Positions 1 to 64,000 of a stretch of DNA of 64,000 nucleotides are shown here, in pieces. The stretch comes from Rhodospirillales bacterium (GTDB taxonomy: Bacteria; Pseudomonadota; Alphaproteobacteria; Rhodospirillales; JANQFP01), in the NCBI GenBank assembly GCA_028277795.1, contig JANQFP010000252.1, positions 22,490 through 86,489 on the forward strand, given 5' to 3'. Positions within the stretch are counted from its first letter, which is position 1, and each line of letters starts with the position of its first letter. The notes beneath the pieces were generated by a model, which was not told the origin of the DNA, made no database searches, and saw only the letters and a program-made list of their open reading frames with translations. A program made the position numbers and the translations under genes.

Positions 1-193
1 CCTGCTCCGCCAGGCCTTCGTGCTGACCCCGGCCGACCGTGATTGCCTCGCGTCCGACGGAATCCTGGGCCACCGGGGGCCAAGCGCCACCGAGGACGGC
101 CTGGACCAAGCCGCCACCCCGGCGCCCCACCAAGAGGCCGCCTGACCTCAAGTCCTGTCGGAAACCGCCGCCGGCGCGGCCGGCGGTGTCGCG

Positions 194-454
194 TTAGTCC
201 GTCGCCGGGCCGGGCCGTCTGTCCGTCTGCGGCGGCTTCAGCGAGGGTGCCAGGCGCCGCCCGGCCGCCTTCAGGCGCTCGCGCGCCGCGGCCATGGTGG
301 CCAGCACGTCATTGACGCCGATCCCGTCGCGCTGCAGCACGGAGCCGAAGATGGGATCGGCAATCAGATCGGCGACAGGCGGCTCCCAGCCACCGAACTG
401 CAGCCGTCGCAACATCGTCATCTCCCCGGGTGTCTTACGCACGTCTCGTGACAC
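194..454 (-). CDS. hypothetical small protein (weak call)
   Basis: 86-aa ORF, co-oriented with and just downstream of the radical-SAM gene. No recognisable motif. Start uncertain (internal ATG at 421). Confidence 0.3.
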   Translation of the reverse strand: MSRDVRKTPGEMTMLRRLQFGGWEPPVADLIADPIFGSVLQRDGIGVNDVLATMAAARERLKAAGRRLAPSLKPPQTDRRPGPATD

Positions 455-528
455 AGTCTACGCCACCCCCACGACACTGCCATGACACCTCGGCGAATCC
501 TCTATGACAGGCATCGACCCCTCCCCCG

Positions 529-1542
529 TCATACCCAAGGGACCGCCGACCGGTCGTCCAGGCGTTGGAGGCCCAGGCCCTTCGCTGCGGCGACGGCCTC
601 CCGGACCTCGACCGCGCTCGGCCGCCGGCCCAGCTCGGGGAACTCGCCGGCCCGATAGCACGGGCGGTACTGGGCCATGATGTTGATATAGGTGCGGGGC
701 GACAGGGCCTCGGCCACGAACCGCAACACCTCGCGGGTCCCGGCCAAACCGTCGGGCAGCACCAAATGACGCAGCAGCACCCCCCGCCGGGCGATGCCGT
801 AATCGTCGACCGACAGGTCGCCCACCTGCCGGTGCATCTCCTTCAGCGCCGCCTGGTTGACCACCACGTAGTCGCGCACCTTGGAATACTTGCGGGCCAC
901 CTCGGGGTCCGCGTACTTGGCGTCGGGCATGTAGATGTCGACGATGCCGTCCAGCAGCGCCAACGCCTCCGGACTGTCGTAGCCGCCGGTGTTGTAGACC
1001 AGCGGCAGCCGCAGGCCGGCGGCGGCCGCAGGCACCAGGGCCTCGATGATCTGCGCCACCACGTGGCTGGGGCTGACGAAGTTGATGTTGTGGCAGCCCC
1101 GGTCCTGCAGGGCCAGCATCATGCCCGCCAGTTCGTCGGGCCCGACCTCGATGCCGTGGCCCTGCCAGCTGATGTCCCAGTTCTGGCAATAGAGGCAGCG
1201 CAGGTTGCACCACGAAAAGAAGATGGTGCCGGAGCCGCGGCGGCCGCTGAGGGGCGCCTCCTCACCGTGGTGGGGGGCGAAGGAGCTGACCACCGCCTTC
1301 TCGCCGGTGCGGCAGACGGCGCCCTCCATACCGGTGGTGCGGTCGACGTGGCAGTACCGGGCGCAGAGGTCGCAATCGCTCAGGCGCTCGCGGGCAAGCC
1401 GAGCCCGCTCGGCCAACTCTCCCGAACGGAAGAGGGCCACGTACCCCGGCTCGAACCCGCCTCGCGGTGCGGCGGATGCGATGTCGGCCGATGGTTCAAA
1501 CACGGTCGCCTCCCGTGGCCGGCGCCCCCACCGTTGGGCCAT
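529..1542 (-). CDS. radical SAM protein (PflX-like activating-enzyme family)
   Basis: CxxxCxxC cluster motif WCNLRCLYCQNW. Long ORF with biased high-GC codon usage. Start set at the internal ATG (MAQRW); the ORF extends to 1629. Confidence 0.8.
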   Translation of the reverse strand: MAQRWGRRPREATVFEPSADIASAAPRGGFEPGYVALFRSGELAERARLARERLSDCDLCARYCHVDRTTGMEGAVCRTGEKAVVSSFAPHHGEEAPLSGRRGSGTIFFSWCNLRCLYCQNWDISWQGHGIEVGPDELAGMMLALQDRGCHNINFVSPSHVVAQIIEALVPAAAAGLRLPLVYNTGGYDSPEALALLDGIVDIYMPDAKYADPEVARKYSKVRDYVVVNQAALKEMHRQVGDLSVDDYGIARRGVLLRHLVLPDGLAGTREVLRFVAEALSPRTYINIMAQYRPCYRAGEFPELGRRPSAVEVREAVAAAKGLGLQRLDDRSAVPWV

Positions 1543-1705
1543 TTTACGTCCGGCCCGATACCGATACCGGCGACGAGCGCCGTCGCTTCGCCACCCCATA
1601 ACGGGAAACCGACAGCGGTCCGCCGTCAAGAAAAATTAACGTTGGGGCCGTAAACCGGTCACGTCGGATCGCTACGATTGCGGCCTACGGACCGCGAGGT
1701 AACCA

Positions 1706-1933
1706 ATGATGTACAACATCGGTGACGTGGTGACCGTGCGCGGCGTCGCTGGGCGGGCCTATACCGCCAAGATCGACTGGGTCGGCATCGACGGCCTGGT
1801 ATACCGCGTGACCCCGACCAACAAGGACGAATGGCCTGGCTGGGTGCTGGCCAAGAACATCGAGGGCGTCACCAGCCGCCGGGTGCCGCCGCCGCCGCGT
1901 CGGGCCACCCCCCAGGGGTTCGGACCGCGTTAG
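1706..1933 (+). CDS. hypothetical small protein
   Basis: 75-aa ORF preceded by a GAGGT Shine-Dalgarno-like sequence. No family recognised. Confidence 0.35.
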   Translation: MMYNIGDVVTVRGVAGRAYTAKIDWVGIDGLVYRVTPTNKDEWPGWVLAKNIEGVTSRRVPPPPRRATPQGFGPR

Positions 1934-1949
1934 ACGCCGCGCCGCTGCC

Positions 1950-4298
1950 TTACTTGCTGGTCGCCACGTAGACGCCGTCCCAGGGCGTGGACGGCGGGTC
2001 GATCTTGTATTCGGCGATGCGTTCGGCGCAGACGTCGTAGAAGCCGGACAGGTTGAAGTCGTTGACCAGGCCCCGACACGCCTCCAGGCTCTTCATGGCG
2101 CCGTCCCAGTCCATCGCCCGGTAGGCGGCCAGCATCTCCTCGTGGGCGCTCTTCAGGGCCTTGAAGGCGTTGCCCTGGGCCACCTGCTCGTCGCCGACCA
2201 CGGTGTAGATACGCACCGCCTCGGTCTTGCCCTTCACCTTGATCAGGTCGAGCTCCAAGGCGGCCAGGTCCGTGCACTGCACATAGGTGTTCTCGCCGAC
2301 GACCAGGTCCACCGCGTAGGTCTTGCACTGGCCCTCGAGGCGCGAGGCCAGGTTCACGTTGTCACCCAGCACCGAGTAGTCGAAGCGCTGGTCCGACCCC
2401 ATGTTGCCGACCACCACGTCGCCCGAGTTGACGCCGATGCCGATCTTCAGGGGGATGTGTTTGCGGCCTTCCGCCTCGGCCTCGGCCTCGATGCGCTGGT
2501 TGAGGGGCTCCATCTCGGCGTTCATGACCAACGCCGAGATGCAGGCGTGGCGGGCATGATTCTCGTCATCCAGGGGCGCATTCCAGAAGGCCATGATGCA
2601 GTCGCCCATGTACTTGTCCACGGTGCCGTGGCGGTCGAGGATGACCTTGGTCAGCGGCGTCAGAAGCTTGTTGATGAGCCGGGTCAGGCCTTCGGCGTCG
2701 AACTGCTCGGAGATGGTGGTGAAGCCGCGCACGTCGCAGAACAGCATGGTCATGTTGCGGGTCTCGCCGCCCAGCTTGAGCTGGTCCGGCTCCTCGGCCA
2801 GCTTCTCCACCATGGCCGGCGCCAGGTAGTGGCCGAAGGCCGTGCGCACCTGGCGTTTCGCCGCCTCTTCCTTGGCGTAGTTCATGTAGGTAAGGAAGGT
2901 GTAGAGCAGCAGGATGCACAGGATGGCGTAGACGGCGTCGAACATGATGCGCTGCTCGGCGAACAGGTACCACGAAGTGGCCCCGGCGCCGCCCGCCGAC
3001 AGGAAGAACAGGAGCATGGTCCACTTGGCCCCGATGCGCGGCACCAGCCAGATCATCAAAAGGCCGCCGACCATGAGGAAGGTCAGTTCGGCGGCGTCGA
3101 TGAAGTTGGGCCGCGCCAGGTAGGCGCCGGTGACCGCGGCCTCGATGAGCTGGGCATGGACCTCGACCCCGGGGATGACCCGGTCCACCGGCGTGGCCCG
3201 GATATCCAGCAGCCCGACGGCGGAGGTGCCGAGGATGGTCAGCTTGCCCTTGATCTTGGCCGGGTCCGCGGTGCCGGCCAGGACGTCGCGGGCGGGCACG
3301 TACTTCTCCTTGTCGGACTTGGAGAAATAGGGCCACACACGGCCGTTGCGGTCGGTGGGGATCTTGAGGCCGCGGGCGATGCCGATGGCGTTGACCCCGG
3401 CCGCATTGGTCTCCACCAGGATGTTGGAGCGCCCGGTGGCCACCCGCAGCATCTCCACGCTCAAGGACGGATAGAGGTCTTCGTTGAAGACGAACAGGGA
3501 CGGCACCCGGCGCACGATGCCGTCGGGCTCGGGCACCAGGGAGAAGATGCCGTGGCCGGTGGCCTCCTTCTCGAACACCCGGACGTTGCGCACCAGGGCC
3601 TGGAAGGTGGGCAGGTACCGTTGCGGCTTGGGCCCCTTGAGGGCCACCGTGCGCTTGACCGGCGGCTCGCTCTGGGATTCCAGGGCCTCCCAGTAGCCGG
3701 CCTGGCCCAGCACCACGCGGCTGCCCTTGACCACCTTGGCGAAGAACTCGTCGTTGCTGGGCAGGCTCCTCAGCTTCTCCTTGGTCTCGTCGTCGAGGCC
3801 GTAGACGGACTCCGCGATGTCTTCCGGATTCATCCGGTCGGGTTCGGGAAACACGACGTCGAAGGCCACCAGCACGGCGCCCATCTGCATCAGGTTCTGC
3901 ACCATCTGGCCGACGATGTTGCGCGGCCATGGCCATTGCCCGACCTCGGCCAGGCTTTCCTCGTCCAGGTCGATGATGGTGACCGGCCGGTGGGTGACCT
4001 CGCGCGGCTTGACCTTCTGATAGACGTCGAAGGTCTTCACCCGCAACAGCTCGACCGGATAGGGGTCGGTGACGTAGAGGACCATGAACATGATCAGGAG
4101 CAGCAGGCCGAGAACCCGGTCCAGGCTGAAGGCGCCGCGCCACCAGGCCTTGCGGCTGGGCCGCTTGCCGCCACCCTTGCCGCCCCGGCGGAAACGGCCG
4201 AACAGGCCGGCCGACGGGGACGGCTTTTCCGGCTCGGAGGCCGGGCTCGCCTCGGCGGTCCGCAGGGCGGCCGCCGCGTCCTGACCGTCGCTGCTCAT
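1950..4298 (-). CDS. CHASE2 sensor domain-containing class III adenylate/guanylate cyclase
   Basis: N-terminal TM segment plus a large periplasmic CHASE2-like region, a block of TM helices, then a cyclase catalytic core (FCDVRGFTTISE ... KYMGDCIMAFWNAP ... GDNVNLASRLE). Start at ATG 4298, preceded by GGGAG. Confidence 0.85.
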   Translation of the reverse strand: MSSDGQDAAAALRTAEASPASEPEKPSPSAGLFGRFRRGGKGGGKRPSRKAWWRGAFSLDRVLGLLLLIMFMVLYVTDPYPVELLRVKTFDVYQKVKPREVTHRPVTIIDLDEESLAEVGQWPWPRNIVGQMVQNLMQMGAVLVAFDVVFPEPDRMNPEDIAESVYGLDDETKEKLRSLPSNDEFFAKVVKGSRVVLGQAGYWEALESQSEPPVKRTVALKGPKPQRYLPTFQALVRNVRVFEKEATGHGIFSLVPEPDGIVRRVPSLFVFNEDLYPSLSVEMLRVATGRSNILVETNAAGVNAIGIARGLKIPTDRNGRVWPYFSKSDKEKYVPARDVLAGTADPAKIKGKLTILGTSAVGLLDIRATPVDRVIPGVEVHAQLIEAAVTGAYLARPNFIDAAELTFLMVGGLLMIWLVPRIGAKWTMLLFFLSAGGAGATSWYLFAEQRIMFDAVYAILCILLLYTFLTYMNYAKEEAAKRQVRTAFGHYLAPAMVEKLAEEPDQLKLGGETRNMTMLFCDVRGFTTISEQFDAEGLTRLINKLLTPLTKVILDRHGTVDKYMGDCIMAFWNAPLDDENHARHACISALVMNAEMEPLNQRIEAEAEAEGRKHIPLKIGIGVNSGDVVVGNMGSDQRFDYSVLGDNVNLASRLEGQCKTYAVDLVVGENTYVQCTDLAALELDLIKVKGKTEAVRIYTVVGDEQVAQGNAFKALKSAHEEMLAAYRAMDWDGAMKSLEACRGLVNDFNLSGFYDVCAERIAEYKIDPPSTPWDGVYVATSK

Positions 4299-4486
4299 GG
4301 CACACTCCCGCGTTCGCATTAGCTTGACCGCCAGCGGCCGACCCGGTCAAGCCGTAATTGGCCGGCCCCCGGCACCGGGCGAACTACAATCATTCTCTGG
4401 CCACCCCGCGCGGCGCCGCGTATAGTCGGGCGGAATCCGGCAACCGAACGGCCGACCGATGCCGTTGGATCGGTCGATTTCGTTTG

Positions 4487-6436
4487 ATGAGTGCTCCCTC
4501 CCCCCGCGCCTGGCTCCAAACCTTCCTCAAGCCCCTCGCACCGACGTTCCGCGAAGTGGTCGTCATGTCGCTGTTCGTCAACCTGCTGGCGCTGGCGGTG
4601 CCGGTGTTCGTGCTGCAGGTCTACGACCGGGTCGTGTTTCATGCCGGCATCAGCACCCTGCAGGGGCTGGTGGTGGGCATGATCCTGGTGCTGGTGTTCG
4701 ACTACGTCCTGCGCCAGGCGCGGGCGCGGGTCATGCAGACGGTGGCGTTGCGCGTCGACGTGCTGATCGGGCGGCGCCTGTTCGACAAGGTGGTGGCCTT
4801 GCCGCTGCACGTGCTGGAAGGCAAGCCGGCGGCCCACTGGCAGTCCCTGTTCCGCGACGTGGACGTGGTCCGCAACACCCTGTCCGGGGCGTCGGCCCTG
4901 CTCATCGCCGACCTGCCCTTCGTGGTGCTGTTCCTGGTGCTGGTCTTTCTCATCGCCGCCCCCATCGCCTGGGTGCTGCTGATCATCCTGCCGGTGTTCA
5001 TGTTCGTCGCCTGGCGCTCCGGCAACGTGATGGCGGCGGCCAACCGGGCGGAACGCAATTCGACCAGTTCCCGCGATGCCCTGGTCGCCGAGATGATCAC
5101 CGGCCGCACCACCATCAAGGCCCTGGCCCTGGACCGGGCCATGCGTCCGGTGTGGGAAGCCAAGCACGCCGACAACATCGAACAGGCCATCCTGCGCGGC
5201 GCCCGCACCGACGGCTATTCCAACCTGGGCACCTCGCTGACCATGGTGTCGTCGCTGGCGCTGACCACCGTCGGCGCCGTCGCCATCATCAATCAGCAAC
5301 TGACCATCGGCGCGCTGATCGCCACCAACATGCTGAGCGGCCGCCTGCTCGGCCCCCTCAACCAGCTCGTCGCCCAGTGGCGCACCTACTCCAGTTTCCG
5401 TGAAGCCGTGGCCCGCCTCGGCGAGCTGTTCGACGCTCCCGAGGAACGGCAGGTGAGCGAGATCGAGATGGGTCGGCCGAAGGGCGAGATCGAGGTCGAG
5501 GACGTCTCGTTCACCTATGCCGAGGACCTGCCCCTGGTGGTCGACAACGTGCGCATGACCATCCCGGCCGGCGGCATCCACGCCCTGGTCGGCCGCAACG
5601 GCAGCGGCAAGACGACCCTGCTAAAGCTGATCCAGGGGCTGTACGGGCCGACCAAGGGCCGGGTGCTGCTGGACGGCGCCGACCTCGCCCAGTTCTCCCG
5701 CGGGCAACTGGCCACGTGGATGGGCTACGTGCCCCAGGAGTGCGTGCTGTTCGCCGGCAGCCTGCGCGACAACATCGCCCACCGCATGCCCGAGGCCAGC
5801 GACGACGACATCATCCGCGCCGCCACCGCGGCCGGCGTCCACCGCTTCATCATCGACCTTCCGGACGGCTACGGCAGCGACATCGGCGAGGCCGGCCAGC
5901 GGCTGTCGGGCGGGCAACGCCAGCGCATCGCCATCGCCCGGGCCCTGGTCGGCGACCCGCCGGTGCTGCTGTTGGACGAGCCGTCGTCGAGCCTGGACCG
6001 GCAGGCCGAGAACGAGCTGCGCAAGACCCTGATCGACATCGCCAAGGAGCGCACGGTGGTCATGGTGACCCACAGCCCGGCCCTGCTGTCCATCTGCCAC
6101 GACCTGGTGGCGCTGGACAAAGGCAAGATCGCCCTCGCCGGCCCGGCCAACGAGATCCTGCCGCGCCTGTTCGGCTCCCAGCGGCCGCGCGCCGATTCCA
6201 ACGAGCGCCGCCAGGGTGACCGCCGCGAGGGCGACCGCCGGAGCAACCCCGACGGCGTCCCGCCGCCGGAGGGCGAACGGCGGCAACAGGCCGACCGCCG
6301 CACGCCGACGCCTCCCAAGGCGCCGGCCGGGGCCGCTTCGTCGGCGGCCCCGGCAACGGCCCCGGCGGCCGCCGCGCCCGCCGCCGCGGCGGCAGCGGCC
6401 TCCCCGGCGGCGGCCGGAATGGATGGCAGCAAATGA
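4487..6436 (+). CDS. type I secretion system permease/ATPase (PrtD/HasD-like; no C39 peptidase domain) with low-complexity C-terminal tail
   Basis: N-terminal 6-TM ABC exporter domain. Walker A GRNGSGKTT, signature LSGGQRQR, Walker B VLLLDEPSS. Stop overlaps the downstream HlyD start (ATGA). Confidence 0.85.
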   Translation: MSAPSPRAWLQTFLKPLAPTFREVVVMSLFVNLLALAVPVFVLQVYDRVVFHAGISTLQGLVVGMILVLVFDYVLRQARARVMQTVALRVDVLIGRRLFDKVVALPLHVLEGKPAAHWQSLFRDVDVVRNTLSGASALLIADLPFVVLFLVLVFLIAAPIAWVLLIILPVFMFVAWRSGNVMAAANRAERNSTSSRDALVAEMITGRTTIKALALDRAMRPVWEAKHADNIEQAILRGARTDGYSNLGTSLTMVSSLALTTVGAVAIINQQLTIGALIATNMLSGRLLGPLNQLVAQWRTYSSFREAVARLGELFDAPEERQVSEIEMGRPKGEIEVEDVSFTYAEDLPLVVDNVRMTIPAGGIHALVGRNGSGKTTLLKLIQGLYGPTKGRVLLDGADLAQFSRGQLATWMGYVPQECVLFAGSLRDNIAHRMPEASDDDIIRAATAAGVHRFIIDLPDGYGSDIGEAGQRLSGGQRQRIAIARALVGDPPVLLLDEPSSSLDRQAENELRKTLIDIAKERTVVMVTHSPALLSICHDLVALDKGKIALAGPANEILPRLFGSQRPRADSNERRQGDRREGDRRSNPDGVPPPEGERRQQADRRTPTPPKAPAGAASSAAPATAPAAAAPAAAAAAASPAAAGMDGSK

Positions 6437-7767
6437 CTACCCAAACCGCCGCACCGGCGCCCGAGACGCCACCGACCAATCCCCTCGACGACCTGATGAC
6501 CCGCCATCCGCTGCCCACCTGGCGGCTGCTGGCGTGGCCGGTCATGATCCTGCTCGCCCTCCTGGTGGTGTGGGCCAACTTCGTCGAACTCGACGAGGTT
6601 TCGGTAGCCACCGGCGAGGTGGTGCCGAGCGGGCGGTTGAAGGTCATCCAGCACCTGGAGGGCGGCATCGTCGAGGCCATCCACGTGGCCGAGGGCGACG
6701 TGGTCGCCGCCGGCGACCCCCTGATCCAGCTCGACCTGGCCACTTCGGGAGTCAACCGCGAGGAGCTCCAGGTGCGCCTCGACGGCCGCCTACTGGCACG
6801 GGCGCGGCTGCGGGCCGAGGCCAGCGGCAAGGCGTTGTCCCTGCCGGAGGACGTGGCCGCCCGCCGTCCCCCCCAGGCCGCCGCCGAACGCAAGGCGTTC
6901 GACGCGCGCAAGCGGGAGCTGACCAGCACGCTCGGCGTGCTGCGCGGCCAGGTGCGGCAGAAGGAGCTGGAGACCGAGGAGCTGGGGTCGCGCAAGCGCT
7001 CCGTCGAGAAAAACCTCGAGCTGGCCCGCGAACGGCTGAAGCTTTCGGCCTCGCTGCTGGCCGACGGGCTGGTGCCGCGCATGGAGCACCTGCAACTGGA
7101 AGCCGAGGTGGAGGACCTGGAGGGCGAGCTGCAGGGCCTGGTGTCGAGCATCCCGCGGGCTCAGGCCGCCGTGGCCGAGGCGCGGGAGCGGGTGCGCGAG
7201 GGCGAGATCCGTTTCCGCCGCGAGGCCCAGGAGGAGCTGGGCAAGACCCAGCAGGCCATCGCCCAGATCGAGGAGCTGCTGGCCGAGGCCACCGAGCAGC
7301 GGGTGCGGGCCGAGATCAAGAGTCCCATCGACGGCGTGGTCAAGAACCTGCGCTTCAACACCATCGGCGGCGTGATCTCGCCCGGCGAGGCGATCATGGA
7401 GATCGTGCCCACCGGCGACCGCCTGGTCGTCGAGGCCAAGCTCAACCCCACCGACCGCGGCTACGTCCAGGTGGGCCAGGAGGCCGTGGTCAAGGTGACC
7501 ACCTACGATTTCGTCCGCTACGGCGGCCTCGACGGCGAGGTCATCCTGGTCGCTCCCGATTCGAGCACCGACCCCAACACCGGCGCGCCCTACTTCCGGG
7601 TCGTCGTCGAGACCGACAAGACCTACTTGGGCGACGAGGTAGGGCGGCTGCCCATCACGCCCGGCATGCAGGCCACGGTCGACATCCACACCGGCGAGAA
7701 GTCGGTCACCGACTATCTGATCCGGCCGGTGCTCAAGATGCGCCACGAGGCGTTCCGCGAGCGCTGA
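6433..7767 (+). CDS. HlyD-family type I secretion membrane fusion protein
   Basis: Single N-terminal TM, a long coiled-coil region, and C-terminal beta-barrel motifs typical of HlyD/PrtE. Translationally coupled to the ABC gene. Confidence 0.85.
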   Translation: MTTQTAAPAPETPPTNPLDDLMTRHPLPTWRLLAWPVMILLALLVVWANFVELDEVSVATGEVVPSGRLKVIQHLEGGIVEAIHVAEGDVVAAGDPLIQLDLATSGVNREELQVRLDGRLLARARLRAEASGKALSLPEDVAARRPPQAAAERKAFDARKRELTSTLGVLRGQVRQKELETEELGSRKRSVEKNLELARERLKLSASLLADGLVPRMEHLQLEAEVEDLEGELQGLVSSIPRAQAAVAEARERVREGEIRFRREAQEELGKTQQAIAQIEELLAEATEQRVRAEIKSPIDGVVKNLRFNTIGGVISPGEAIMEIVPTGDRLVVEAKLNPTDRGYVQVGQEAVVKVTTYDFVRYGGLDGEVILVAPDSSTDPNTGAPYFRVVVETDKTYLGDEVGRLPITPGMQATVDIHTGEKSVTDYLIRPVLKMRHEAFRER

Positions 7768-7947
7768 TCCCGGCGTGCCGACGGCATTTCAAGAACTTAT
7801 TATTTTTCAATCCTTGCTGTATAACACTTGGGGTGTGGGTTGATCCCGGCACACCGACCGGGTGACACGCGGCCATGTGGGCCGGAGCGCTGTCGCGGTG
7901 GTGCCGGCCGGGCCCGGGGGAAGCGGCTGCGAGGAGCAGGGTGACGG

Positions 7948-8742
7948 ATGTCCATTGCGACGATTCTCGGCGTGGTGGCCGCCTTCGCGTTGTTCGTCGG
8001 AGCGATCATCTACAGCACCGACAACTACTGGGTCTTCCTCAGCCTGCCCAGCTTCATCATGGTCGTCGGCGGCACCATGGCGGCGACCTTCATCTCGTAC
8101 GAGCCACGGTACGTCCTGCTGTCGCTGAAGCTGATCTGGCGCATCGTGTTCTCGCCCAAGGTCAGCCGCAATGTGCTCAAGTCCGAGGTCGGGCGGGTCA
8201 TCCGCTGGGCCTACACGGTGCAGAAGAGCGGCATCCCGGCCCTGGAGACCGAATCCAAGAAGGCGGTGCGCGGCGACCGCTTCCTGCGCTTCGGCATCGA
8301 CATGGTGGTCAGCGGCTACAACGGCGAGGAAGTCCGCGAGATCATGACCAACACCATCGAGACCACCTTCGTGCGCAACACCGTGCAGGTGGCCATCCTC
8401 AAGGCCATGGGCGCCGCCTCGCCGGCGTTCGGCATGATCGGCACCCTGGTCGGCCTGATCATCATGCTGGGCAAGATGGGCGAGGACCCGACCCAGCTCG
8501 GTCCGGGCCTGGCGGTGGCCCTGCTGACCACGCTGTACGGCGTGCTGTTCGCCCGCCTGGTCTACCTGCCGGCGGCGAGCAAGATTCTGCAGCGCGAGGA
8601 GATCGTGCGATTCCGCAACTACCTCGTGGCCGAGGGGCTGGCGCTGCTGGCGGACCGCAAGAGTCCCCGCTACATCCAGGACAAGATGAACAGCTACCTG
8701 GATCCCTCCATCCACTTCAACATCGACAAGATGAAACGGTAG
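7948..8742 (+). CDS. motA: MotA/PomA-type stator proton-channel protein (MotA/TolQ/ExbB family)
   Basis: 264 aa with four TM segments and the conserved C-terminal channel region (GPGLAVALLTTLYGVLFARL). Confidence 0.8.
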   Translation: MSIATILGVVAAFALFVGAIIYSTDNYWVFLSLPSFIMVVGGTMAATFISYEPRYVLLSLKLIWRIVFSPKVSRNVLKSEVGRVIRWAYTVQKSGIPALETESKKAVRGDRFLRFGIDMVVSGYNGEEVREIMTNTIETTFVRNTVQVAILKAMGAASPAFGMIGTLVGLIIMLGKMGEDPTQLGPGLAVALLTTLYGVLFARLVYLPAASKILQREEIVRFRNYLVAEGLALLADRKSPRYIQDKMNSYLDPSIHFNIDKMKR

Positions 8743-8775
8743 CCGCCCGGACGAGGCGACGAGGACACGGGACCG

Positions 8776-9570
8776 ATGGCCGCGCCCAACTGGAAGAAGA
8801 AACCGCCCGAGGACGAACCCGAGGACTGGCTGGTCACCTACGCCGACGCCATCACCCTGCTGATGGCGTTCTTCGTCATGCTGGTCTCGTTCTCCAAGAT
8901 CGACATCCCGCTCTACGAAAAGGTGGCGGCGGGGATCAGCGAGGAGATCGGCAAGCAGGACCATCAGGCCAGTCCCACCGAGCTCCTCAAGATCGACCTT
9001 CAGGACGTGGTCTACACCCTGGAGGCCGACGAGGTGGTGGAGGTGGACACCGACGAAAAGGGCATCGTGCTCGAACTGGCCAGCTCGGCCTTCTACAAGC
9101 CGGGCTCGGCGGACATCCGCGACGAGGCCTTTCCGGTGCTGGCCAAGATGGCGCAGGCCCTGTCGGCGCCGCGCTACCGCAACTACGTCATCGAGGTGGA
9201 AGGCCACACCGACGACGACCCCATCAGCACCTTCCAGTTCCCCTCCAACTGGGAGCTGTCGTCCGGGCGCGCGACGCGGGTGGTCCGCTTCTTCATCTCC
9301 CAGGGCATCGAGCCGAGCCGCCTCAAGGCCGCCGGCTTTGCCGAGACCCGCCCCAAGGTGCCCAACCGCACGGCCGACGGGGCGCCGATCCCCGATAACC
9401 AGGCCGAGAACCGCCGCGTGGTGGTGCGCGCCTACCCCATGTCCCTCGAGGAACGGGAGGAGCAGATGCGCTTCATGGGGATCGAGGAGTTCGTGTCCGG
9501 CGACGCAGAGCGCGCGCCGCGGACCCCCGACTTCATGCCGCGCGGCCAGGGCGTGCGTACGACCCGCTGA
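8776..9570 (+). CDS. motB: MotB-type stator protein with OmpA-like peptidoglycan-binding domain
   Basis: N-terminal WLVTYADAITLLMAFFVML (contains the conserved channel Asp). C-terminal OmpA/MotB domain (GHTDDDPI ... NRRVVV). Confidence 0.8.
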   Translation: MAAPNWKKKPPEDEPEDWLVTYADAITLLMAFFVMLVSFSKIDIPLYEKVAAGISEEIGKQDHQASPTELLKIDLQDVVYTLEADEVVEVDTDEKGIVLELASSAFYKPGSADIRDEAFPVLAKMAQALSAPRYRNYVIEVEGHTDDDPISTFQFPSNWELSSGRATRVVRFFISQGIEPSRLKAAGFAETRPKVPNRTADGAPIPDNQAENRRVVVRAYPMSLEEREEQMRFMGIEEFVSGDAERAPRTPDFMPRGQGVRTTR

Positions 9571-9575
9571 TACCC

Positions 9576-9636
9576 GCGCGCCTTCGAGCCGACTCGCGAA
9601 GCGCCGTCATCGCACGTCGGAAAGCCCGCGCGGCGG
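9576..9636. repeat. REP-like structured intergenic repeat, copy 1
   Basis: ~60-nt GC-rich element starting a few nt after the motB stop. It recurs at 54518-54578, with ~53/60 identical positions by manual alignment. It contains nested inverted repeats (ccgcgcg/cgcgcgg; cttcgag/ctcgcgaag). Confidence 0.7.
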
Positions 9637-9702
9637 TACAATGCTGAACGTCGAAGCAGGAAATCGTTTTTGGTCAGCCGGTGAACGGCTCGTTCGGCGC
9701 CG

Positions 9703-10581
<879 letters not shown>

Positions 10582-10724
10582 TACTCCCGCTCCGCCGAAA
10601 CGCCGGCGTGACGCATCCTTTCCCGGCCGGACGACACCGCCGTGACGGATGCATCAGCGCAGCTCCCTCTGTGCCCTCAATCGCTTAAGATATGATGAAT
10701 ATGGGTATGGAACTGTGATGAAGG

Positions 10725-11459
10725 TCACACTTCCACAAAATCGATCGGGGTGCCAACGTTTAATTCGAGCTGCTGGTCGGCGCGGCCGCGGTTGACGGCG
10801 ATCTCCACCAGGCCGTTGGCGTTCTCGTACCAGAACGCGTGGCCGGGGGGCACCTCGGAGAACGTTTCGGCCCGGGTCAGGGTCGCGCCGCCGACGCGCA
10901 CGGCCGCCGTCGGCGGCGCCTCCGAGAACCGCATTCCGGTGACCGCGTTGCCGAAGCCGTCGATGTAGATCACCTCATGCAGGTCGTCCGGCCAGTCGAG
11001 CCGGCGCACGTCGTCCACCGGGCGCTCGAAGCCTTCGGGCTGCTCGTCGTGGGCGACCCGGGCGGCCAGGGGCGCGAACAGGTCGCGCCCATGGAAGGTG
11101 CGCGACAGGCGCTCGGGGCGCCAGGTGATCTCCCACCATCGTGCACCGTCACGGGCCCGCCGGATCACCATCTCGAACAGGCCGTTGTCCGGGCCCACGT
11201 ACCACCGGCCGTCGACGCTGAGCACACCGGGCGCCCGCTCGCCCCCGACCCCGGGGTCGACGACGCACAGGAACACGGTGCCGCGCGGGAACTCGTGGGT
11301 GTAGGCGGGCAGCAGATAGGCCGCCGCCCGGGGGTTGTGGGCGGGGGCGTCGGCGAACAGGCTGATCACCTCGACGCGGGGCGCCTCGCGCCGCAGGACC
11401 GCCTGCATCTGGCCGACGTAGGGGCCGGCCAGCCCGAAGTCCGTGAACAGGACAATCAT
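10725..11459 (-). CDS. SAM hydrolase / SAM hydroxide adenosyltransferase (DUF62, chlorinase/fluorinase-like family)
   Basis: N-terminus MIVLFTDFGLAGPYVGQM is typical of the DUF62 family. Start at ATG 11459. Confidence 0.75.
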   Translation of the reverse strand: MIVLFTDFGLAGPYVGQMQAVLRREAPRVEVISLFADAPAHNPRAAAYLLPAYTHEFPRGTVFLCVVDPGVGGERAPGVLSVDGRWYVGPDNGLFEMVIRRARDGARWWEITWRPERLSRTFHGRDLFAPLAARVAHDEQPEGFERPVDDVRRLDWPDDLHEVIYIDGFGNAVTGMRFSEAPPTAAVRVGGATLTRAETFSEVPPGHAFWYENANGLVEIAVNRGRADQQLELNVGTPIDFVEV

Positions 11460-11525
11460 GAACCGAGGCTTAGCGCGGTTGGCCGCCCCCGGCAAGAGGG
11501 CGGCGGTTCACCGCGGCGCGGACGG

Positions 11526-12401
11526 TCAGTCGGCGCCGGCCGCCAGCATCGCCGCCTTGACCTTGTCGAAGGCGCGCACCTCCAACTGGCGCACCCGCTC
11601 GCGGCTGATGCCGTAGATGTCGCCCAGCTCCTCCAGGGTCACGGGGTCGTCCTTGAGACGCCGCTCGACGAAGATGTGGCGCTCCCGATCGGGCAGCGTA
11701 CCCAATGCCCGGTCCAGAAGCTCACGCCTGAGCGCCAGTTCCTGGCCTTCGGCGGCCAGGGCCTCCGGCGTCGGCCCCTCGTCCACCAGGGTGTCCTGGA
11801 ACTCCACCGATTCGTCCTGGGAAAGCGGCGCGTTGAGGGACACGTCCCGCGCCGCCAGCCGACGGTTCATGTCGATGACGTCGGTCTCGCTGACGTCCAG
11901 TTCCCGGGCCAGGTGCGCCGCCTGCTCGGGCAGCAGGTCGCCGGTCTCGGTGATGCCCAGGTTGGCCTTGATGCGGCGCAGGCTGAAGAACAGCTTCTTC
12001 TGGGCGGCGACGGTGCCCATCTTGACCATCGACCACGAGCGCAGCACGTACTCGGTGATGGCCGCGCGGATCCACCACATGGCGTAGGTGGCCAGGCGGA
12101 ATCCCCGCTCGGGCTCGAACTTCTTCACCGCCTTCATCAAGCCGACGTTGCCTTCCGACACCAGGTCGGACAGGGGCAGGCCGTAGCCGCGATACCCCAT
12201 GGCGATCTTGGCCACCAGCCGCAGGTGGCTGGTCACCAACTGATGGGCGGCGTCCACGTCGCCGTGGTCACGCCACCGCGTGGCCAGCATGAACTCCTCC
12301 TCCGGCTCCAGGATCGGATACTTCCAGATCTCCTGGAAATACGCCGTCAGGCCGCTTTCCACAGGAACCGCAGGCAGGTTGATGGCTGTCATGGTCATCA
12401 A
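11526..12401 (-). CDS. rpoH: RNA polymerase sigma-32 (heat-shock sigma factor RpoH)
   Basis: Sigma-70 regions 2-4 and an RpoH-box-like AQKKLFFSLRRIK. Confidence 0.9.
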   Translation of the reverse strand: MMTMTAINLPAVPVESGLTAYFQEIWKYPILEPEEEFMLATRWRDHGDVDAAHQLVTSHLRLVAKIAMGYRGYGLPLSDLVSEGNVGLMKAVKKFEPERGFRLATYAMWWIRAAITEYVLRSWSMVKMGTVAAQKKLFFSLRRIKANLGITETGDLLPEQAAHLARELDVSETDVIDMNRRLAARDVSLNAPLSQDESVEFQDTLVDEGPTPEALAAEGQELALRRELLDRALGTLPDRERHIFVERRLKDDPVTLEELGDIYGISRERVRQLEVRAFDKVKAAMLAAGAD

Positions 12402-12781
12402 TTCTCCTCATCGTCATGCGTCGGCACGCGCGCCCCTCCGACCGGATGCATCCGCCGCCACGCGCCGGCAATCTGACGCGGACAGCCGTACGGAACACCC
12501 CGTCGACGTTCACTCAGAAACAAGGGAAACGACATGCACGCATGGGTCATATCCTCCAACAGAAGCAATATGCCGTCTGGACCCACCTCCGGTCGGGTCC
12601 GTCCCGGGACCGGCGCCGTCCTCGGCCGCCGAACCCGATTCGAATATGGCACAATACCCAACCGACATCAATGGTTTTCTAAGATGGGTATTTTACAACA
12701 AGCAATTACGCCACATAACTGAGGCACATCCTGAATAAAAAACCTCAATGGTCTGTTTGGAAAGGCTAATTGCCCCTGACG

Positions 12782-13720
12782 TCAGTTGCCCGGGAAACTG
12801 CGGGGCTGGTCGATGCTGGCCGGCTGGGTCTCCGGCTCGTCCTCGAAGATGCTGAGGTCGGGGATGGGCGGCAGGTCGAGGGATTCGCCGTTGTTGATCT
12901 CGGACTTGCGCCGTTGGCGGAACATGCTGCGGATGGCCGCGTAGTAGTCTATGGAGGTCTTCTTGACCTTGTCCAGCTCGTCCATCACGCCTTCGTACTC
13001 GACGATGCCTTCGAGCACCAGCCGCGACCACACCACGGCGTCGCGGTCGGTGTTGTCCAGCCACAAGTCGAGGGGGTCCATGTAGCGGTCCACCACCAGC
13101 TTGCCCACCGCGTCGCGGGGATTGGACGGGCCGAACACGGGCAGCACCAGGTAGAACCCCTCGCCCACGCCCCAAACGGCGAGGGTCTGGCCGAAGTCCT
13201 CTTCGTGTCGGGGAATGCCCATCTCCTCGGCCCGGTCGAAGATGCCGCCGATTCCCCAGGTGGTGTTGATGAAAAAGCGCTGGGTGGTTTGCCAGGCCCG
13301 ATCCGTCTCCCCCTGCAGCAGGTCGTTGGCCAGGATCACCGGGGTCTCCAGGTTGTCCAGCACGTTGCTCAGGGCGTTCTGGATGGGCGGCGGGATCAGC
13401 GCCCGGTAGAAGCCTGCGGCCGGCCGCAGTAGCAAGGTCTGGACCGCCTCGTTGAAAAAGAAGAAGGCCCGGTTGAGAGGCTCGAACGGGTCGTTGACGT
13501 CCTCGTCGTAGGCGTCGTCCTCGGGCTCGGTCTCGTCCGCCTGGGCCAGCAGCGGCACCACGACGACAGCCGTCACCTCCTCGTCGGCGAACTGGCCCTC
13601 GTAGGTGGCGAACAGGCCGCCGACGTCCACGTCCTCGGAGTCGCCGGCCACCGCCGGGGCTGCCACCGCGACCGCCACCGCCACCGCCAGCGCGCGGACG
13701 CCACTTCCCCAGACCGTCAC
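12782..13720 (-). CDS. mlaA: MlaA/VacJ-family outer-membrane lipoprotein
   Basis: VacJ signature region NDPFEPLNRAFFFFNEAV ... and WGIGGIFD. The ORF extends to 13906, but a GTG at 13720 gives a signal-peptide-like N-terminus (VTVWGSGVRALAVAVAVAVAAPAVAG). Confidence 0.75.
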   Translation of the reverse strand: MTVWGSGVRALAVAVAVAVAAPAVAGDSEDVDVGGLFATYEGQFADEEVTAVVVVPLLAQADETEPEDDAYDEDVNDPFEPLNRAFFFFNEAVQTLLLRPAAGFYRALIPPPIQNALSNVLDNLETPVILANDLLQGETDRAWQTTQRFFINTTWGIGGIFDRAEEMGIPRHEEDFGQTLAVWGVGEGFYLVLPVFGPSNPRDAVGKLVVDRYMDPLDLWLDNTDRDAVVWSRLVLEGIVEYEGVMDELDKVKKTSIDYYAAIRSMFRQRRKSEINNGESLDLPPIPDLSIFEDEPETQPASIDQPRSFPGN

Positions 13721-13998
13721 ACCGGAAAGACCGGGCACACACCCCTCCACGTGGTCGCCGCCTCGGCGGCACGAAAAAAACGCGAGCCCGGACCATTGCC
13801 GAGGTTCGCGAAGCCCTTCGCCCTTTGATAGGAGAAGTTCCAGTTTCCCGCAACTGTCATTTGGCGTTGTTCCAATGATTTGTGGGCAATCGGTGCCGCG
13901 GCGCAACAGCTTCGGATCATCCCCAAGGTTGTCATTGTCAGGTGGGGCTGCACGCCGTACTTTCTTGGCGGCGGATTCGGGGAGGGGGCTACGGGGAG

Positions 13999-14613
13999 AT
14001 GATTCGGAGGCGCCGATGGTTCGCCGTCGCGGTGATGCTGATCGTGGCGGTCGCGGCCAGGCCCGCGGCGGGCGACGATCGTACGCCGCCGGTGGTGGTC
14101 GCAGAGTTCCAGAACAGCCTGATCGCGATCATGAAGGAGGCCGCGGCATTGGGTTTCTCGGGGCGCTACCAGCGCCTCTTGCCGCCCATCGAGCGGGCCT
14201 TCCACCTGCCTCTGATGGTGCGCATCGCCACCGGCGCCCACTGGGCGCAGGCCGACGCCGATCAGCGCCGACGCCTGATCGACGCCTTCCGGCGCATGAG
14301 CGTCAGCACCGTCGCCACCCTGTTCGACGACTATGGCGGCGAGGCGTTCGAGCCGGTGGGCGAGCGGCCCGGCCCGCAGCGCACCCGCCTGGTCGAATCG
14401 AACATGACGTTCCCCGACAAGTCGCCGATCAACTTCGTCTACGTGGCCAAGAAGATCGACGGCCGCTGGTACCTGATCGATGTCGTCGTCGACAAGGGCA
14501 TCAGCGAACTCAACGTGCGGCGGTCCGAATACAATCTGGTGTTGAAGGAATCGGGCGTCGAGGGGCTGATCGACGCCCTCAACCGCAAGGCCGACGAGCT
14601 CGTCGCCCAGTAG
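13999..14613 (+). CDS. MlaC/Ttg2D-family periplasmic lipid-binding protein (HpnM-like), paralogue 1
   Basis: Signal peptide plus the toluene-tolerance Ttg2D/MlaC pattern (... DGRWYLIDVVVDKGISELNVRRSEY). ATG 13999 is preceded by GGGGAG. Confidence 0.75.
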   Translation: MIRRRRWFAVAVMLIVAVAARPAAGDDRTPPVVVAEFQNSLIAIMKEAAALGFSGRYQRLLPPIERAFHLPLMVRIATGAHWAQADADQRRRLIDAFRRMSVSTVATLFDDYGGEAFEPVGERPGPQRTRLVESNMTFPDKSPINFVYVAKKIDGRWYLIDVVVDKGISELNVRRSEYNLVLKESGVEGLIDALNRKADELVAQ

Positions 14614-14662
14614 CCGCGCCCACTTGCCGGCCGTAAAACCCGAGGAGGTTGGATCGACAGAC

Positions 14663-15280
14663 ATGTCCCGCCGCATCCTCGCCGTCGCCGTCGCCGCCAT
14701 GATCGCCGCCGCGGCCGGCGCCGCCACCCCGATCGCGGCCGCCGAGTCCGCCCGCACCGTGGTCGAGCGGTTCCACGAGTCCCTGATCGCCGTCATGAAA
14801 GCCGCCGACACCCTCGGCGTCATGGGCCGGTACGAGCGGTTGACCGACCCGGTCACCCGGGCGTTCGACCTGGAGCGCATGATCCGGGTCGCCACCGGGC
14901 CCTTCTGGCGCAAGGCCGAGGCGGATCAGAGAGACCGCCTGCTCGCCGCCTTCACGCGCATGAGCGTCGGCACCTATGCCTCCCGCTTCAAGGGCTACTC
15001 GGGCGAAGCCTTCGAGACCGTGGCCGAGCGGCCGGGGCCGCAGAACACGATCCTGGTGGCGACGCGGATCGTGCCGGCCGACGACGCCCCCGTGGACATC
15101 ACCTACGTGATGAAGACCCGCGACGGGAGCTGGCGCATCGTCGACATCCTGCTCGACAACAGCGTCAGCGAGCTGGCCGTGCGCCGCTCCGAATACCGCC
15201 GCGTCCTCGACAAGGAGGGCGCCGACGGGCTCATCGCCATCCTCGACCGCAAATTCACCGAGCTCACCGGGGAGCGCTGA
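14663..15280 (+). CDS. MlaC/Ttg2D-family periplasmic lipid-binding protein (HpnM-like), paralogue 2
   Basis: Clear paralogue of the upstream gene (... DGSWRIVDILLDNSVSELAVRRSEY), with a signal peptide. Confidence 0.75.
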   Translation: MSRRILAVAVAAMIAAAAGAATPIAAAESARTVVERFHESLIAVMKAADTLGVMGRYERLTDPVTRAFDLERMIRVATGPFWRKAEADQRDRLLAAFTRMSVGTYASRFKGYSGEAFETVAERPGPQNTILVATRIVPADDAPVDITYVMKTRDGSWRIVDILLDNSVSELAVRRSEYRRVLDKEGADGLIAILDRKFTELTGER

Positions 15281-15286
15281 CGGCGG

Positions 15287-16303
15287 TCACTCCTTTTCCG
15301 CGGCTGCCGGCCGCCATGAGAACCCGGCACCCATGGCCAGGCCCGACAGGATCCACACCAGCTCGCGGAAACGGCGGACCACGGCCACCGCCACGCCCAG
15401 GGTCGGCGACCCGGTGATGGCGGTGCACACGATCAGGAAGCCCCCTTCCTGGGCGCCCAGGCTGATGGGGATGAAGAAGGTGCCGGCACGCACGAGCTGC
15501 GCCACCGCCTCGATCATCCAGGCCTCGGTGAACGACACCGGATGGCCCAGGAAGGCCATGGCGGCATAGACCTCGAGCACGCCCAGAAACCAGTTGATCA
15601 GGCCCAGGGTCGCCGCCACGGCGAAGCGCCCGCGGCGACGGGTGTAGAACGCCACCAGGCGCTCGTCCACATCGTGGATCAGGTGCAGGACCTCGTCGAG
15701 GCGGCGGGCGATGCGCCAGCGGCTGAGGCGGCTTCCGGTGGCCGAGGAGATCTTGAACCGCTGCACCAGGAAGAACAGCCCGATGCCGACCACCAGGGCC
15801 GTCAGGCCGGCCCCGGCCACCGACTTCAGGGACGCCGGCATGGCCGGCGAGGCGATGAGGAAGGCGAAGCCGCCGCCCAGGAAGACGATGAGAGCCAGCA
15901 GGTTGATGGTCTTGGCGAGGATCAGCGACGCCGTGCCCTCCCGGTAGCCGACGCCGTAATGGCGCTTGAGCAGCACCGCCTTGACCGGCTCGCCGCCCAT
16001 GCCGCCGGCGGGGATGACGGCGTTGAAGGCCTCGCCCACCATGCGCACCTTCCACAGGCGGTACAGCCACCGGCCGTCCACCGGCAGCGAGCCGACGGTC
16101 AGCAGCCACGACAGGGAATCGAACACGAAGGCCAGCAGGTAGAGCCCCAGGACCACCAGGATGCCCCACCCCACCTGGCCGACCCGCGCCGCCACCTGGG
16201 CCAGATCCACGTCGTGCAGGACCAGCGCGAGCAGCCCCAGGCCGAGGAGCAGGTAGAGGCCCTTCAGCCAGCGCACGGCGCGCCGCTTCCGCTCACCGGT
16301 CAC
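15287..16303 (-). CDS. hpnL: HpnL-like integral membrane protein (UPF0104 / lysyl-PG-synthase TM-region family)
   Basis: ~8 TM helices and a flippase-like family pattern. GTG start overlaps the hpnN stop by 11 nt. Confidence 0.7.
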   Translation of the reverse strand: MTGERKRRAVRWLKGLYLLLGLGLLALVLHDVDLAQVAARVGQVGWGILVVLGLYLLAFVFDSLSWLLTVGSLPVDGRWLYRLWKVRMVGEAFNAVIPAGGMGGEPVKAVLLKRHYGVGYREGTASLILAKTINLLALIVFLGGGFAFLIASPAMPASLKSVAGAGLTALVVGIGLFFLVQRFKISSATGSRLSRWRIARRLDEVLHLIHDVDERLVAFYTRRRGRFAVAATLGLINWFLGVLEVYAAMAFLGHPVSFTEAWMIEAVAQLVRAGTFFIPISLGAQEGGFLIVCTAITGSPTLGVAVAVVRRFRELVWILSGLAMGAGFSWRPAAAEKE

Positions 16304-18893
16304 CGGCCGGCACCCGCGGCCACAGCACCATCAACGCCGGCAGCACGGTCAGGGTGCAGGCCAGGGTGAGACCGATGGCCGCTGTCAGCAGCACGCCCAT
16401 GCTCGACGTGCCCGGGTGGCTGGACAGGGCCATGCTGCCGAAGGAGCCGATGGTGGTCAGCGCGCTCAGCACCACGGCCCGCGGCGTGCTGGTCCTCAGC
16501 ACCCGCCCGGTGTCGCCCTCGCCGCGCTCGCGGGCCACCAGGTGGATGCCGCTGGCCACGCCCAGGCCGAACAGCAGGGGCAGGACGATGACGTTGGCGA
16601 AGTTGAACGGCAGGCCCACCAGCACCGAGACGGCCACCGTCAACAGGGCCGCCAGGCCCAAGGGCGCGAACACCAGCAGCACGTCCCGGGGGCGGCGCAT
16701 CAACGCCGCCAGCAGCACCGCGATCAGGGCCAGGGCCAGGGCCGCGGCCTGGACGAACGCCCGCACCACGGCCCGGCCCGCCTCCAGGATGATCACCGGC
16801 GATCCGGTGGCCGCCGGCGCCTGCGTGCGCACCGCCTCGACGAACCGGCGCAGGGCGTCGGGATCGCGCAGGTCGTCGCGGGGAAACACCTGGACGCGGA
16901 CCCGGCCGTCGGTGGCCACGTGCCGCTCGCGCAGGCCCGCCGGCAGGTCATCCACGGTGACCGGCCCGGCCTCCAGGGCCTCCACGAGCGCGTCCAGGCG
17001 CCCCGGCAGGCCCGCCAGCAGCCCCGTCTCCAGGTCCCGCAGCACTTCGTCGGTCGGCGCCGCCGGCAGCGCGTCGGCGAGGCGACGGGCCGCCGCCATG
17101 GCCCCCTGCCCCGCCGCGAGCCGGACGAGCCGGTCGCGGAGGCGGTCAAGGGCGGCCCGGCGCGCCGCCATGTCGGGCGGCTCCTTGGGCGGGGCGGCGA
17201 GGGCCGGCGCCAGGTACAGGGCCATGGTCCCGATGATGTCCAGCTTGCCGTCCTGGTTGGCGGGCACGTAGTCGCCGATGGTGCGCACCCCGTCCACCGG
17301 GCCCAGATCCTCCAGGCGCCGCGCCATGTCCTCGGCCGCGGCCATGTCCCCGGCCAGCACGGTGATGGTGTAGGGACTGGTCTCCGGGTCGGCCATCAGG
17401 TCGAACAGGGTGGAGACCGATTCGGTCTCCGGGTCCTTCAGGTTCAGGGGATCGAAATCGAAGCGCGCCTGCGGCACCGTTACGGCGGCGGCGGCGGCCA
17501 CCGCCAGGGCCCCCCAGGCGATGGGGACGGCCCGCGCCCCGATCACCTGTCGGGCCCCGCGCCAGGCCGGCTCCCGGTGCCGGTGCGCCGACGGCCGCAG
17601 GGGCATCAGGGTGAGCATGGCCGGCAGCACGGTGGTGTTGGTGATCAGGGCGATGACCATGCCGGTGCCGGCGATCAGCCCGAGCTCGGCCAGACCCTTG
17701 TAGTCGGTGGGCAGGAACGCGAAGAAGCCGATGGCCGCGGCCACGGCGCACAGGGTCAGCGCCCCGCCCGAGCCCTTGGCGGCGGCGGCCAGGCCCTTCC
17801 GGTGGTCGGCTCCGCGGTCCACCGCCTCCTTGTAGCGCAGTCCGAAATGGATGCCGAAATCGACGCTGAGGCCGATGAACAGGACGGCGAAGGCGACGGA
17901 GATCAGGTTCAGGCTGTCCAGGGCGGCGACGGCGAACCCCGCCGTCCATACCAGGCCCGCCAACAGGGTCGCCACGATGGCCAGGGCCAGGCGCGGCGAC
18001 CCCAGCCCGAACAGCAGCAGGGTCACGACGACCGTGAGCGACAGGACCGCCGCCAGGCCCAGGCCGTCGCGGACGCTCAGCAGCTCCTCCTCGGCCAGGG
18101 CGGCCGAGCCGGTCAGGCGCACGCGGACGCCGGCGTCCTCGTCGAGACCCAGCTCGGCCACCAGGCCGCGCAGGGCGGCGATGGCTTCGGCCGCAGGCTG
18201 CAGGGAGCCGAAGTCCAGCACCGGCTGGATCAGGATCAGGCGGCGGCCGTCGTCGCCGCCGGTCATCAGTTGGCGCCACGACAGGCGGGCGAACCGGCCG
18301 TCGGCTCGCGCCTCGGCCACCTCGGCCATCGCAGTCAGGACGGGAGCAACATCGATGGGCGGATCCTCATCCGCAACCAGGATCTCGTCGATCGCAAGGG
18401 TCAGCATGTCGGCCAGGCCGCGCAACGTGGGGTCGCGCCGGAGCGCGCCGAGGAACGGTTGGGCCTCGGCCAGGCGGTCGGCCAGCGCCTCCAGGGCGTC
18501 GGTATCCATGTAGAGGAGCCCGTGGCGGCGGAAGAAGGGCTCGCCGGCCGGATCATAGACGTCGCCGAACAGGGCCGGGCGCTCCCTGAGCCGCGCTGCC
18601 AGGAGCCGCGCGGCATCGTCGGCCAGGTCCCCGGTGGCCCCGTCGATGACCACCAGGATGTTGTCCGAGAACTGGGGAAACGCCGCCGACAGGGCGCGGG
18701 AGTTCTGACGGAACGGCAGCTCCGCCGACAACATGTCCTCGGTGTCGGTGTTGATGGTCACGGCGTCGACCACGTAGGCGCCGATGGCGACGGTGGCCGT
18801 TACCGCGGCCAGCACAACAGCGGCGGCGCCACGCCGGACCAGGTCGACCCAGCGGACGACCCAGCGGCGGAACCTGGCGGCGGCTTCGGTCAC
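16293..18893 (-). CDS. hpnN: hopanoid-associated RND/MMPL transporter HpnN
   Basis: 866 aa with duplicated 6-TM plus periplasmic-loop RND architecture. Located in the hpn cluster next to hpnL/hpnM-like genes. Confidence 0.85.
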   Translation of the reverse strand: MTEAAARFRRWVVRWVDLVRRGAAAVVLAAVTATVAIGAYVVDAVTINTDTEDMLSAELPFRQNSRALSAAFPQFSDNILVVIDGATGDLADDAARLLAARLRERPALFGDVYDPAGEPFFRRHGLLYMDTDALEALADRLAEAQPFLGALRRDPTLRGLADMLTLAIDEILVADEDPPIDVAPVLTAMAEVAEARADGRFARLSWRQLMTGGDDGRRLILIQPVLDFGSLQPAAEAIAALRGLVAELGLDEDAGVRVRLTGSAALAEEELLSVRDGLGLAAVLSLTVVVTLLLFGLGSPRLALAIVATLLAGLVWTAGFAVAALDSLNLISVAFAVLFIGLSVDFGIHFGLRYKEAVDRGADHRKGLAAAAKGSGGALTLCAVAAAIGFFAFLPTDYKGLAELGLIAGTGMVIALITNTTVLPAMLTLMPLRPSAHRHREPAWRGARQVIGARAVPIAWGALAVAAAAAVTVPQARFDFDPLNLKDPETESVSTLFDLMADPETSPYTITVLAGDMAAAEDMARRLEDLGPVDGVRTIGDYVPANQDGKLDIIGTMALYLAPALAAPPKEPPDMAARRAALDRLRDRLVRLAAGQGAMAAARRLADALPAAPTDEVLRDLETGLLAGLPGRLDALVEALEAGPVTVDDLPAGLRERHVATDGRVRVQVFPRDDLRDPDALRRFVEAVRTQAPAATGSPVIILEAGRAVVRAFVQAAALALALIAVLLAALMRRPRDVLLVFAPLGLAALLTVAVSVLVGLPFNFANVIVLPLLFGLGVASGIHLVARERGEGDTGRVLRTSTPRAVVLSALTTIGSFGSMALSSHPGTSSMGVLLTAAIGLTLACTLTVLPALMVLWPRVPAGDR

Positions 18894-19111
18894 GGGGTCA
18901 ACAGTCCTCTTGTGCGGCGCTTATATCGCTGGCGATCGGGAACACACAACTTCGGCGCACGACCCTTTTCAAATCGAGACCGCACCAACAACCCGGCCGC
19001 GTTCTGCGTCGTGCCGCCGAGCCAACCAGATCACTCTAACGGTTCCGCTTCCATTGATGCCAAAGCTGACGTAATCTGAAATCAGCATGAGCCGGAATAT
19101 ATAGAATTAAA

Positions 19112-19816
19112 ATGGAATTTAGCGTCACCAGGCTGGATATAGTTTTCGAAACTGTATTCATTAGGCCGGCTTTCTCCGTCGCACAAAAAACGACAAAAGT
19201 ACTGGAATCTATTTATGACGCATTGAGCCCGAGATTTTCCGTTCAACTCTCTGACCTGCAGGTCCAACCTGGTTTATCCTTTGCTGACGTCTTCGTTCGT
19301 GTCAATATTTTTGGAGGCAACGGGCAGTTGGAACTCAGAGTTGATAAGTTCACTGGTCGATTCCAAAACCTAAAAACGAGCGACGACGTCAAATCAGTAA
19401 AAGAAAGCCTGGACTTGAGCGAAAAGGCCATCGCCGAAGTTATTCCAGACATGCGGGAGAAAACCACGGCTATTCGCACAGCTTCCTGGTTGAACTGTGG
19501 ATTGGATGGCGCCGCGGCGGCGAATTTACGAGAGAAATGGGTCGACGCGTCTGCCAACGTCCCCTACCGCCAATTGGGGGCCGCGAGCTTGAATTGCCCG
19601 ATTGAGGCCAGTTTCGACAACGAAGAAGAACGATGGGCGGTATCTTTCCGTATTGAGCCTTCGGCTTCGAACTCGGCCGACCTATATTTCGCATGCAATG
19701 GCTTGTACGCGCCGGGTGGCAAGTTTAGCAACCTTGATGAGAGGGCCGAACACATGGAAATCCAGTATCTAGGACTGCTGAGACACTTCGGGTTCGAGCC
19801 ACCGGAAACGCGATAG
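19112..19816 (+). CDS. hypothetical protein (no recognisable domain), first gene of a low-G+C islet
   Basis: 234-aa ORF with an AT-richer composition than the flanks. It ends 22 nt upstream of the Xre-like antitoxin gene. Confidence 0.6.
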   Translation: MEFSVTRLDIVFETVFIRPAFSVAQKTTKVLESIYDALSPRFSVQLSDLQVQPGLSFADVFVRVNIFGGNGQLELRVDKFTGRFQNLKTSDDVKSVKESLDLSEKAIAEVIPDMREKTTAIRTASWLNCGLDGAAAANLREKWVDASANVPYRQLGAASLNCPIEASFDNEEERWAVSFRIEPSASNSADLYFACNGLYAPGGKFSNLDERAEHMEIQYLGLLRHFGFEPPETR

Positions 19817-19838
19817 CCTGACAACCGAGAAATCAGCT

Positions 19839-20462
19839 ATGCCCACAAATGGACAGGTCCAGCGGGAAGAGGAGTGGCTTGCGGCCAGCACGCACTTCGT
19901 TCCCTTTGAGCAGAGTAGTAGCGCCGTGGAAGGGTCTCCGGCACGCAGCTCAAAGGGTCTACAGCTCGGAATCGGCCCCGATTGGGCAAGGGGTCCGGGA
20001 AATGTAGATCGAGCCACCACAGCGGTTCGTGACTCCTTAAGGGAGACCGAGAGAAGCGAAGCTCGAAATCGATTTGTCGCGTTACCTTTGCCAGAGGAGG
20101 GAAGTTTTTCGGGCCGAGTGACGGCCCCCGTCCGGTTCTTCGCTAGAGTTCTAGAAGTTTGGGGACTGGATCGCAGCGCCGCGGCAAAGCTGCTCGGGTA
20201 CGAAGATGATCGTCTGGCACATGAACTCTTGTCCGGCGCCGCAAGCCTGCGAACCCGGGACGCCAAAGACAGGATACGCCACGTTTTCGTAATTAGGGAG
20301 GCCCTGCACCAGTTGTTCCGGGACGAACGTGTTGAAAGGGAGTGGCTTCGGGAACCGCGCCCCGAACTGAACAACAACACTCCCATCCAGCTCCTTCTGG
20401 AAGGATCGATGGAAAACATGTTGCTTGTTCGGCAACTCGTGGAGTGGATGGTGGGCCGGTAA
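19839..20462 (+). CDS. Xre/MbcA/ParS-family antitoxin (DUF2384 toxin-binding domain)
   Basis: C-terminal WLREPRPELNNNTPIQLLLEGSMENMLLVRQLVEWMVGR fits the DUF2384 pattern. Immediately precedes a RES-domain gene. Confidence 0.75.
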   Translation: MPTNGQVQREEEWLAASTHFVPFEQSSSAVEGSPARSSKGLQLGIGPDWARGPGNVDRATTAVRDSLRETERSEARNRFVALPLPEEGSFSGRVTAPVRFFARVLEVWGLDRSAAAKLLGYEDDRLAHELLSGAASLRTRDAKDRIRHVFVIREALHQLFRDERVEREWLREPRPELNNNTPIQLLLEGSMENMLLVRQLVEWMVGR

Positions 20463-20466
20463 CATC

Positions 20467-21111
20467 GTGCTTGAGCAAGTCGTCCCGCTGGAAGTGTCTG
20501 AAACTGTTTTCAGGTTTGCGAACCGACCTAAGCACGCCAAGTTTCTCGAAGACATGGACTTCGATCCCGATGACCAGGAGGAAATCCTCTCCTTCGTCGA
20601 GTCGATCCACGCCAAGTCCGACCTCCAAGACCTCTTGGACGGCCCGTTCGCGCGCAAGCCCGTGCTGGAGACAGCCCGAGCCCGCCAATCCCGCTTCTCG
20701 GATGGTCGTCTCCGTATCTTCTATAGCTCGCTTGAGCTCGAGACCGCGAAGGCGGAGACGTTCCACTGGTACGCAAAAGCGGCGCTCGCAAGTGGATCAG
20801 CGGCAAGGACCGTCTATTATGAAAGGTTCCATTGCCGATTTCAGGGAACAGCATGGGACCTGCGCCTGCAGGCCTCCGAATGGTCCTTTCTCGCCGATCC
20901 CGACGAGAGTGCCTATCCGCACTGTCAGCACGTCGCTGCGGAGGCCGTCGCCGCCGAACTGGACGGCTTGCTGACACCATCGGCGCGAAATACGAACGGA
21001 ACCAATGCACCGGTTTTCAGCCGGACGGCGCTCTCGGAACCGCAAGTCCTCGGTTACACGGCCTTCTCATCGGACCCCGACAGCGGGCGGATAAGGGCGG
21101 TGGACAGGTGA
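20467..21111 (+). CDS. RES-domain toxin (NAD+-targeting MbcT/ParT-like family)
   Basis: R...Y/E...S pattern (SRFSDGRLRIFYSSLELETAKAE ... LTPSARNTNGTNAPVFS). GTG start 4 nt after the antitoxin stop (the track ORF starts at TTG 20425). Confidence 0.75.
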   Translation: MLEQVVPLEVSETVFRFANRPKHAKFLEDMDFDPDDQEEILSFVESIHAKSDLQDLLDGPFARKPVLETARARQSRFSDGRLRIFYSSLELETAKAETFHWYAKAALASGSAARTVYYERFHCRFQGTAWDLRLQASEWSFLADPDESAYPHCQHVAAEAVAAELDGLLTPSARNTNGTNAPVFSRTALSEPQVLGYTAFSSDPDSGRIRAVDR

Positions 21112-21169
21112 CGCCAGAGTCCACTTCACCTCAACAGTGACGCTCACCGTCGAGAGTAGGCTTCGGACC

Positions 21170-21784
21170 ATGAAGGCGCCGCCCTGGGATCAACGCATCG
21201 CCCGGACCCTGGTTCGGCCCCTCGCCGGCACGCCGGTGACGCCCAACCATGTCACCGTGCTCACCATCGTCCTGGCCCTGACCGGCGCCGGATTGCTGGC
21301 GGTCGGCGATCCCGTTCTCGCCAACTGGGGCGCCGGCCTGTTCGTGCTCGCCCGCTTCATGGACCACCTGGACGGCGAGCTGGCCCGGCAGACCGGACGC
21401 ACCTCGCGGGTCGGCTACTACCTGGATTACGGGGCCGGAGGACTGAGCTACGCCGCCCTGTTCCTCTGCATCGGCATCGGCTTCCGCGACGGCGCGCTGG
21501 GCCCGTGGGCCATCGCCCTGGGGGTGGCCGGCGCCGCCTCCGCCGTCGTCTCGCTGTTCCTGAATCTCGGCATCGACCGAGCCCAGAAGCGGAGGCAGGG
21601 CACCGAAGGCGACGCCGTCGGCTACCCCGGGTTCGCCGGCTTCGAGCTGGAGGACGGGATCTATCTGCTGGCGCCGGTGACCTGGCTCGGCTGGCTGGAG
21701 CCCTTCTTCGTCGCCGCCGCCATCGGGGCCGTGGTCTACACCTTGTGGAGCGTGGGGCGTCTGGCCCTGGTGCGCCGCCGGTAG
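21170..21784 (+). CDS. CDP-alcohol phosphatidyltransferase-family membrane protein (motif variant lacking the last Asp)
   Basis: DHLDGELARQTGRTSRVGYYLDYGAG matches DGxxAR-x8-G-x3-D, but the final conserved D is G. Multi-TM. Paralogue of the convergent gene. Start could be GTG 21137. Confidence 0.75.
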   Translation: MKAPPWDQRIARTLVRPLAGTPVTPNHVTVLTIVLALTGAGLLAVGDPVLANWGAGLFVLARFMDHLDGELARQTGRTSRVGYYLDYGAGGLSYAALFLCIGIGFRDGALGPWAIALGVAGAASAVVSLFLNLGIDRAQKRRQGTEGDAVGYPGFAGFELEDGIYLLAPVTWLGWLEPFFVAAAIGAVVYTLWSVGRLALVRRR

Positions 21785-22362
21785 AGGATCGCCGCGAACA
21801 GCAGCGCGAAGGCCGGCGCGCCGATGGTCGCCGCCCACAGGAGCGGCAGGGACCAGCCCAGCCACACCGCCACCGGCACCGCCAGCACGGCGTCGTCCGG
21901 GTCGAATCCGGCGAAGCTGCCCAGCTCGGCGGCCCGCTCGCCGCCCAGGGCCTCCATGCGGACCGTCATCCACAGCACCGCGGCAATGGCGCCGCCGGCC
22001 AGGACGCCCATGGGGATGGCCCACATCCCCAGTTCGCTGCTTCCGAGGCCGATCCCGAGGCCGACGAAGGCCAAGGCGTTGGACAACGCGTCGGCCCACA
22101 GGTCGTAGACGTGGCCCCGGGCCGACGTGCGGCCGGTGGCGCGGGCCAGTTCGCCGTCCGCCCGGTCGAGCACCATCGACACCACGAACACGGCGCCGCC
22201 CACGTGGATCCACGGGGCCGCGCCGGTGGCCAGAAAGGCCGCCGCCGCCAGCCCGCCGGCCAGCCGCAGGGTGGTGAGCTGGTTGGGGGTCACCGGCGTC
22301 GCCGCCAGGGGGCGGACGATGGCGACGCGGGCCAAGCGGTGAATCCAGGTGTTGTGGCTCAC
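21736..22362 (-). CDS. CDP-alcohol phosphatidyltransferase-family membrane protein (complete motif)
   Basis: DRADGELARATGRTSARGHVYDLWAD gives the full DGxxAR-x8-G-x3-D-x3-D motif. GTG start at 22362 overlaps the ppd stop (GTGA). Only the C-terminal part of track ORF 21736-22854 is considered coding. Confidence 0.8.
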   Translation of the reverse strand: MSHNTWIHRLARVAIVRPLAATPVTPNQLTTLRLAGGLAAAAFLATGAAPWIHVGGAVFVVSMVLDRADGELARATGRTSARGHVYDLWADALSNALAFVGLGIGLGSSELGMWAIPMGVLAGGAIAAVLWMTVRMEALGGERAAELGSFAGFDPDDAVLAVPVAVWLGWSLPLLWAATIGAPAFALLFAAILYRRRTRARRPTLHKV

Positions 22363-23507
22363 GGCGCCGCCCCGTCGGCGAGGAAGGCCCGGAAGCGCCG
22401 CGCCACCTCGGACGGATGCACCGTCGGCCGGCCGAGCCCGGACATGGAGCCGGGCGCGATGCGCATGTGCACCAGGGCCGGCCCGGCGGCGCCGAGGGCG
22501 TCGGACACGGCCGACGAGAAGCCGTCCGCGGAATCGCAGACCGCCGCCCGGGAGTATCCGCAGGCGAGCGCGGCGCCGGCGAAGTCCACCGCCGCCGACA
22601 CGGTCGGCTGACCGCCGGTCGAATCGTAGGTGCCGTTGTCGAGCACCACGTGGAGGAGGTTCTTTGGCGCATAGGCGCCGATGGTGGCCAGGGTCCCCAT
22701 TTTCATCAGTGCCGCCCCGTCGCCGTCGACCACCACCACCGGGCGGTCCACCCCCAGCGCCACGCCCAGCCCCATGCCCGCCGCACAGCCCATGGAGCCC
22801 ACCTGATAGAGATGCTGCGGGCGGTCGGCAAGGGTGAACAGCTCGCGGCCGCATTTGCCGGTGGTGGCGATCACCGCCGCCGCCTCGGGCAGAGCCTCCA
22901 GCAGGCGCTCCAGCACCGCCATGCGGGCCGGCGGGGCCCCACCCTCCTCCAGGTCCCGGCGAACCCCGGTCGGCCGCGGCCCGGGCGCCAGGGCGTCCAG
23001 CGCGGTCTCGGCCACGTCGCCCTTCTCCATGATGAAGGCGAAGGGCAGGCCGGTGTCCTGCATGCGTTCCGTGGCCTCGGACAGGGCACCGGCCACGTCT
23101 TCGGCGGCCTTGGGGAACGGCCGGTGGGGAACCCGGATGGTGTCCAGCAGGGCCGGGGTGATCTGCCCCATGAGCTCGTGCTGGGGCTCGTCCTCGAGGC
23201 CGGGGCCGCCCCGCCAGGTGACCACCAACAGCGTCGGGATTCGGAACGGAAAATTTAAAGAAGTTAGTGGGTTAACGGCGTTTCCTAAACCGGAATTCTG
23301 ACACATGACGACGCTGTCGCGGCCCGTCAGCCAAGCGCCGGCGGCGATGGCCACCGCCTCGCCCTCGCTGGCCGCGGCCACGTAGGTCAGGGACCGGTCG
23401 CCGAGGGTGCCGTTGATGATGGGGGTAAGGAACGAGCACGGCACGCCGGTGAAGAACTGCAGGCCGGCGGCGCGCGCCGGCCCCAGAAAGGCGTCGGCGT
23501 CGATCAC
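22359..23507 (-). CDS. aepY: phosphonopyruvate decarboxylase
   Basis: ThDP enzyme: N-terminal [11 protein letters not shown] ... [13 protein letters not shown] and ThDP motif [34 protein letters not shown] 23507 overlaps the upstream stop (GTGA). It is the C-terminal 382 aa of track ORF 22359-24950. Confidence 0.85.
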
Positions 23508-25225
23508 AGGAACTGGCCCGCGTGCACCAGGTCGGCGGCGTCGTCCACGTCCAGCCACTGGCCGGCCACATACAGCACCCGCACCGTCGTCTCGCCGCCC
23601 GCGGCCAGACGGCTGAACAGGTCGAGCAGGCTGGCCTTGGGCAGGGTCCCGTCGGCGGCCATGGCCTCGATGACGCCGCGCACGGCCGCGCAGCCGCGGT
23701 CGCTGAGGCGGGCCAGGCCCACCCATTCGCCGTGGGCGCGGTCCGGGGGCACGTCGTTGCCCATGCGCACCAGGGTGACCGGGTCGTCGTCCAAATAGCT
23801 GCCGGAGAAGGGCCGCGAGCACACCGCCAGGTCGCGCACCGGGTCGGATCCGCTGACCGCGCGTTGGCGCCACAACGCATCCACGGCCACCACGACGTCG
23901 CCGTCGGCCGCCATCAGCTGGTCCAGGTAGTGGTGGCGGAACAGGATGTCGCCGTAGGCGATGACGCAATCGCCCTGCAGGTGGTCGGCGGCACAGGCCA
24001 GGCTCGCCGCCTCGCCGGTGACCGCGTAGAGGTCGTTGTCCACGGTGCGGATGGACGGCAGGTTGATCATCTCCTTGCGGTAGCCGCGGACGACGGTGAC
24101 CTCGCCCACGCCCCCCTCGCGCAGGGTGGCGATGAGGCGGCGCAGCAGCGGCTCGCCGCGCACGTCGATCATGCACTTGGGGCGGTCGGCGGTAAGCGGC
24201 CCCAGGGCGGCGCCGCGGGACGCCGCCAGCAGCACGGCGCGCCGCTCCGGCGGCCCCGAGGACGGCAGGTAGCGGCGCTCGGCCTCGGCCAGCTCGTCGT
24301 TGCCGGCCAGCTCGAAGACCTCGCCGACGCTGGCCACCTGGCCCTCCACGCCGACCAGGCTCTCCTCGCGCTGGATGCGGCGCGACACCTCGCGCATGGC
24401 AGTGATGGCGGCGCGCAGGTTGTGATTGGCCCAGATGGCCACCGAGAACCCGGCCTGGCGGAACACCGAGGTGGGCGTCGTGTGGTACTTGGTGGGCACG
24501 ATGACCACCGGCGCCCGGTCCCCCCACGCACCCTTGAAGGCCAGCACCTCGTCGGCGGTGGGCATCTTGGAGTGGATCAGCAGGGCGTCGGCGCCGGCGG
24601 CGTGGTAGGCCTCGGCCCGGCGCAGGGCCTCGTCCAGCCCCCAGCCCGAGATCAGCGCCTCGATGCGGGCCACAAGGCAGAAGTCGGGGTCCGTCTGGCT
24701 GTCCTTGCCGGCCTTGATCTTGCCGCAGAACTCGTCGATGTCGGCCAGGGGCTGGCCCTCGCCGATGAACGAGTTGGTCTTGGGGAACAGCTTGTCCTCG
24801 ATGCAGATGCCGCCGATGCCCCGCTGGCACAGTTTGGCCACGGCCCGGCGCACGTTGTTGAAGTTGCCCCAGCCGGTGTCCCCGTCCACCAGGATGGGGA
24901 TGGAGGTGGCGTCGGCCATGAACTCCAGGACCTCCAGCACCTGGGTCCACGACGCCTCGTTGTTGTCGCGCACCCCCAGGGCGGTGGCGATGGACAGCCC
25001 CGATGCCCAGATGCCCTTGAACCCCGCCTCCTCGACGATCTTGGCCGACATGCCGTCGTGGGCCTCCATCAGGAACTCGAGGCGCGGAGACCGCAACAGG
25101 GCGGCGAGGCGGGCGGCCTTGGTGATTTCGGCGGGCTCGGCGGCGCCGAGGGGACGGAGGGGTGTGGTCATGGCGGTGCGGGCAGGACGGGGTTGAACGC
25201 GGACCGGCAGGTCGTTTAGTTTCAC
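23504..25225 (-). CDS. aepX: phosphoenolpyruvate phosphomutase fused to a C-terminal nucleotidyltransferase (cytidylyltransferase-like) domain
   Basis: Ppm-diagnostic EDKxxxxxNS motif ([10 protein letters not shown]) within an isocitrate-lyase/PEP-mutase fold. C-terminal ~270 aa has an NTP-transferase pattern ([25 protein letters not shown]). The start may instead be ATG 25171. Confidence 0.85.
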
Positions 25226-25305
25226 GCGGCTGTCATTATATCAACACGAAAGTGCAACAAAAGCGTCGCCGTGCCGGCGGCCGAACAAGGGTTTTCAGTT
25301 CCGCC

Positions 25306-26064
25306 ATGCTCCGCACTCCCGTGCTCACCGAGCCGCAGATCGAGGCCTTCCGCGACACCGGCTATCTGGTCGTGCGCGGCGCCTTCGACGCCGCCGAAAT
25401 GACCCGAGTCGACGCCTGGGCCCGAGAGATCGCCGCCTGGCCCGAGGTCTCGGGCCGCCACTGGGTGTTCCACGAGAAAAGCCGCAAGGGCGACGACGCC
25501 GACCTCATCTGCCGCATCGAGAAGCTGTCGCCGTTCCACGACGGCTTTGCCGAGCTGAGCCGGGTGCTGGAGGGCCCCGTGGGCCAGCTCATGGGCGAGC
25601 CGGCGGTGCTGTTCAAGGAGAAGATCAACTTCAAGATGCCGGGCGGCGACGGCTTCAAGCCCCACCAGGATTCCCAGGCCGGCTGGGACGCCTACGCCGA
25701 GTTCTTCGTCAGCGCCCTGGTGTGCATCGACGAGGCGACGCCGGAGAACGGCTGCCTGCAGATGGTGTCGGGCCACCACCGGCGCGGGCTGTTCCGCTCA
25801 TGGGAGCCGCTGACCGACGAGGACATGGCGGGCATGGACTTCGTCGACTGCCCGACCAGGCCCGGCGACATCGTGTTCTTCGACTGCTACGCGCCCCACG
25901 GCTCCCAGCCCAACATGAGCGACCAGACCCGGCGCATCTACTTCGCCACCTACAACAAGGCCTCCGAGGGCGACCACATGGCCCGGTACTACGCCGACAA
26001 GCACAAGACCTATCCCCCCGACATCGACCGCGAGCCGGACAAGGAGTACGTGTTCCGGGTGTAG
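25306..26064 (+). CDS. PhyH-family Fe(II)/2-oxoglutarate dioxygenase
   Basis: HxD facial-triad motif (KPHQDS), distal His (APHGSQPN) and Arg (RRIY). Divergent from the ppm operon. Confidence 0.8.
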   Translation: MLRTPVLTEPQIEAFRDTGYLVVRGAFDAAEMTRVDAWAREIAAWPEVSGRHWVFHEKSRKGDDADLICRIEKLSPFHDGFAELSRVLEGPVGQLMGEPAVLFKEKINFKMPGGDGFKPHQDSQAGWDAYAEFFVSALVCIDEATPENGCLQMVSGHHRRGLFRSWEPLTDEDMAGMDFVDCPTRPGDIVFFDCYAPHGSQPNMSDQTRRIYFATYNKASEGDHMARYYADKHKTYPPDIDREPDKEYVFRV

Positions 26065-26089
26065 GCGCCGGCGCCTGGGCGGTTCGGGC

Positions 26090-26479
26090 TTAGAGGGCCG
26101 CCGGGAGATCGGTGGCGGAGAAGTCCGTCCCTTTGAACAGCAGCGGCGCGCCGGTGGCCTTGGCCAGCGCGTAGGCGAAGCAGTTACCGAAGTTCAGGGC
26201 GGCTCGGTGGCGGCCTTTGCCGTAATCGAGATAGGCTTGGCGCGCGATTCGCACGTGCTCCGGGGACACCGGCACCACCGTCAAGCGCGCCCGATCGACG
26301 AACGCGTCGAGCTGGCGTCCGGCGGCGGCACCGAGCTGGCTGTCGATGACGATGGCCGTTTCGAGAAGGTTCGCCGCCGAGATGACCGGACGCTCGGCCG
26401 CCGCGATGGCCGCCGCATAGGCCGGCCCGTCGGGCTCGGCGAACAGGATCGCCAACAGGGCGGAGGTGTCGATCACCAT
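26090..26479 (-). CDS. vapC: type II toxin VapC (PIN-domain ribonuclease)
   Basis: MVIDTSALLAIL ... start typical of PIN toxins, with conserved acidic residues. 129 aa, directly downstream of the antitoxin. Confidence 0.85.
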   Translation of the reverse strand: MVIDTSALLAILFAEPDGPAYAAAIAAAERPVISAANLLETAIVIDSQLGAAAGRQLDAFVDRARLTVVPVSPEHVRIARQAYLDYGKGRHRAALNFGNCFAYALAKATGAPLLFKGTDFSATDLPAAL

Positions 26480-26490
26480 CGATGCCCCCG

Positions 26491-26742
26491 TCAGCGCGGC
26501 AGGCCGCGGTCGTCGTACAGAAGCTCGTCGTGGCTCCGCGTGTCGGCGCGGCCGTGGGCGGCGCAGCGCCGTCCGATCTCCATCAGGTCGCGGGCCAAGG
26601 CGTCGCGCTCGCGGTGCCGGCGCTCCCGTTGCAGCCGCTCGCGGATGGCCTCGGTCACGCACTTGGTAATGCTTTCGCCGGTCAGCCGCGCGAGTTCCAC
26701 GGCCAGGGCATGGGCCTCCGGGGCTTTGATATTCAGGCTCAT
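26491..26742 (-). CDS. vapB: type II antitoxin VapB-family
   Basis: 83-aa ORF MSLNIKAPEAHALAVELARLTGESITKCVTEAIRERL, typical of VapB/FitA-like antitoxins. 11 nt upstream of vapC. Confidence 0.8.
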   Translation of the reverse strand: MSLNIKAPEAHALAVELARLTGESITKCVTEAIRERLQRERRHRERDALARDLMEIGRRCAAHGRADTRSHDELLYDDRGLPR

Positions 26743-26928
26743 GGTAGAAAAGCACCGTGTTTGTCTAGCCTTCTATAAACCTACGGCCGAATGGCGGTCG
26801 TTTCAAGGTCCCCACAGGGCCCGAAAGGCTACGATCGGAGTCCCCCGAGGCACGGCCGAATTGATCTTGCACGGCGCGCCAAAGGTCGGCCAGCATGGGT
26901 CCGCCAACCGCCGGAGACGGAGACCAAG

Positions 26929-27231
26929 ATGGAGAACCTGGACGGCACTCAACCGCCAAAGGAGTTTGGCCCCCAGGCATCCCTGCTGAAGCGGTGGGTC
27001 CTGGGCGGCATCTGCATCGTGCTGGTTCTCGCGTTCCTGTGGTTCGTGGCCACTCAGCTCGGCGACGGCCAAGGCTGCGAGGGTTGCATGTCCTTCCGCG
27101 GCGGCGAGTCCGACGGGCCACCCATCTGGATGTTCGCCCTCGGCACCCTCCTTGTCGTCGCCGTTGCCTTGGCGGCGCCGGTCCTCGCAAGACTGGGCAT
27201 GAAGTCTGGCGCCGAGTCCGACGACACCTGA
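26929..27231 (+). CDS. hypothetical small membrane protein (weak call)
   Basis: ~100 aa with two hydrophobic helices. Internal ATG of track ORF 26791-27231. No family recognised. Confidence 0.3.
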   Translation: MENLDGTQPPKEFGPQASLLKRWVLGGICIVLVLAFLWFVATQLGDGQGCEGCMSFRGGESDGPPIWMFALGTLLVVAVALAAPVLARLGMKSGAESDDT

Positions 27232-27308
27232 GCCGGCGTCTGGACGGCAGCCGAGGCCGTGGTCGAAGCCTCGCGAAGTTCGGATGCCAACGTTGACGGA
27301 TTGACAGA

Positions 27309-27893
27309 ATGAGTCCGCGACCAATCGTATCGTTGATTTGGCAAGGCCCTATCGGTGTCGGCAATCTTCCTGGGCTGGAGGGCCAGAAGGATTTGGTCGG
27401 ACCGCATATCTACGTCATATGCCAACATTACGCGAATCACACGACCGTCTATGTGGGCCAATCCAAGACTTTCTTGAATAGGCTTTGGCAGCATTATCTA
27501 AATTTCTTGGGGCTTCATTATCTTATTCGGGACGAAGACGGCGAACATGTCTATGATCCACGTAATGACGACATGTTTGAAAAGCTCAATAATCTGAAAG
27601 AGTTTTTCAGTTTTATTGTCAATGACGTGAGCAGGACGAGGATATTTTACGCAAAGTGTGCGCCAAAGGCCTTGGATCCAGTTGAAAGTACATTGATTGA
27701 CCACGCCTTTACAAATTTTCCGTACGAATCAAACGACAAGAAATATCGGTGTGACAATACTCGTCGTCAAAACTATGGAGACGATGACACACCAATAACC
27801 ATTGATATGAAATACGAGAGATTGGAGGATAATGGTAAAGTCGTGCTCAAAGAAATATTCGGCGAGCAAGTAAAGTGCAAATTTGACGCTTAG
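27309..27893 (+). CDS. GIY-YIG nuclease-domain protein (orphan)
   Basis: HIYVICQHYANHTTVYVGQSKTFLNRLWQH fits GIY-x10-YxG ... R ... H, and the downstream VESTLID supplies the conserved Glu. Lies in a visibly AT-rich ~650-bp islet. Confidence 0.6.
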   Translation: MSPRPIVSLIWQGPIGVGNLPGLEGQKDLVGPHIYVICQHYANHTTVYVGQSKTFLNRLWQHYLNFLGLHYLIRDEDGEHVYDPRNDDMFEKLNNLKEFFSFIVNDVSRTRIFYAKCAPKALDPVESTLIDHAFTNFPYESNDKKYRCDNTRRQNYGDDDTPITIDMKYERLEDNGKVVLKEIFGEQVKCKFDA

Positions 27894-27953
27894 TATTTTC
27901 CAATCCGTCGGGGTTTGCCCCACGAATTTCGAAAGGTCGACCGCACGAGCTGA

Positions 27954-28769
27954 TCAGCCGTGGCCGACCCGGCCGGTGCCGCGCATCGGGGCTGGGTGAG
28001 CCGCCGCGTCGTGGGTGTCGTGCGCCGGACCGACGATGCGCGGGAGAATCTTCTTCTCGGCGCGCAGCAGGTCGGCCGGGAAATCGATCTCGATCCACGG
28101 GATGCCGGTGATGTCCTCGACGCCGAAGGTGCCCGGCGGCTCGCTGACCAGCACGTCGCGCATGGCCACCTCGTAGGTCACGCCCATCCGCGCCTCGTCC
28201 ACCAGGGCCTGGGCGGCATCGGCCATGCGGGCCGCGATCTCCGGGGTCATGGTGAGGAAGCCGGGCCACTCCCCGATCATGTCGAAGGTCCCCTCCACCT
28301 TCTTGCCGAAGTCCACCGGCAGACCGTCGCGCAGGCACAGCTTGACCGGCTCGTCACCCGGCTCGATGGCTTGGTCGAGCAGGAAGCAGTTGCCATGGGT
28401 CGACGTCACCAGCCGCTCGATGAGCCGCGGGTCGTAGAGCACGTCGGCGTCCATGAACAGCACCGGCGCCCCCTCCCGCAGCACCTCGCGGGCGGTCCAG
28501 AACGACAGGATTGGACCGCCGCGGAAACGCGGATTGTAGAGGCTGCGCACGTAGTCACGGGCGCCGATGGCGCGGACCTCGGCCAGGATCTCGTCGTGGC
28601 GGTAGCCGAGCACCATCACCAGCTCGTCCACCCCCACCGACTGCAGCACCCGGATGTGGCGCTCCAGCAGGGTGGCGCCGGCGAAGCGCAGCAACGACTT
28701 GGGCGGCTGCCGGTAGTCGTCGCCGTACAGGCGCGACCCCACGCCCGCCGCCAGCATCAACGCTTTCAT
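27954..28769 (-). CDS. nucleotidyltransferase (LicC / sugar- or phospho-alcohol cytidylyltransferase-like)
   Basis: N-terminal MKALMLAAGVGSRL nucleotide-binding motif (LAAGxGsR) and NTP_transferase fold pattern. Confidence 0.75.
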   Translation of the reverse strand: MKALMLAAGVGSRLYGDDYRQPPKSLLRFAGATLLERHIRVLQSVGVDELVMVLGYRHDEILAEVRAIGARDYVRSLYNPRFRGGPILSFWTAREVLREGAPVLFMDADVLYDPRLIERLVTSTHGNCFLLDQAIEPGDEPVKLCLRDGLPVDFGKKVEGTFDMIGEWPGFLTMTPEIAARMADAAQALVDEARMGVTYEVAMRDVLVSEPPGTFGVEDITGIPWIEIDFPADLLRAEKKILPRIVGPAHDTHDAAAHPAPMRGTGRVGHG

Positions 28770-28846
28770 GGTGCTGTGTGCTCCGCTTCCCGGGTCGCCG
28801 CGCCGTTCGCGGCCGGAGCCCAGGAATAGGCGGTTTCACGAAAGAT

Positions 28847-29173
28847 TCAAGGCTGATTCAAGGGTCCGTCGTGAAATCGTTGCGGTACTTCGTCACTGGA
28901 CATGCTGACGAAGGCGGCGGCCACGATGAGGACCAGGGCCCAGGTCACGGCGCCGGCCGGGGCGGCGGCGGCGAGCACCGCCACGCCAAGTACCGTGAAC
29001 GCCACCTGCACCATCAGGCCGACGGTGAAGTCGCCGACGACCGAGGCTGCCGCCACGGCCCGGCCCACCGCGGCCACGTCGACGGACGCGAACATGGCGA
29101 CGGCCACGGCCATTCCGATGAAGGCCAGGATTGTCGCCCTCAACCACGATCGGTTCCCGGTAGCCTCACTCAC
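28847..29173 (-). CDS. hypothetical small membrane protein translationally coupled to hpnA
   Basis: GTG at 29173 overlaps the hpnA stop (GTGA). ~108 aa with three very hydrophobic Ala/Val-rich helices. Confidence 0.4.
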   Translation of the reverse strand: MSEATGNRSWLRATILAFIGMAVAVAMFASVDVAAVGRAVAAASVVGDFTVGLMVQVAFTVLGVAVLAAAAPAGAVTWALVLIVAAAFVSMSSDEVPQRFHDGPLNQP

Positions 29174-30162
29174 GAAAGGAACCCGTTGTCGCGGAACCAG
29201 GCGACGGCATCGACCAGTGCCTGGCGGGCCGGGCGCCAGCGGTAACCCAGGGCGCGCGCGGCCTTGGCGCTGGAGAAGAACATCTTCTTCTTGGCCATGC
29301 GCACCCCGTCGGCGGTGGCGAAGGGCTCGTCGCCGCCGCTCAGGCGGGTCCACGCCTCCGCCACGTAGGCGATGGGCATGACCAACCCGTGGGGCAGGCG
29401 CACCCGCGGCGGCGGCCGCCCCACGATGGCCGCGATTTCGGCCAGGATATCGCCCAGGGTCATGTTCTCGCCCCCGAGGACGTAGCGCTCGCCGATGGTG
29501 CCCTTGTCGAAGGCCAGCAGGTGGCCCTCGGCCACGTCGTCCACGTGGACGATGTTGAGGCCGGTGTCCACGTAGGCCGGCATGCGGCCGGCCGCGGCCT
29601 CGACGATCATGCGCCCGGTGGGGGTCGGCTTGACGTCGCGCGGGCCCACCGGGGTGGACGGGTTGACGATGACCACCGGCGCCCCCTCCTCGGCCACCAG
29701 CCGCATCACCGCCTCCTCGGCCCGGAACTTGGACTGCTTGTAGGGGCCGATCATGTCGGCGAAGGCGACCGGGGTGTCCTCGTCGCCGGAGCCGCCGCCC
29801 GCCGGCACGCCCAGGGTGGCGACGCTGCTGGTGTAGACGACGCGCCGTGCCCCCGCCTCGGCGGCGGCCCGCACCACATCAAGCGAGCCGTCCACGTTGG
29901 CGCGGAACATGGCGTCCGGATCGCGGGTCCACAGGCGATAGTCGGCAGCCACATGGAACACGCCGTCGCAGTCGCCGCAGGCGCGCCGCAGCGACGCCGG
30001 GTCGGTGAGGTCGCCCTCGGCCGTCTCCACCACCAACCCATCGAGGTTGCGGCGGTCGCCCGTTGGCCGCACCAGCACCCGCACCACGTGCCCCGCGGCA
30101 AGCAGCCTCCGGGCCACCGCCGAGCCGACGAACCCGGTGGCCCCGGTCACCAACATCCTCAC
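29170..30162 (-). CDS. hpnA: hopanoid-associated NAD-dependent sugar epimerase/dehydratase HpnA
   Basis: Rossmann motif [10 protein letters not shown] and the SDR-extended pattern (YxxxK: YKQSK). hpn cluster context. Confidence 0.8.
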
Positions 30163-30341
30163 GCGCGGTCTCCGATGGTCCGCCCCCCGTCCGGTGCGGG
30201 CCGATCTTGCACGGAACCGGCCGGCGGGTCCAACGATGCGTGGCCTTCACCGGTTCGCGAGCCGGTCGCAACGGCCCTTCCCCTGGCGGCCAAAGGTCCC
30301 TATGTTTGCAGCGCAATCTGTGCAATGCGGTATCGGGTGCC

Positions 30342-31292
30342 ATGGCAACCGAACGATCGTTCCAAGTGCTTCTCGCCCAGCCTCGCGGCTTCTGCGCCGG
30401 CGTCGAACGGGCGATCGATATCGTCGAGCGGGCGCTGGAGCGTTTCGGGCCGCCCGTGTACGTGCGCCACGAGATCGTCCACAACAAGCGCGTGGTGGAT
30501 ACCCTGCGGGACAAGGGCGCGGTGTTCGTCGAGGAGATCGACGAGATCCCGGACGACGCGGTCACCGTGTTCAGCGCCCACGGCGTCGCCGAGGCGGTGG
30601 AGATCCAGGCCAAGCAACGGGACCTGCCGGTGATCGACGCCACCTGCCCCCTGGTGTCCAAGGTCCACCACGAGGGCCAGCATCACTCCCGCAAGGGGCG
30701 TGAGGTCATCCTCATCGGCCACCAGGGACACCCCGAGGTCGAGGGGACCCAGGGCCGCATCGCCGGTGGAGTCCATCTGGTGACCACCGCCGACGACGTG
30801 GCCCGGCTCGCGGTGCGCAACCCCGAGGCAGTGGCCTACGTCACCCAGACCACGCTGAGCGTCGACGACACCCGCGAGGTCATCGACGCCCTGAAGGTGC
30901 GTTTCCCGGCCATCGTCGGCCCCGACGTCAAGGACATCTGCTATGCCACTCAGAACCGCCAGGCGGCGGTCCGGGAGCTGGCCGCGCAGGTCGACCTGCT
31001 GCTGGTGGTGGGGGCTCGCAACAGCTCCAACTCCAACCGCCTGCGCGAGATCGGCACGGAAACGGGGGTGCCCAGCTATTTGATCGACGATGCAGAGGGT
31101 CTCGAAGCGGCGTGGCTCGATGGAATCGAGACCGTCGGCATCACGGCCGGCGCCTCGGCGCCCGAGGAACTGGTCCGGGAGCTGATCGCCCGCCTGCGCG
31201 ATTTCGGCACGGTCGAGGTGACGCCCATGGACGGCGTCAAGGAGCACACCCAGTTCAAGCTTCCGCGCGAGCTGATGCCGGCGGCCGAGTAG
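30342..31292 (+). CDS. ispH: 4-hydroxy-3-methylbut-2-enyl diphosphate reductase
   Basis: [25 protein letters not shown] ... with conserved Cys positions of IspH/LytB. ATG at 30342. Confidence 0.9.
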
Positions 31293-31310
31293 CGAGCGCG
31301 GAGACGGCCG

Positions 31311-32444
31311 GTGAGCGTTCCCTTAATCCAGCAGGTGCGGGTCGGCGCCTACATCCTCGGCAAGCGGTTGCGCGGCGTGGAGCGCTATCCCCTCGTGCTG
31401 ATGCTGGAGCCCTTGTTCCGCTGCAACCTGGCCTGCGCCGGTTGCGGCAAGATCGACTACCCGGACGCCATCCTCGACCGCCGCCTCAGCGTGCAGGAGT
31501 GCCTGGACGCGGTGGACGAGTGCGGAGCCCCGGTGGTCTCCATCCCCGGCGGCGAGCCCCTGCTGCACAAGGAGATCGACCAGATCGTTGACGGCATCGT
31601 TGCGCGGCGCAGGTTCGTCTACCTGTGCACCAACGGCCTGCTCCTGGAGCGGAAGCTGGACCTGTTCCGGCCCAGCCCCTACCTCACCTTCTCCGTCCAC
31701 CTGGACGGCCTGGAAGCGGAGCATGACGAAGCGGTGTGCCAGGAAGGCGTTTTCCTCCGTGCCGTCGCGGCCATCCGCGCCGCCCGCGCCCGCGGCTTCC
31801 GGGTCAACGTCAACTGCACCCTGTTCGACGGCATGGCGCCCGACCGGGTGGCAGCCTTCTTCGATTTCTGCACCACCGAGCTGGACGTGGAAGGAATCAC
31901 GGTCTCCCCCGGCTACGCCTACGAACGCGCCCCCGACCAGGAGCACTTCCTCAACCGCCGCCGCACCAAGGAGTTGTTCCGCGACGTCTTCCGGCGCGGC
32001 GCGGAGAGGTGGACCTTCAACCAGTCGCCCCTGTTCATGGACTTCCTGGCCGGCAACCAGAGCTACCCTTGCACGCCGTGGGGCAACCCGACGCGCAACG
32101 TGTTCGGCTGGCAGCGGCCGTGCTACCTGCTCAACGAGGGCTATGCCGCATCGTTCCGCGAGCTCATGGAGGACACAGACTGGGACGCCTACGGCACCGG
32201 CAACTACGAGAAGTGCGCCGACTGCATGGTCCACTGCGGCTACGAGGCGACGGCGGTCAACGACACCATCTCGCACCCCTTGAAGGCCCTAAAGGTGGCG
32301 CTCAGCGGCTTCGACACCGAGAAGCCCATGGCCCCGGAGATCCCGCTTGACGGCCAGCGCCCGGCCGAGTTCGTCTTCGAGCACTTGGTCGAGACCCTGA
32401 ACCGGCCCGACCCAGGCCCCGGCGAGCGCAGCGACGCAGCCTAA
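31311..32444 (+). CDS. hpnH: adenosylhopane synthase, hopanoid radical-SAM protein HpnH
   Basis: Radical SAM motif CNLACAGC. ~377 aa with a C-terminal Cys-rich region (CADCMVHCG). hpn context. Confidence 0.85.
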   Translation: MSVPLIQQVRVGAYILGKRLRGVERYPLVLMLEPLFRCNLACAGCGKIDYPDAILDRRLSVQECLDAVDECGAPVVSIPGGEPLLHKEIDQIVDGIVARRRFVYLCTNGLLLERKLDLFRPSPYLTFSVHLDGLEAEHDEAVCQEGVFLRAVAAIRAARARGFRVNVNCTLFDGMAPDRVAAFFDFCTTELDVEGITVSPGYAYERAPDQEHFLNRRRTKELFRDVFRRGAERWTFNQSPLFMDFLAGNQSYPCTPWGNPTRNVFGWQRPCYLLNEGYAASFRELMEDTDWDAYGTGNYEKCADCMVHCGYEATAVNDTISHPLKALKVALSGFDTEKPMAPEIPLDGQRPAEFVFEHLVETLNRPDPGPGERSDAA

Positions 32445-32791
32445 ATCTCTCCACCCCGTTCCGGCTTCATGTGGCGGGTCGGGTCCATGCTTTGATGCAG
32501 GATCCGGACGACCACGAGGTCCGATTCGATTTCGCGGTAGAAGATCACGTGCCGGCCGACGGCATGGCACCGCAGTCCCTGGGCGATGTCGTCGCGCGCC
32601 GCCCCCAGACCGGGCATATCACGCACCGTTCGCAATGCCTGCTTGATCAGGTCCAGGTATGTCCGCTTTTGGACCGCGCCCCAGTGGTCGAGTGTGTACG
32701 CACCTATACCGGCGAGGTCGCGCTGCGCCGGACCCGATAGACGGATCCGTCTAGAGGCCGGCAAAGAAGGCGTCCAGGTCCGGGTCCGCAT
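32441..32791 (-). CDS. parE: ParE/RelE-family type II toxin
   Basis: IRLSGPAQRDLAGIGAYTLDHWG ... VIFYREIESDLVVVRILHQSMD is the typical ParE pattern. Start uncertain (ATG 32791 overlaps parD; no canonical start codon nearer the conserved N-terminus). Confidence 0.75.
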   Translation of the reverse strand: MRTRTWTPSLPASRRIRLSGPAQRDLAGIGAYTLDHWGAVQKRTYLDLIKQALRTVRDMPGLGAARDDIAQGLRCHAVGRHVIFYREIESDLVVVRILHQSMDPTRHMKPERGGEI

Positions 32792-32999
32792 CCAGGTCGG
32801 TGAAGTCGCCGCGGGCAACTGCGTCGTCGCCCTGCCGGACGGCGGCCCGCAACCGTTCCATTTTCAACTGCCTCTGCTCCTCCACTCGCTTGAGCAGGCG
32901 CAGGGCCTCCCGGACGACCTCGCTGGCGTTGTTGTAATCGCCCGATGCGGCACGTTCCCGCACGAACTGTTCCAGGCTCGGGGTCAAACTGAAATTCAT
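32751..32999 (-). CDS. parD: ParD-family (CopG/RHH) type II antitoxin
   Basis: MNFSLTPSLEQFVRERAASGDYNNASEVVREALRLL is the typical ParD N-terminus. Confidence 0.8.
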   Translation of the reverse strand: MNFSLTPSLEQFVRERAASGDYNNASEVVREALRLLKRVEEQRQLKMERLRAAVRQGDDAVARGDFTDLDADPDLDAFFAGL

Positions 33000-33069
33000 G
33001 GCATGGTCTCCGTCACCCTTCACGATGACGGTCAGGAACGATCATGTCAATCTTTGCTAGCAAACTTTG

Positions 33070-33759
33070 TTAATTTGTCGATTTGGCAAGTCCGAAACCG
33101 GGACCGGCGAGCGCGGCGACGCGGCGCAAGGCCGCGAGGCCGCGCGCCGAATCCCGGCGCAGACGGATCAGACCGGGCAGCTCGGCGGGGCGGCGCAGCA
33201 GGGCGGCGACAACCGCGCCGGTGCGGCGACGGCCGTCGCGCGACATGCCGCGCAGGGCTGCTTTGGGGACCGTCGTTCCCGCCGGGTCGGAAATCGCCCG
33301 CACCACCAGGAAGGGCACGGATGACGCCAGGGCGACCGCGGCGATGGCGTGGCTTTCCATGTCCACCGCCGCGGCACCCGTTTCCGACCGCATCCGCTGC
33401 TTGGCGGCAGGGGTCATGACCACCCGCTCGCTGCCCACCAGCGTGCCGCCGACCACCGGAACGCGGCCCTCGACCAGACGCGACAGGGACTCGCTCCAGG
33501 CCGCGTCGGTGGGATAGGTGGTGCCGTCGGGGGCGGCCACGGACTGGGCCAGAACCACGGTGCCGGGGGCCAGCGTTGGGTCGAGGCCGCCGGCGATACC
33601 GAAGCTGACCAGGGCTCCGCAGCCGTCCGCGATCAGGGTCCACGCTGCCGTCCGCGCCCGGTCGGTGCCAATGCCGGTGCGCCGGACGGCCAGGCCCGGC
33701 CCCTGGCGCAGACACCGGGCCTCCACGTCCATGGCAGTGACGATGCCGACCAGGGGCAC
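33070..33759 (-). CDS. hpnG: hopanoid-associated phosphorylase/nucleosidase HpnG
   Basis: PNP/UDP phosphorylase-family pattern (AVDMESHAIA). Directly downstream of shc. Confidence 0.8.
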   Translation of the reverse strand: MPLVGIVTAMDVEARCLRQGPGLAVRRTGIGTDRARTAAWTLIADGCGALVSFGIAGGLDPTLAPGTVVLAQSVAAPDGTTYPTDAAWSESLSRLVEGRVPVVGGTLVGSERVVMTPAAKQRMRSETGAAAVDMESHAIAAVALASSVPFLVVRAISDPAGTTVPKAALRGMSRDGRRRTGAVVAALLRRPAELPGLIRLRRDSARGLAALRRVAALAGPGFGLAKSTN

Positions 33760-33771
33760 GCGGCGCGTCCC

Positions 33772-35736
33772 TCAGATGCCGTAAGCGGGGAACCGGTCGT
33801 TGGCGCGCCGCAAGGTCCGGTAGCGGGCCAGGGCCCACAGCGGGAAATAGGCGCTGTAGCCGTGGTAGCGCAGATAGAAGACGCGCGGGAAACCGACGGC
33901 GTTGAAGTACTCCTCGGCCCACTTGCCGCCGTGGCGCGGGGCTGCCAACAGATAGTCGATGCCGCGGGCGACCACCGCGTCGTCCACCTCGCCCGCCGCC
34001 ATCAGGGCGAGCACGGCCCAGGCCGTCTGGGACGGCGTGCTGGTCTTGACCTCGTCCTTGCGGTCGGTCCAGTAGGTGGCGCAATCCTCGCCCCAGCCCC
34101 CGTCGGTGCGCTGGCGGGCCTTCAGCCAGTCGACGGCCTTGCGCACGTAGGGCGCCTGCATGTCCTCGCCGACGGCGTTGAGCGCGCACAGGACCGACCA
34201 CGTGCCATAGACGTAGTTGGTGCCCCAGCGGCCGAACCACGAGCCGTCGTCCTCCTGCTCGCGCTTCAGGTATTCGATGCCGCGGGCCACCGCCGGATGG
34301 TCGCGCCCGTAGCCGAGCTGGGCCAGCATGCCCACGCAGCGGGCGCTGACGTCGGCGCTGGGCGGGTCGAGGAGCGCCCCGTGGTCGGCGAACGGGATGT
34401 GCTCCAGGAAGTAGTGCTCGTTGTCGGCGTCGAAGGCGCCCCAGCCGCCGTCGGCGCTCTGCATGCCGATGACCCATTCGGCGCCGCGGGCGATGGCCTC
34501 GCTGTAGCGCTCCGGATCGTGGCGGTGCAGGGCCATGACGACCACGGCCGTGTCGTCCACGTCCGGGTAGTGGTCGTTCCAGTACTGGAAGGCCCAGCCG
34601 CCGGGACGCACGTGGCCGCGGTTGGCGGTCCAGTCGCCGACGTCCTTGAGGATCTGGCGCCCCTCCAGCCACTGGGCGGCCGCCGCCACCGACCCGTCGC
34701 CGTCCCCGTGGCCCGCCTCCAGCATGGCGTGGCAGGCGAGCCCGGTGTCCCACACCGGCGACAGGCACGGCTGGCAATAGGCCGCGTCGCCGTCGTCGAT
34801 GATCAGGCGGTCGATGGCCCGTCGGGCGACCGCCATGTCCGGATGGTCGCGCGCCACGCCTAAGGCGTCGAAGGCCATCACCGTGTTGGCCATGGCGGGG
34901 AAGATGCCCCCCAGGCCGTCCTCGCCGTTGAGCCGCTCGCGGACGAAGGCCATGGCCTTGTCGATGGCGCGGCGCTCGAGGGCCTCGGGAAACAGCGGCT
35001 CCACGAGGCGCGCCAGTCGGTCCAACCGGAGCAGCACCTCGCCCAGCCAATGCCCGGTGGGATTGGTCAGATACCGCTTCTCCTCCTCCGGCGGCGTGGT
35101 GAACAGCTCGCGGATGGTCACGCCGCGCGGGTTGCGGGCCCGTGGCTTGAGCGCGGCGAGGACGAACAAAGGCACCATGACGGTGCGCGACCAGTAGGAC
35201 ACCTTGTCCACGTGGAACGGCGCCCATTCGGGCAGCAGCACCGCCTCGACCCGGGTCACCGGCGTCGCCCGCCAGGGGACTTCGCCGAACAGGGCCAGGG
35301 CGAAGCGGGTGAACACGTTGGACTTGGCCGCCCCGCCGTGGGCCAGCACGGCCTCGCGAGCGCGCACCATGTGGGGGGCGTCGGGGTCGTCGCCGGTGAG
35401 CTTGAGCGCGAAGTAGGCCTTGACCGTGGCGCTCATGTTGAAATCGCCGTCGTGATAAAGCGCCCAGCCGCCATGAGCCTCCTGCTTGGCCCTCAGATAG
35501 ACGGCCAGCCTGGCTTCCAGCGCGTCGTCGATGTCGCCGAGGTAGTGGTTGAGCAGGATGTACTCGGCCGGAATGGTGGTGTCCGCCTCCAGGGGATAGG
35601 CCCAGTGCCCGTCGTCCGCCTGGTCGTCGCCCAGCCAGCGCGCCGCCTCGCCGATGGTGGCGTCGAGGCGATCGCCCTCGGAGCTCAGTCCGACGTCGGC
35701 CTTCACCACGGTCTCGATCTTGCCCATGTCATCCAA
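33772..35736 (-). CDS. shc: squalene-hopene cyclase
   Basis: Catalytic DxDDTA motif (DVDDTAVV) and multiple QW repeats (e.g. QRTDGGWGE, QSADGGWGAF). Confidence 0.95.
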   Translation of the reverse strand: MDDMGKIETVVKADVGLSSEGDRLDATIGEAARWLGDDQADDGHWAYPLEADTTIPAEYILLNHYLGDIDDALEARLAVYLRAKQEAHGGWALYHDGDFNMSATVKAYFALKLTGDDPDAPHMVRAREAVLAHGGAAKSNVFTRFALALFGEVPWRATPVTRVEAVLLPEWAPFHVDKVSYWSRTVMVPLFVLAALKPRARNPRGVTIRELFTTPPEEEKRYLTNPTGHWLGEVLLRLDRLARLVEPLFPEALERRAIDKAMAFVRERLNGEDGLGGIFPAMANTVMAFDALGVARDHPDMAVARRAIDRLIIDDGDAAYCQPCLSPVWDTGLACHAMLEAGHGDGDGSVAAAAQWLEGRQILKDVGDWTANRGHVRPGGWAFQYWNDHYPDVDDTAVVVMALHRHDPERYSEAIARGAEWVIGMQSADGGWGAFDADNEHYFLEHIPFADHGALLDPPSADVSARCVGMLAQLGYGRDHPAVARGIEYLKREQEDDGSWFGRWGTNYVYGTWSVLCALNAVGEDMQAPYVRKAVDWLKARQRTDGGWGEDCATYWTDRKDEVKTSTPSQTAWAVLALMAAGEVDDAVVARGIDYLLAAPRHGGKWAEEYFNAVGFPRVFYLRYHGYSAYFPLWALARYRTLRRANDRFPAYGI

Positions 35737-35781
35737 ATGTCATGGAAGTTCCGGGGCTTGTTGCCCCAATCCGCCAGAATG

Positions 35782-36591
35782 TCAAGTGCCCCCTGCGGGC
35801 GACCGGCTGGCCTGGGCGGCTGGTATACCTGTGACGCGGGTCAACGGGATTCCAATCCCTACAACTGGACAGGGACTGCCGACGCCGCGGTCAAGACGCT
35901 GGTTCAACTTCGCCCAATGAGTTGTCGCCGCACCGAACTTGTCCGCGAAAAAGCAAGCGGCCCACGCCTTCGGGAATAGACATTTGTTGCGTTCCATATA
36001 TCGCTCAACGGCTTTCCTTTGCCGGGCAGTCGGTGCGACGCCGAAACGCGCCAACCTGTCGAAGGAGTTTAGGCCCTCCTCAGCCGCAAACTGGGATAGA
36101 CATCCTTCCAGACCTTCCTGAAACGATGCGCCTCGCGTTACGATGACGCCGATACTGATGGCACCATCAGCGTGAAGCCGGTTGAAGTTCTCCAAGTCCC
36201 TATCGAAGAACGGATCCTTGTTGTTCCATTCGATTTCCAGAGCGATTTTTCCCGCTTCTAACGTCTTTACGTGATCAACTTCGTGCGACTGCGAAAACGT
36301 CGTTTGTTCGTTGATCTTCTTTTCAACGTTGAACGTGGCTTTGCGCCAGCCGCAGTCTTGGAGAGAGTGACGAAGTCGTTGCGTAATCTGTGCTTCGCCC
36401 CCACCACCGCCAATCAACTCGGCGACAGGCACCGATACGACGCCGATCGTCCGCTCCAGTTCGGCGACCGCATCGGGGAAATCCTGATCCAGGATCGCAT
36501 TTGCGTGATAGGTAAAGCGGACGTCGAAACCAGCCTTGCGAAGACCTTCGAATACGGGAGGTTTTTTCCTTCGCTTGCCCGCTGGGCTCAA
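35782..36591 (-). CDS. type II restriction endonuclease, BglII/BamHI-like fold
   Basis: IALEIEWNNKDPFFDRDLENF and SIGVIVTRG resemble the catalytic-core pattern of BglII/BstYI-type enzymes. Start overlaps the methyltransferase stop (ATGA). Lower G+C than the flanks. Confidence 0.6.
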   Translation of the reverse strand: MSPAGKRRKKPPVFEGLRKAGFDVRFTYHANAILDQDFPDAVAELERTIGVVSVPVAELIGGGGGEAQITQRLRHSLQDCGWRKATFNVEKKINEQTTFSQSHEVDHVKTLEAGKIALEIEWNNKDPFFDRDLENFNRLHADGAISIGVIVTRGASFQEGLEGCLSQFAAEEGLNSFDRLARFGVAPTARQRKAVERYMERNKCLFPKAWAACFFADKFGAATTHWAKLNQRLDRGVGSPCPVVGIGIPLTRVTGIPAAQASRSPAGGT

Positions 36592-37250
36592 ATCTCCAAT
36601 TCCTCATGCCCGTAATTTGACCAGTCCCAATCGTAGCCACGGTGCCTGCGCCGAGTCGCTTCATAGGTATCGACTTCATTGCCCCATTGGAACCAGCTGT
36701 CGCGCCGCTCTCTGGCGAACAGCTCAAGGAATGGGCCGGGACTGCAGTCCTCAATAATGCGATAGAGAGTCGAAGGTTTCCGCGAGTGCTCCCGTTTGCG
36801 TTCAACCATAATGTTGGTTTGGCGCCGACCGGGACCCAGGGTGCGTAAATTGCCTTTGACGCCGAAAAGGACCATCTCGGTCACGTTGCGGAAATAGAAG
36901 CCGACACCACGACCGTCGGGGCCGCCGTCCTTTCGTACCTTGTACCACACGAGATTCGTCTTGTAGGTGAAGCCCCATGCGTCCAGCAGTGCCAATCCGT
37001 CGGCGAGCAAGGCATTTGGGCACCACAGATATATGTGGCTCGCCGGCTGCGCCAGATCGCCAACCGGCAGGCAACGCAGTTCGTCGGTGGACAGGGTCGC
37101 GTAGCGCGCGAGCCGGCGGTGTTCGGGCGCCACCTTGCCGGTCCGGTTCATGAATCGCCAGGGCGGATCGATGAGTACCGTTCCAAACCCGTCTGGATGC
37201 TTCCTAGAAAACGCGTCCAGCGATGCCTTGGTTGCTTCGATCTCAGTCAT
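36588..37250 (-). CDS. MT-A70-family DNA methyltransferase (DPPW motif)
   Basis: VLIDPPWRF catalytic motif, IYLWCPN and WGFTYKTNLVWYK blocks typical of MT-A70. Confidence 0.8.
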   Translation of the reverse strand: MTEIEATKASLDAFSRKHPDGFGTVLIDPPWRFMNRTGKVAPEHRRLARYATLSTDELRCLPVGDLAQPASHIYLWCPNALLADGLALLDAWGFTYKTNLVWYKVRKDGGPDGRGVGFYFRNVTEMVLFGVKGNLRTLGPGRRQTNIMVERKREHSRKPSTLYRIIEDCSPGPFLELFARERRDSWFQWGNEVDTYEATRRRHRGYDWDWSNYGHEELEI

Positions 37251-37310
37251 TTCGATACCGCCCTGCCCTGCCTCGACGAGAAGACACTAAACCAGATGTT
37301 CTCGTCTTGT

Positions 37311-38555
37311 TCAACCCCTGCCTGCGTCGGCGGCCGTGTGGCCGGAGCGGACGCTGCCTTCGATGGTTGCGGGCAGGCCGGTGTCCGTCCAATCGCCGGC
37401 CAGCAGCAGGTTGGACCACGCCGTGCGCGGGCCCGGCCGGCGTGCCGACTGGGCCGGGGTCTGGGCGAAGGTGGCGCGCCTCTCCTTGACGATGCGGTGG
37501 GCCGGCAGCGGTGCATTCCCCAGGTCCAGGGCGCGCACGATGTCGTGCCAGATGGCCTCGGCAATGGCGGAGGCGGGCGCCTCGGCCAGGGCGTCGGCGG
37601 CGCTCACCGTGGCCGATACCACGTCGCCCCGGACGAACAGCCACTGGGCGGTGCCGCCCACCACGCCGAGGAAGGACAGGGACTCGCGGCGCGCCGGCAG
37701 GCGGAAATGACCGTTGACGATGGCCCGGCTGCCGTCGGGCACGGTGAGGCCGGGGACCAGGTCGGCGGCCGCCGCCGGCGGCACCGCCAGCACCACCCGG
37801 TCGTCGGCACCGACGGACAGCGGGTCGCCGCCCAGGTCCAGGGCCGTCACCCGATCGCCGTCGAAGGTCAATGCCCGCAGGCGGCGGTTCAAATGGACGG
37901 GGCACTGTCGCTCCGCCAGCAGTGCCAGCGCCGGGTCGACGAAGCTTTCGCTCAATCCTTCGCGGGCGATCAGTGGCCGGCAGGCGGCGGCGCCGCGCCC
38001 GAAGGTCTCCCGCAGCACCGGCCACAGCAGGGCGGCGGCAGCCTCGTCGGCGGCCGTGTTCAGCGCCGCCACGGCCAGCGGCTCCCAGAACCGGCGGTAG
38101 GCGGCTCCGCCGTCGTCGAGGCAGCCGGCGACCGTGGCATCCCCTGCCCGCGCCAGGCGCAGGCCGCGCAGGTAGTCGGCGGCCCGCGTGCCCGCCACAC
38201 GCCGGTGCGGTGACAATATCCACCAGGGCAGACGGCCGTGGTTTGGGCGGACCGTCCACCGGGTCCCGTCCACCAGGTCGAGGAACGGAAACGCCGCCTC
38301 GCCCGGACCCGCCAGGCTGTCGGCGGCGCCGATGTCGGCCAGGTAGGCCTGCGCCGATCGGTTGCCGCTGAGCAGCAAGTGGTTGCCGTTGTCGATGCGG
38401 CGGTCGAGGGCGGCGTCGTGGAAAGACCGGCAACGGCCACCGGCATGACCCGCCGCCTCGAAGACGGTGACCGGCCGGCCGGCCAGCGCCAGGCGCACGG
38501 CGCAGGCCAGGCCGGCGACGCCGGCGCCGATCACGAAGAACCGGCCTGCGGTCAT
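37311..38555 (-). CDS. hpnE: hydroxysqualene dehydroxylase HpnE (FAD-dependent amine-oxidase family)
   Basis: FAD motif FVIGAGVAGLACA at the proposed start (ATG 38555, ATGA overlap with hpnD). The track ORF runs further upstream. Confidence 0.85.
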   Translation of the reverse strand: MTAGRFFVIGAGVAGLACAVRLALAGRPVTVFEAAGHAGGRCRSFHDAALDRRIDNGNHLLLSGNRSAQAYLADIGAADSLAGPGEAAFPFLDLVDGTRWTVRPNHGRLPWWILSPHRRVAGTRAADYLRGLRLARAGDATVAGCLDDGGAAYRRFWEPLAVAALNTAADEAAAALLWPVLRETFGRGAAACRPLIAREGLSESFVDPALALLAERQCPVHLNRRLRALTFDGDRVTALDLGGDPLSVGADDRVVLAVPPAAAADLVPGLTVPDGSRAIVNGHFRLPARRESLSFLGVVGGTAQWLFVRGDVVSATVSAADALAEAPASAIAEAIWHDIVRALDLGNAPLPAHRIVKERRATFAQTPAQSARRPGPRTAWSNLLLAGDWTDTGLPATIEGSVRSGHTAADAGRG

Positions 38556-39436
38556 CGCATGCCGTAGCGCAGCGCCACCCACAGCTTCTCGACCCGGGAC
38601 AGGCGCACCGGCTGGGCGATGCGCTGCCAGCCGCGGGCCACCAGGCGCCGCAGGATGCGGCGGTAGACCTCCATCATCATCACCGCCGGCCGCACCTGCA
38701 CCCGGTCGCAGGTGGCGAGCAACGCCGCCGCGTCTTCGAAGCGTCGTTGGGCCCGGTGCGCGATGGCGGCACACACGGGCCCCACCGCCGGGTGGTCGAG
38801 GATGGCCTCGGCGCCGCCGGCCAGGTGGGTGTCGGTGGCCCCGTGGCCGCGCAGCAGGTCCCCGGGCAGGTACAGGCGGTCGCGGATCGCATCCTCGTGC
38901 AGGTCGGACAGGATGTTGGTGAGCTGAAGGGCCTGACCCAGGTCCGCGGCCAAGCGGTCGCTGACCCCGTCCTCGAGCCCGAAAACCCGGTTGGACAGGC
39001 GACCGACGGCGCAGGCGACGCGGTCGCAGTAGCGGTCCAGTTCGGTCACGTCGGCCATGCGCACCCGCTCGGCGGCGTCCGTCTCCATGCCGTCGATGAG
39101 ATCCCGGAAGTCCGATTTCGGGAGCCCGAACCGAGCAATGGGCTCGGTCAGCGCCTGGGACGTCGGCCAGCGGGCGCCGCCGCCGTAGAGCCGATCGATC
39201 TCGGCGCGCCAGCGGGCGAGCTGGTCCAGCTTATCGGCGGTCGGTGCCGGCCCGTCGGCGATGTCGTCCACTTCGCGGCAGAAGGCGTAGATGGCGAACA
39301 TGGCACGGCGCTTCTCGGCGGGAAGAAGCCGCATGGCCCAGTAGAACGAGGATCCCGAGCGGCGGACCACGGACTCCACGTAGTCCGCGCTGCTGTCCGC
39401 ATGGTCCCCCAACCGCGTGTCGTTCATGGCCGCCAT
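38552..39436 (-). CDS. hpnD: presqualene diphosphate synthase HpnD
   Basis: SQS/PSY family: RRSGSSFYWAMRLLP, YAFCREVDDIAD (first Asp-rich motif). Confidence 0.85.
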   Translation of the reverse strand: MAAMNDTRLGDHADSSADYVESVVRRSGSSFYWAMRLLPAEKRRAMFAIYAFCREVDDIADGPAPTADKLDQLARWRAEIDRLYGGGARWPTSQALTEPIARFGLPKSDFRDLIDGMETDAAERVRMADVTELDRYCDRVACAVGRLSNRVFGLEDGVSDRLAADLGQALQLTNILSDLHEDAIRDRLYLPGDLLRGHGATDTHLAGGAEAILDHPAVGPVCAAIAHRAQRRFEDAAALLATCDRVQVRPAVMMMEVYRRILRRLVARGWQRIAQPVRLSRVEKLWVALRYGMR

Positions 39437-39460
39437 GGATACACGACGGGGCGTCAGCCG

Positions 39461-40609
39461 TCACCCGTCGTAAACGCGCCCCTTCCACGCCCCACCCCGC
39501 CCCTGGAGGTGCCTGCGTGCGGAATCGATGGTCATCAGCGTGTACAGCAGCGCTGCAACCGGAAGCAGCAGGGTGGCGGCCGGGGGCTGCCGGTAAAGAG
39601 TATGGGTCGGGCGGTAGGCCACCGCCATCAGAAGCCAGGCGGCCGCCCCCGCCACGACCGCCGCCACGTCCCCCGCCATCCCCCCGACCAGCACCGCCGC
39701 CGCCGGCGCAAGGTACAGAACCGCCATGCCGACCACCGTGCCGATCAGGGCGAGGGGCGAATGGCCGAGCTGGGTGTAGGCGGTGCGGGCGACCATGGTC
39801 CAGATTTCGTCCAGGCGGTCGTAGGTCCTCAGGCTCACCGACTCCGTGCTCAGCCCCAGCCAGATGAGACCCTCGTTCTCGACTCGGGCGGCGAGGGCGC
39901 AGTCGTCGATGAGGCGGTCGCGAATGGCGGCCACGCCGCCGACGGCGTCGAGCGCGGTCCGCCGCACCAGCATGCAGCCGCCGGCGGCAGCGGCCTGGGG
40001 ACGGGCCGGATCGTTGACCCAGGGAAAAGGGTAGAGCTTCTGGAAGAAGAACACGAACGCCGGAATGAGCAGGCGCTCCCAGGCGCCGGCGCAGTGGAGC
40101 CGCACCATCAGCGAGGCCAGGGCCAGCCCCTCATACTCGGCCTTGTCCACCAGGCGCCGCACCGCCGTCGGGGCATGCGCGATGTCGGCGTCCGTGAGCA
40201 GCACGTACCGGGCCTCCGGATCCACCGACGACGACGCCTTCAGTCCCTGATGGACGGCCCACAGCTTCCCGGTCCAGCCGGACGGCAACGGCGCGCCGGG
40301 AACCACCGTGAGGCGCGGCGCATTTCCGGCGGCGGCGGCCGTCCCGTCGGTGCTGCCGTCATCGACGACGATTACCGACAGGTCTCCCGGGTAGTCCTGG
40401 GTGAGCAGGGAATTCACCGCGCGGCCGATGGTCGGGGCTTCGTCGCGGGCCGGGATCACCGCGACCACCGACGGCCAGGACTCGAGGTCGGGACTGCCCT
40501 GGCCGAGGCGCTGGTCGGCGCGCCAGAAGCCGCCGCGCCCGAACAGCAGAACCAGCCAGGCGATCAGGGACAGGGTGGCGACGACGGCGGCAACGAGCGA
40601 CGCCGCCAC
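39461..40609 (-). CDS. hpnB: hopene-associated family-2 glycosyltransferase HpnB
   Basis: N-terminal TM plus GT-A domain (VAVIPARDEA ... VVDDGSTDGT ... LLTDADI) and C-terminal TM helices. Lies between hpnC and hpnD. Confidence 0.75.
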   Translation of the reverse strand: MAASLVAAVVATLSLIAWLVLLFGRGGFWRADQRLGQGSPDLESWPSVVAVIPARDEAPTIGRAVNSLLTQDYPGDLSVIVVDDGSTDGTAAAAGNAPRLTVVPGAPLPSGWTGKLWAVHQGLKASSSVDPEARYVLLTDADIAHAPTAVRRLVDKAEYEGLALASLMVRLHCAGAWERLLIPAFVFFFQKLYPFPWVNDPARPQAAAAGGCMLVRRTALDAVGGVAAIRDRLIDDCALAARVENEGLIWLGLSTESVSLRTYDRLDEIWTMVARTAYTQLGHSPLALIGTVVGMAVLYLAPAAAVLVGGMAGDVAAVVAGAAAWLLMAVAYRPTHTLYRQPPAATLLLPVAALLYTLMTIDSARRHLQGRGGAWKGRVYDG

Positions 40610-40610
40610 G

Positions 40611-41462
40611 TCAGACGGCCGCGGTGAGCGCGCCCCGGACGCAGCAGCGCGCGTAGTCCATCCGGGTCAGCTCGACCCGCCGGGCCAGTGGATCGCGCCG
40701 CCGCAACAGCACGGTCAGACGCTCGGCGATGCGCAGGATGGCGCCCGATTCCATGGCCAGACGCCGGCTGCGCAGGCCCCCCGGCAGGGCCCGCGCCTCG
40801 GCCAACAGCCGTTCGGTGGCGCCCAGGGTGCGGTCGAAAACCCGGCGCAACGGTGGCGGTGTCCGGGTCCGGTCCAGATCCTCGACCGTGGCCCCATAGG
40901 CCGCCATCCAATCCTGGGGCAGGTAGACCCGGTCCAGGCTGCGGTAGTCGTCCTGGCAGTCCTGAAGGTGGTTGATCACCTGCAGGGCCATGCACAGGGC
41001 GTCGGACGCCGCGTAGCCGTTCCTGGCCCCCCCGTGCAGGTCGAGCAGGTAGCGGCCGACCGGCGCCGCCGACAGCCGGCAATAGCCCATGAGGTCGTCC
41101 CAGTCGCGATACCGCGACTTGGTGGCGTCCTGCTTGAAGGCGGCCAGCAGGTCCACGCAGTGCTGGGGAGTGACGTCGGTCTCGGCCAGGCTGTCGCGCA
41201 TGTGATGGGCCTTGGCCAACGCGGCATCGGACGGGCCGCGGCCGAGCAGCGCGTCCTCGAAGCGGTCCAGGCGGGTCACCTTGTCGTCGGGGGCCAGGCC
41301 CGGGTTGTCGGCGATGTCGTCGATGGCGCGGGCGAAGGCATAGAACACCGCGACGTGGGGCCGCAGGGGGGCGGGCAGCAGCCACGAGCCGACAGGGAAG
41401 TTCTCGTAAGCCTGGTCCTTGCCCGAAGGCGTCTCGACCGTTGGCGAGGCGGCGACCGTCAT
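40611..41462 (-). CDS. hpnC: hydroxysqualene synthase HpnC
   Basis: SQS/PSY family: YENFPVGSWLLPAPLRPHV, FYAFARAIDDIADN. Confidence 0.85.
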   Translation of the reverse strand: MTVAASPTVETPSGKDQAYENFPVGSWLLPAPLRPHVAVFYAFARAIDDIADNPGLAPDDKVTRLDRFEDALLGRGPSDAALAKAHHMRDSLAETDVTPQHCVDLLAAFKQDATKSRYRDWDDLMGYCRLSAAPVGRYLLDLHGGARNGYAASDALCMALQVINHLQDCQDDYRSLDRVYLPQDWMAAYGATVEDLDRTRTPPPLRRVFDRTLGATERLLAEARALPGGLRSRRLAMESGAILRIAERLTVLLRRRDPLARRVELTRMDYARCCVRGALTAAV

Positions 41463-41482
41463 GACCGCTGCGGTGGGGCTCC

Positions 41483-42127
41483 CTAAACGTCCTTGTTCTT
41501 GAGGAGCTTGCGCAACTCCACCAGCAGGGCCTCGACCTGGCCCCCGTTCTTGCGGATGACGGACGCGAATTCCTTGCGCTGCGTCAGCCCCATGCTGATG
41601 CCCTCGACCATGATGTCCACGATCTTGAGGCCGTTCCCGCGCGGCCGCACCCGCCAGTCCACGCTGACGGGCTGGGAGCCGTGGGGCTGGATGAGCTCCG
41701 AGCGGACGATGATGTCCCGCTTGCCGCCGGCCACCGTCTTGAGCACCGACAGGGTCTCCCCCTTGTACTCGGAGAACCGGTTGGCATAGGTGACGACGAT
41801 CAGGTCCTCGAACAACTGCAGGTACTCGTCCTGCTCGGCCGGTGTGGCCTTCTTCCAGTAGCGCCCCAGGACCCAGCGCCCGATGGTCTTGACGTCGAAG
41901 TGCTCGGCCAGCAGCGAGCGGAAGCGCTCCTCGCGCTGTTCACGGGCGATGTCGGTGACGGCGAGGGCGGCGATGGCCCGCTCGGCAAGGGACTCGATGA
42001 ACATGCGCGCCTTGTCGGCGCCGTCATCGGCCCGACCGGATGCGTCGACCCCGGCGACACCCAGAACAACCGCCAGCCCGACAACCCGCAAAACCCGTCG
42101 CGCGAACATCTGTGCTGTTTTCTCCAT
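41483..42127 (-). CDS. MlaC/Ttg2D-family periplasmic lipid-binding protein (HpnM-like), paralogue 3
   Basis: Signal peptide plus Ttg2D pattern (GLKIVDIMVEGISMGLTQRKEF). First gene of the minus-strand hpnC-B-D-E block. Confidence 0.75.
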   Translation of the reverse strand: MEKTAQMFARRVLRVVGLAVVLGVAGVDASGRADDGADKARMFIESLAERAIAALAVTDIAREQREERFRSLLAEHFDVKTIGRWVLGRYWKKATPAEQDEYLQLFEDLIVVTYANRFSEYKGETLSVLKTVAGGKRDIIVRSELIQPHGSQPVSVDWRVRPRGNGLKIVDIMVEGISMGLTQRKEFASVIRKNGGQVEALLVELRKLLKNKDV

Positions 42128-42261
42128 CCATCACAGGCCGGCCAGCCTTGGCCGAGCCGAACAGACAGACTGCCAATGGCGGCGAAGAAATCAAGAAAAA
42201 GACTCGTTCGACGCGCGCTTCCGCGACGCCCCTTGACCTGTGCGGGTCGTCCCGCAGACCG

Positions 42262-43026
42262 TCAGCCGTCGATGTTCTCGAGGCGGCGGCGGGACCGCTC
42301 CTGCCGCAGGATCTCGTCCGCCGATCCGCGCAGGACCGAGACGACGAACCCGAGGTGGGTGCGGGCCGAGCGCCGCGCCGCATCGCCATCGCCGGCCATG
42401 ACGGCATCGTAGAGGTCCCGGTGCTGCCGGCGGATGGCGTCCATGCCGCCGGCCTCGGCATAGATGCGGTCGAGATTGTCGGCGATGGTCGCACGCAGCA
42501 GATTGAACAGGCCGCGCATGACCTGGACCAGGGCGACGTTGTGAGACGCGTCGGCGATGGCCATGTGGAACGCCAGGTCGGCATCGGCGTTGGTCATCCG
42601 CTCCGCGGTCTGATAGGTGCTCTCCAGGGCGCTGAAACGCATGGCGATGATCTCGCGGTCCACGTCGTTGGCGCGGATGGCGGCGAACTGGGCCGCCATC
42701 TCCTCCAGGACCGAGCGCACCTCGAGGAAATCGCCGACCGCGTCGGGCCGCTGCTTGAGAAGGTGAATCAGGGGTTCGGTGACGGTGTCGGCGGCGACAT
42801 CGCACACGTAGGTCCCGCCGCCGCGGCGCGCCTGCAGGAGCCCGCGCGCCTGGAGTACGCCAAGAGCCTCCCGCAACGACGCCCGAGAGACGTCGAGCTG
42901 CTGGGCGAGATCCCTTTCCGCGGGCAGCCGGTCGCCCGGCTTCAGGACGCCATCGAGGATCATGTCCTCGATCTGGCCGACGATGGTTGCCGAGACCTTC
43001 GGGACCTTGACGCTTTTGAACTGCAC
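42262..43026 (-). CDS. GntR-family transcriptional regulator, FadR/PdhR/LldR-like (FCD domain)
   Basis: N-terminal winged HTH (LKPGDRLPAERDLAQQLDVSRASLREALGVL) and a C-terminal FCD all-helical domain. Confidence 0.85.
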   Translation of the reverse strand: MQFKSVKVPKVSATIVGQIEDMILDGVLKPGDRLPAERDLAQQLDVSRASLREALGVLQARGLLQARRGGGTYVCDVAADTVTEPLIHLLKQRPDAVGDFLEVRSVLEEMAAQFAAIRANDVDREIIAMRFSALESTYQTAERMTNADADLAFHMAIADASHNVALVQVMRGLFNLLRATIADNLDRIYAEAGGMDAIRRQHRDLYDAVMAGDGDAARRSARTHLGFVVSVLRGSADEILRQERSRRRLENIDG

Positions 43027-43208
43027 CGCTGCCTCCCGACGTCCCTGCTACACCTGACGCTATCACGGCTACCGCGACCCGTCCACCGCAACAGGTCATT
43101 TGGCCATATCAATTGTCCAATTCAAGGTTGCGGAGGAGGAGGCCACCCGCAGATGAGGCAATTACCCCTTGTATTTCGCCATTGACAAAGCCATGTGGAT
43201 CTCCTATC

Positions 43209-43225
43209 AATTGGTCTGACCAATT
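43209..43225. promoter_or_regulatory. perfect 17-bp palindrome AATTGGTCTGACCAATT, PdhR/FadR-type GntR operator candidate
   Basis: The 8-bp arms are exactly reverse-complementary around a central base. It matches the tGGT-n3-ACCa core of FadR-subfamily operators. A degenerate second copy (TGGCCTGACCAAT) lies at 43261-43273. Both lie upstream of the divergent GntR gene. Confidence 0.6.
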
Positions 43226-43889
43226 CTCCAAAGAAGCAAATAAGAGCCATATCGTGCGAGTGGCCTGACCAATATCCCCGTGGCTCGGGGGTGTGTGGGC
43301 GGCCCCGTGCGGCCGCGAAAAGGGAGGCGTCGCGGTACCATGGCCCAGAATACGGCCACAATTCCATGCCTTTGGAACGCCGTTCGACACGGGATTGCCG
43401 ACCGCAAGGACCCGACGGGCCGCCCGTCCGGTACCGCCCCCGAAACCCCAGCGCACACATATACAAACAATAATCGTTAAAACGATACATTATGTCGTAT
43501 CACCATGCACAATACCCCCCTAAATTGGACGTTGGCTTGTCCCCGCCGTCGCCGCTTGCCGCCGCAAGGTCGTGGAATCTCCATTGTTTTGCGGTCCGGT
43601 TCAAACCTTGCTATAGATTCGCCACGAGCTGCCGCCAAACGGGTCAACCGATCACTGCGGCAACAGGGGGTGAGACGTCCAATGTGGGCCGACTTCCGTC
43701 CGTGCCGAAACCCGTGACGTGTCTCGATCAGGGTCCGCGCCCGCTGGTCGCGTGGTGCCATGCCAGTGGGCCGGGTGAACGGTCGGATCCGGCAGCGCTC
43801 TCCGCCTGCCATCCTCGCACCACCCAACGGGGAGGGGCCGCCTTGGTCCTACCTTTCAACAGAAATCAATGGACTATCGGAGGATAATC

Positions 43890-44972
43890 ATGACCAACAT
43901 GAAGTTCGGGTCCGGCCTCGCCGGCAGGGCTTTGGCGGCTGTCGCAGCCGTTGCGTTCGCCTGTTCGATCGCCGCCGCACCGGCCGACGCCGCCGAGAAG
44001 GTGCGCTGGAAGGTGCCCATCGCCTTCTCGTCGACCCTCCCGGCCCTGGGCGACACCGCGCCCTGGGTGGCCGAGCGGCTGAAGCTGGCCAGCGGCGGCG
44101 ACGTGCAGCTCAAGATCTTCGAGCCCGGCAAGCTGGTGCCGCCGTTCCAGATCATGGAGGCGGTGAAGAACAACAAGCTGCCGGCCGGCTACACCTGGAT
44201 CGGCTACGACATCGGCAAGATCCCGGCGCTGGCCCTGCTGGGCGCCGTCCCCTTCGGCATGGAGCCGTGGGAGTTCATGGCCTGGTGGTACTACGGCAAT
44301 GGCCAGCAGTTGGCCGAGGAGCTGTACGGCGAACACAGCGTCCACCCCATCCTGTGCGGCATCATTCCGCCGGAGACCGCGGGTTGGTTCTCCTTCGAGA
44401 TCAAGTCGCTGGATGACGTCAAGGGCCTCAAGATCCGCTTCGCCGGTCTGGGCGGCAAGGTGCTGGAGAAGCTGGGCGCCTCGGTGACCGTGCTTCCCGG
44501 TGGCGAGATCTACCAGGCGCTTGAGAAGGGCGCCATCGACGCGGCCGAGTTCTCCCTGCCCGAGGTCGACCAGTTGTTGGGCTTCGACAAGATCGTCAAG
44601 AACAACTACTTCCCCGGCTGGCACCAGACCTTCACCTCGCTCCACCTGATCGTCAACAAGACGGTCTGGGACGGCCTGCAAGACTCCACCAAGGGCATGA
44701 TCGACATGGGCTGCATCGCCGGCACCGCCAACAGCCTGGCCAAGGCCGAAGCCAATCAGGGTCCGGTCATCGCCGGTTTCCCGGCCAAGGGCGTGACGCC
44801 GAGGAAGCTGCCCGAGGACGTCCTGCGCACGCTGCAGAAGACCTCGAAGGAGGTCCTCGAGGAAGAGGCTGCCAAGGACGCCTGGTTCAAGAAGATCTAC
44901 GAGTCCCAGAAGGCGTTCAGCGAGCAGTACGCCCTGTGGAAGAAGTTCGGCTTCCTGCCGCGCGACTTCTAG
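43890..44972 (+). CDS. dctP: TRAP transporter substrate-binding protein (DctP family)
   Basis: Signal peptide and DctP-type pattern. ATG 43890 is preceded by GGAGGA (the track ORF starts at 43869). Confidence 0.85.
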   Translation: MTNMKFGSGLAGRALAAVAAVAFACSIAAAPADAAEKVRWKVPIAFSSTLPALGDTAPWVAERLKLASGGDVQLKIFEPGKLVPPFQIMEAVKNNKLPAGYTWIGYDIGKIPALALLGAVPFGMEPWEFMAWWYYGNGQQLAEELYGEHSVHPILCGIIPPETAGWFSFEIKSLDDVKGLKIRFAGLGGKVLEKLGASVTVLPGGEIYQALEKGAIDAAEFSLPEVDQLLGFDKIVKNNYFPGWHQTFTSLHLIVNKTVWDGLQDSTKGMIDMGCIAGTANSLAKAEANQGPVIAGFPAKGVTPRKLPEDVLRTLQKTSKEVLEEEAAKDAWFKKIYESQKAFSEQYALWKKFGFLPRDF

Positions 44973-45004
44973 GGCGCGACGGGTTCGATCGTGGTCGTCC
45001 CCGT

Positions 45005-45068
45005 CCCGTCATTGCCGGACTCGACCCGGCAATCCATGGACCCCCGGGCCGAGCCCGGGGGTGACGGG
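45005..45068. repeat. nested inverted-repeat (multi-hairpin) element in the dctP-dctQ spacer
   Basis: Outer stem cccgtca/tgacggg encloses two hairpins: attgccgg-n7-ccggcaat and cccccggg-n5-cccggggg. Confidence 0.6.
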
Positions 45069-45154
45069 CGGGGGAACGCGAGCCCCACCGATACCGGCAC
45101 GCCCCGGAGTCACCGGTGGGGCGATTCGGCGTGGTGGACGCGAGGGGAGCCTGA

Positions 45155-45760
45155 ATGAGCGATCAGCCTACGCCTTCGGACCGGGACCGCGAAGCGGTCC
45201 TGGAATCCCTGGAACACCATACCGAGTTGCCGCAGACTCGGCTTTCCGGCGCCCTCGAGGGTTTCGTCAGGGGCGTCGGAAACGCCGTGTCGTGGCTGTG
45301 GGTGGTCCTGGTCGTGGTCATCGTGGTCAATGTGACCATGCGCTACGTCTTCGGCGAGGGCCGCATCGAGTTCGAGGAGCTGCAGTGGCACCTCTACGCC
45401 GTCGGCTTCCTGATCGGCCTGTCTTACTGCATCCAGAACGACTCCCACATCCGCATCGACATCCTGCACGAGCGGTTCCGGCTGCGCACCCAGGCGTGGA
45501 TCGAGCTGTTCGGCATCGTCTTCTTCCTGATCCCGTTCGCCGTCATCGTCCTCATCTACTCGCCGGCGTTCATCTCGTACTCGTGGTCTGTGAGCGAGGT
45601 GTCGGACGCCCCCGGGGGCCTGCCCTACCGGTGGGCCGTCAAGTCGTTCATGTTCATCGGCTTCGCCCTGGTCCTCATCGCCGGCGTGGCCCGGCTGCTG
45701 CGGGTGTGGTCGCTGCTGTTCGGCGGCGCGCCGCCCGGCCGGTCCGGCGCGGGGGGCTGA
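45155..45760 (+). CDS. dctQ: TRAP transporter small permease (DctQ family)
   Basis: ~200 aa with four TM helices, between dctP and dctM. SD GAGGGGAG. Confidence 0.8.
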   Translation: MSDQPTPSDRDREAVLESLEHHTELPQTRLSGALEGFVRGVGNAVSWLWVVLVVVIVVNVTMRYVFGEGRIEFEELQWHLYAVGFLIGLSYCIQNDSHIRIDILHERFRLRTQAWIELFGIVFFLIPFAVIVLIYSPAFISYSWSVSEVSDAPGGLPYRWAVKSFMFIGFALVLIAGVARLLRVWSLLFGGAPPGRSGAGG

Positions 45761-45766
45761 CCGGTC

Positions 45767-47122
<1,356 letters not shown>

Positions 47123-47132
47123 GGGCTTGACC

Positions 47133-48371
47133 ATGACCGCACGCCGCGCCGTCGCCCTGCTCATCGCCCTGGTGACGCTGGCGGTCGGCGGCGCCACGGA
47201 GGGGGCGCGGGCGGCGGCTCAGACCTACAACCTGGGCGTCCTCCTCGGCCTCACCGGCACCGGGGCGCCCTACTCGGCCGATGCGCTCAAAGGCATCGAG
47301 ATCGCCGTCGACGAGATCAATGTCGCGGGCGGCCTCCTCGGCAAGCACCCCATCATTCTCGCCGTGGGCAACACCCGGACCCGGGTCGAGGTGGCGAAGG
47401 TGATGGCCGAACGGCTGATCCGCGACGACCGGGTGCGCGCCGTCATCGGCACCTACTCCAGCGCCACGGCGCTCGCCGTCAAGCCCATCTGCCGCGAGTA
47501 CCGGGTCCTGCACATCGCCCCCATCAGCAACTCCGAGGACATCACCAAGCTGGACCCCAGCCCCTACACCTACTCGGTGGTCCCCAACACCTACATGATG
47601 GCCAAGGCGGTGGCCCTGGGGAGCGCCAACCTGGCGGCGAAGGCTGGATGGTCCCGGTACGTCACCATCGCCTCGGACTACGCCTGGGGGCGGTCCAGCC
47701 AGCAGATCCAGACGGCGCTGCTCAAGAAGCTCAGTCCGGGCCTGGAGCTGGTGGCCGAGTACTGGCCGCCCCTCGGGCATGTGGGCTTCAACACCTACGC
47801 GGTGGCCATCCTCAACGAGGCACCCGACTTCGTCCTCGAGTCCGTGGCCGGCGCCGACCAGGCCCTGTGGGCGCGGGCGGTGCACGACTACCGGGTGCGC
47901 AACCAGGTGGCCATCCCCGGGGCCCTGATCAGCCTCACCGAGTTGATGCGCGACGGCAAGTGGATCCGCCGCGGCATCCATGGCCGCACGCGGGCGCCCT
48001 TCTTCGCCCACATGGACAACCCGCGCATGGTGCGCTTCGTCGAGGCCTTCCGCGCCCGCCACGACCGCTACCCGAGCGACTGGGCGGTCCTGGGCTACGA
48101 CGCCGTTCACGCCCTGCGCCAGGGCATCGAGAAGGCCGGATCCATCGAATCGCCGGTGGTGAAGGACGCCATGAAGGGTATGACCGTCGACGTCACCCGC
48201 GGCCGCCACTATTTCCGCGAGATCGACAACCAGCTCAGCGTGTCCGCCTATTTCGGCCGGGTCGCCGACGATCCGCTGTATCCGTTCCCCATCTACGGCC
48301 CCTACGAGGAGCTCAAGGGCCCCGACATCTGGCGCCCCGAACGCGAGATCAGGGCCGCCCGCGGCGAGTGA
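47133..48371 (+). CDS. ABC-type periplasmic substrate-binding protein (LivK / branched-chain amino-acid-binding-like family)
   Basis: Signal peptide followed by YNLGVLLGLTGTGAPYSADALKGIEIAVDEINVAGGLLG, typical of type-I LivK-like binding proteins. Starts ~10 nt after the dctM stop. Confidence 0.8.
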   Translation: MTARRAVALLIALVTLAVGGATEGARAAAQTYNLGVLLGLTGTGAPYSADALKGIEIAVDEINVAGGLLGKHPIILAVGNTRTRVEVAKVMAERLIRDDRVRAVIGTYSSATALAVKPICREYRVLHIAPISNSEDITKLDPSPYTYSVVPNTYMMAKAVALGSANLAAKAGWSRYVTIASDYAWGRSSQQIQTALLKKLSPGLELVAEYWPPLGHVGFNTYAVAILNEAPDFVLESVAGADQALWARAVHDYRVRNQVAIPGALISLTELMRDGKWIRRGIHGRTRAPFFAHMDNPRMVRFVEAFRARHDRYPSDWAVLGYDAVHALRQGIEKAGSIESPVVKDAMKGMTVDVTRGRHYFREIDNQLSVSAYFGRVADDPLYPFPIYGPYEELKGPDIWRPEREIRAARGE

Positions 48372-48493
48372 GGCCCGCGCCGGACGGCCGCGCTTTTCGT
48401 TGTGCGGCCCGCGCCGCCTGTGCTTGAGTCCTCTCGAGGCGCCGGCCGGCGGCGGTCCCGCGCGATCCCACGGTCGGCGGAAGGGCGGCGGCC

Positions 48494-48766
48494 ATGACCT
48501 ACTTGGTGCAATGCGAACTGGCCCGGGACGGGCGGGATGGACACAGCATCCGCACGGTCCAATGGGTGAGCGAGGAGCACGCCAAGCCCGGCCAGGTGGT
48601 GAACCTGGAAATGCCCCATGTCACCGACGACCAAGTGGCCATCGAGACCCGGGCCTACGAGGTGGTCCGCGTCTACGCGCTGCGCATGGACGAGGACCAC
48701 CTGATGGGTCCGCGGGAATCCAACCGCCCGTTGGCCGACGCGGCGGCGGCCGCCGCCGGCTCGTGA
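48494..48766 (+). CDS. hypothetical small protein
   Basis: 90-aa ORF with plausible codon usage. No family recognised. Confidence 0.4.
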   Translation: MTYLVQCELARDGRDGHSIRTVQWVSEEHAKPGQVVNLEMPHVTDDQVAIETRAYEVVRVYALRMDEDHLMGPRESNRPLADAAAAAAGS

Positions 48767-48787
48767 CGGCAGCCCCGGTCGCCGCCC

Positions 48788-49147
48788 CTATTCCGTATCG
48801 GCCGGCAACGGCTTGGGCAGGCCGGCGATCTTGGCGAGCTGCTTGTCGGGACCGTAGGGAAACAGCTTGTAGAGGTAGCGGTCCACCTCGTGGCGGGCCT
48901 CGCCGTGCTTCTTGATCAGGTGGTGGCTCAGGACCGCGACCAGATCGTGGGTGCTGGGGTGCCGGCCCCTGTCGTGATAGAACTCGCGCGCCGCCTCCAC
49001 CAGGCCCCAGTGGGTCTCGGTCATGTCGAGCTTCTCGGCCTGGGCGATGGAGGTGGCCACCGCCTCGCTCCAGTCGCCGATATCCTTGAGGTACCCCTCC
49101 TCGTCCGTCTCGACGGTCCTGCCGCCAACTTCGATTGCCATCTGCAT
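48788..49147 (-). CDS. TusE/DsrC/DsvC-family protein lacking the C-terminal cysteines
   Basis: DEEGYLKDIGDWSE ... THWGLVEAAREFY ... LYKLFPYGPDKQLAKIAGLPKP matches the family. It ends LPADTE instead of the usual x-G-C-V tail. Confidence 0.75.
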   Translation of the reverse strand: MQMAIEVGGRTVETDEEGYLKDIGDWSEAVATSIAQAEKLDMTETHWGLVEAAREFYHDRGRHPSTHDLVAVLSHHLIKKHGEARHEVDRYLYKLFPYGPDKQLAKIAGLPKPLPADTE

Positions 49148-49241
49148 TCCCCCCGGTTTGCTGGCACTGGGCCGGCCCCCGCCGGCCGCCAAAGGCCCGG
49201 AGTATAGGCCGCCGGCCGGCGCTGATCCAGGCGGAGCGGTA

Positions 49242-49634
49242 TCAGTATGCGGCGTACGACTTTTCTTCGATCAGGTGCGAGCCGAGAAGCTCGTTGATGG
49301 CCCGTTTGACGGCGGCCCGGTGGTCGTTGCTGTGGTAGACGCTGCGCGCCAGGTCGACGAACCGGGGCCCGAAATCGCCCGCCCGCTCGCAGTCGCGGAT
49401 GGCGTCCTCGATCTCCCACAGGCGCCCGTTGATCACCTTGAGGTCCGCGGTCAGCGCCGTCAGCTCGGGCGTGGTCGGCAGCGTCTCGTCGCGGGCGGCG
49501 ACCAGGACGTCCAGCTCGGTGCGCACGTTGGCCCGCTTGGCCGCATCGTCCATGCGCTCGAGCTTGATCTCCAGGATGGTGATCTTGTCGATCAGCTCGC
49601 CGGGCGAGATGTCGACGGTGACGGAGACGGGCAT
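49242..49634 (-). CDS. conserved hypothetical protein (possibly DUF6165-like)
   Basis: 130-aa ORF with good codon bias. Family assignment is from memory only. Confidence 0.5.
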   Translation of the reverse strand: MPVSVTVDISPGELIDKITILEIKLERMDDAAKRANVRTELDVLVAARDETLPTTPELTALTADLKVINGRLWEIEDAIRDCERAGDFGPRFVDLARSVYHSNDHRAAVKRAINELLGSHLIEEKSYAAY

Positions 49635-49698
49635 GGGTCACACCGGGACCGGATGGGCAAGACGGGGCAACGCTAGCACGACCCCGGGGCCACGGTCA

Positions 49699-50505
49699 TC
49701 AAGCGGCGTGACCGGCGGCCAGCGCGTCGTCCAGGAAATCGGCGATGCAGTCGGCCACCTCGCGCCAGCGGGTCTCCAGCATCATGGCATGGGCCATGCC
49801 GTCGAACATGACGGCCTCGGTGCCGAAGGAGTCGGCCGTCATCCTGACCGCATGGACAGGGACGAACACGTCGTTGCCGACGCCCATCACCAGCACCGGC
49901 AGGTCCGGGCGCCCGCGCCAGCGCGGCATGCCGAAGCCCAACAGGTCCCAGGCGATGCGGCCCGATTCGCCCCGGGTTCGGGCCAGGTAGCGGTGGGCCA
50001 GCTCGTCCGGCAGGTCGTCGGAGAACAGGGCCCGGCGCATGACCCGGAAATCGGCGCTGTCGGGACCGTGGCTCTGCATCTTGGCCAATTCGCGGAATAC
50101 CGCCGGATGGCGCATGGCCATGGCCATGGTGGAGCCGACCATGCCGTGGGGCGGCGCCGACGCCATGAGCACCGCGGCCGGGACCCGGTGGTTGTGGATG
50201 TGGGCCTGCACCACGCCGCCGCCCATGGAATGTCCGATCAGCGCCGGTGGCGCCGGCAGGTCGGCGACCACCGACGCCAGGTCGGCCGCATAGTCGTCGA
50301 GGCTCGCCGCGGCCAGCCGCTCGGCCCCCTCGCTCGCGCCGTGCCCGCGCAGGCTGAGGGCGTAGGCGGCGTATCCGCGCTCGGCGAAATAGGGCAGGAA
50401 GTGCACGTCCCAGATCCACGCCGCGGCGAAGGCGCCGTGGACGAACAGCAGCGGCACCGGCCGCGCCGCGCCGCGCGGACGGCGGCTGATGACTTCGAGC
50501 TTCAT
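49699..50505 (-). CDS. alpha/beta-fold hydrolase
   Basis: Nucleophile elbow GHSMGG, with HG oxyanion region (LLFVHGAF). Confidence 0.8.
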   Translation of the reverse strand: MKLEVISRRPRGAARPVPLLFVHGAFAAAWIWDVHFLPYFAERGYAAYALSLRGHGASEGAERLAAASLDDYAADLASVVADLPAPPALIGHSMGGGVVQAHIHNHRVPAAVLMASAPPHGMVGSTMAMAMRHPAVFRELAKMQSHGPDSADFRVMRRALFSDDLPDELAHRYLARTRGESGRIAWDLLGFGMPRWRGRPDLPVLVMGVGNDVFVPVHAVRMTADSFGTEAVMFDGMAHAMMLETRWREVADCIADFLDDALAAGHAA

Positions 50506-50557
50506 GACGGACTCCCGGTCGAGGCGTTCTGCCCATCATGGGCATTGCCTGTTATTT

Positions 50558-50706
50558 GGCAACTCCACCCGTCCGGTCAACCGGCGCGGTTGGCTTGCCG
50601 GGGGTCGGCACCGGATGCTCGCGTCCGCGCTCCGCCATGGGGAACCTGGAGACGTCATGATTGCCGTCACCGACTCCATCGTCTTGCGTCTTGGACGACG
50701 CGGAGA
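50558..50706. repeat. direct repeat A (left boundary of quorum-sensing islet); contains a duplicated arfB promoter and 5' end
   Basis: Aligns by eye with 53988-54130 at high identity, including ATGATTGCCGTCACCGACTCCATCGTC. Antisense track ORFs from the two loci share DGVGDGNHDV.RFPM.ERGREHPVPTPGK. Confidence 0.8.
50657..50706 (+). pseudogene. arfB 5' fragment (truncated or decayed duplicate)
   Basis: Encodes MIAVTDSIVL, identical to the intact ArfB N-terminus. A 6-nt insertion follows and similarity then decays rapidly. No GGQ motif follows. Confidence 0.65.
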
Positions 50707-51111
50707 TACGGGAAGATCGAGTCTGTGCCCTGATGGCGCGGCCCGCCAGACACACGGCGACTGCCCGCTTGAAGCGGTCCCCCGCGCTACGACTTGGCAC
50801 GAGATCTCCCGTCCGCCACGAGCTCCGCCGCCTTCAGGCCGCCTTACAGGCCTCTACCCTTCTGCTCCCGCAATGGATGGTTTGGCGAGACGGGCGGTGA
50901 GAAGCTGCAAGGCCGACAGCTTGCACCGTGCCACCTTCTCATCCATAGTTGTAAATAGCCCTGCTCGTGGTCGGGCGCTGCGCGCTCAACATCGTTGCCG
51001 CGCCCGGGAGTCGCGCGCGCCGCCGTCGATGCCAACTGTCAGGTGATCGCCGTCTCAGGACAATCATGATGATCTTTCCGCACGGGCCCTAGTAGGGGGG
51101 GAGACCGAGCC

Positions 51112-51837
51112 ATGAATGTTCAGGAATTCGCTGAGAAGGTTAGGAACACGCCCCATTTGAGGGATTTTTCAGCCTGCATTGCCTCGACTCTTGATCATCT
51201 CGGATTTCAGCGACATGCCTATGTTGCGTTCATGGCAAGATCCGAGCCACACATTCTCGACAATTACCCGTCTGCGTACCGCGAGCATTTCATCGAGAAT
51301 GACTATGTTTACATAGACCCCGTTCTCATGGGTACGAAACGGTCGCTCTTACCGTTTAAGTGGAGCAAGGAAAGCCGCGTATTCTGCGAAAAGCTCCCCC
51401 TCTCACCGAAACAAAGACGAATTCTGGAAGAGGGGAGCGAGTTCGGGATCAATCGGGGCATAGCGATACCGATTCACCTGGTTCAGGGCTCATTCGGTGT
51501 CCTCGTGGCCAACTCCGATGTGCCGGCACCTGAGCTCGACAAGCTTTGGCAGGACAAGGCCCTGGAGCTTCAGCTTTACGCATTGCACATCCATGAGGCC
51601 TACCAAGAGATCGCATCCTTGCCCACCGACGATTTTGAGGCTCCGCTTTCGCCGAGAGAACGGGAGTGTCTCCAACTCCTAGCGGCCGGCAAGGACCTTT
51701 GGTCAGTGTCGGAGATATTGTCGCTTTCGCTGGACACCGTGCGCAACTATTTGCGCAGTGCCCGACGGAAGCTGCGCGTGACGAACACCATGCACGCCGT
51801 AGTCAAGGCCATGCATAACGGCCTCATCGGATACTGA
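51112..51837 (+). CDS. luxR: LuxR-family quorum-sensing transcriptional regulator (autoinducer-binding plus HTH)
   Basis: N-terminal autoinducer-binding pattern (YVYIDPV ... PFKW) and C-terminal LuxR HTH (LSPRERECLQLLAAGKDLWSVSEILSLSLDTVRNYLRSARRKL). Confidence 0.85.
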   Translation: MNVQEFAEKVRNTPHLRDFSACIASTLDHLGFQRHAYVAFMARSEPHILDNYPSAYREHFIENDYVYIDPVLMGTKRSLLPFKWSKESRVFCEKLPLSPKQRRILEEGSEFGINRGIAIPIHLVQGSFGVLVANSDVPAPELDKLWQDKALELQLYALHIHEAYQEIASLPTDDFEAPLSPRERECLQLLAAGKDLWSVSEILSLSLDTVRNYLRSARRKLRVTNTMHAVVKAMHNGLIGY

Positions 51838-51871
51838 GGCCGGAGCCCGCAAAATAAGGCCCACGCCCGCA

Positions 51872-51889
51872 TAGACCAAAATTGGTCTA
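51872..51889. promoter_or_regulatory. lux-box-like inverted repeat TAGACCAA-AA-TTGGTCTA upstream of luxI
   Basis: The 8-bp arms are perfectly complementary. It is centred ~65 nt upstream of the luxI ATG, in the luxR-luxI spacer. Confidence 0.5.
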
Positions 51890-51944
51890 GTGCAGAAAAT
51901 TAACATCCGGTGTCTCCTCGACCGCGTTGTCGAGGGGATATCTG

Positions 51945-52589
51945 ATGATCGAAATCTACTCACACGCGCAATTTCTGGATAGGCCCGACAGGGCCCATCA
52001 GCTGTTTTCGCAGCGCTACGAGATCTTCGTCCAGCGGCTGGGGTGGGCCCTTCCCACGCGCGGCTATTACGAATTTGACCAGTTCGACGACGACAGCGCG
52101 GTCTACATCCTGAGGCTGGACGACCAGGGTCAGTTATGCGGCTCCTGCCGCGTTTTGCCGACCACCGGCAGCTACATGTTGTCGGGCGTCTTCCGCTCGC
52201 TGTTGGGCACCGAGGAGGCGCCTCACTCGTCCGGTATTCTTGAGCTGAGCAGGTTCTGCATCGATACCAAGGCAGGGCCAGGCGCGGCGCCGGGCAGGAA
52301 CTGTCGCGTTACGACCGAGCTGTTTGCGGCCGTGGTCGATTATTCGCTGCGCCAAAGTGCGACGGATGTCCTTGCGGTCGTCAACTTGCCGATTCTCCGC
52401 ATCATACGCCGGCTCATCGGCGGCGAACCGGAATGGCGCGGCCCCCTCCGAGATCTGAACGGGACTCGATGCGTCGCCATCCGGTTCCCGGTCACCGATT
52501 GGATGCTTGCGCGGCTCCACGACCAGCTGCGCACACCGCTGGTTCATGCCGATGCAACTGAATCCCGATCGGTAATGAGGGCGGCATGA
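51945..52589 (+). CDS. luxI: acyl-homoserine-lactone synthase (LuxI family)
   Basis: Conserved LuxI residues visible: RYEIFVQRLGW, EFDQFDD, CRVLPTTG, ELSRF. ATG 51945 (the track ORF starts at 51927). Confidence 0.85.
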   Translation: MIEIYSHAQFLDRPDRAHQLFSQRYEIFVQRLGWALPTRGYYEFDQFDDDSAVYILRLDDQGQLCGSCRVLPTTGSYMLSGVFRSLLGTEEAPHSSGILELSRFCIDTKAGPGAAPGRNCRVTTELFAAVVDYSLRQSATDVLAVVNLPILRIIRRLIGGEPEWRGPLRDLNGTRCVAIRFPVTDWMLARLHDQLRTPLVHADATESRSVMRAA

Positions 52590-52864
52590 CCAGGAATACC
52601 AAAGGTCAAGCTGATCCGCCGAACAGCGAGAACGATGACCCCATCGACTGTCATGAAGACTGTGTCCGGACGCTTGGCGGATTCGCTTCGGCGCTCTGCT
52701 ACCTGGCCACCGAGGCCAAACAGGCGGGATGGCATAGGACGCATGAACATCTGGAAGAGAGCTACGCCACGTTTATCGATGAAATTCAATGCAGTGAAAC
52801 AGGGATTCCGACCCTGCCGCAGCTGCGGCTGCTGCTGAAGGCAAAGAGGGATGAGTTGAGTTGA
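52586..52864 (+). CDS. hypothetical small protein translationally coupled to luxI
   Basis: ATGA overlap with the luxI stop. 92 aa, acidic and Cys-containing. No family recognised. Confidence 0.45.
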   Translation: MTRNTKGQADPPNSENDDPIDCHEDCVRTLGGFASALCYLATEAKQAGWHRTHEHLEESYATFIDEIQCSETGIPTLPQLRLLLKAKRDELS

Positions 52865-53029
52865 CGGAATAAGCGTGAAGGCAGCGAGCAACCTGCGGGC
52901 TGCCGACCGGGCCGGGAAATGAACCTCCGGCCCTTCTCCTAAGGGACTTCGCCGGCTCCATGAGAGCCGAAACCGGGAGTGGAGCGACTTCCGGTAACGG
53001 GATCGCTCGCATTGAGGAGGATACGGAAG

Positions 53030-53941
53030 ATGGCCGAAGTGACCTACTTGGAACCGACCGCAAGCGTCGAGGAGCTGGTAAGCACCCTTAACCGTGACGG
53101 TTGCGCCGTCGTCAAGAATCTGGCGTCCCGTACAACCATCGATGCCGTGAAACGCGACATCGAGCCGTATCTTGCCAGGACCCCGAATGCGCACGGGCCG
53201 TTTGTGGGGTATTCCACAAAACGCACCAGCGGGGCCTTCAAAAAGGCCCCCAGTTCGATTGGCCTGGCCATGGACCCGCTCGTTCTTGGCGGAATGGATG
53301 CGATCCTCGGACCCAATTGCAGCCGCTTCCAAATCAACCTGACGCAGTTCATCTCCCTACAGCCCGGACAGAGAGCCCAGATCTTTCATCGTGACGACAA
53401 CATGTTCGGGCCCCATCACAAGCCCTTCCAGTACCTGATCAACGTCGTCTGGGCGATCGACGACTTCACCGAAGAGAACGGTGCCACCGTCGTCGCGCCG
53501 GGCAGCCACACCTGGTCCGAGGAACGCATGCCGGAGCCTCACGAGACGTGCATAGCGGAGATGGAACGGGGATCGGCGCTTCTGTTTCTGGGCTCGTTCA
53601 AGCACGGAGCAGGCGCCAACAACTCGAAACGGCCGCGCCTGGGCCTTGTCATCAGCTACTGCCTCGGCTGGCTGCGCCAATACGAAAATCAGTATCTCAC
53701 CATGCCCCCTTCGATCGCCAAGGGGCTGCCGGACGATTTTCTGCGGCTACTCGGATATAGCATTCACGAGCCGAATCTAGGTGTCTATGAAGGGCAGGAT
53801 CCGCTTGTCGTGTTCAGCGACGAATGCTCGGACACCATGCAGGCGCGGGACTATTTCTCACCGGAACTCACGGCCCGCGTCGAGGAGTACTACGCTTCGC
53901 TCGAAAACGGTGACCAGTCCGACATCACCCGAGCGGCGTAA
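53030..53941 (+). CDS. PhyH-family Fe(II)/2-oxoglutarate dioxygenase (quorum-sensing islet)
   Basis: HxD motif (IFHRDD), distal His (FKHGAGAN) and Arg. ATG 53030 (MAEVTYLEP). Confidence 0.8.
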   Translation: MAEVTYLEPTASVEELVSTLNRDGCAVVKNLASRTTIDAVKRDIEPYLARTPNAHGPFVGYSTKRTSGAFKKAPSSIGLAMDPLVLGGMDAILGPNCSRFQINLTQFISLQPGQRAQIFHRDDNMFGPHHKPFQYLINVVWAIDDFTEENGATVVAPGSHTWSEERMPEPHETCIAEMERGSALLFLGSFKHGAGANNSKRPRLGLVISYCLGWLRQYENQYLTMPPSIAKGLPDDFLRLLGYSIHEPNLGVYEGQDPLVVFSDECSDTMQARDYFSPELTARVEEYYASLENGDQSDITRAA

Positions 53942-53987
53942 GAACCGATCCACAGAGCCTTGGGTCGGACGAAATCGTCTGATCCTC

Positions 53988-54130
53988 GGCAATTCCGCCC
54001 GCCCGGTGAACCGGTGCGGTTGACTTGCCCGGGGTCGGCACAGGATGCTCGCGCCCGCGTTCCATCATCGGGAACCTGGCGACGTCATGATTGCCGTCAC
54101 CGACTCCATCGTCCTGGACGACGCGGAAAT
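53988..54130. repeat. direct repeat B (right boundary of quorum-sensing islet); native arfB promoter and 5' end
   Basis: See repeat A. The two copies are ~3.43 kb apart. Confidence 0.8.
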
Positions 54131-54512
54131 CCGCGAGACCTTCGTGCGCGCCCCCGGCCCCGGCGGGCAGAACGTCAACAAGGTGGCGACGGCGGTGCAG
54201 CTCCGTTTCGACGTGGCCGGCTCGCCGTCCCTGCCGGAAGCGGTGCGGGCCCGCCTGATCCGCCTCGCCGGGCGGCGGCTGACGGCCGACGGCGAGTTGG
54301 TCATTCGCGCCCACCGCTTCCGCACTCGGGAGCAGAACCGGCGCGACGCCCGGGCGCGACTGGTTGCCCTCATCCGTCAGGCGGCCGAGCGGCGCCGGCC
54401 GCGGCGTCCCACCCGACCCGGCCCCGCCGCCGTCCGCCGGCGCATGGAATCCAAACGCCGGCGCGGCGACGTCAAGCGCACCCGTGGACCGGTGCGACCC
54501 GACGACGACTGA
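54087..54512 (+). CDS. arfB: alternative ribosome-rescue factor ArfB (peptidyl-tRNA hydrolase, YaeJ family)
   Basis: GGQ motif (APGPGGQNVNKV) and basic C-terminal tail. Confidence 0.9.
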   Translation: MIAVTDSIVLDDAEIRETFVRAPGPGGQNVNKVATAVQLRFDVAGSPSLPEAVRARLIRLAGRRLTADGELVIRAHRFRTREQNRRDARARLVALIRQAAERRRPRRPTRPGPAAVRRRMESKRRRGDVKRTRGPVRPDDD

Positions 54513-54517
54513 CACCG

Positions 54518-54578
54518 GCGCGCCTTTGAACCGACTCGCGAAGCGCCGTCGTTACGCGCCGGAAAGCCCGCGCGGCGT
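54518..54578. repeat. REP-like structured intergenic repeat, copy 2
   Basis: Same element as 9576-9636. Begins 6 nt after the arfB stop. Confidence 0.7.
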
Positions 54579-54647
54579 TTGAGCGCCGCCGCCTTCGCAT
54601 GAAATGACCCGAAGGGGCATTTCATAGGCGCGGCGGTATGAAATGGA

Positions 54648-55526
54648 TCAGCCGGCGGCCGTGACGGCGTGGGCCACGGACTCCAGCAGACGGCCCGGGG
54701 TGATGGGTTTGTCCACGAAGCCGGCCACCCCGGCGTCGAGGGCACGGTCGCGGTCGGCGTCGGAGCCGAAGCGGGTCATCATGACGACCGGCACCCGCGA
54801 GGTGGGCACCGACGGGGACGCCCGCAGGCGCTCGACGAACTCGACGCCCTTCATGCTCTCCAGGTCGCGGTCGCACAGGATGACGTCGGGCAGGAAGGCG
54901 CGCAGGCGCTCGAACGCCTCCTCGCCGGTGCCCACGTCCTGCACGTCGGCGACCCGGACCGAATGCATGATGGTGCGGGCGACGCCACGGAAGTTGGGGT
55001 TCTCGTCGACGATCAGCACGCGCAGGCGGCGCCAGTCCACGTCGGCCAGGATGCCCGTCCCGTCCGTCATCGACGTCTCCGCCTCGCCGATGGAGGGCAC
55101 CGTCTCGGCCGCCCGTTGGGCGTCCAGGTTGTCGATTGCGTAGGCGCGGTAGTCCATGTCCTCGACCAGGATATGGTCGATCAACCATTCCCGCAGGAAG
55201 GCCATGAACTCGGCGCCGATGACCGACCTGGAGTCCTCCAGGTAGCGCCGGTGCAGGCGCGACACCTGCCCGGCCAGGTCCTCGTGGAGCAGGCGGTGGG
55301 CGGCCACCTGCGGATAGCCGCAGGCCTCCATGAGACGCTCTTCGCGGGTGAAGTGGTAGCGGGTGTAAGCGACCAGGGTATTCAGGGCGCTGCCCACCAC
55401 GTCCTGCTCGTCGCCGGCGCGGACGCTGTCGGCCACCCGGTTGATGAGATCGACCAGCACCTTGTGGTCGTCGTCGACGACGGTGACGCCGACGCTCATG
55501 GTCTCCGACCACTCGACAAACGCCAT
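54648..55526 (-). CDS. hemerythrin-like metal-binding domain fused to a response-regulator receiver domain
   Basis: N-terminal bacteriohemerythrin pattern (FVEWSETMSVGVTVVDDDHKVLVDLIN ... HFTREERLM ... HRLLHEDL). C-terminal REC (RVLIVDENP ... DVILCDRDLESMKG). Confidence 0.8.
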   Translation of the reverse strand: MAFVEWSETMSVGVTVVDDDHKVLVDLINRVADSVRAGDEQDVVGSALNTLVAYTRYHFTREERLMEACGYPQVAAHRLLHEDLAGQVSRLHRRYLEDSRSVIGAEFMAFLREWLIDHILVEDMDYRAYAIDNLDAQRAAETVPSIGEAETSMTDGTGILADVDWRRLRVLIVDENPNFRGVARTIMHSVRVADVQDVGTGEEAFERLRAFLPDVILCDRDLESMKGVEFVERLRASPSVPTSRVPVVMMTRFGSDADRDRALDAGVAGFVDKPITPGRLLESVAHAVTAAG

Positions 55527-55624
55527 GCATCCCTCCCCCGAGATGCCGCGCCAATCCGGCCCGCTGTCGTTATCCGCGCATTATGCCGCCAATCATCACC
55601 CGACCGACATCACATCCTCGTGTA

Positions 55625-57493
55625 CTACTCGGCGGCGGCGCCTCGGCGTTCGAGTTGCGAGACGTCGCGCACGGCGCCGTCGGCGGCGCTGGTGGTCAGC
55701 GCCGCATAGGCCCTGAGCGCCGCCGAGACGGGACGGTCGCGGTTGGCCGGCGCCCATGCCTGTGCCCCCTTGGCCTCCATGGCCCGACGGCGGGCCTCCA
55801 GTTGGCCGTCGTCGAGGTCCAGGTCGATGGTGCGCCGCGGGATGTCGATGCGGATGGGATCGCCCGGCTCGACCAGGGCGATGGCGCCGCCTTCCCCCGC
55901 TTCCGGCGACACGTGGCCGATGCACAGGCCGGATGTGCCGCCGGAGAACCGGCCATCGGTCACCAGGGCGCATTCCTTGCCCAGGCCCATGGATTTCAGG
56001 TAGCTGGTGGGATACAGCATCTCCTGCATGCCGGGACCGCCCTTGGGCCCTTCGTAGCGGACCACGACCACGTCGCCGGCGGCCACGTCGCCGCCCAGGA
56101 TCTTGGCCACCGCCTCATCCTGGCTTTCGCACACCACCGCCGGTCCGGAGAAGGCGAGGAGGTCCTCGTCGACTCCGGCCGTCTTCACCACGCAGCCGTC
56201 GACGGCGATGTTGCCGTACAGCACGGCCAGGCCGCCGTCGGCACTGTAGGCGTGCTCCACGTCCCGGATGCAGCCGGTCTCCCGGTCCAGGTCGAGGGCG
56301 TTGTAGCGCTTGGACTGGCTGAACGCCTCCTGGGTGGGCACGCCGCCGGGGGCCGCCATGTAGAACTGGGTGACCCGCCCGTCGGGGTTGCGTCGCACGT
56401 CCCAGGCATCGATGGCGTCACCGATGGTCGGGGCGTGGACCGTCGGCACCTGGCGATGGATCAGCCCGGCCCGTTCCAGCTCGCCCAGGATGGCCATGAT
56501 GCCGCCGGCCCGGTGCACGTCCTCCATGTGGTAGTCGGGGCTGGACGGCGACACCTTGCACAGATTGGGCACCTTGCGCGACAGGCGGTCGATGTCCGCC
56601 ATGGTGAAGCCCAGGCCGGCCTCGCGGGCCATGGCCAGCAGGTGCAGCACCGTGTTGGTGGATCCGCCCATGGCGATGTCCACGGTCATGGCGTTCTCGA
56701 AGCCTTCATGGCAGCCGATGGACCGCGGCAGCACCGACGCGTCGTCGCCCTCGTAATAGCGCCTGGTGAGGTCGACGATGCGGCGGCCGGCCTCCTCGAA
56801 CAGGGTGCGGCGGTCGGCGTGGGTGGCCAGCAGGCTGCCGTTGCCGGGCAGCGACAGGCCCATGGCCTCGGACAGGCAGTTCATGGAGTTGGCGGTGAAC
56901 ATGCCCGAGCACGACCCGCAGGTGGGGCAGGCCGAGCGTTCGTACTCCATGGCCTCGTCGTCGCTCACCGCGGGGTTGGCGGCCTGGACCATGGCGTCGA
57001 TGAGGTCGGCCTTGCGCTCCTCGCCGCCGACCACCACCTTGCCCGCCTCCATGGGGCCGCCGGAGACGAAGACGGCCGGGATGTTGAGGCGCATGGCGGC
57101 CATCAGCATGCCGGGGGTGATCTTGTCGCAGTTGGAGATGCAGACCAGGGCGTCGGCGCAGTGGGCGTTGGCCATGTACTCGACCGAATCCGCGATGATC
57201 TCGCGGGACGGCAGGCTGTACAGCATGCCGCCGTGGCCCATGGCGATGCCGTCGTCCACGGCGATGGTGTTGAACTCCTTGGCCACACCGCCGGCCTTCT
57301 CGATCTGGCGCGCCACCAACTGGCCCAGGTCCTTCAGGTGCACGTGGCCGGGCACGAACTGGGTGAACGAGTTGGCGACCGCAATGATGGGCTTGCCGAA
57401 ATCCTCGTCCTTCATGCCGGTGGCCCGCCACAGGCCGCGGGCGCCGGCCATGTTGCGGCCGTGGGTGGACGTCCTCGATCGGTATTCGGGCAT
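55625..57493 (-). CDS. ilvD: dihydroxy-acid dehydratase
   Basis: [26 protein letters not shown] ... CDKITPGM ... typical IlvD. ATG 57493. Confidence 0.95.
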
Positions 57494-57668
57494 GGGCGCG
57501 ATCCTCCCCGGTGCCAAGTGGTCCCCGACCGGAAACATAAGGACGCCGGCGGCCGGTTCCTAGGGGTCTCCGGCAATCCTGGGGAGTCGGAGTCGATGGA
57601 AGCTCGGCTTGAATTTCGAACTGACTAGTCATATAACTAGTCTGTATGGAAAACAAAGGAGATACGGC

Positions 57669-57926
57669 ATGCGGACGTGGCCGGTGCAGGAGGCAAAGGC
57701 GCGGTTCAGCGCGTTTCTCGAGGCGAGCCTGCGGGAAGGTCCGCAGGTGGTCACCAAGCGCGGCGTCGAAGCGGCCGTCCTGGTGCCCGTCGAGGAGTGG
57801 CGGCACCTGCAACGGTCCGCACGTCCGACACTGAAAGAGCTTTTGCTTGCCGACACACCGCGCGCCGAGATGCAGGTGCCGGCGCGCGGACGTTTGCGCC
57901 GTCGGGCGCGGGCGAATTCCGGGTGA
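57669..57926 (+). CDS. Phd/YefM-type antitoxin (VapB partner)
   Basis: MRTWPVQEAKARFSAFLEASLREGPQVVTKRGVEAAVLVPVEEW is the classic Phd/YefM fold pattern. AAGGAG SD upstream. Confidence 0.8.
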   Translation: MRTWPVQEAKARFSAFLEASLREGPQVVTKRGVEAAVLVPVEEWRHLQRSARPTLKELLLADTPRAEMQVPARGRLRRRARANSG

Positions 57927-57930
57927 CCGG

Positions 57931-58338
57931 GTGTATCTCCTCGACACCAACGTAGTGTCCGAACTGCGGCGGCCCAGACCCCATGGCGGGGTGGTCGCTT
58001 GGTTGGAGAGCGTCCCCGACGACCGTTTTCATCTTTCGGCGGTCACGCTGGGCGAACTGCAATCCGGCGTCGAGGTCACGCGCGAGCAGGATCCGGACAA
58101 AGCCTCCGCCATCGAGGCGTGGATCGAGCAGGTCGAGCGGACCTGGAACGTGTTACCCATGGACGGCCGTGCCTTCCGCGTGTGGGCAACGCTCATGCAC
58201 CGCCGGTCCGATGAGGTCGCCGAGGACGCCATGATCGCCGCCACAGCGGTGGTTCACGATCTGACCGTGGTCACCCGCAACGTCCGCGACTTCGTGCCGC
58301 TGGGCGTCAAGACGCTGAACCCCTTCGCACCCCGATGA
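57931..58338 (+). CDS. vapC: type II toxin VapC (PIN domain)
   Basis: VYLLDTNVVSELRR ... MIAATAVVHDLTVVTRNVRDF. GTG 57931 lies 5 nt after the antitoxin stop. Confidence 0.85.
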   Translation: MYLLDTNVVSELRRPRPHGGVVAWLESVPDDRFHLSAVTLGELQSGVEVTREQDPDKASAIEAWIEQVERTWNVLPMDGRAFRVWATLMHRRSDEVAEDAMIAATAVVHDLTVVTRNVRDFVPLGVKTLNPFAPR

Positions 58339-58495
58339 ATGCCGCGGCGAAGACGACCTCGTACCATCTGCCGCTGAGATTCCGCTCGGGCGATCACCAC
58401 GGCACGAACGCGTTCTTGCCCGAGCCGCAGACAGGGCATTGCCAGTCGTCGGGAAGCGCGGTTGGCGGCCGATGCGAGTGAAGCCTTGGTGACGC

Positions 58496-59092
58496 TCAGG
58501 CCCTCTTCTTGCCGCCCCAGGACCTGGTGGCGACCTTGAGGGCCTTTTCCAGGCCCTCGGCCTCCTTCTCCAGTTCCTTCTCCATCTTGCGGATGCGCCG
58601 GTTGAGGTCCTCGACCCGGCTTAGGGTCTCGGCGCGGCGGCGCGCCTGGCGGCCCTTGAGGTACTTGCGCACCCGCCACTCGGCGGCTACCGCCAGCAAC
58701 ACGATTCCGGCCACCCCGCAGACGATGGCGGTGAGCAGATAGTGCGCCTTGTCGAAGGCGAACGCCGTGCCCCAGAAGCCGATGGTGACCAGCGCGGCGC
58801 CGGTGGTGAACAGCAGCCGCTTGGACACCATGTCGTCGCGCATCATGTTGTTCTCGGCGTCGGCGACGGCGTTGGCGATCTCGGTCTGGGCCATCTGCTC
58901 CCACTGCTTGTAGGGCATGCCCTCGATGGTGCGGCCGTCGCGGATGAACTGGGCCAGGCGCCGCACCACGTAGTCGGCGCGCTCTTCCGGGCTGGGATTG
59001 CCCGCCATCTCCGCCGGATCGGGGCCCGGTGTGTCCTGCAACAGGTCGGGAATGGTCACGACGGGACGCTCCCGCGCTGGCGGCCGGCACAA
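58496..59092 (-). CDS. hypothetical membrane protein with C-terminal coiled-coil/basic tail
   Basis: Two central TM helices and a KMEKELEKEAEGLEKALK tail. No family recognised. Start uncertain. Confidence 0.5.
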   Translation of the reverse strand: MCRPPARERPVVTIPDLLQDTPGPDPAEMAGNPSPEERADYVVRRLAQFIRDGRTIEGMPYKQWEQMAQTEIANAVADAENNMMRDDMVSKRLLFTTGAALVTIGFWGTAFAFDKAHYLLTAIVCGVAGIVLLAVAAEWRVRKYLKGRQARRRAETLSRVEDLNRRIRKMEKELEKEAEGLEKALKVATRSWGGKKRA

Positions 59093-59195
59093 CGCGCCGC
59101 CGCCCGCCTACACTTCGGCCGCGGCCGCGGCGTTGTCAAGGCGCCTCCACCCCCGCACGCAGGCGCCGTCCGCACGGGAAAAAGCGAGGAGCGGA

Positions 59196-59393
59196 TCAGG
59201 AAGACCGGGTCAGGTAGACCAACAGCGCGATCATGGCGATGGCCAGGCCCTGGGAGATCACCCGCAGGCGCATCATCATGTTGCTCTTTTCGTGCATCTT
59301 TTCGTCCTCGCTGGCCATGGCGACGATGCCGGTGACCAGGAACACGACGACCGCGAGTAAAGTGAGAAGAAGAAGAAACTCGAGGATGCCCAT
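59196..59393 (-). CDS. twin-transmembrane-helix small protein (HIG1-domain-like)
   Basis: 65 aa with two TM helices separated by a short polar loop, as in bacterial HIG1-type proteins. Confidence 0.55.
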   Translation of the reverse strand: MGILEFLLLLTLLAVVVFLVTGIVAMASEDEKMHEKSNMMMRLRVISQGLAIAMIALLVYLTRSS

Positions 59394-59464
59394 GATCCCA
59401 CCTCGATCCCGTCAATTCTTGCGACGATTGGTTAACCCAGGATCGCATCAGGGGGCGGCGTTTG

Positions 59465-60271
59465 TCACGCAGGAATTGACGCCGCAGCGGCGCAGGAGTG
59501 GACCGCCACCAGGTCGTGGAACGCCGCCGGCTGCTCGGTCATGATGAAGTGGCCGCAATCGGGGATGGCGATGCAGTCGACGCCGCCCAGCCGGCGCAGG
59601 ACCGCGTCGTTGGCGCTGCGGACGCCATAGACATAGACCTTGGGCACCGCCAGGCCGAGGAAGACGTCGAGCAACCGCCCGCTGTCCGACCACGCCACCA
59701 GGGAGACGCAGCTCTCGTGGAAGGCCCGCGGGTCGCAGCGGGCCGCCCAGGCCGACCACCGGCGCAGGTCGGGGTCGTCGGACTCGGCGGTGACGGCCAG
59801 CAGTTTCGGGAACTTGGCGTCGACGAACGCGGCGACCGGAAAGCCCGCGCTCCTGCGGCTCATCATGCCGCAGTCCTCGGCCACCAGGTTGCCTTCCACG
59901 TTGACGAATGACGCCAGCGGCAGGCCGCCCCCCTGGGCCAGCAGCAGGCCCACCGCCCCGCCCATGCTGTGGGCAACCACATGCAGGCGCCGGCAGGGAA
60001 ATGCCGCGACGGCGTCCCGCAGAACGTCGGCATAGCCCTCCATGGTGCAGGCGAAACCCTCGGGCCGGGGGCTGGCGCCGTTGCCGGGCAGATCCACAGC
60101 CAGCAGCGAGCAGGCGGACAGCTCTGGGGCCTCCCATGCGCCGGCGAACGATTCCTTGGTGCAGCCCAGGCCATGCACGAACAGCACCAGGTCGGGTCCG
60201 GCCCGGCGCTCCAGGGCCGCCAGCGTCAGGCCGCCGACCCGCATGACCGTGCTTTCAATCGGCGCCGACAT
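59465..60271 (-). CDS. alpha/beta-fold hydrolase
   Basis: Nucleophile elbow AHSMGG, HG region (LFVHGLG). Confidence 0.8.
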   Translation of the reverse strand: MSAPIESTVMRVGGLTLAALERRAGPDLVLFVHGLGCTKESFAGAWEAPELSACSLLAVDLPGNGASPRPEGFACTMEGYADVLRDAVAAFPCRRLHVVAHSMGGAVGLLLAQGGGLPLASFVNVEGNLVAEDCGMMSRRSAGFPVAAFVDAKFPKLLAVTAESDDPDLRRWSAWAARCDPRAFHESCVSLVAWSDSGRLLDVFLGLAVPKVYVYGVRSANDAVLRRLGGVDCIAIPDCGHFIMTEQPAAFHDLVAVHSCAAAASIPA

Positions 60272-60320
60272 GGTCCTCTCGAAGACTTGTTAATTTCGAC
60301 ATTTCGCTTATGATCCAAAT

Positions 60321-61247
60321 ATGGAAGTGATGCCCCCTGCCCCGGCCCCCGAGACCGTCCCCGACCCGGAAACCGACGCCGCGTTGCGCGCCCTGTCGGC
60401 CCTGGCCCAGGAGACCCGGCTGCAGGTGTTCCGGCTCCTGGTGGGACTCGGCCCCTCGGGCGCGGCGGCGGGCGACATCGCCCAAATCGTCGGCGTGTCG
60501 CCGTCCACCCTGTCCACCCACCTGGGCATCCTGGAGCGGTCCGGACTGGTCCGATCGTGGCGCGTGCAGCGGCACATCTACTATGCCGCCCACATCGACG
60601 GAACCCGCCGTCTGCTGACGTTTCTCACTGACGACTGCTGCCAGGGCCGGCCCGAGATCTGCGCCGGCCTGGCCGGCCCCCTCAAGTCCTCCGGATCCTT
60701 GCGCAAGCCACTGCGGAGCAATCCCATGTCCACTGAGTCGCCCGATCGCGTCTACAACGTCCTGTTCCTGTGCACCGGCAACTCCTGCCGCAGCGTCATG
60801 GCCGAGTCCATCCTCAACCGGGTCGGCGCCGGCCGCTTCCGCGGCTACAGCGCCGGCAGCCATCCCGCCGGCGCGGTCAACCCCCGCGCCCTCGAGCTGC
60901 TCAAGCACCTCAACTACAACACCGACGGCCTGCGCTCCAAGGACTGGGAGGAGTTCTCGCAACCCGACTCTCCGCCCATGGACTTCGTCTTCACCCTGTG
61001 CGATCGGGCTGCCGGCGAGGTCTGCCCGGTGTGGCCTGGCCAGCCCATGACCGCCCACTGGGGCTTCCCCGACCCCGCCGAGGCGCAGGGCACGGAGGCC
61101 GAGATCGCCTACGAGTTCGCCGACGTCTACCGGCAGATCGAGACCCTGCTGTCGATCTTCGTCAACCTGCCCATCGCGTCCCTCGACCGGCTCAAGCTCC
61201 AGGAGCGCCTGCACGAGATGGCCCCGACGGCCAAGGCGGACGCCTAG
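60321..61247 (+). CDS. ArsR-family HTH regulator fused to LMW-PTPase-type arsenate reductase (ArsR-ArsC)
   Basis: N-terminal ArsR/SmtB wHTH (LSALAQETRLQVFRLL ... IAQIVGVSPSTLSTHLGILERSGLV). C-terminal LMW-PTP motif LCTGNSCRS. A single uninterrupted 308-aa ORF. Confidence 0.75.
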   Translation: MEVMPPAPAPETVPDPETDAALRALSALAQETRLQVFRLLVGLGPSGAAAGDIAQIVGVSPSTLSTHLGILERSGLVRSWRVQRHIYYAAHIDGTRRLLTFLTDDCCQGRPEICAGLAGPLKSSGSLRKPLRSNPMSTESPDRVYNVLFLCTGNSCRSVMAESILNRVGAGRFRGYSAGSHPAGAVNPRALELLKHLNYNTDGLRSKDWEEFSQPDSPPMDFVFTLCDRAAGEVCPVWPGQPMTAHWGFPDPAEAQGTEAEIAYEFADVYRQIETLLSIFVNLPIASLDRLKLQERLHEMAPTAKADA

Positions 61248-61293
61248 TGGACCGGATGGTCCTGACGGCATCCCACCGACCGAAGACCGTTTG

Positions 61294-62007
61294 ATGTCGG
61301 AAACCGATCTGCGGCGCCGCCTCGTTGCCGAGGCCCTGGGCACGGCCCTGCTGCTGGCGACGGTGGTGGGCTCGGGCATCATGGGCGAGCGCCTGGCCGG
61401 CGGCAACGTGGCGATCGCGCTGCTCGGCAACACGCTGGCCACCGGCGCCATCCTCATGGTGCTGATCCTGATCCTGGGTCCGCTGTCGGGGGCCCACTTC
61501 AACCCGGCGGTGACCCTGTCGTTCGCCCTGCAGCGGCGCCTCCCGGCCGGCGAGGGATGGCTGTACGTGGGGGCCCAGGTGGTGGGCGGCGTGATCGGCA
61601 CCGTGGTCGCCCACATCATGTTCGCCGAGCCCGTGGTCGCCACCTCGGCCACGGTGCGCACCGGGCCCGGCCAGTGGCTGGCCGAGGTGGTCGCCACCTT
61701 CGGCCTGGTGGCCACCATCCTGGGCTGCCTGCGCTGGCGGCCGGACGCCGTGGCCTACGCCGTGGGCCTGTTCATCTCCGCCGGCTACTGGTTCACCTCG
61801 TCCACGTCCTTCGCCAACCCGGCGGTCACCGTGGCCCGCACCCTGACCGACACCTTCTCCGGCATCCGTCCGGCCGATGCCCCGGCCTTCATCGCCGCCC
61901 AGGTGGTGGGCGCCGTTGCCGCCACCGCCCTGTTCGCCTGGCTGCTGGCGCCCCGCCCCGCGGTAGCGGACACGTCCCCGGTCCCGGAGCCCGACCAGAC
62001 GAGCTAG
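61294..62007 (+). CDS. aqpS: aquaglyceroporin (MIP family), AqpS-like arsenite channel
   Basis: Two NPA boxes (HFNPAVT, FANPAVT). Adjacent to arsR-arsC. Confidence 0.85.
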   Translation: MSETDLRRRLVAEALGTALLLATVVGSGIMGERLAGGNVAIALLGNTLATGAILMVLILILGPLSGAHFNPAVTLSFALQRRLPAGEGWLYVGAQVVGGVIGTVVAHIMFAEPVVATSATVRTGPGQWLAEVVATFGLVATILGCLRWRPDAVAYAVGLFISAGYWFTSSTSFANPAVTVARTLTDTFSGIRPADAPAFIAAQVVGAVAATALFAWLLAPRPAVADTSPVPEPDQTS

Positions 62008-62387
62008 AGTTCGGCGATCACCTCCTTGAGCAGCCCCTGGACCTGGCTCGCCACCTGTTCCAGCCCGGGCGAGTCCACCGCCTGCATGGAGGCCAGGGGG
62101 TCGATGGCCGACACCTCGACGCCGGCATCGGTCTGCTGGACGATGACGTTGCACGGCAGCATGGTGCCGATCTTGTCCTCGATCTGCAGGGCCTGGTGGG
62201 CGAAGCGGGGGTTGCAGGCCCCGAGGATGGTGTAGGGCCGCCACTCGGCGTCCAGCTTCTCCTTCAAGGTGGCCTTGACGTCGATGGTGGTGAGGACCCC
62301 GAACCCTTTCTCCTTGAGGGCCGCGGTGACCTTGTCGATGGTCTCGTCGAAGGACGTCGGGACGGTCTTGGTGAAATGGTAGCTCAT
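62004..62387 (-). CDS. DUF302 domain-containing protein
   Basis: 127 aa. FGVLTTIDVKATLKEKL ... YTILGACNP ... MLPCNVIV is the typical DUF302 pattern. It is the C-terminal part of track ORF 62004-62828. Confidence 0.75.
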   Translation of the reverse strand: MSYHFTKTVPTSFDETIDKVTAALKEKGFGVLTTIDVKATLKEKLDAEWRPYTILGACNPRFAHQALQIEDKIGTMLPCNVIVQQTDAGVEVSAIDPLASMQAVDSPGLEQVASQVQGLLKEVIAEL

Positions 62388-62452
62388 GGTCGGATCCTTC
62401 CTTTCCCGTTGACCGGAGAGATTGGGCCGCGGCGTCCCCCCGCCAAGAGGGC

Positions 62453-63583
62453 TCAGCGGAAACGGCGCAGGTACCAGCGCTCGAACATCCGCTTGGACCA
62501 GTGCCACAGGCGCATGGAGGGGAGCATGAGATTGAAGCGCTCGGTGCGCGCCACCACCATGCCCTGATCCAGCGTGTCGACGATGCAGATGAGCTCCGCC
62601 CGGTAGGTTTCGCTGCCCGTCCGTCCCTTGAAGTCCTCCAGCAGGTTGGCGGCCGCCACCTTGGCCTGCAGATCGGCCATGTGGGCCTGCTTGGGCATCC
62701 ATTCGGGGCCCGGCAGGCTGCCCGAGTCGCCGGCCACGTAGACGCGGTCCAAGCCCGGCACCCGGCAGTGCTCGTCCCCCTGGACCAGGCCGCCGGGGGA
62801 GCGCGGCAGCTCGGAGTCGTCGAACCATGCGTTGCCGGTCATGCCGGGCATGAACACGATCAGGTCGGTGGCGATCTCGCCCCCCTCGGTGATCACCTTG
62901 TCGGCCTCGAAGCCCTTGATCTTGTGGCCCAGATGGGTGTCGATGCCACGCCGGGCCATTTCCTTCAGCAGGCGGGGCACCGCCTTGCCGCCCATGCGCT
63001 GCCCCGGCTTGTCGGACGGATTGAAGAACACCAGCCGGAAGCGGTCACGCCGCTTCTCCCGGCGCAACTGGCGGTCCATGCCGAACAGGAACTCGAACAC
63101 CGGGCCGCCGCGCATGGCCGACGGCTCATTGGGGTTGCTGCCGAAACCGAAGGCGATGGTGCCGCCGTCCATGGCCGCCACCCGGTCGCGGATGGCCACA
63201 GCCGAGGCCACCCCCTGGCACGGCACGATGGCGTGCTCGATGCCCGGCAGCTTGCGGATGAAGCGCCCGCCGGAGGCGATGATCAGGCCGTCGTTGGACA
63301 CCTCGCCTTCGGTGGTCATCAGGGTGCGTCCGCCGTCCTTGAGCCCGGTCGCCTCGGCGGCCACGTGCTTGACCCGGTGGCGGCGGAAGAAGGCGTCCAG
63401 CGGCACCACTAGGTCGTCCGGCCGGCGCAGACCCGCCGGCACCCAGATGAGGCTGGGCAGGTAGACGAACTCGGCCCGGGGGGCGACCACCGTGATGGTA
63501 ACCAGCCGGTTGCGGTGGCGCAGCTCCTCCACGGCGCTGAGCCCGGCGAATCCGGCGCCGACGACGGTGATGGTCTTGGGCAT
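62453..63583 (-). CDS. NAD(P)/FAD-dependent oxidoreductase, sulfide:quinone oxidoreductase-like
   Basis: FAD motif VVGAGFAGL and a second dinucleotide motif. SQR/NDH-2-like length. ATG 63583. Confidence 0.7.
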   Translation of the reverse strand: MPKTITVVGAGFAGLSAVEELRHRNRLVTITVVAPRAEFVYLPSLIWVPAGLRRPDDLVVPLDAFFRRHRVKHVAAEATGLKDGGRTLMTTEGEVSNDGLIIASGGRFIRKLPGIEHAIVPCQGVASAVAIRDRVAAMDGGTIAFGFGSNPNEPSAMRGGPVFEFLFGMDRQLRREKRRDRFRLVFFNPSDKPGQRMGGKAVPRLLKEMARRGIDTHLGHKIKGFEADKVITEGGEIATDLIVFMPGMTGNAWFDDSELPRSPGGLVQGDEHCRVPGLDRVYVAGDSGSLPGPEWMPKQAHMADLQAKVAAANLLEDFKGRTGSETYRAELICIVDTLDQGMVVARTERFNLMLPSMRLWHWSKRMFERWYLRRFR

Positions 63584-63749
63584 GGACTCCCATCCCGGCC
63601 AGAATGGCCGCGCATACTTAGTCTCGATCCCGGCGCCGTTCAAGCGGCCAGCGGCGCTCCGTCCCCGCCCGGACAGGCAAAATAAATACACCGGCCCAGA
63701 TTCCCGTATACTGCCGCCGGGGAAGCGAAGGACCGTGGAGGAGGGACAC

Positions 63750-64000
63750 CATGATGTGGGCCCGCGCTGCCGGGGCGGCCGCCCTGATCCTGGCCGTTTC
63801 GGTGGGGGCGGCGGCCGACGAGGCCGGTGCCGACGTGCAACGGGAGATCGCCCGCTGCGCCGCCATCGAGGACCTGGCCGGCAGCACGGCGTGCTACGAC
63901 AGCATCGCCGATCGGCTCGGCATCTATCGTCCGTCCCATGCCTCGCGCCAGCAGACCGTCAACTGGGACGTGGGCGAGGAGACCGCCTGGTCCCTCTACG
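63750..64000 (+). CDS. secreted hypothetical protein, 5' partial (runs off the window)
   Basis: ATG preceded by GGAGGAGGG. Signal-peptide-like MMWARAAGAAALILAVSVGAAA. The open frame reaches the window end. Not in the ORF track because no stop is reached. Confidence 0.5.

Follow-up and report, generated by a model that had tools for sequence, protein, structure and literature searches.

A phosphonate gene module without a neighbouring transaminase in the hopanoid cluster of a Rhodospirillales bacterium, and the place of its PhnY*-like dioxygenase

How might a phosphonate pathway proceed when the operon that makes phosphonoacetaldehyde (PnAA) holds no enzyme to consume it? The question is raised by a locus within a 64-kb stretch of DNA from a Rhodospirillales bacterium (hereafter the window), where positions 21167-26064 comprise two CDP-alcohol (CDP-OH) transferase genes, a phosphonopyruvate decarboxylase gene (ppd), a gene for a PEP mutase-cytidylyltransferase fusion (ppm-NT), and a divergent gene for a PhyH-family dioxygenase. 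The initial annotation paired this dioxygenase with the operon instead of a transaminase (AEPT), and offered two readings, namely a transaminase supplied in trans with a hydroxylated 2-aminoethylphosphonate (AEP) head group, or a different phosphonate as the end product. The former fits our comparisons better than the latter, and we consider it the best reading, albeit one that we hold with even rather than high confidence. The locus itself is a variant of the catalogued, uncharacterised 'Group 1 / Burkholderiales_CDP-OH' phosphonolipid core.

Gene content and hopanoid setting

Coding frames of the window were picked by third-position GC (Table 1), and the start codon of ppm-NT was set by a 100% identical 555-aa protein (P0121). 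The ppm-NT product carries the EDKxxxxxNS motif and scores 380 bits against TIGR02320 (cutoff 319.55), and the top PDB match of its NT domain is LicC (1JYK, E 1e-11). Ppd also scores over its curated cutoff, and the core enzymes are all intact. The start of ppd overlaps ppm, and its end overlaps the gene for CDP-OH transferase paralog 1 (ppd stop/transferase start, 22359/22365). The divergent pairing of ppm with the PhyH gene recurs in L008, L012, L023, L025, L029, L035 and other related loci; in the spacer between them, searches for a conserved sequence motif and for a consensus sigma-70 promoter found neither.

Table 1 Features of the phosphonolipid module and its borders in the window
Feature	Position	Strand	Evidence or remark
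HpnL-like LPG_synthase_TM (flippase-like) membrane protein	15287-16303	-	PF03706 E 4e-28
HpnN-type MMPL/RND hopanoid transporter	16293-18893	-	PF03176 E 2e-29; module border, one side
CDP-alcohol phosphatidyltransferase paralog 2	21167-21784	+	PF01066 E 2e-10; convergent with paralog 1
CDP-alcohol phosphatidyltransferase paralog 1	21736-22365	-	PF01066 E 5e-13; complete D(x)2DG(x)2AR(x)8G(x)3D(x)3D motif
Ppd, phosphonopyruvate decarboxylase, 382 aa	22359-23507	-	TIGR03297 421 bits (cutoff 312.5); TPP_enzyme_N and TPP_enzyme_C domains
PEP mutase fused to C-terminal LicC/PntC-like cytidylyltransferase domain (NTP_transf_3), ppm-NT, 555 aa	23504-25171	-	PF13714 E 5e-60; PF12804 E 4e-13
Divergent spacer ppm-NT/dioxygenase, 131 bp	25172-25302		Presumed shared promoter region
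PhnY*-like Fe(II)/2-oxoglutarate dioxygenase, PhyH family, 253 aa	25303-26064	+	PF05721 E 5.6e-32, full model covered
Standalone PntC-like cytidylyltransferase	27954-28772	-	PF12804 E 4e-15
HpnA, hopanoid-associated SDR 'sugar epimerase'	29170-30162	-	TIGR03466 499 bits, over cutoff; module border, other side

The module sits within a hopanoid lipid gene cluster, between hpnN, which is syntenic across hpn-embedded loci, and hpnA, beyond which lie ispH (LytB), hpnH, hpnG and shc. Toxin-antitoxin and restriction-modification genes are inserted throughout the window's cluster; a VapC module and a low-GC orphan gene separate the dioxygenase gene from the standalone PntC gene. The initial annotation was silent on this setting, as it was on the standalone cytidylyltransferase, the HpnL-like protein and the AEPT-containing architecture catalogued previously (PMC8942020).

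Both of these further proteins belong to the phosphonolipid module. The standalone PntC is 44-45% identical to 'phosphocholine cytidylyltransferase family' genes in the clusters of Roseomonas marmotae and Mycetohabitans, its top PDB match is 6PD1 (a T. denticola NT/AEPT fusion, aligned over the full NT domain), and its gene adjoins PhyH in L008 and lies ~1-2.5 kb from PhyH in L001, L004 and L005. The HpnL-like protein scores 156 bits against TIGR03476, under the cutoff, and shows 28-31% identity to LPG-synthase-domain genes within the ppm operons of the same two taxa; of the two 'phospholipid genes' in the Group 1 core, one is its counterpart. CDP-OH transferase paralog 1, at 42-47% identity to the transferases of those phosphonolipid clusters, is the probable CMP-(hydroxy)AEP:lipid phosphonotransferase, and paralog 2 carries the signature 'DHLDGELARQTGRTSRVGYYLDYGAG', in which the last Asp is replaced by Gly, as in all orthologs examined. 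Identities to the R. marmotae and Mycetohabitans cluster proteins thus span 28-47% across PntC, the transferases and the HpnL-like protein.

The missing transaminase and comparison with catalogued clusters

The initial annotation was correct that ppm-NT, ppd and the transferase genes lack a PnAA-consuming enzyme in cis. Genes for an aminotransferase, Fe-ADH or aldehyde dehydrogenase were not found in the operon, nor in a Pfam scan of the window's larger ORFs (including all those of at least 300 aa that passed the coding-frame filter, and covering 64 kb of the 89-kb contig), and the best tblastn match of six AEPT probes to the window had an E value of 0.046. Because the ppd stop overlaps the transferase start, there is neither room for AEPT nor a remnant of it at the position that it occupies in sister clusters. 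Moreover, the window is not a one-off case, since the absence is common to a whole clade of related loci spanning ~25-30% protein divergence. Of 26 Ppm-Ppd loci with complete flanks, 15 have no AEPT nearby, and AEPT-less neighbourhoods fall into at least four separate groups in a NJ tree of Ppm.

What Li & Horsman 2022 term the 'Burkholderiales_CDP-OH' gene-cluster group is the same as Group 1 of the phosphonolipids in Yu et al. 2013 (PMC8942020). Its seven-gene core consists of a Ppm-PntC fusion, Ppd, AEPT, an aKG oxygenase, a second PntC and two phospholipid genes, with a 1-hydroxy-AEP lipid as predicted product, and no product from this cluster family has been isolated to date (PMC8942020). 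With the exception of AEPT, the gene set of the window agrees with this core. An example of the group, Mycetohabitans rhizoxinica pBRH01 (L011), shares with the window the Ppm-PntC fusion, Ppd, second PntC, CDP-alcohol phosphatidyltransferase, LPG-synthase-domain protein and an Fe/2OG oxygenase, and hopanoid/isoprenoid genes (dxs, MMPL, ispH) are likewise associated with the group. However, besides lacking AEPT, the window differs in encoding a pair of CDP-OH transferase paralogs, the motif of one being degenerate, and in having its genes scattered from hpnN to hpnA rather than forming one operon. Its oxygenase also belongs to the PhyH/PhnY* type, and no similarity to the 2OG oxygenase of the Burkholderiales could be detected. 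Roseomonas marmotae p1318-3 (L010) also shares Ppm-NT, Ppd, PntC, a CDP-OH transferase and an HpnL-like gene, placed amid ispH-hpnH-hpnG-shc-hpnEDC and hpnN, but it has AEPT and no PhyH dioxygenase, whereas the window has the dioxygenase and no AEPT. Counted with this hopanoid-linked ppm cluster among the systems nearest to the window are 'terpene-phosphonate' clusters noted in Acetobacteraceae (PMC8776678). Sister clusters from uncultured Alphaproteobacteria (L023, L029, L130, L134, L143, L144) have the window's gene order (hpnL-hpnN-CDPOH2-CDPOH1-...-Ppd-Ppm / PhyH-PntC-hpnA-hpnH-shc) at 55-67% protein identity, yet in them AEPT separates Ppd from CDP-OH transferase 1, which directly adjoin each other in the window's own clade.

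Among the best 120 of at least 8000 matches to AEPT homologs, orthologs 61-65% identical to the cluster-encoded AEPT occur in LysR-PhnW-HAD (PhnX-like) catabolic operons of other assemblies. Given that the reaction is reversible, such catabolic orthologs are a plausible source of the transaminase in trans.

The dioxygenase and the mosaic supply cassette

The HxD...H triad first read from the dioxygenase is borne out as H121-x-D123...H199, which together with R210 is invariant across 14 homologs. The suggestion of a PhnY-type enzyme is also supported, as the top NCBIfam match is NF052437, methylphosphonate hydroxylase PhnY* (E 4e-50, compared with 1e-9 for ectoine hydroxylase; the score of 171 bits is far under the equivalog cutoff of 500), and the protein shares 35% identity (E 5e-42) with a PhyH protein encoded directly 5' of a PhnZ/TmpB-like HD oxygenase gene. 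Homologs number more than 2000, with 68-76% identity among the 120 matches listed, and some are labelled 2-AEP dioxygenase by JGI. Oxidative catabolism of AEP and methylphosphonate by PhnY* and PhnZ, reportedly described by McSorley in 2012, is represented by GmPhnY* and by NF052437. PhnY* is homologous to the window's dioxygenase, and motifs such as LFKEKINFKxPGGxGFxxHQD are held in common, but the context in the window is biosynthetic, and no PhnZ-type HD oxygenase was found there or in any related locus.

What does not stand is the claim that the dioxygenase is present instead of a transaminase. Both PhyH and AEPT lie near Ppm-Ppd in 12 related loci of the genome sample and several more of the metagenome sample, and the catalytic and conserved PhyH motifs are identical in clusters with and without AEPT. 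Consequently, the dioxygenase is better viewed as a standing member of the pathway than as a replacement, and we infer that it is the C1 hydroxylase of the AEP head group. Two Chromatiales loci (L060, L072), with PhyH-Ppm-Ppd-AEPT-PntC on a single strand and no hopanoid setting, and a Rhizobium plasmid with PntC-PhyH-LicD, tie PhyH to the phosphonate pathway apart from hopanoid genes. PhyH orthologs (63-76% identity) are also kept where Ppm, Ppd and AEPT are absent within 10 kb, some of them (63-67%) beside hemN, Crp/FNR and P-type ATPase genes with no phosphonate or hopanoid genes within that distance, and a phosphonate substrate is therefore not proven.

Ppm, Ppd and AEPT behave as a mosaic, movable 'supply cassette', every subset of which turns up among related loci. 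In 19 hpn-context, PhyH-centred metagenome loci, all three genes were present in 4, Ppm and Ppd in 2, Ppd alone in 3, Ppd and AEPT in 1, and none in 9. The Ppd of Ppd-only loci is full-length, and would be useless unless Ppm were encoded elsewhere. The MAG JACKKN01 splits the genes between two contigs: contig 12 (L004) carries an hpn cluster that includes PhyH, PntC and the CDP-OH transferases, and contig 11 (L013) has Ppm-NT and Ppd by themselves. Within AEPT-less groups, purifying selection on Ppm (dN/dS 0.15-0.16), Ppd (0.09-0.18) and PhyH (0.12) indicates that all three stayed functional without AEPT in cis. The cassette nonetheless decays in some lineages, as seen from an internal-deletion scar in the ppm of L104.

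Proposed pathway and its alternatives

We propose, as a reading with an even chance of being right, that the locus encodes a pathway for a lipid head group, of the 'Group 1 / CDP-OH' phosphonolipid type, with its transaminase in trans. Ppm would convert PEP to phosphonopyruvate and Ppd would convert this to PnAA, from which an AEPT/PhnW-type class V aminotransferase, presumably encoded elsewhere in the genome, would form AEP. The PhnY*-like dioxygenase would then hydroxylate AEP, probably at C1, whether in free form, as CMP-AEP or after attachment to the lipid. The Ppm-fused and/or standalone PntC cytidylyltransferase would activate the phosphonate with CMP, one or both CDP-OH transferases would pass it to an acceptor predicted to be a membrane lipid alcohol, and the HpnL-like protein is possibly a flippase. 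Any part of the supply cassette (Ppm-NT, Ppd, AEPT) may lie apart from the constant core (PhyH, PntC, CDP-OH transferases, HpnL), and the missing transaminase would thus follow from a general property of the cluster family.

An unlikely alternative is that AEP is bypassed, with PnAA either oxidised by the dioxygenase to phosphonoacetate (possibly then hydroxylated), or reduced by a non-dedicated reductase to 2-hydroxyethylphosphonate (HEP), giving a non-amino head group. The PhnY* homolog FzmG is reported to oxidise PnAA to phosphonoacetate (PMC8942020), cytidylyltransferases acting on HEP (Fom1) and on phosphonoformate (PhpF) have been described (PMC6697681), and an entire clade without a cis transaminase is under purifying selection. 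Furthermore, the SDR HpnA is encoded ~3 kb from the dioxygenase, and in AEPT-less L043 an aldo-keto reductase is encoded a few kb downstream. However, HpnA is a general hopanoid-cluster gene, found too in hpn-context loci without Ppm or Ppd, AEPT-less clusters gain no gene over their AEPT-containing sisters, and the same PhyH orthogroup with unaltered motifs stands beside AEPT in many clusters; characterised PntCs, moreover, prefer AEP over phosphocholine (PMC6697681).

We find it quite improbable that the dioxygenase is a mere neighbour of the phosphonate genes, modifying hopanoids or other membrane lipids or serving another O2-dependent role, even though its position is kept in those 9 of 19 hpn-context loci without nearby Ppm, Ppd or AEPT, and its hemN-associated orthologs lie apart from both gene sets. 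At least one such 'ppm-less' locus stems from a MAG with ppm on another contig, the sequence is nearest to phosphonate alpha-hydroxylases, and PhyH adjoins Ppm and/or PntC outside hopanoid contexts; in addition, an unrelated 2OG oxygenase takes the same slot in Burkholderiales and Verrucomicrobia clusters, which points to a pathway requirement. Very improbable is that the operon is a decaying remnant, whose Ppm and Ppd, following AEPT loss, are silent or lead only to a dead-end aldehyde, and are heading for deletion. Related loci do form a series consistent with stepwise loss (+++, ++-, -+-, --- for Ppm, Ppd and AEPT), and the L104 scar and the insertions in the window's cluster would suit such decay, but every ORF is intact with catalytic motifs kept, the overlap of ppd with the CDP-OH transferase gene resembles translational coupling, and the low dN/dS and the divergence of the AEPT-less loci also argue against it.

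Of more interest than the missing transaminase is the interleaving of the module with hopanoid genes (hpnN, hpnL, hpnA, shc), which extends across several phyla.

Gene content of the phosphonate operon

Reading frames in the window, which has a GC content of about 68%, were picked by third-position GC. Three overlapping minus-strand genes occupy 25171-21736 and encode a PEP mutase fused to a C-terminal cytidylyltransferase domain (Ppm-NT), phosphonopyruvate decarboxylase (Ppd) and a CDP-alcohol phosphatidyltransferase, while a second transferase paralog and a PhyH-family dioxygenase (hereafter PhyH) lie to either side. The fusion scores 380 bits against TIGR02320, above the cutoff, contains the diagnostic 12-residue motif, and is 53-55% identical to the fusions of Burkholderia and Mycetohabitans. 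Pfam, TIGRFAM and ORF evidence bear out the gene inventory and coordinates of the initial annotation, and the nearest relatives of the locus are found in uncultured Rhodospirillales and Hyphomicrobiales. No conserved element was detected in an alignment of seven ppm/PhyH spacers, nor was a sigma-70 promoter recovered by a consensus scan of the window's own spacer. The last Asp of the CDP-alcohol transferase signature, D(x)2DG(x)2AR(x)8G(x)3D(x)3D, is replaced by Gly in paralog 2 (the plus-strand gene) and in all of its orthologs examined (L001, L004, L005, L008, L023, L029, L099 and others, these being related loci compared with the window). It is kept in paralog 1 and in a third, hpnN-adjacent copy that is not in the window; paralog 2 might act as a partner subunit that is altered or has no catalytic activity.

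Features of the window in and around the phosphonate module
Feature	Coordinates	Strand	Remarks
HpnL-like LPG_synthase_TM protein	15287-16303		about 5 kb from the CDP-alcohol transferase genes, beside hpnN
Orphan ORF	19112-19816		low-GC insertion 19112-21111
Xre/MbcA-type antitoxin	19839-20462		same insertion
RES-domain toxin	20425-21111		same insertion
Second CDP-alcohol transferase (paralog 2)	21167-21784	+	converges on minus-strand transferase gene
Phosphonopyruvate decarboxylase (Ppd)		-	TIGR03297, 421 bits (cutoff 312.5)
PEP mutase with C-terminal NTP_transf_3 (Ppm-NT)		-	555 aa; PF13714, E 5e-60; PF12804, E 4e-13
PhyH-family dioxygenase	25303-26064	+	253 aa; divergent, beyond 131-bp spacer; PF05721, E 5.6e-32
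VapC PIN-domain toxin	26090-26476	-	insertion 26090-27893
Orphan ORF	27309-27893		same insertion; low GC
Standalone cytidylyltransferase (PntC)	27954-28772	-	best solved relative 6PD1
Radical SAM + DUF3463 (hpnH)	31293-32444
SQHop_cyclase (shc)	33772-35739
Restriction-modification segment	35782-37250		lower GC
Amino_oxidase	within ORF 37311-38774
Second PhyH-family dioxygenase	52979-53941	+	lower-GC stretch

The initial annotation held that no enzyme acting on phosphonoacetaldehyde is encoded in cis, and this is confirmed by several approaches. Pfam scans of all coding-frame-filtered ORFs of at least 300 aa in the 64 kb, and of most smaller ones near the locus, recovered no aminotransferase, iron alcohol dehydrogenase or aldehyde dehydrogenase, and six 2-aminoethylphosphonate (AEP) transaminase (AEPT) probes from related clusters reached a best tblastn E of only 0.046 across the same 64 kb. 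Moreover, the stop codon of Ppd overlaps the start of the transferase gene, leaving neither room nor remnant at the position that AEPT occupies in sister clusters.

A larger module surrounds the operon, and its standalone PntC and HpnL-like gene had been overlooked. The former is 44-45% identical to genes that annotated phosphonolipid clusters list under 'phosphocholine cytidylyltransferase family', and its best PDB match, 6PD1, is a PntC-AEPT fusion from Treponema denticola. The 'Burkholderiales_CDP-OH' group, which equates to Group 1 of the phosphonolipids described by Yu et al., has a seven-gene core in which a Ppm-PntC fusion and a second PntC are accompanied by Ppd, AEPT, an aKG oxygenase and two phospholipid genes; its predicted product is a 1-hydroxy-AEP lipid, and a product has been isolated from no member (PMC8942020). 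Once the standalone PntC and HpnL-like gene are added, the window matches this core minus AEPT: the fusion, Ppd, Fe(II)/2OG oxygenase, second PntC and two phospholipid genes are present, and an in-cluster AEP transaminase (Aminotran_5) is the sole tested gene that is missing. A further difference from Group 1 is that the oxygenase of the window is of PhyH type. The oxygenase of the Mycetohabitans pBRH01 cluster was considered as an ortholog of PhyH and rejected, since BLAST similarity is absent, and two Fe/2OG families consequently occupy one slot. The oxygenases of Mycetohabitans (L011, 7319-8026) and of a verrucomicrobial locus (L054, 9162-9848) are 45% identical to each other and belong to a different 2OG-Fe(II) family, such that window-type and Burkholderiales/verrucomicrobial clusters appear, on sequence comparison, to use non-orthologous enzymes at this position. 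The locus is a transaminase-less, PhyH-type, hopanoid-embedded version of a known, chemically uncharacterised cluster family.

Several insertions interrupt the region. The dioxygenase and standalone PntC genes, which in relatives lie next to each other or almost so, are separated in the window by a segment with a VapC toxin and an orphan ORF. Between hpnN and the transferases, inserted low-GC DNA contains an orphan ORF and a toxin-antitoxin pair, and a segment between shc and hpnE encodes a BglII-like restriction endonuclease and an MT-A70 methyltransferase.

The dioxygenase and its relatives

The best curated family for PhyH is NF052437, methylphosphonate hydroxylase PhnY* (E 4e-50; ectoine hydroxylase, 1e-9), yet its score of 171 bits lies far below the 500-bit equivalog cutoff, and PhyH belongs to a related subfamily and is not the same protein. 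It covers positions 1-212 of 213 in the PF05721 model, and, judged by sequence, the HxD...H iron triad (H121, D123, H199) and the 2OG-binding Arg (R210) are invariant among 14 homologs. More than 2000 database homologs exist, and among the matches listed identities are 68-76%, with some entries named 2-aminoethylphosphonate dioxygenase by JGI. We found no PDB entry for PhnY* or FzmG, the top structural match being a leucine hydroxylase (E 1.6e-10).

On a Rhodococcus plasmid, a 35%-identical PhyH homolog (E 5e-42) is directly followed by an HD protein matching solved PhnZ and TmpB (E ~1e-27), and the two form a catabolic PhnY*/PhnZ pair. PhnZ pairing was seen only for this homolog: no PhnZ-type HD oxygenase was detected in the window (best probe E 0.054) or in 80 PhyH-centred loci. 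PhnY*/PhnZ systems are catabolic, whereas PhyH of the window stands in a biosynthetic context without PhnZ. The description of the dioxygenase as 'PhnY-type' therefore holds at the level of the subfamily, given its top match to NF052437 and its PhnZ-paired homolog, with the context being biosynthetic.

Other PhyH-family genes occur in different settings. The second dioxygenase of the window shares 24% identity over 111 aa with the ppm-adjacent one. Orthologs 63-67% identical to PhyH lie directly downstream of hemN in L116, L119, L123 (about 8570-10760) and L121, with Crp/FNR, DsbD_2, hemerythrin or P-type ATPase genes as neighbours and no phosphonate or hopanoid genes within 10 kb; GC content is about 40% in the first three and about 65% in L121. 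A PntC-PhyH-LicD operon, with a 43%-identical PhyH, is present on the Rhizobium rhizogenes plasmid pC5.7d (L092, 5148-7409), which points to a further role of the same hydroxylase in glycan-directed phosphonate tailoring.

A mosaic supply cassette and the proposed pathway

Two samples of related loci were compared, one obtained by searching species-representative genomes with a Ppm-NT profile (80 loci) and another by searching metagenome contigs with a PhyH profile (a further 80), and both were annotated by tblastn using window and reference probes. PhyH and AEPT both occur beside Ppm-Ppd in many of them (L023, L029, L032, L037, L040-42, L049, L050, L060, L061, L072, L130, L134, L143 and L144), and the closest of these loci have the gene order of the window, with AEPT added between Ppd and the transferase. 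Furthermore, the conserved motifs of PhyH do not differ between clusters with and without AEPT. The dioxygenase is thus no stand-in for the transaminase, and the proposal that it is present 'instead' of one is not supported, leaving the initial interpretation supported in part.

Absence of AEPT is a property of clades. In a neighbour-joining tree of Ppm, L008, L012, L013, L018, L025, L035 and L045 fall together with the window, and none of them shows AEPT (L012, L025 and L035 being truncated contigs), and at least three further AEPT-less groups exist; among fully flanked Ppm-Ppd loci, AEPT is missing within the flanks in 15 of 26. Pfam scans of 20 ORFs neighbouring Ppm-Ppd in AEPT-less loci revealed no substitute enzyme, the neighbours being mainly unrelated housekeeping genes (EF-G, MetRS, FolD and others). 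Three sporadic candidates were set aside, as none is conserved between loci: L013 has a class I/II aminotransferase on the strand opposite to Ppd and about 1.8 kb downstream of it, L043 an aldo-keto reductase, and L047 a beta-eliminating lyase. Elsewhere, L021 and L027 (7393-12588) encode a Ppm-NT fusion without Ppd; its neighbours are an aminotransferase of the DegT/DnrJ type, an MFS transporter and a further member of the PhyH family, and this cluster type may use a phosphonopyruvate-level amination route.

Between the transferase and PhyH, the genes for Ppm-NT, Ppd and AEPT form a cassette of mosaic composition. Among 19 PhyH-centred loci in hopanoid context, all three genes are present in four, Ppm and Ppd only in two, Ppd only in three, Ppd and AEPT in one, and none of the three in nine. 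Ppd is full length in loci without Ppm, where it needs Ppm from elsewhere for its substrate. In the metagenome-assembled genome JACKKN01, contig 12 (L004) carries PhyH, PntC and three CDP-alcohol transferases inside a hopanoid cluster, and on contig 11 (L013) the pair of Ppm-NT and Ppd stands by itself next to EF-G. In L104 (5086-5346), fusion residues 17-65 are joined to residues 510-555 beside an intact Ppd, a scar showing that this lineage lost the mutase through internal deletion.

In groups that lack AEPT, Ppm has a dN/dS of 0.15-0.16, Ppd one of 0.09-0.18 and PhyH one of 0.12, and all three genes have thus stayed functional without a neighbouring transaminase. AEPT orthologs also occur in LysR-PhnW-HAD hydrolase operons of other assemblies, at 61-65% identity to the cluster-encoded AEPTs, which are no closer to one another, and these operons resemble loci for AEP catabolism. 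Because PhnW catalysis is reversible, orthologs of this kind are a plausible source of transaminase in trans.

Gene identities, synteny, the mosaic pattern and selection are shown by these comparisons; beyond them, we infer a pathway in which Ppm would yield phosphonopyruvate and Ppd phosphonoacetaldehyde, which a PhnW/AEPT enzyme encoded elsewhere would convert to AEP. The PhnY*-like enzyme would, by analogy with PhnY*, hydroxylate C1, possibly at this stage; one or both cytidylyltransferases would form the CMP-phosphonate, and a CDP-alcohol transferase would pass the phosphonyl group onto an acceptor, predicted to be a lipid alcohol. Taken as a whole, this scheme of a trans transaminase and a hydroxylated AEP-type lipid head group has in our estimation an even chance of being correct. 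A different possibility is that AEP is bypassed altogether, either because the dioxygenase oxidises the aldehyde in the manner of FzmG or because the aldehyde is reduced to HEP, but this is unlikely, being less parsimonious given that the same dioxygenase orthogroup works beside AEPT elsewhere and that AEPT-less clusters hold no compensating gene.

The dioxygenase might alternatively serve hopanoids or another O2-linked function, as its persistence in hopanoid loci lacking ppm and its position beside hemN/FNR genes in low-GC marine contigs would allow. However, PhyH-Ppm-Ppd-AEPT-PntC operons occur without hopanoid genes (L060, L072), and this, together with the PntC-PhyH-LicD operon of Rhizobium, renders such a role quite improbable. 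Least probable of all, and only slightly credible, is that the transaminase-less operon represents decay, a reading with a precedent in the ppm deletion of the L104 relative yet contradicted by the dN/dS data.

Hopanoid context and implications

The phosphonate module is placed between hpnN and hpnA of a hopanoid (hpn) biosynthesis cluster spanning 12782-41462, which comprises MlaA, two hpnM, hpnL, hpnN, hpnA, ispH, hpnH, hpnG, shc, hpnE, hpnD/C-like SQS genes and GT2; two SQS_PSY genes and an MMPL transporter were identified in the window. HpnA and both HpnM copies exceed their TIGRFAM cutoffs, and the HpnL-like protein falls below its own. Phosphonate and hopanoid genes are interleaved in many alphaproteobacterial loci, and in other gene orders in Roseomonas marmotae and Mycetohabitans (Burkholderiales). 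Weaker linkage is seen in the gammaproteobacterial L088 (HpnN-, HpnA- and HpnL-like matches) and in Verrucomicrobia (L053, L054, L062), where only HpnA-like (~40% identity) and HpnL-like matches were found. Terpene genes beside ppm have been noted in Acetobacteraceae, and a 'terpene-phosphonate' was suggested (PMC8776678). In two recent papers on hopanoids, HpnL and HpnA still figure as proteins with no known function, and neither paper refers to phosphonates, CDP-alcohol transferases or cytidylyltransferases.

As this linkage persists despite the shuffling of gene order across lineages, we tentatively propose, while considering it doubtful, that the phosphonate head-group module is functionally part of the hopanoid system. 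The CDP-alcohol transferases could place (hydroxy)AEP on a hopanoid polyol such as bacteriohopanetetrol, or a phosphonolipid could be exported and assembled with hopanoids through HpnN/HpnM/MlaA.

Among bacterial phosphonate gene clusters, phosphonolipid clusters of this kind are some of the commonest, and no product has been isolated from them. Our results narrow the experiments: entire clades can dispense with the transaminase in cis, their Ppm and Ppd still being under selection, and a constant core of PhnY*-type hydroxylase, PntC and CDP-alcohol transferases can be separated from a movable supply cassette of Ppm, Ppd and AEPT. For genome mining, neighbourhood-based classes would flag such loci as possible 'novel phosphonate' candidates, while the AEPT-less loci most likely make an ordinary AEP-type head group. 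The interest of the locus rests mainly on this mosaic cassette and on the hopanoid linkage, the consistent interleaving of which joins the phosphonate and hopanoid fields. If the functional coupling is true, it would provide a first function for HpnL and perhaps HpnA, and phosphonylated hopanoids would constitute a new lipid class.

Follow-up and report, generated by a model that had tools for sequence, protein, structure and literature searches.

A quorum-sensing islet between imperfect direct repeats of the arfB 5' end in a Rhodospirillales genome

How did a luxR–luxI gene cluster come to lie between two copies of the start of arfB, a housekeeping gene for ribosome rescue? The locus was analyzed within a 64,000-nucleotide stretch of DNA from a Rhodospirillales bacterium (the window; GCA_028277795.1, JANQFP010000252.1:22490-86489), and its features are collected in Table 1. 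The original prediction described flanking direct repeats of high identity and named BLASTN as the check. Alignment with blastn gave 131 identical positions in 156 columns (84%, E=9e-45), or 131/149 (88%) without the one 7-nt gap, so the similarity is neither short nor insignificant. The copies (156 nt on the left, 149 nt on the right) are the sole such pair, with no third copy in the window, and a repeat scan returned the same two blocks, with spacings of 3430 and 3423. No other low-GC islet in the 64-kb window has flanking repeats. Homology between the copies reaches codon 17 of arfB and then ends abruptly, with a sharp edge on both sides; about 14 nt more at low identity may belong to the left repeat edge. 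Such an abrupt end at both edges is expected for a discrete shared segment and not for a decaying paralog. The "faint residual similarity" claimed to follow the left copy was not recovered, since a Smith-Waterman comparison of 50714-51111 with 54137-54560 scored 14, against 13.3 ± 1.9 for shuffles. A decayed full-length arfB on the left was rejected because neither DNA- nor protein-level similarity extends beyond codon 17. RNA structure in the repeat was not indicated (Z-scores of -1.1 and -1.25, compensatory pairs absent), and the single Rfam match, a weak hit to Xoo8 whose 19.5 bits fall far below the gathering score of 90, was dismissed.

Table 1. Features of the islet and its chromosomal flanks (window coordinates)
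Feature	Coordinates	Strand	Remarks
Alpha/beta-hydrolase gene, resident, divergent from arfB	49699..50505	-	Left chromosomal flank; Abhydrolase_6 1.6e-24; GC3 0.92
Segment of the original hydrolase-arfB intergenic region nearest the hydrolase	50506..50557	.	Unduplicated; no similarity to sequence left of the right repeat
Left direct repeat	50558..50713	+	99 nt of arfB upstream region and arfB' stub (ATG at 50657, 17 codons, frameshifted); blastn, codon table
33-nt perfect core, left copy	50651..50683	+	6 nt before ATG and codons 1-9; exact match at 50651 and 54081 only; proposed crossover site
Tandem duplication CGTCTTG x2	50680..50693	+	Frameshifts the arfB' stub
0.4-kb non-coding leader	50714..51111	.	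GC1 = GC2 = GC3, ~0.65; unique to source genome
luxR-type regulator gene	51112..51837	+	Autoind_bind (PF03472) 1.2e-27; GerE (PF00196) 1.2e-15; GC3 0.66
Lux-box-like palindrome TAGACCAAAATTGGTCTAGTGCA, upstream of luxI	51872..51894	.	Predicted lux box
luxI-type acyl-homoserine-lactone synthase gene, predicted	51945..52589	+	Autoind_synth (PF00765) 3.6e-32
orfX, 92 aa	52586..52864	+	Overlaps luxI stop (ATGA)
phyH-family Fe(II)/2-oxoglutarate dioxygenase gene	53030..53941	+	PhyH 7.1e-28
Right direct repeat	53988..54136	+	99 nt of upstream region and codons 1-17 of functional arfB; blastn
33-nt perfect core, right copy	54081..54113	+	Exact match
Intact arfB, alternative ribosome-rescue peptidyl-tRNA hydrolase	54087..54512	+	NF006718; GGQ; resident-like codon usage

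The right copy continues into an intact arfB, as had been predicted: the product matches NF006718 at 178 bits (cut-off 100) and carries GPGGQ at residues 24-28. On the other side of the islet, the unduplicated intergenic remnant contains a palindrome, TGCCCATCATGGGCA, at 50530-50544. Relatives of the resident flanks proved scarce. A search of 5.8 billion proteins with ArfB gave a nearest non-self match of 73% identity, and the contexts of three matches (P0003, P0004, and P0007) were not syntenic; exact look-ups of the ArfB and hydrolase sequences found neither on record. The best matches in a genome scan with the hydrolase were 54% (a Rhodospirillales bin) and 51% (Azospirillum isscasi) identical, and arfB adjoins neither. 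A look-up of the hemerythrin regulator returned a single 1.4-kb Logan contig that ends before arfB.

The DNA between the repeats differs in composition from its surroundings. The lower G+C noted from the sequence was confirmed (58.4% for 51112-53941 versus 67.6% for the window), GC3 of the four islet genes is 0.63-0.76 compared with 0.88-0.97 in resident genes, and each of the four has negative codon log-odds. The proposed gene content of luxR, luxI, a small ORF, and phyH was also borne out, with domain matches for luxR, luxI, and phyH. LuxR combines an autoinducer-binding domain with a GerE helix-turn-helix, and the LuxI translation carries R24, F28, and W34, corresponding to the conserved LuxI residues Arg24, Phe28, and Trp34 (PMC3704786). 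The predicted lux box is the only such site in the window, against 0 expected by chance, and its 23-nt block is identical in three lineages in which the flanks are 66-73% identical. The 92-aa product of orfX is an orphan, with no match in Pfam or NCBIfam. An ORF of 129 aa opening at the left ATG (50657-51046) was rejected as a gene, having neither a codon-position GC signature nor a family match. The leader itself gave no Pfam family in 10 stop-free frames, is absent from the related contigs L012-L016, and has no plasmid match.

The luxR-luxI-orfX-phyH order also occurs on metagenome contigs of 47% and ~64% GC, where a gene for an unrelated hydrolase fold precedes the module, a TetR-like gene follows it, and arfB is never a neighbor. 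The islet luxR is 72-80% identical to those of L012-L016, an ORF 49-58% identical to orfX lies at the same place in these contigs, and phyH orthologs of 72-80% identity are found in L016 and L023; linkage of luxI/luxR to phyH recurs at the more distant loci L024 and L025. LuxI belongs to a rare clade of 9 proteins, and orfX has two credible relatives among 1.84 billion representatives. Searches of viral contigs with LuxI gave no match, and plasmid matches to LuxI were at most 36% identical; at the DNA level, the islet matched plasmids in short phyH patches only. A pattern encoding MIAVTDSIV returned two chance matches in unrelated genes in a metagenome scan and none in viral contigs. Judged from these sequence data, the 3.3-kb cassette between the hydrolase gene and arfB is horizontally acquired.

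The route of entry was addressed through the differences between the two repeats. The longest perfect stretch that they share is 33 nt, and the sequences flanking this core differ by ~15%. Given the number of differences, an identical run of at least 33 bases is not rare (p = 0.12), and an alternative cause of the identity would be constraint around the start of translation. The insertion in the left copy, originally read as 6 nt after codon 10, is in fact a 7-nt perfect tandem duplication (CGTCTTG|CGTCTTG), with the frameshift after codon 9. Within codons 1-17, all five coding differences between the copies are synonymous and all lie beyond the core. This pattern has P = 0.0005-0.002 under random decay and P = 0.009 under in-situ duplication with one dead copy, and it indicates that the two copies accumulated their differences as functional genes, each in its own lineage. 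The distribution of the differences is also uneven: codons 1-9 have 0 in ~6.7 synonymous sites, and codons 10-17 have 5 in ~6.3 (Fisher p = 0.005).

Codon usage changes across the core. ATA accounts for 0.2% of Ile codons and TTG for 5.9% of Leu codons in resident genes; codons 10-17 of the left stub, which include TTG and ATA, look islet-like, and those of the right copy, which include CTG, ATC, and CGC, look resident-like. Under resident usage, the right-copy codons are 10^3.7 times likelier than the left-copy codons, and islet usage fits the left-copy codons 10^2 times better than resident usage does. The body of arfB, at +0.25 log-odds per codon, resembles resident genes (0.30 ± 0.08). Upstream of the core, the direction of the GC difference is reversed (left 72.7%, right 69.7%), and a test of GC polarity restricted to the sites that differ was not significant (Fisher p = 0.23, binomial p = 0.15). 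No relative closer than 73% in ArfB identity was present in the databases searched, so the division of each repeat into native and incoming parts relies on the usage of just eight codons.

No integrase or transposase domain was found in the four ORFs, the ten leader frames, or the genes within ~7 kb on either side, in agreement with the absence first reported. The source contig is probably from a metagenome bin. Logan contig L011, an independent assembly from run SRR20820740, matches 50654-53771 at 100% identity. Its first base, 50654, opens the final 30 nt of the core, as a k=31 graph break would give; the independent support is confined to the inner side of the left junction. The sample is mixed, since the same run also yields L024 from a clearly different organism (GC3 0.62-0.83).

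The best reading of these data, to which we give about an even chance, is a Campbell-type single crossover, inside the core, of a circular cassette bearing a look-alike of the arfB 5' end. On the circular copy there would have been one ~150-nt segment similar to the upstream region of arfB and its first 17 codons, picked up at an earlier time from this locus in a related host whose codon bias was weaker. A single recombination with the resident arfB 5' region within the 33 nt of perfect identity would leave two chimeric repeats. The left one would join the native upstream region and codons 1-9 to element-derived codons 10-17, forming a dead stub that was frameshifted later by the 7-nt tandem duplication; the right one would join an element-derived upstream region to the native, intact arfB body. 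In that case, expression of arfB must now be driven by upstream DNA that came in with the element, and the displaced native arfB promoter would read through into luxR. Both the circular intermediate and the position of the crossover belong to this reconstruction. The crossover would have been made by RecA acting on the 33-nt core or by a tyrosine integrase, either one that acted in trans or one that has since disappeared, and rare excision may follow recombination between the repeats, including RecA-mediated recombination. Counted against the reading is that an integrase, a circular junction, and an empty site were not observed. A 3.4-kb circle without replication or integration genes would need help to form and transfer. 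The earlier proposal, an island that integrated at the start of arfB, carried or regenerated a substitute 5' end, and then lost its mobility genes, stands in part: the foreign interior, the topology, the synonymous divergence, and the codon switch agree with it, but loss of mobility genes left no trace, the leader being non-coding and free of any known protein family.

Illegitimate joining beside a homologous anchor is a possible, if unlikely, alternative to the single crossover. Here, a linear fragment from a related donor, with the cassette 99 nt upstream of the donor arfB, would be anchored in arfB, and its other end would be joined illegitimately at resident codon 17/18. Such homology-facilitated illegitimate recombination admits foreign DNA without any mobile-element enzyme and has been described both for bacteria with natural competence and for conjugation in E. 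coli (PMC3240628). One event would suffice, no circular intermediate is needed, and the sharp edges, missing integrase, and synonymous-only divergence are explained equally well. All of the left copy would then be native, with the donor contributing the right copy together with the 5' part of arfB. The polarity of codon usage argues against this arrangement, which predicts native codons 10-17 on the left, where the ATA and TTG rare in resident genes are found. Decay to those codons would need three GC-to-AT changes, all synonymous by chance, yet the left upstream part is GC-richer than the right, and the difference-free core is left without a reason. We consider it distinctly improbable that both repeats and the cassette arrived ready-made from another lineage by a double crossover in the hydrolase and arfB flanks, for example through transformation or gene-transfer-agent delivery; acquisition by homologous recombination was the second option of the original prediction. 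The ~3.6 kb involved would fit a single recombination patch, but the hydrolase and the arfB body are resident in codon usage, so that the imported patch must end very near the repeats; a related genome in support was not found, and the origin of the duplication is merely shifted to another genome.

The inactivating 7-nt duplication in the left copy and the spacing of just 3.4 kb would suit a duplication of the arfB 5' region in situ, made as the cassette inserted and followed by decay of the unused left copy. With five coding differences that are all synonymous, and a left upstream part that is not AT-enriched relative to the right, this origin is very unlikely; to our knowledge, no transposition mechanism makes a 150-nt target duplication. 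An assembly artifact in a metagenome bin, in which the shared core led the assembly from the chromosome into a different molecule, one bearing the cassette together with an arfB-like segment, was weighed in view of the mixed sample and the break of k=31 Logan contigs at the core. This is very improbable indeed, as differences flank the core directly and a k-mer or read of at least 35 nt resolves the paths, the cassette encodes no replication function that would let it persist alone, and L011 confirms the path from arfB' stub through leader to luxR on a real molecule.

Several known systems resemble the islet in part. Islands and prophages specific to dusA target the 5' end of a housekeeping gene, supply a new 5' end while the native one is displaced to the far side, and are bounded by imperfect direct repeats (Farrugia et al. 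2015, PMC4482086); they span tens of kb, with a tyrosine integrase adjoining the junction and a 21-bp semi-conserved att core (PMC4482086). The islet shares the 5'-end site and the imperfect direct repeats at both ends, but is 3.4 kb long and integrase-less, and its repeats, ~150 nt at 88% identity, are much longer than known att cores. The codon-usage polarity across its core, read from eight codons, is compatible with 5'-end replacement of the dusA/prfC type, in which a native remnant stays at the far end. SXT/R391 integrative conjugative elements (ICEs) target the start of prfC and integrate between a sequence of their own and a similar one in the chromosome (PMC2791158, citing Hochhut and Waldor 1999). 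SXT spans ~100 kb, transmits itself, and has its Int protein as a defining feature. Both SXT/R391 and the islet occupy the 5' end of a gene of the translation-termination family, whereas the islet lacks the size, self-transmission, and Int of SXT. CIMEs (cis-mobilizable elements) of Streptococcus are integrase-less islands with att-type flanking repeats, derived from identifiable ICE att sites. Like them, the islet holds cargo between direct repeats without its own recombinase and could potentially be mobilized in trans or lost by repeat recombination; unlike them, it has no known parent element or cognate integrase. In gene content, the closest parallel is with the novR/novI/phyH loci of Sphingomonadaceae, where a LuxI synthase and a LuxR regulator are linked to a gene of the phytanoyl-CoA-dioxygenase family (PMC3704786). 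The same linkage is seen in the islet, but its genes all run in one direction, a conserved small ORF lies between luxI and phyH, and its nearest relatives are metagenomic only.

Collectively, the islet is a small, integrase-less example of a known gene-acquisition route, an event of ordinary type whose site had not been reported before, and its scope is that of a single islet in one poorly sampled lineage. A broader role is rather unlikely, namely that the cassette is a minimal enzyme-free mobile unit spreading among related alphaproteobacteria by means of its ~150-nt arfB look-alike, with host homologous recombination inserting and excising it through the short perfect core, and each insertion swapping the arfB promoter and placing luxR after the displaced native one. 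The synonymous-only test and the codon-usage switch offer simple ways to separate a recombination scar from a duplication when relatives are lacking. The locus suggests how a genome can gain a complete quorum-sensing circuit with no visible mobility gene, through a look-alike of the start of a housekeeping gene. If the repeats are indeed chimeric, expression of arfB now depends on upstream DNA that was imported, and its native promoter faces luxR; both would be testable regulatory side effects.

Blastn aligned 50558–50713 with 53988–54136 (E = 9e-45), upholding the original prediction of direct repeats at 50558–50706 and 53988–54130 and slightly extending both. Identity was 131 of 156 columns (84%), or 88% over the 149 aligned bases without the single 7-column gap; no third copy was found in the 64-kb window. 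A repeat search of the window recovered this pair too, split into two blocks without gaps (offsets of 3430 and 3423 nt). The gap reflects CGTCTTG duplicated perfectly in tandem at 50680–50693, which shifts the reading frame of the left copy after codon 9; it had been read as a 6-nt insertion after codon 10. The longest identical run is a 33-nt core, GACGTCATGATTGCCGTCACCGACTCCATCGTC, at 50651–50683 and 54081–54113. The right copy runs into an intact arfB, as predicted. The faint arfB similarity proposed beyond the left copy did not hold up: 50714–51111 scored 14 against arfB compared with 13.3 ± 1.9 for shuffles, which is no better than chance, and the tblastn match to arfB was limited to codons 1–17. 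Sequences to the left of the two repeats are unrelated to each other. These sharp ends of homology indicate that each repeat is a discrete segment comprising 99 nt upstream of arfB and its first 17 codons. A 42-nt imperfect hairpin (GGCAA...TTGCC; 50558–50599 and 53988–54029) has its base precisely where each copy starts. Three of the differences between copies fall in it as one-sided changes that preserve pairing, but it folds no better than shuffled sequences do (z about −1.1). A 15-nt palindrome, TGCCCATCATGGGCA, lies at 50530–50544 in the nonduplicated part of the hydrolase–arfB intergenic region and is a possible operator.

Genes of the islet and its flanks, with other patches of lower G+C in the window
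Feature	Position	Strand	Remarks
Second low-GC islet	19112–21111		52–58% GC; 234-aa ORF (no family match, GC3 0.57) and RES-domain protein (GC3 0.71)
Isolated 194-aa ORF	27309–27893		GC3 0.50; no Pfam match; within a 53% GC kilobase
ParE-family toxin gene	32441–32818		GC3 0.76, somewhat below neighbors
56% GC patch	36271–37250		MT-A70-family methyltransferase (GC3 0.69) and overlapping 114-aa ORF
Alpha/beta-hydrolase	49699–50505	minus	left flank
LuxR	51112–51837		interior
LuxI	51945–52589		interior
92-aa ORF	52586–52864		overlaps luxI stop codon (ATGA)
PhyH-family dioxygenase	53030–53941		interior
ArfB, intact	54087–54512		right flank; NF006718, 178 bits (cut-off 100); GGQ present
Hemerythrin-receiver protein, then ilvD			right flank, beyond arfB
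PIN-domain gene	57847–58338		GC3 0.82, somewhat below neighbors

The interior of the islet is foreign. As originally predicted, its G+C content (58.4% for 51112–53941) is below that of the window (67.6%). Third-position GC is 0.63–0.76 in the four islet genes and 0.88–0.97 in resident genes, and all four have negative codon log-odds (resident mean +0.30 ± 0.08; arfB +0.24). In the leader, 50714–51111, GC does not vary with codon position and the ten stop-free frames have no family match, so it was treated as noncoding. The prediction that the interior lacks mobility genes was borne out: no integrase or transposase domain was detected in the islet ORFs, the ten leader frames, or the genes within ~7 kb on either side. 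Elsewhere in the window, no flanking repeats accompany the patches at 19112–21111, 27309–27893, and 36271–37250.

The two copies differ at five positions in codons 1–17, all synonymous (CTG/TTG, GAA/GAG, ATC/ATA, CGC/CGG, and GAG/GAA), an outcome with a probability of 0.0005–0.002 for five random substitutions. This pattern implies that the copies diverged as parts of working arfB genes in different lineages, and therefore that one of them was brought in. It disfavors duplication in situ followed by decay, since one functional and one decaying copy would yield only synonymous changes with P = 0.009. The differences are also unevenly placed: codons 1–9 have about 6.7 synonymous sites and no difference, whereas codons 10–17 have about 6.3 and all five (Fisher p = 0.005); 14 of the upstream 99 bases differ. 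Among resident genes, ATA accounts for 0.2% of Ile codons and TTG for 5.9% of Leu codons. Under resident usage, the synonymous choices of the right copy are 10^3.7 times likelier than those of the left copy, which match the usage of the islet genes about 100-fold better than that of resident genes; the body of arfB is resident-like. Upstream of the core the direction is reversed in GC (left, 72.7%; right, 69.7%). Counts of GC direction taken alone are not significant (p = 0.15–0.23), and an identical run of 33 nt is in itself not unusual (p = 0.12).

A circular element carrying a look-alike of the arfB 5′ end could have undergone a single crossover with the chromosome inside the core. The left repeat would then be native upstream and foreign downstream, and the right repeat would begin with foreign sequence and continue into native arfB. 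This model predicts exactly the polarity observed across the core, where the codon-usage evidence is limited to eight codons. If homologous recombination had been one-ended, with an illegitimate join at codon 17/18, the edges and the missing integrase would be accounted for, but the left copy would be wholly native, at odds with the ATA and TTG codons in it. Acquiring the structure ready-made from a relative would merely shift its origin to another genome. Mis-assembly is a caveat because run SRR20820740 also yields a contig of a different organism (L024); the source sample was thus a community, and the window probably comes from a metagenome bin. On the other side, differences directly flank the core, so any read or k-mer of at least 35 nt resolves the paths, and an independent k = 31 Logan contig from that run (L011) begins with the final 30 nt of the core and matches 50654–53771 exactly. 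L011 ends inside phyH (53771) with no cause visible in the window; coverage there may be low, or the sample may contain a strain variant. The originally predicted insertion at the arfB 5′ end with a replacement 5′ end agrees in topology with the repeats and codon polarity, while the single crossover is a candidate mechanism.

Insertion of this kind is known. The architecture works like that of dusA-specific islands (PMC4482086) and SXT/R391 at prfC (PMC2791158), which insert at the 5′ end of their target gene and bring a new one. The islet lacks the integrase that defines these families, and so is not a member; its repeats are about seven times longer than their att cores. It is best filed as an integrase-less case at a new site, arfB, for which a literature search found no paper reporting island integration. 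Among 185,579 species genomes, the best relatives of the hydrolase were 54% and 51% identical, and arfB adjoined neither. The nearest ArfB was 73% identical, with no synteny to the window in the ArfB-relative contexts examined. Scanning metagenome and viral contigs for DNA patterns yielded nothing beyond chance matches.

The cassette recurs as a module elsewhere. Its LuxI clade is rare, with nine proteins in a 5.8-billion-protein collection; full-length nonself members are 59–71% identical, one is partial, and the next match is at 35%. The order luxR–luxI–small ORF is kept on every contig with a relative, and phyH follows wherever the contig extends that far. One of these metagenome contigs (L016) has 47% GC and the others (L012–L015 and L023) about 64%. 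An unrelated hydrolase-fold gene lies upstream of the cassette in L013 and a TetR-like gene downstream in L023; arfB is beside it on none of these contigs. Homology to the window starts about 51100, just ahead of the luxR start codon. Upstream of luxI, a 23-nt palindromic block with an inverted-repeat core, TAGACCAAAATTGGTCTAGTGCA, occurs once in the window (51872–51894) and is identical in three lineages otherwise 66–73% identical (L013, about 1514–1536; L016, about 1026–1048). This is likely a lux box, a probable binding site for LuxR, and the quorum-sensing circuit looks intact. The 92-aa ORF has a 49–58% identical counterpart at the equivalent place in L012–L016 but matches no family in Pfam or NCBIfam, and 1.84 billion representative proteins include just two credible relatives, of 82 and 98 aa. 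It has the look of a small partner for this LuxI that is specific to the clade. An association of phyH with luxI/luxR was already described in Novosphingobium (PMC3704786) and is also found, differently arranged, in L024 and in L025, a 4.8-Mb contig (JGI 3300032132). The order there is luxR, phyH, luxI, an 81-aa ORF, cytochrome P450, and an RND membrane-fusion protein, adjoining F420 biosynthesis genes; the PhyH proteins are 50–52% identical to that of the window.

Following the insertion, arfB would depend on the upstream copy beside phyH. On the plus strand, the interval from the left copy to luxR and that from phyH to arfB have no predicted terminator-like site, so transcription starting at the displaced arfB promoter may run on into luxR, and that of the quorum-sensing operon into arfB. 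The islet could also be lost, at low frequency, if the repeats recombined through their 33-nt core.

Follow-up and report, generated by a model that had tools for sequence, protein, structure and literature searches.

Results

The locus lies within a 64-kb window (the whole stretch of DNA analysed here, 64,000 nt) and comprises a 3.3-kb, low-GC islet of four genes, luxR, luxI, an ORF encoding a 92-aa protein and phyH (Table 1). A composition profile gave a GC fraction of 0.59 for the islet vs 0.68 for the remaining window, and all four genes occupy the + strand, in agreement with the original prediction that phyH has the orientation of luxI within one islet. A repeat search with local alignment identified the islet borders as a duplicated arfB 5' end, and an Rfam search of the islet returned no match. 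We read the islet as a horizontally acquired acyl-homoserine-lactone (acyl-HSL, AHL) quorum-sensing unit that entered at the arfB 5' end. One relative with the identical gene order is a metagenome-assembled genome (MAG) labelled Rhodospirillaceae.

Table 1. Features of the quorum-sensing islet and its borders (window positions)
Feature	Position	Strand	Evidence and remarks
Left direct-repeat copy	50558..50713	+	Decayed copy of the sequence upstream of arfB plus its first codons (MIAVTDSIVL...); 7-nt insertion; aligned locally to 53988-54136
Islet left part, repeat to luxR	50714..51111	.	No convincing gene; GC intermediate (ORF list, composition profile)
luxR, LuxR-type receptor/regulator, 241 aa	51112..51837	+	Pfam N-terminal Autoind_bind (PF03472, 1.2e-27) and C-terminal GerE HTH (PF00196, 1.2e-15)
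Candidate lux box, perfect 8+2+8 palindrome	51872..51889	.	TAGACCAAAATTGGTCTA; ends 55 nt upstream of luxI ATG
Conserved hairpin just 5' of luxI	51910..51941	+	3' arm holds luxI Shine-Dalgarno GAGGGG (51932-51937)
luxI, acyl-homoserine-lactone synthase, 214 aa	51945..52589	+	Pfam Autoind_synth 3.6e-32; PDB TofI 3.9e-25, LasI 5e-17
92-aa ORF	52586..52864	+	Acidic; ATGA overlap with luxI stop (52586-52589); predicted helical hairpin
Spacer, 165 nt	52865..53029	+	GC-rich; several hairpins; no T-tract terminator
phyH, PhyH-family Fe(II)/2-oxoglutarate dioxygenase, 303 aa	53030..53941	+	Pfam PhyH 7e-28
Right direct-repeat copy	53988..54136	+	Upstream region and start of intact arfB
arfB, intact	54087-54512	+	RF-1 domain

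The luxR product has the domain order of a LuxR-type regulator and is 72-77% identical to the LuxR proteins of two related loci (L001 and L012). The palindrome upstream of luxI occurs once in the window, against a chance expectation of 0, and is kept as ATAGACCAAAWTTGGTCTAGTGCA in L001, L004 and L012 although the flanks have diverged, a conservation that covers four type-A loci; type-B and type-C loci carry different lux-box-like palindromes in a divergent luxI-phyH intergenic region. The hairpin that follows has 12 pairs, 2 of them with compensatory changes (RNAalifold, four loci). Allowing up to 3 mismatches, no second lux box was found upstream of phyH, and no + strand terminator was found from luxI to the end of phyH.

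LuxI scored 111.8 bits against PF00765 (cut-off 24), its match to the NCBIfam TraI-type model fell below cut-off, and the conserved blocks named in the original prediction (R/F/W, E-D-D, R and ELSRF) all align with TofI and also with LasI. The suggestion that the enzyme uses a CoA-linked acyl donor is not supported: in a comparison of pairwise scores, LuxI lies nearer the acyl-ACP enzymes TofI (91.8 bits) and LasI (65.3) than the CoA-type enzymes RpaI (41.7) and BjaI (40.6), and by these scores it falls outside the CoA-utilising BjaI/RpaI/BraI clade. Because of the closer similarity to TofI and LasI, we infer acyl-ACP to be the donor, and LuxI would then make an ordinary acyl-HSL.

The TGA of luxI overlaps the start codon of the 92-aa ORF (ATG) in a common ATGA, and the two genes are translationally coupled; the protein is therefore presumably made whenever LuxI is made. 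As first described, the protein is acidic (pI 4.89) and family-less, with no Pfam or NCBIfam match either for itself or for any other small-ORF group, and its own unnamed family consists of only 27 protein clusters without a Pfam match. A word-index search returned only the protein itself, tblastn against plasmids found no match, and a scan of genome contigs for its motif yielded a single hit, spurious and 18 residues long, in a Planktophila MAG. On a Methylocystis plasmid, the 88-aa "hypothetical" that precedes phyH was rejected as a homologue, being a C-terminal LuxI fragment cut by IS21. Across the 13 loci read, the small ORF directly follows luxI, either overlapping the luxI stop or starting 12 nt past it; the exceptions are L001, where the ORF restarts 53 nt past the stop, and L006, where the sequence is cut before luxI. 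Its core (motif GFAsA(L/I)CYLAxEAxxAGW in the 92-aa protein) shows pN 0.16-0.30 with saturated pS in type A and pN about 0 with pS 0.6-0.8 in type B, corresponding to an omega of 0.04-0.19 or to pN about 0. The 92-aa ORF is a real gene under purifying selection and is tied to luxI.

Both small-ORF subtypes are predicted to fold as helical hairpins (pLDDT >90, in the 92-aa protein over residues 31-60 by AF2). Foldseek against the PDB gave the hairpin no significant neighbour (best match E 1.2), and the fold is a generic one. By profile comparison, the small-ORF groups are only weakly linked (A-B P 7e-4, B-G2 P 1e-4, A-G2 P 0.08), groups G3 and G4 show no relation to the others by the same test, and the C-terminal tails of the window, L001, P0126 and type-B proteins are unrelated. 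Between the ORF and phyH, the spacer varies by locus from about 89 to 165 nt in the alignment and has a fold z-score of -2.3.

The phyH ATG stands 165 nt past the stop of the 92-aa ORF with a GGAGGA Shine-Dalgarno ahead of it, and the anticipated HxD...H triad is formed by H120, D122 and H192. The protein scored 98.8 bits against PF05721 (cut-off 22), and the triad is invariant across 13 homologues together with R203, which, by its spacing from H192 as in PAHX, we take to bind the C5 carboxylate of 2-oxoglutarate. Its best solved relatives are SwnH1 (2e-33), SwnH2, TlxJ, SptF, AndA, PrhA, FtmOx1 and AsqJ (E 2e-33 to 1e-8). An earlier link to phytanoyl-CoA hydroxylation is not supported by this comparison, as the top PDB matches tailor free small molecules and human phytanoyl-CoA hydroxylase is absent among the 44 PDB matches at E <= 0.01.

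The pairing of luxI with phyH has been published as novR-novI-phyH of the Sphingomonadaceae, within a "topology T" of luxR-luxR-luxI-phyH-X-virB (Gan et al., 2013, 2015, 2016; PMC3704786, PMC4288048, PMC5012321). This synteny had been overlooked in the earlier reading of the locus. ORF "X" after phyH in Sphingobium proved unrelated to the small ORF and is a secreted protein of the T4SS region. Copies on sphingomonad plasmids, with flanking luxR and luxI genes, share 37-42% identity with the window PhyH, and phyH overlaps its upstream gene in Blastomonas and Novispirillum. Among the closest PhyH relatives in metagenomes, 29 of the 31 informative loci carry luxI or luxR, and this linkage holds across three gene orders and 39-48% sequence divergence. 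The enzyme belongs to a clade of dioxygenases found almost exclusively beside luxI/luxR pairs. Together with the pN/pS of the 92-aa ORF, the linkage indicates that luxI, the small ORF and phyH form a conserved module and are not chance neighbours. What we extend here is the known luxI-phyH pairing, which reaches beyond the sphingomonads, and to it we add the coupled 92-aa family.

XRE-type regulator genes (HTH_3/HTH_31, about 140 aa) occur beside the small ORF or the quorum-sensing genes in 17 related loci (16 from the scan and L018), and in 8 of the 17 the XRE gene lies immediately 3' of the small ORF. The islet itself has no XRE gene, and nothing in the 64-kb window matches the XRE protein of L018 (E > 0.09).

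Discussion

From the gene identities, coupling, conservation and linkage observed at this locus, we consider the best explanation, at roughly even odds, to be a quorum-sensing islet with a CinS/MmaP-like 92-aa output protein and a PhyH that acts on a free small molecule. Signal-bound LuxR would act at the palindrome conserved ahead of luxI and switch on a transcript of luxI and the 92-aa ORF, perhaps extending into phyH, in positive autoregulation; the structured 165-nt spacer could carry a separate phyH promoter. The two-helix hairpin protein would most likely act as CinS and MmaP do, providing a signal-independent quorum output by binding and neutralising another transcription factor, and its partner would probably be an XRE/PraR-type repressor encoded elsewhere in the genome. 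CinS (Rhizobium leguminosarum, cinR-cinIS) and MmaP (Methylobacterium fujisawaense, mmaI-mmaP) are co-transcribed with luxI and bind PraR, an XRE/HipB-type regulator, rather than LuxR or LuxI, and through this binding luxI expression gains a second regulatory output (PMC4149787, PMC10790750). The 92-aa protein probably passes the quorum signal on to another regulator, and by this analogy the target proposed earlier, LuxR or LuxI, needs redirecting to a putative XRE-type regulator. The original interpretation therefore stands as to the module, the real small gene tied to luxI and its distinctness from TraM, and is not supported as to the CoA donor and phytanoyl-CoA hydroxylation. As for PhyH, its substrate is most likely a free small molecule, which it would oxidise, and not an acyl-CoA, and the most economical candidate substrate would be the acyl-HSL, which it might tailor or turn over.

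A less probable reading is that PhyH, as originally proposed, tailors the signal, here to a hydroxylated or desaturated acyl-HSL, and that the small protein links LuxI to the oxygenase, whether PhyH or a P450, as an adaptor or specificity factor. Consistent with this, luxI or luxR stands beside PhyH in nearly all informative loci, the solved relatives of PhyH are tailoring enzymes for free small molecules, the small ORF has luxI on one side and an oxygenase on the other (PhyH in type-A loci and in L018, a P450 in type-B and type-C loci), and some loci add an MFP and MFS exporter or an AMP-binding ligase. However, sphingomonad luxI-phyH loci have no small ORF, and other luxI-small ORF loci place phyH upstream of luxR, away from the small ORF; because of these two locus types, it is luxI, and often an XRE gene, that the small protein tracks, not the oxygenase. 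In sphingomonads that carry phyH, no modified AHL has been described, which also counts against tailoring.

We regard it as unlikely that PhyH is simply a quorum-regulated output or housekeeping enzyme with a substrate unrelated to the signal, and the small ORF a mere passenger without relation to it. PhyH lacks an assigned function even in the published sphingomonad systems, and NovI alone yields normal AHLs: without phyH, it produces the C8-C12 and hydroxy-AHLs that were screened for, against 20 standards only. Yet a linkage to luxI/luxR maintained through three gene orders and such sequence divergence would be unusual for an arbitrary target gene, and the strong conservation of the small ORF and its coupling to luxI do not fit a passenger.

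Still more doubtful is a role for the small protein as anti-activator of its own LuxR, functionally similar to TraM or QslA, in which co-induction with luxI would give negative feedback. The protein is indeed small, acidic, predicted to be helical and presumably co-induced with luxI, and traM is induced by the very receptor that it inhibits. Nonetheless, the protein matches no Pfam family at E <= 0.01, TraM included, as the original prediction had held from sequence, and TraM is absent among the 50 Foldseek PDB matches shown; the protein also lacks a significant structural neighbour, and the recurrent neighbours in related loci are XRE regulators and not additional LuxR genes. Finally, we rejected as highly improbable a RiPP precursor modified by PhyH or P450 and exported by the MFP/MFS pump: type-B loci do carry the small ORF followed by P450, MFP and MFS, but conservation resides in the folded central hairpin and not in a terminal core peptide, the C-terminal tails are unrelated, sphingomonad PhyH occurs without any small ORF, and the small ORF is present at many loci that lack a P450 or an exporter.

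These findings bear on two wider matters. The role of phyH beside luxI has been a standing question since 2010-2013, and our results indicate that the linkage is not peculiar to sphingomonads but near-obligate for a whole dioxygenase clade in environmental bacteria; AHL-directed activity of these enzymes therefore merits direct testing. CinS and MmaP may exemplify a much broader, unannotated output layer of quorum sensing, made up of small, synthase-coupled proteins that often have an XRE regulator as partner gene and are missed by gene callers and domain databases. A bolder extension, which we consider improbable, is that luxR-luxI-small protein-PhyH, with P450, exporter and XRE genes in variants, is a widespread undescribed unit in which the dioxygenase would convert the acyl-HSL to a new oxidised signal or an inactive form, and that the LuxI-coupled hairpins make up a new superfamily of fast-evolving, signal-independent adaptors of quorum output to which CinS and MmaP would belong.

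With the fungal and bacterial tailoring dioxygenases SwnH1/H2, TlxJ, SptF, AndA, PrhA, FtmOx1 and AsqJ, the window PhyH has the HxD...H triad in common; those enzymes belong to alkaloid and meroterpenoid pathways, whereas the window PhyH clade adjoins luxI/luxR. Like TraM, the 92-aa protein is a small helical protein of an alphaproteobacterial quorum-sensing locus, but it has no TraM sequence or structure match and is encoded after luxI, whereas traM adjoins traR.

The likeness to CinS and MmaP, drawn from published descriptions, lies in a small domain-less protein encoded right after luxI, here with an ATGA overlap and no intervening terminator, and in the XRE genes found next to the small ORF at many of the related loci. 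Two regions of large Rhizobium plasmids that were sought for cinIS carry other luxI genes. MmaP has 59 aa compared with 92 aa for the window protein, CinS and MmaP bind PraR whereas an XRE gene is absent from the islet and the window, and, unlike in the window, no adjoining PhyH gene is described for cinIS or mmaI-mmaP (PMC4149787, PMC10790750). Also close is novR-novI-phyH, which likewise has luxR, luxI and a homologous phyH (about 40% PhyH identity) in one orientation and often on mobile DNA. There, luxI abuts or overlaps phyH (a gap of 11 nt in L009, an overlap in L010), whereas in the window, whose host is a non-sphingomonad of roughly 70% GC, a conserved 92-aa gene coupled to luxI and a 165-nt spacer split luxI from phyH.

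Results

The arrangement of luxI, a 92-aa ORF and phyH is real, and represents a variant form of a synteny that has been published but not explained; it includes an unnamed, conserved, LuxI-coupled small protein. ORF, Pfam and sequence checks confirmed the coordinates and features that the original prediction had assigned to the three genes (Table), including the overlap of the small ORF's start with the luxI stop, the acidic product (pI 4.89) of no recognisable family (no match in Pfam or NCBIfam), and a PhyH-family Fe/2OG dioxygenase with an HxD...H triad about 165 nt further on, whose H120-x-D122, H192 and R203 do not vary among 13 homologues.

Table. Coordinates of features in the window and in related loci (L handles)
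Feature	Locus	Position	Strand	Remark
DsrC-like (PF04358) and DUF6165 genes	window	48788-49634	-	
alpha/beta hydrolase	window	49699-50505		
left repeat copy	window	50558-50713		
luxR	window	51112-51837	+	Autoind_bind + GerE (Pfam)
candidate lux box	window	51872-51889		
hairpin	window	51910-51941		
luxI	window	51945-52589	+	Autoind_synth, 3.6e-32 (Pfam)
small ORF, 92 aa	window	52586-52864	+	ATGA common to luxI stop and ORF start
small-ORF divergent tail	window	52780-52864	+	
spacer	window	52865-53029		
phyH, 303 aa	window	ATG at 53030	+	PF05721, 7e-28
right repeat copy	window	53988-54136		
Xoo8 match	window	54022-54186		
small ORF	L001	1739-2065		TAG 1790-1792; TTG 1796
88-aa protein	L011	3711-3977		
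type-B locus	L013	5517-12352		
third variant	L016	1-3826		
third variant	L023	2392-4811		
XRE gene (~140 aa) beside small ORF	L027	4581-5009		HTH_3/HTH_31
XRE gene (~140 aa) beside small ORF	L028	5562-5981		HTH_3/HTH_31
XRE genes (~140 aa) beside small ORF	L029, L031, L053, L081, L092, L097			HTH_3/HTH_31
XRE gene	L018	1899-2327		HTH_3/HTH_31

The islet holding these genes and luxR has a GC content of 0.59 against 0.68 in the remaining window, with GC3 of 0.63-0.76 in its genes, against 0.88 in arfB and 0.92 in the upstream alpha/beta hydrolase gene, which both flank it closely. A direct repeat with a 143-nt core, 85% identical, brackets it; the right copy consists of the sequence upstream of an intact arfB (RF-1 domain) together with that gene's first codons, and the left is a decayed duplicate fragment of the arfB 5' region with a 7-nt insertion, a configuration that indicates horizontal acquisition of the islet at the 5' end of arfB. 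The islet contains neither an integrase nor a transposase. The DsrC-like, DUF6165 and alpha/beta hydrolase genes to its left have host-like GC and no evident tie to the quorum-sensing genes, and a weak Rfam match to the sRNA Xoo8 over the arfB start (19.5 bits, where the gathering score is 90; E 0.014) is probably due to chance.

The order luxR-luxI-phyH has been recorded in Sphingomonadaceae, where the role of PhyH was termed unknown and quorum-sensing regulation was speculated (PMC3704786, PMC4288048, PMC5012321); by comparison with 20 standards, NovI enzymes expressed without phyH made C8-C12 and hydroxy-AHLs. Sphingomonad plasmid copies of PhyH are 37-42% identical to ours, and in Sphingobium and Blastomonas phyH abuts or overlaps luxI with no small ORF, whereas in the window a small ORF and a spacer intervene. 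Linkage to luxI, in each case with a small ORF behind it, also holds for two further homologues of about 45% identity, one of them in Novispirillum sp. DQ9 in the order XRE regulator, luxR, luxI, 66-aa ORF, phyH. A metagenome scan with a PhyH alignment gave at least 580 matches, of which the 80 with the highest scores (39-48% identical) were examined as loci, so the linkage figures describe the closest PhyH relatives only: sufficient flank was available to either side in 31 loci, and of these 29 carry luxI or luxR and 27 carry luxI. Among all 80, luxI precedes phyH in 34, phyH precedes luxR and luxI in 14, and luxI and phyH diverge in 3. The synteny is known, but it is broader than described. 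On the Methylocystis iwaonis plasmid pSS37A-Re-2 (L011), an annotated 88-aa hypothetical protein overlaps the phyH start; we rejected it as a relative of the small ORF, as it is what an IS21 insertion has left of the C-terminal part of a luxI gene.

Exhaustive phmmer searching brought up two true relatives of the small protein, and a profile search brought up 27 protein clusters out of 5.8 billion; no cluster has a Pfam domain, and one derives from a Rhodospirillaceae-labelled MAG. These split into type A (82-98 aa, motif GFAsA(I/L)CYLAxEAxrAGW) and type B (81 aa, motif AIQQCLEYLCYEAEAAQLPLAVHLIGAAAE), and in every readable context the small gene lies directly 3' of luxI. Type A follows the order luxR, luxI, small ORF, phyH (window, L001, L004, L008, L012; L006 is cut off short of luxI and shows only the last two genes). 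Cores of both types show pN far below pS (0.16-0.30 against 0.55-0.96 in type A; 0.00-0.02 against 0.57-0.79 in type B), and AlphaFold2 predicts for both a two-helix hairpin, in which the conserved core has pLDDT above 90 and the acidic N-terminus is disordered. Since codon selection and predicted structure agree, we take the small ORF to be a real protein gene under strong purifying selection. Profile-profile comparison, which aligns the same motif in both (P about 4-7e-4), is suggestive, not conclusive, of a relationship between the types; no structure in the PDB matches the fold significantly. In the window protein, agreement with the type-A consensus RFRVYxNPER is lost in the C-terminal tail, following a 1-nt indel near codon 66, and the alternative frame there is likewise without conservation. 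The AT-rich relative L001 has an in-frame TAG after the coupled GTG start, and its conserved core, missed by the gene caller, restarts at a TTG; the TAG could reflect decay, sequencing error or a shorter protein.

In type-B loci (L002, L003, L013, L014, L015), luxI and the small ORF are followed by a P450 gene and an RND-type membrane-fusion protein, then by an MFS pump in all but L014 and L015, where the contig stops short of that point; phyH, lying between luxR and luxI, diverges from luxI across a conserved palindrome, AACCTGGGAGAACTGCCAGGGT. F420 biosynthesis genes (cofC/D/E/GH) adjoin the locus in L003, L013 and L014. L008, with the same small protein and gene order as the window, and type-B L002 both come from Logan SRR20820740, so both variants occur in one community. 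A third variant (L016, L023) has luxI, an 86-aa ORF and a P450 gene, a periplasmic SBP_bac_5 gene between phyH and luxR, and a lux-box-like palindrome, TACCTGTCAATTCTGACAGCTA.

Among the 80 loci (the best of at least 580 matches), about 20 have an ORF of 55-136 aa starting at or across the luxI stop. These ORFs form several sequence groups: G2 (about 80 aa, AMDFLRxEAxKTRI) is linked to type B (P 1e-4) and, weakly, to type A (P 0.08), and G3 and G4 show no detectable relationship by profile comparison. A homologue of the Novispirillum XRE regulator, an HTH_3/HTH_31 protein of ~140 aa, adjoins the quorum-sensing genes in 16 of the same 80 loci, directly after the small ORF in 8 of the 16, which suggests small-protein/XRE regulator pairs in PhyH-linked loci. 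The window has no such XRE gene (best E 0.09).

The perfect palindrome TAGACCAAAATTGGTCTA upstream of luxI occurs once in the window (0 matches expected by chance) and is kept as ATAGACCAAAWTTGGTCTAGTGCA in three other loci despite diverged flanks; we read it as a candidate lux box. Between it and the luxI ATG, the four sequences share a hairpin that holds the luxI Shine-Dalgarno sequence in its 3' arm; its conservation, with compensatory changes at two pairs, suggests translational control of the synthase. A Shine-Dalgarno-like GAGGG lies just upstream of the small ORF start, and GGAGGA precedes the phyH ATG. The GC-rich 165-nt spacer contains several hairpins, has a somewhat more favourable fold than shuffled controls (z = -2.3) and has no Rfam match; its predicted minimum-energy fold pairs the phyH Shine-Dalgarno sequence with upstream CUUCUCCU, and among relatives its length and sequence differ apart from CCGG(C/T)AACGGG, roughly 40 nt upstream of the ATG. 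Co-transcription of phyH with luxI and the small ORF is plausible because no intrinsic + strand terminator was found from luxI to the phyH end.

Discussion

The original prediction had pointed to LuxI homologues with CoA-linked acyl donors and to the hydroxylation of acyl-CoA thioesters by PhyH enzymes. Our comparisons give no support to a role for CoA here: LuxI scores higher to the acyl-ACP enzymes TofI (91.8 bits) and LasI (65.3) than to the acyl-CoA users RpaI and BjaI (about 41), and the solved relatives of PhyH (SwnH1 at 2e-33, SwnH2, TlxJ, NvfE, SptF, AndA, PrhA, EasH, FtmOx1 and AsqJ) are all tailoring enzymes for free small molecules, with no phytanoyl-CoA hydroxylase among the matches at E <= 0.01. 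An AMP-binding (acyl-CoA ligase-like) gene follows the P450 gene in L016, so CoA chemistry may be possible in loci elsewhere; nothing in the window indicates it.

The best-supported mechanism is one in which LuxR and its AHL would activate a luxI-small ORF(-phyH) operon, the small protein would serve as an output adaptor of the CinS/MmaP type, and the substrate of PhyH would be a free small molecule, possibly the AHL. There are two characterised examples of a small protein whose gene follows luxI: CinS, co-transcribed with cinI, needs no AHL to bind the XRE/HipB-type repressor PraR (PMC4149787, PMC5977203), and the 59-aa MmaP, co-transcribed with mmaI, binds a PraR orthologue (PMC10790750). 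Our small ORF resembles these in position, coupling, the lack of a domain and, in relatives, an XRE neighbour. By this analogy, we give roughly even odds (about 0.5) that the small protein works as CinS and MmaP do.
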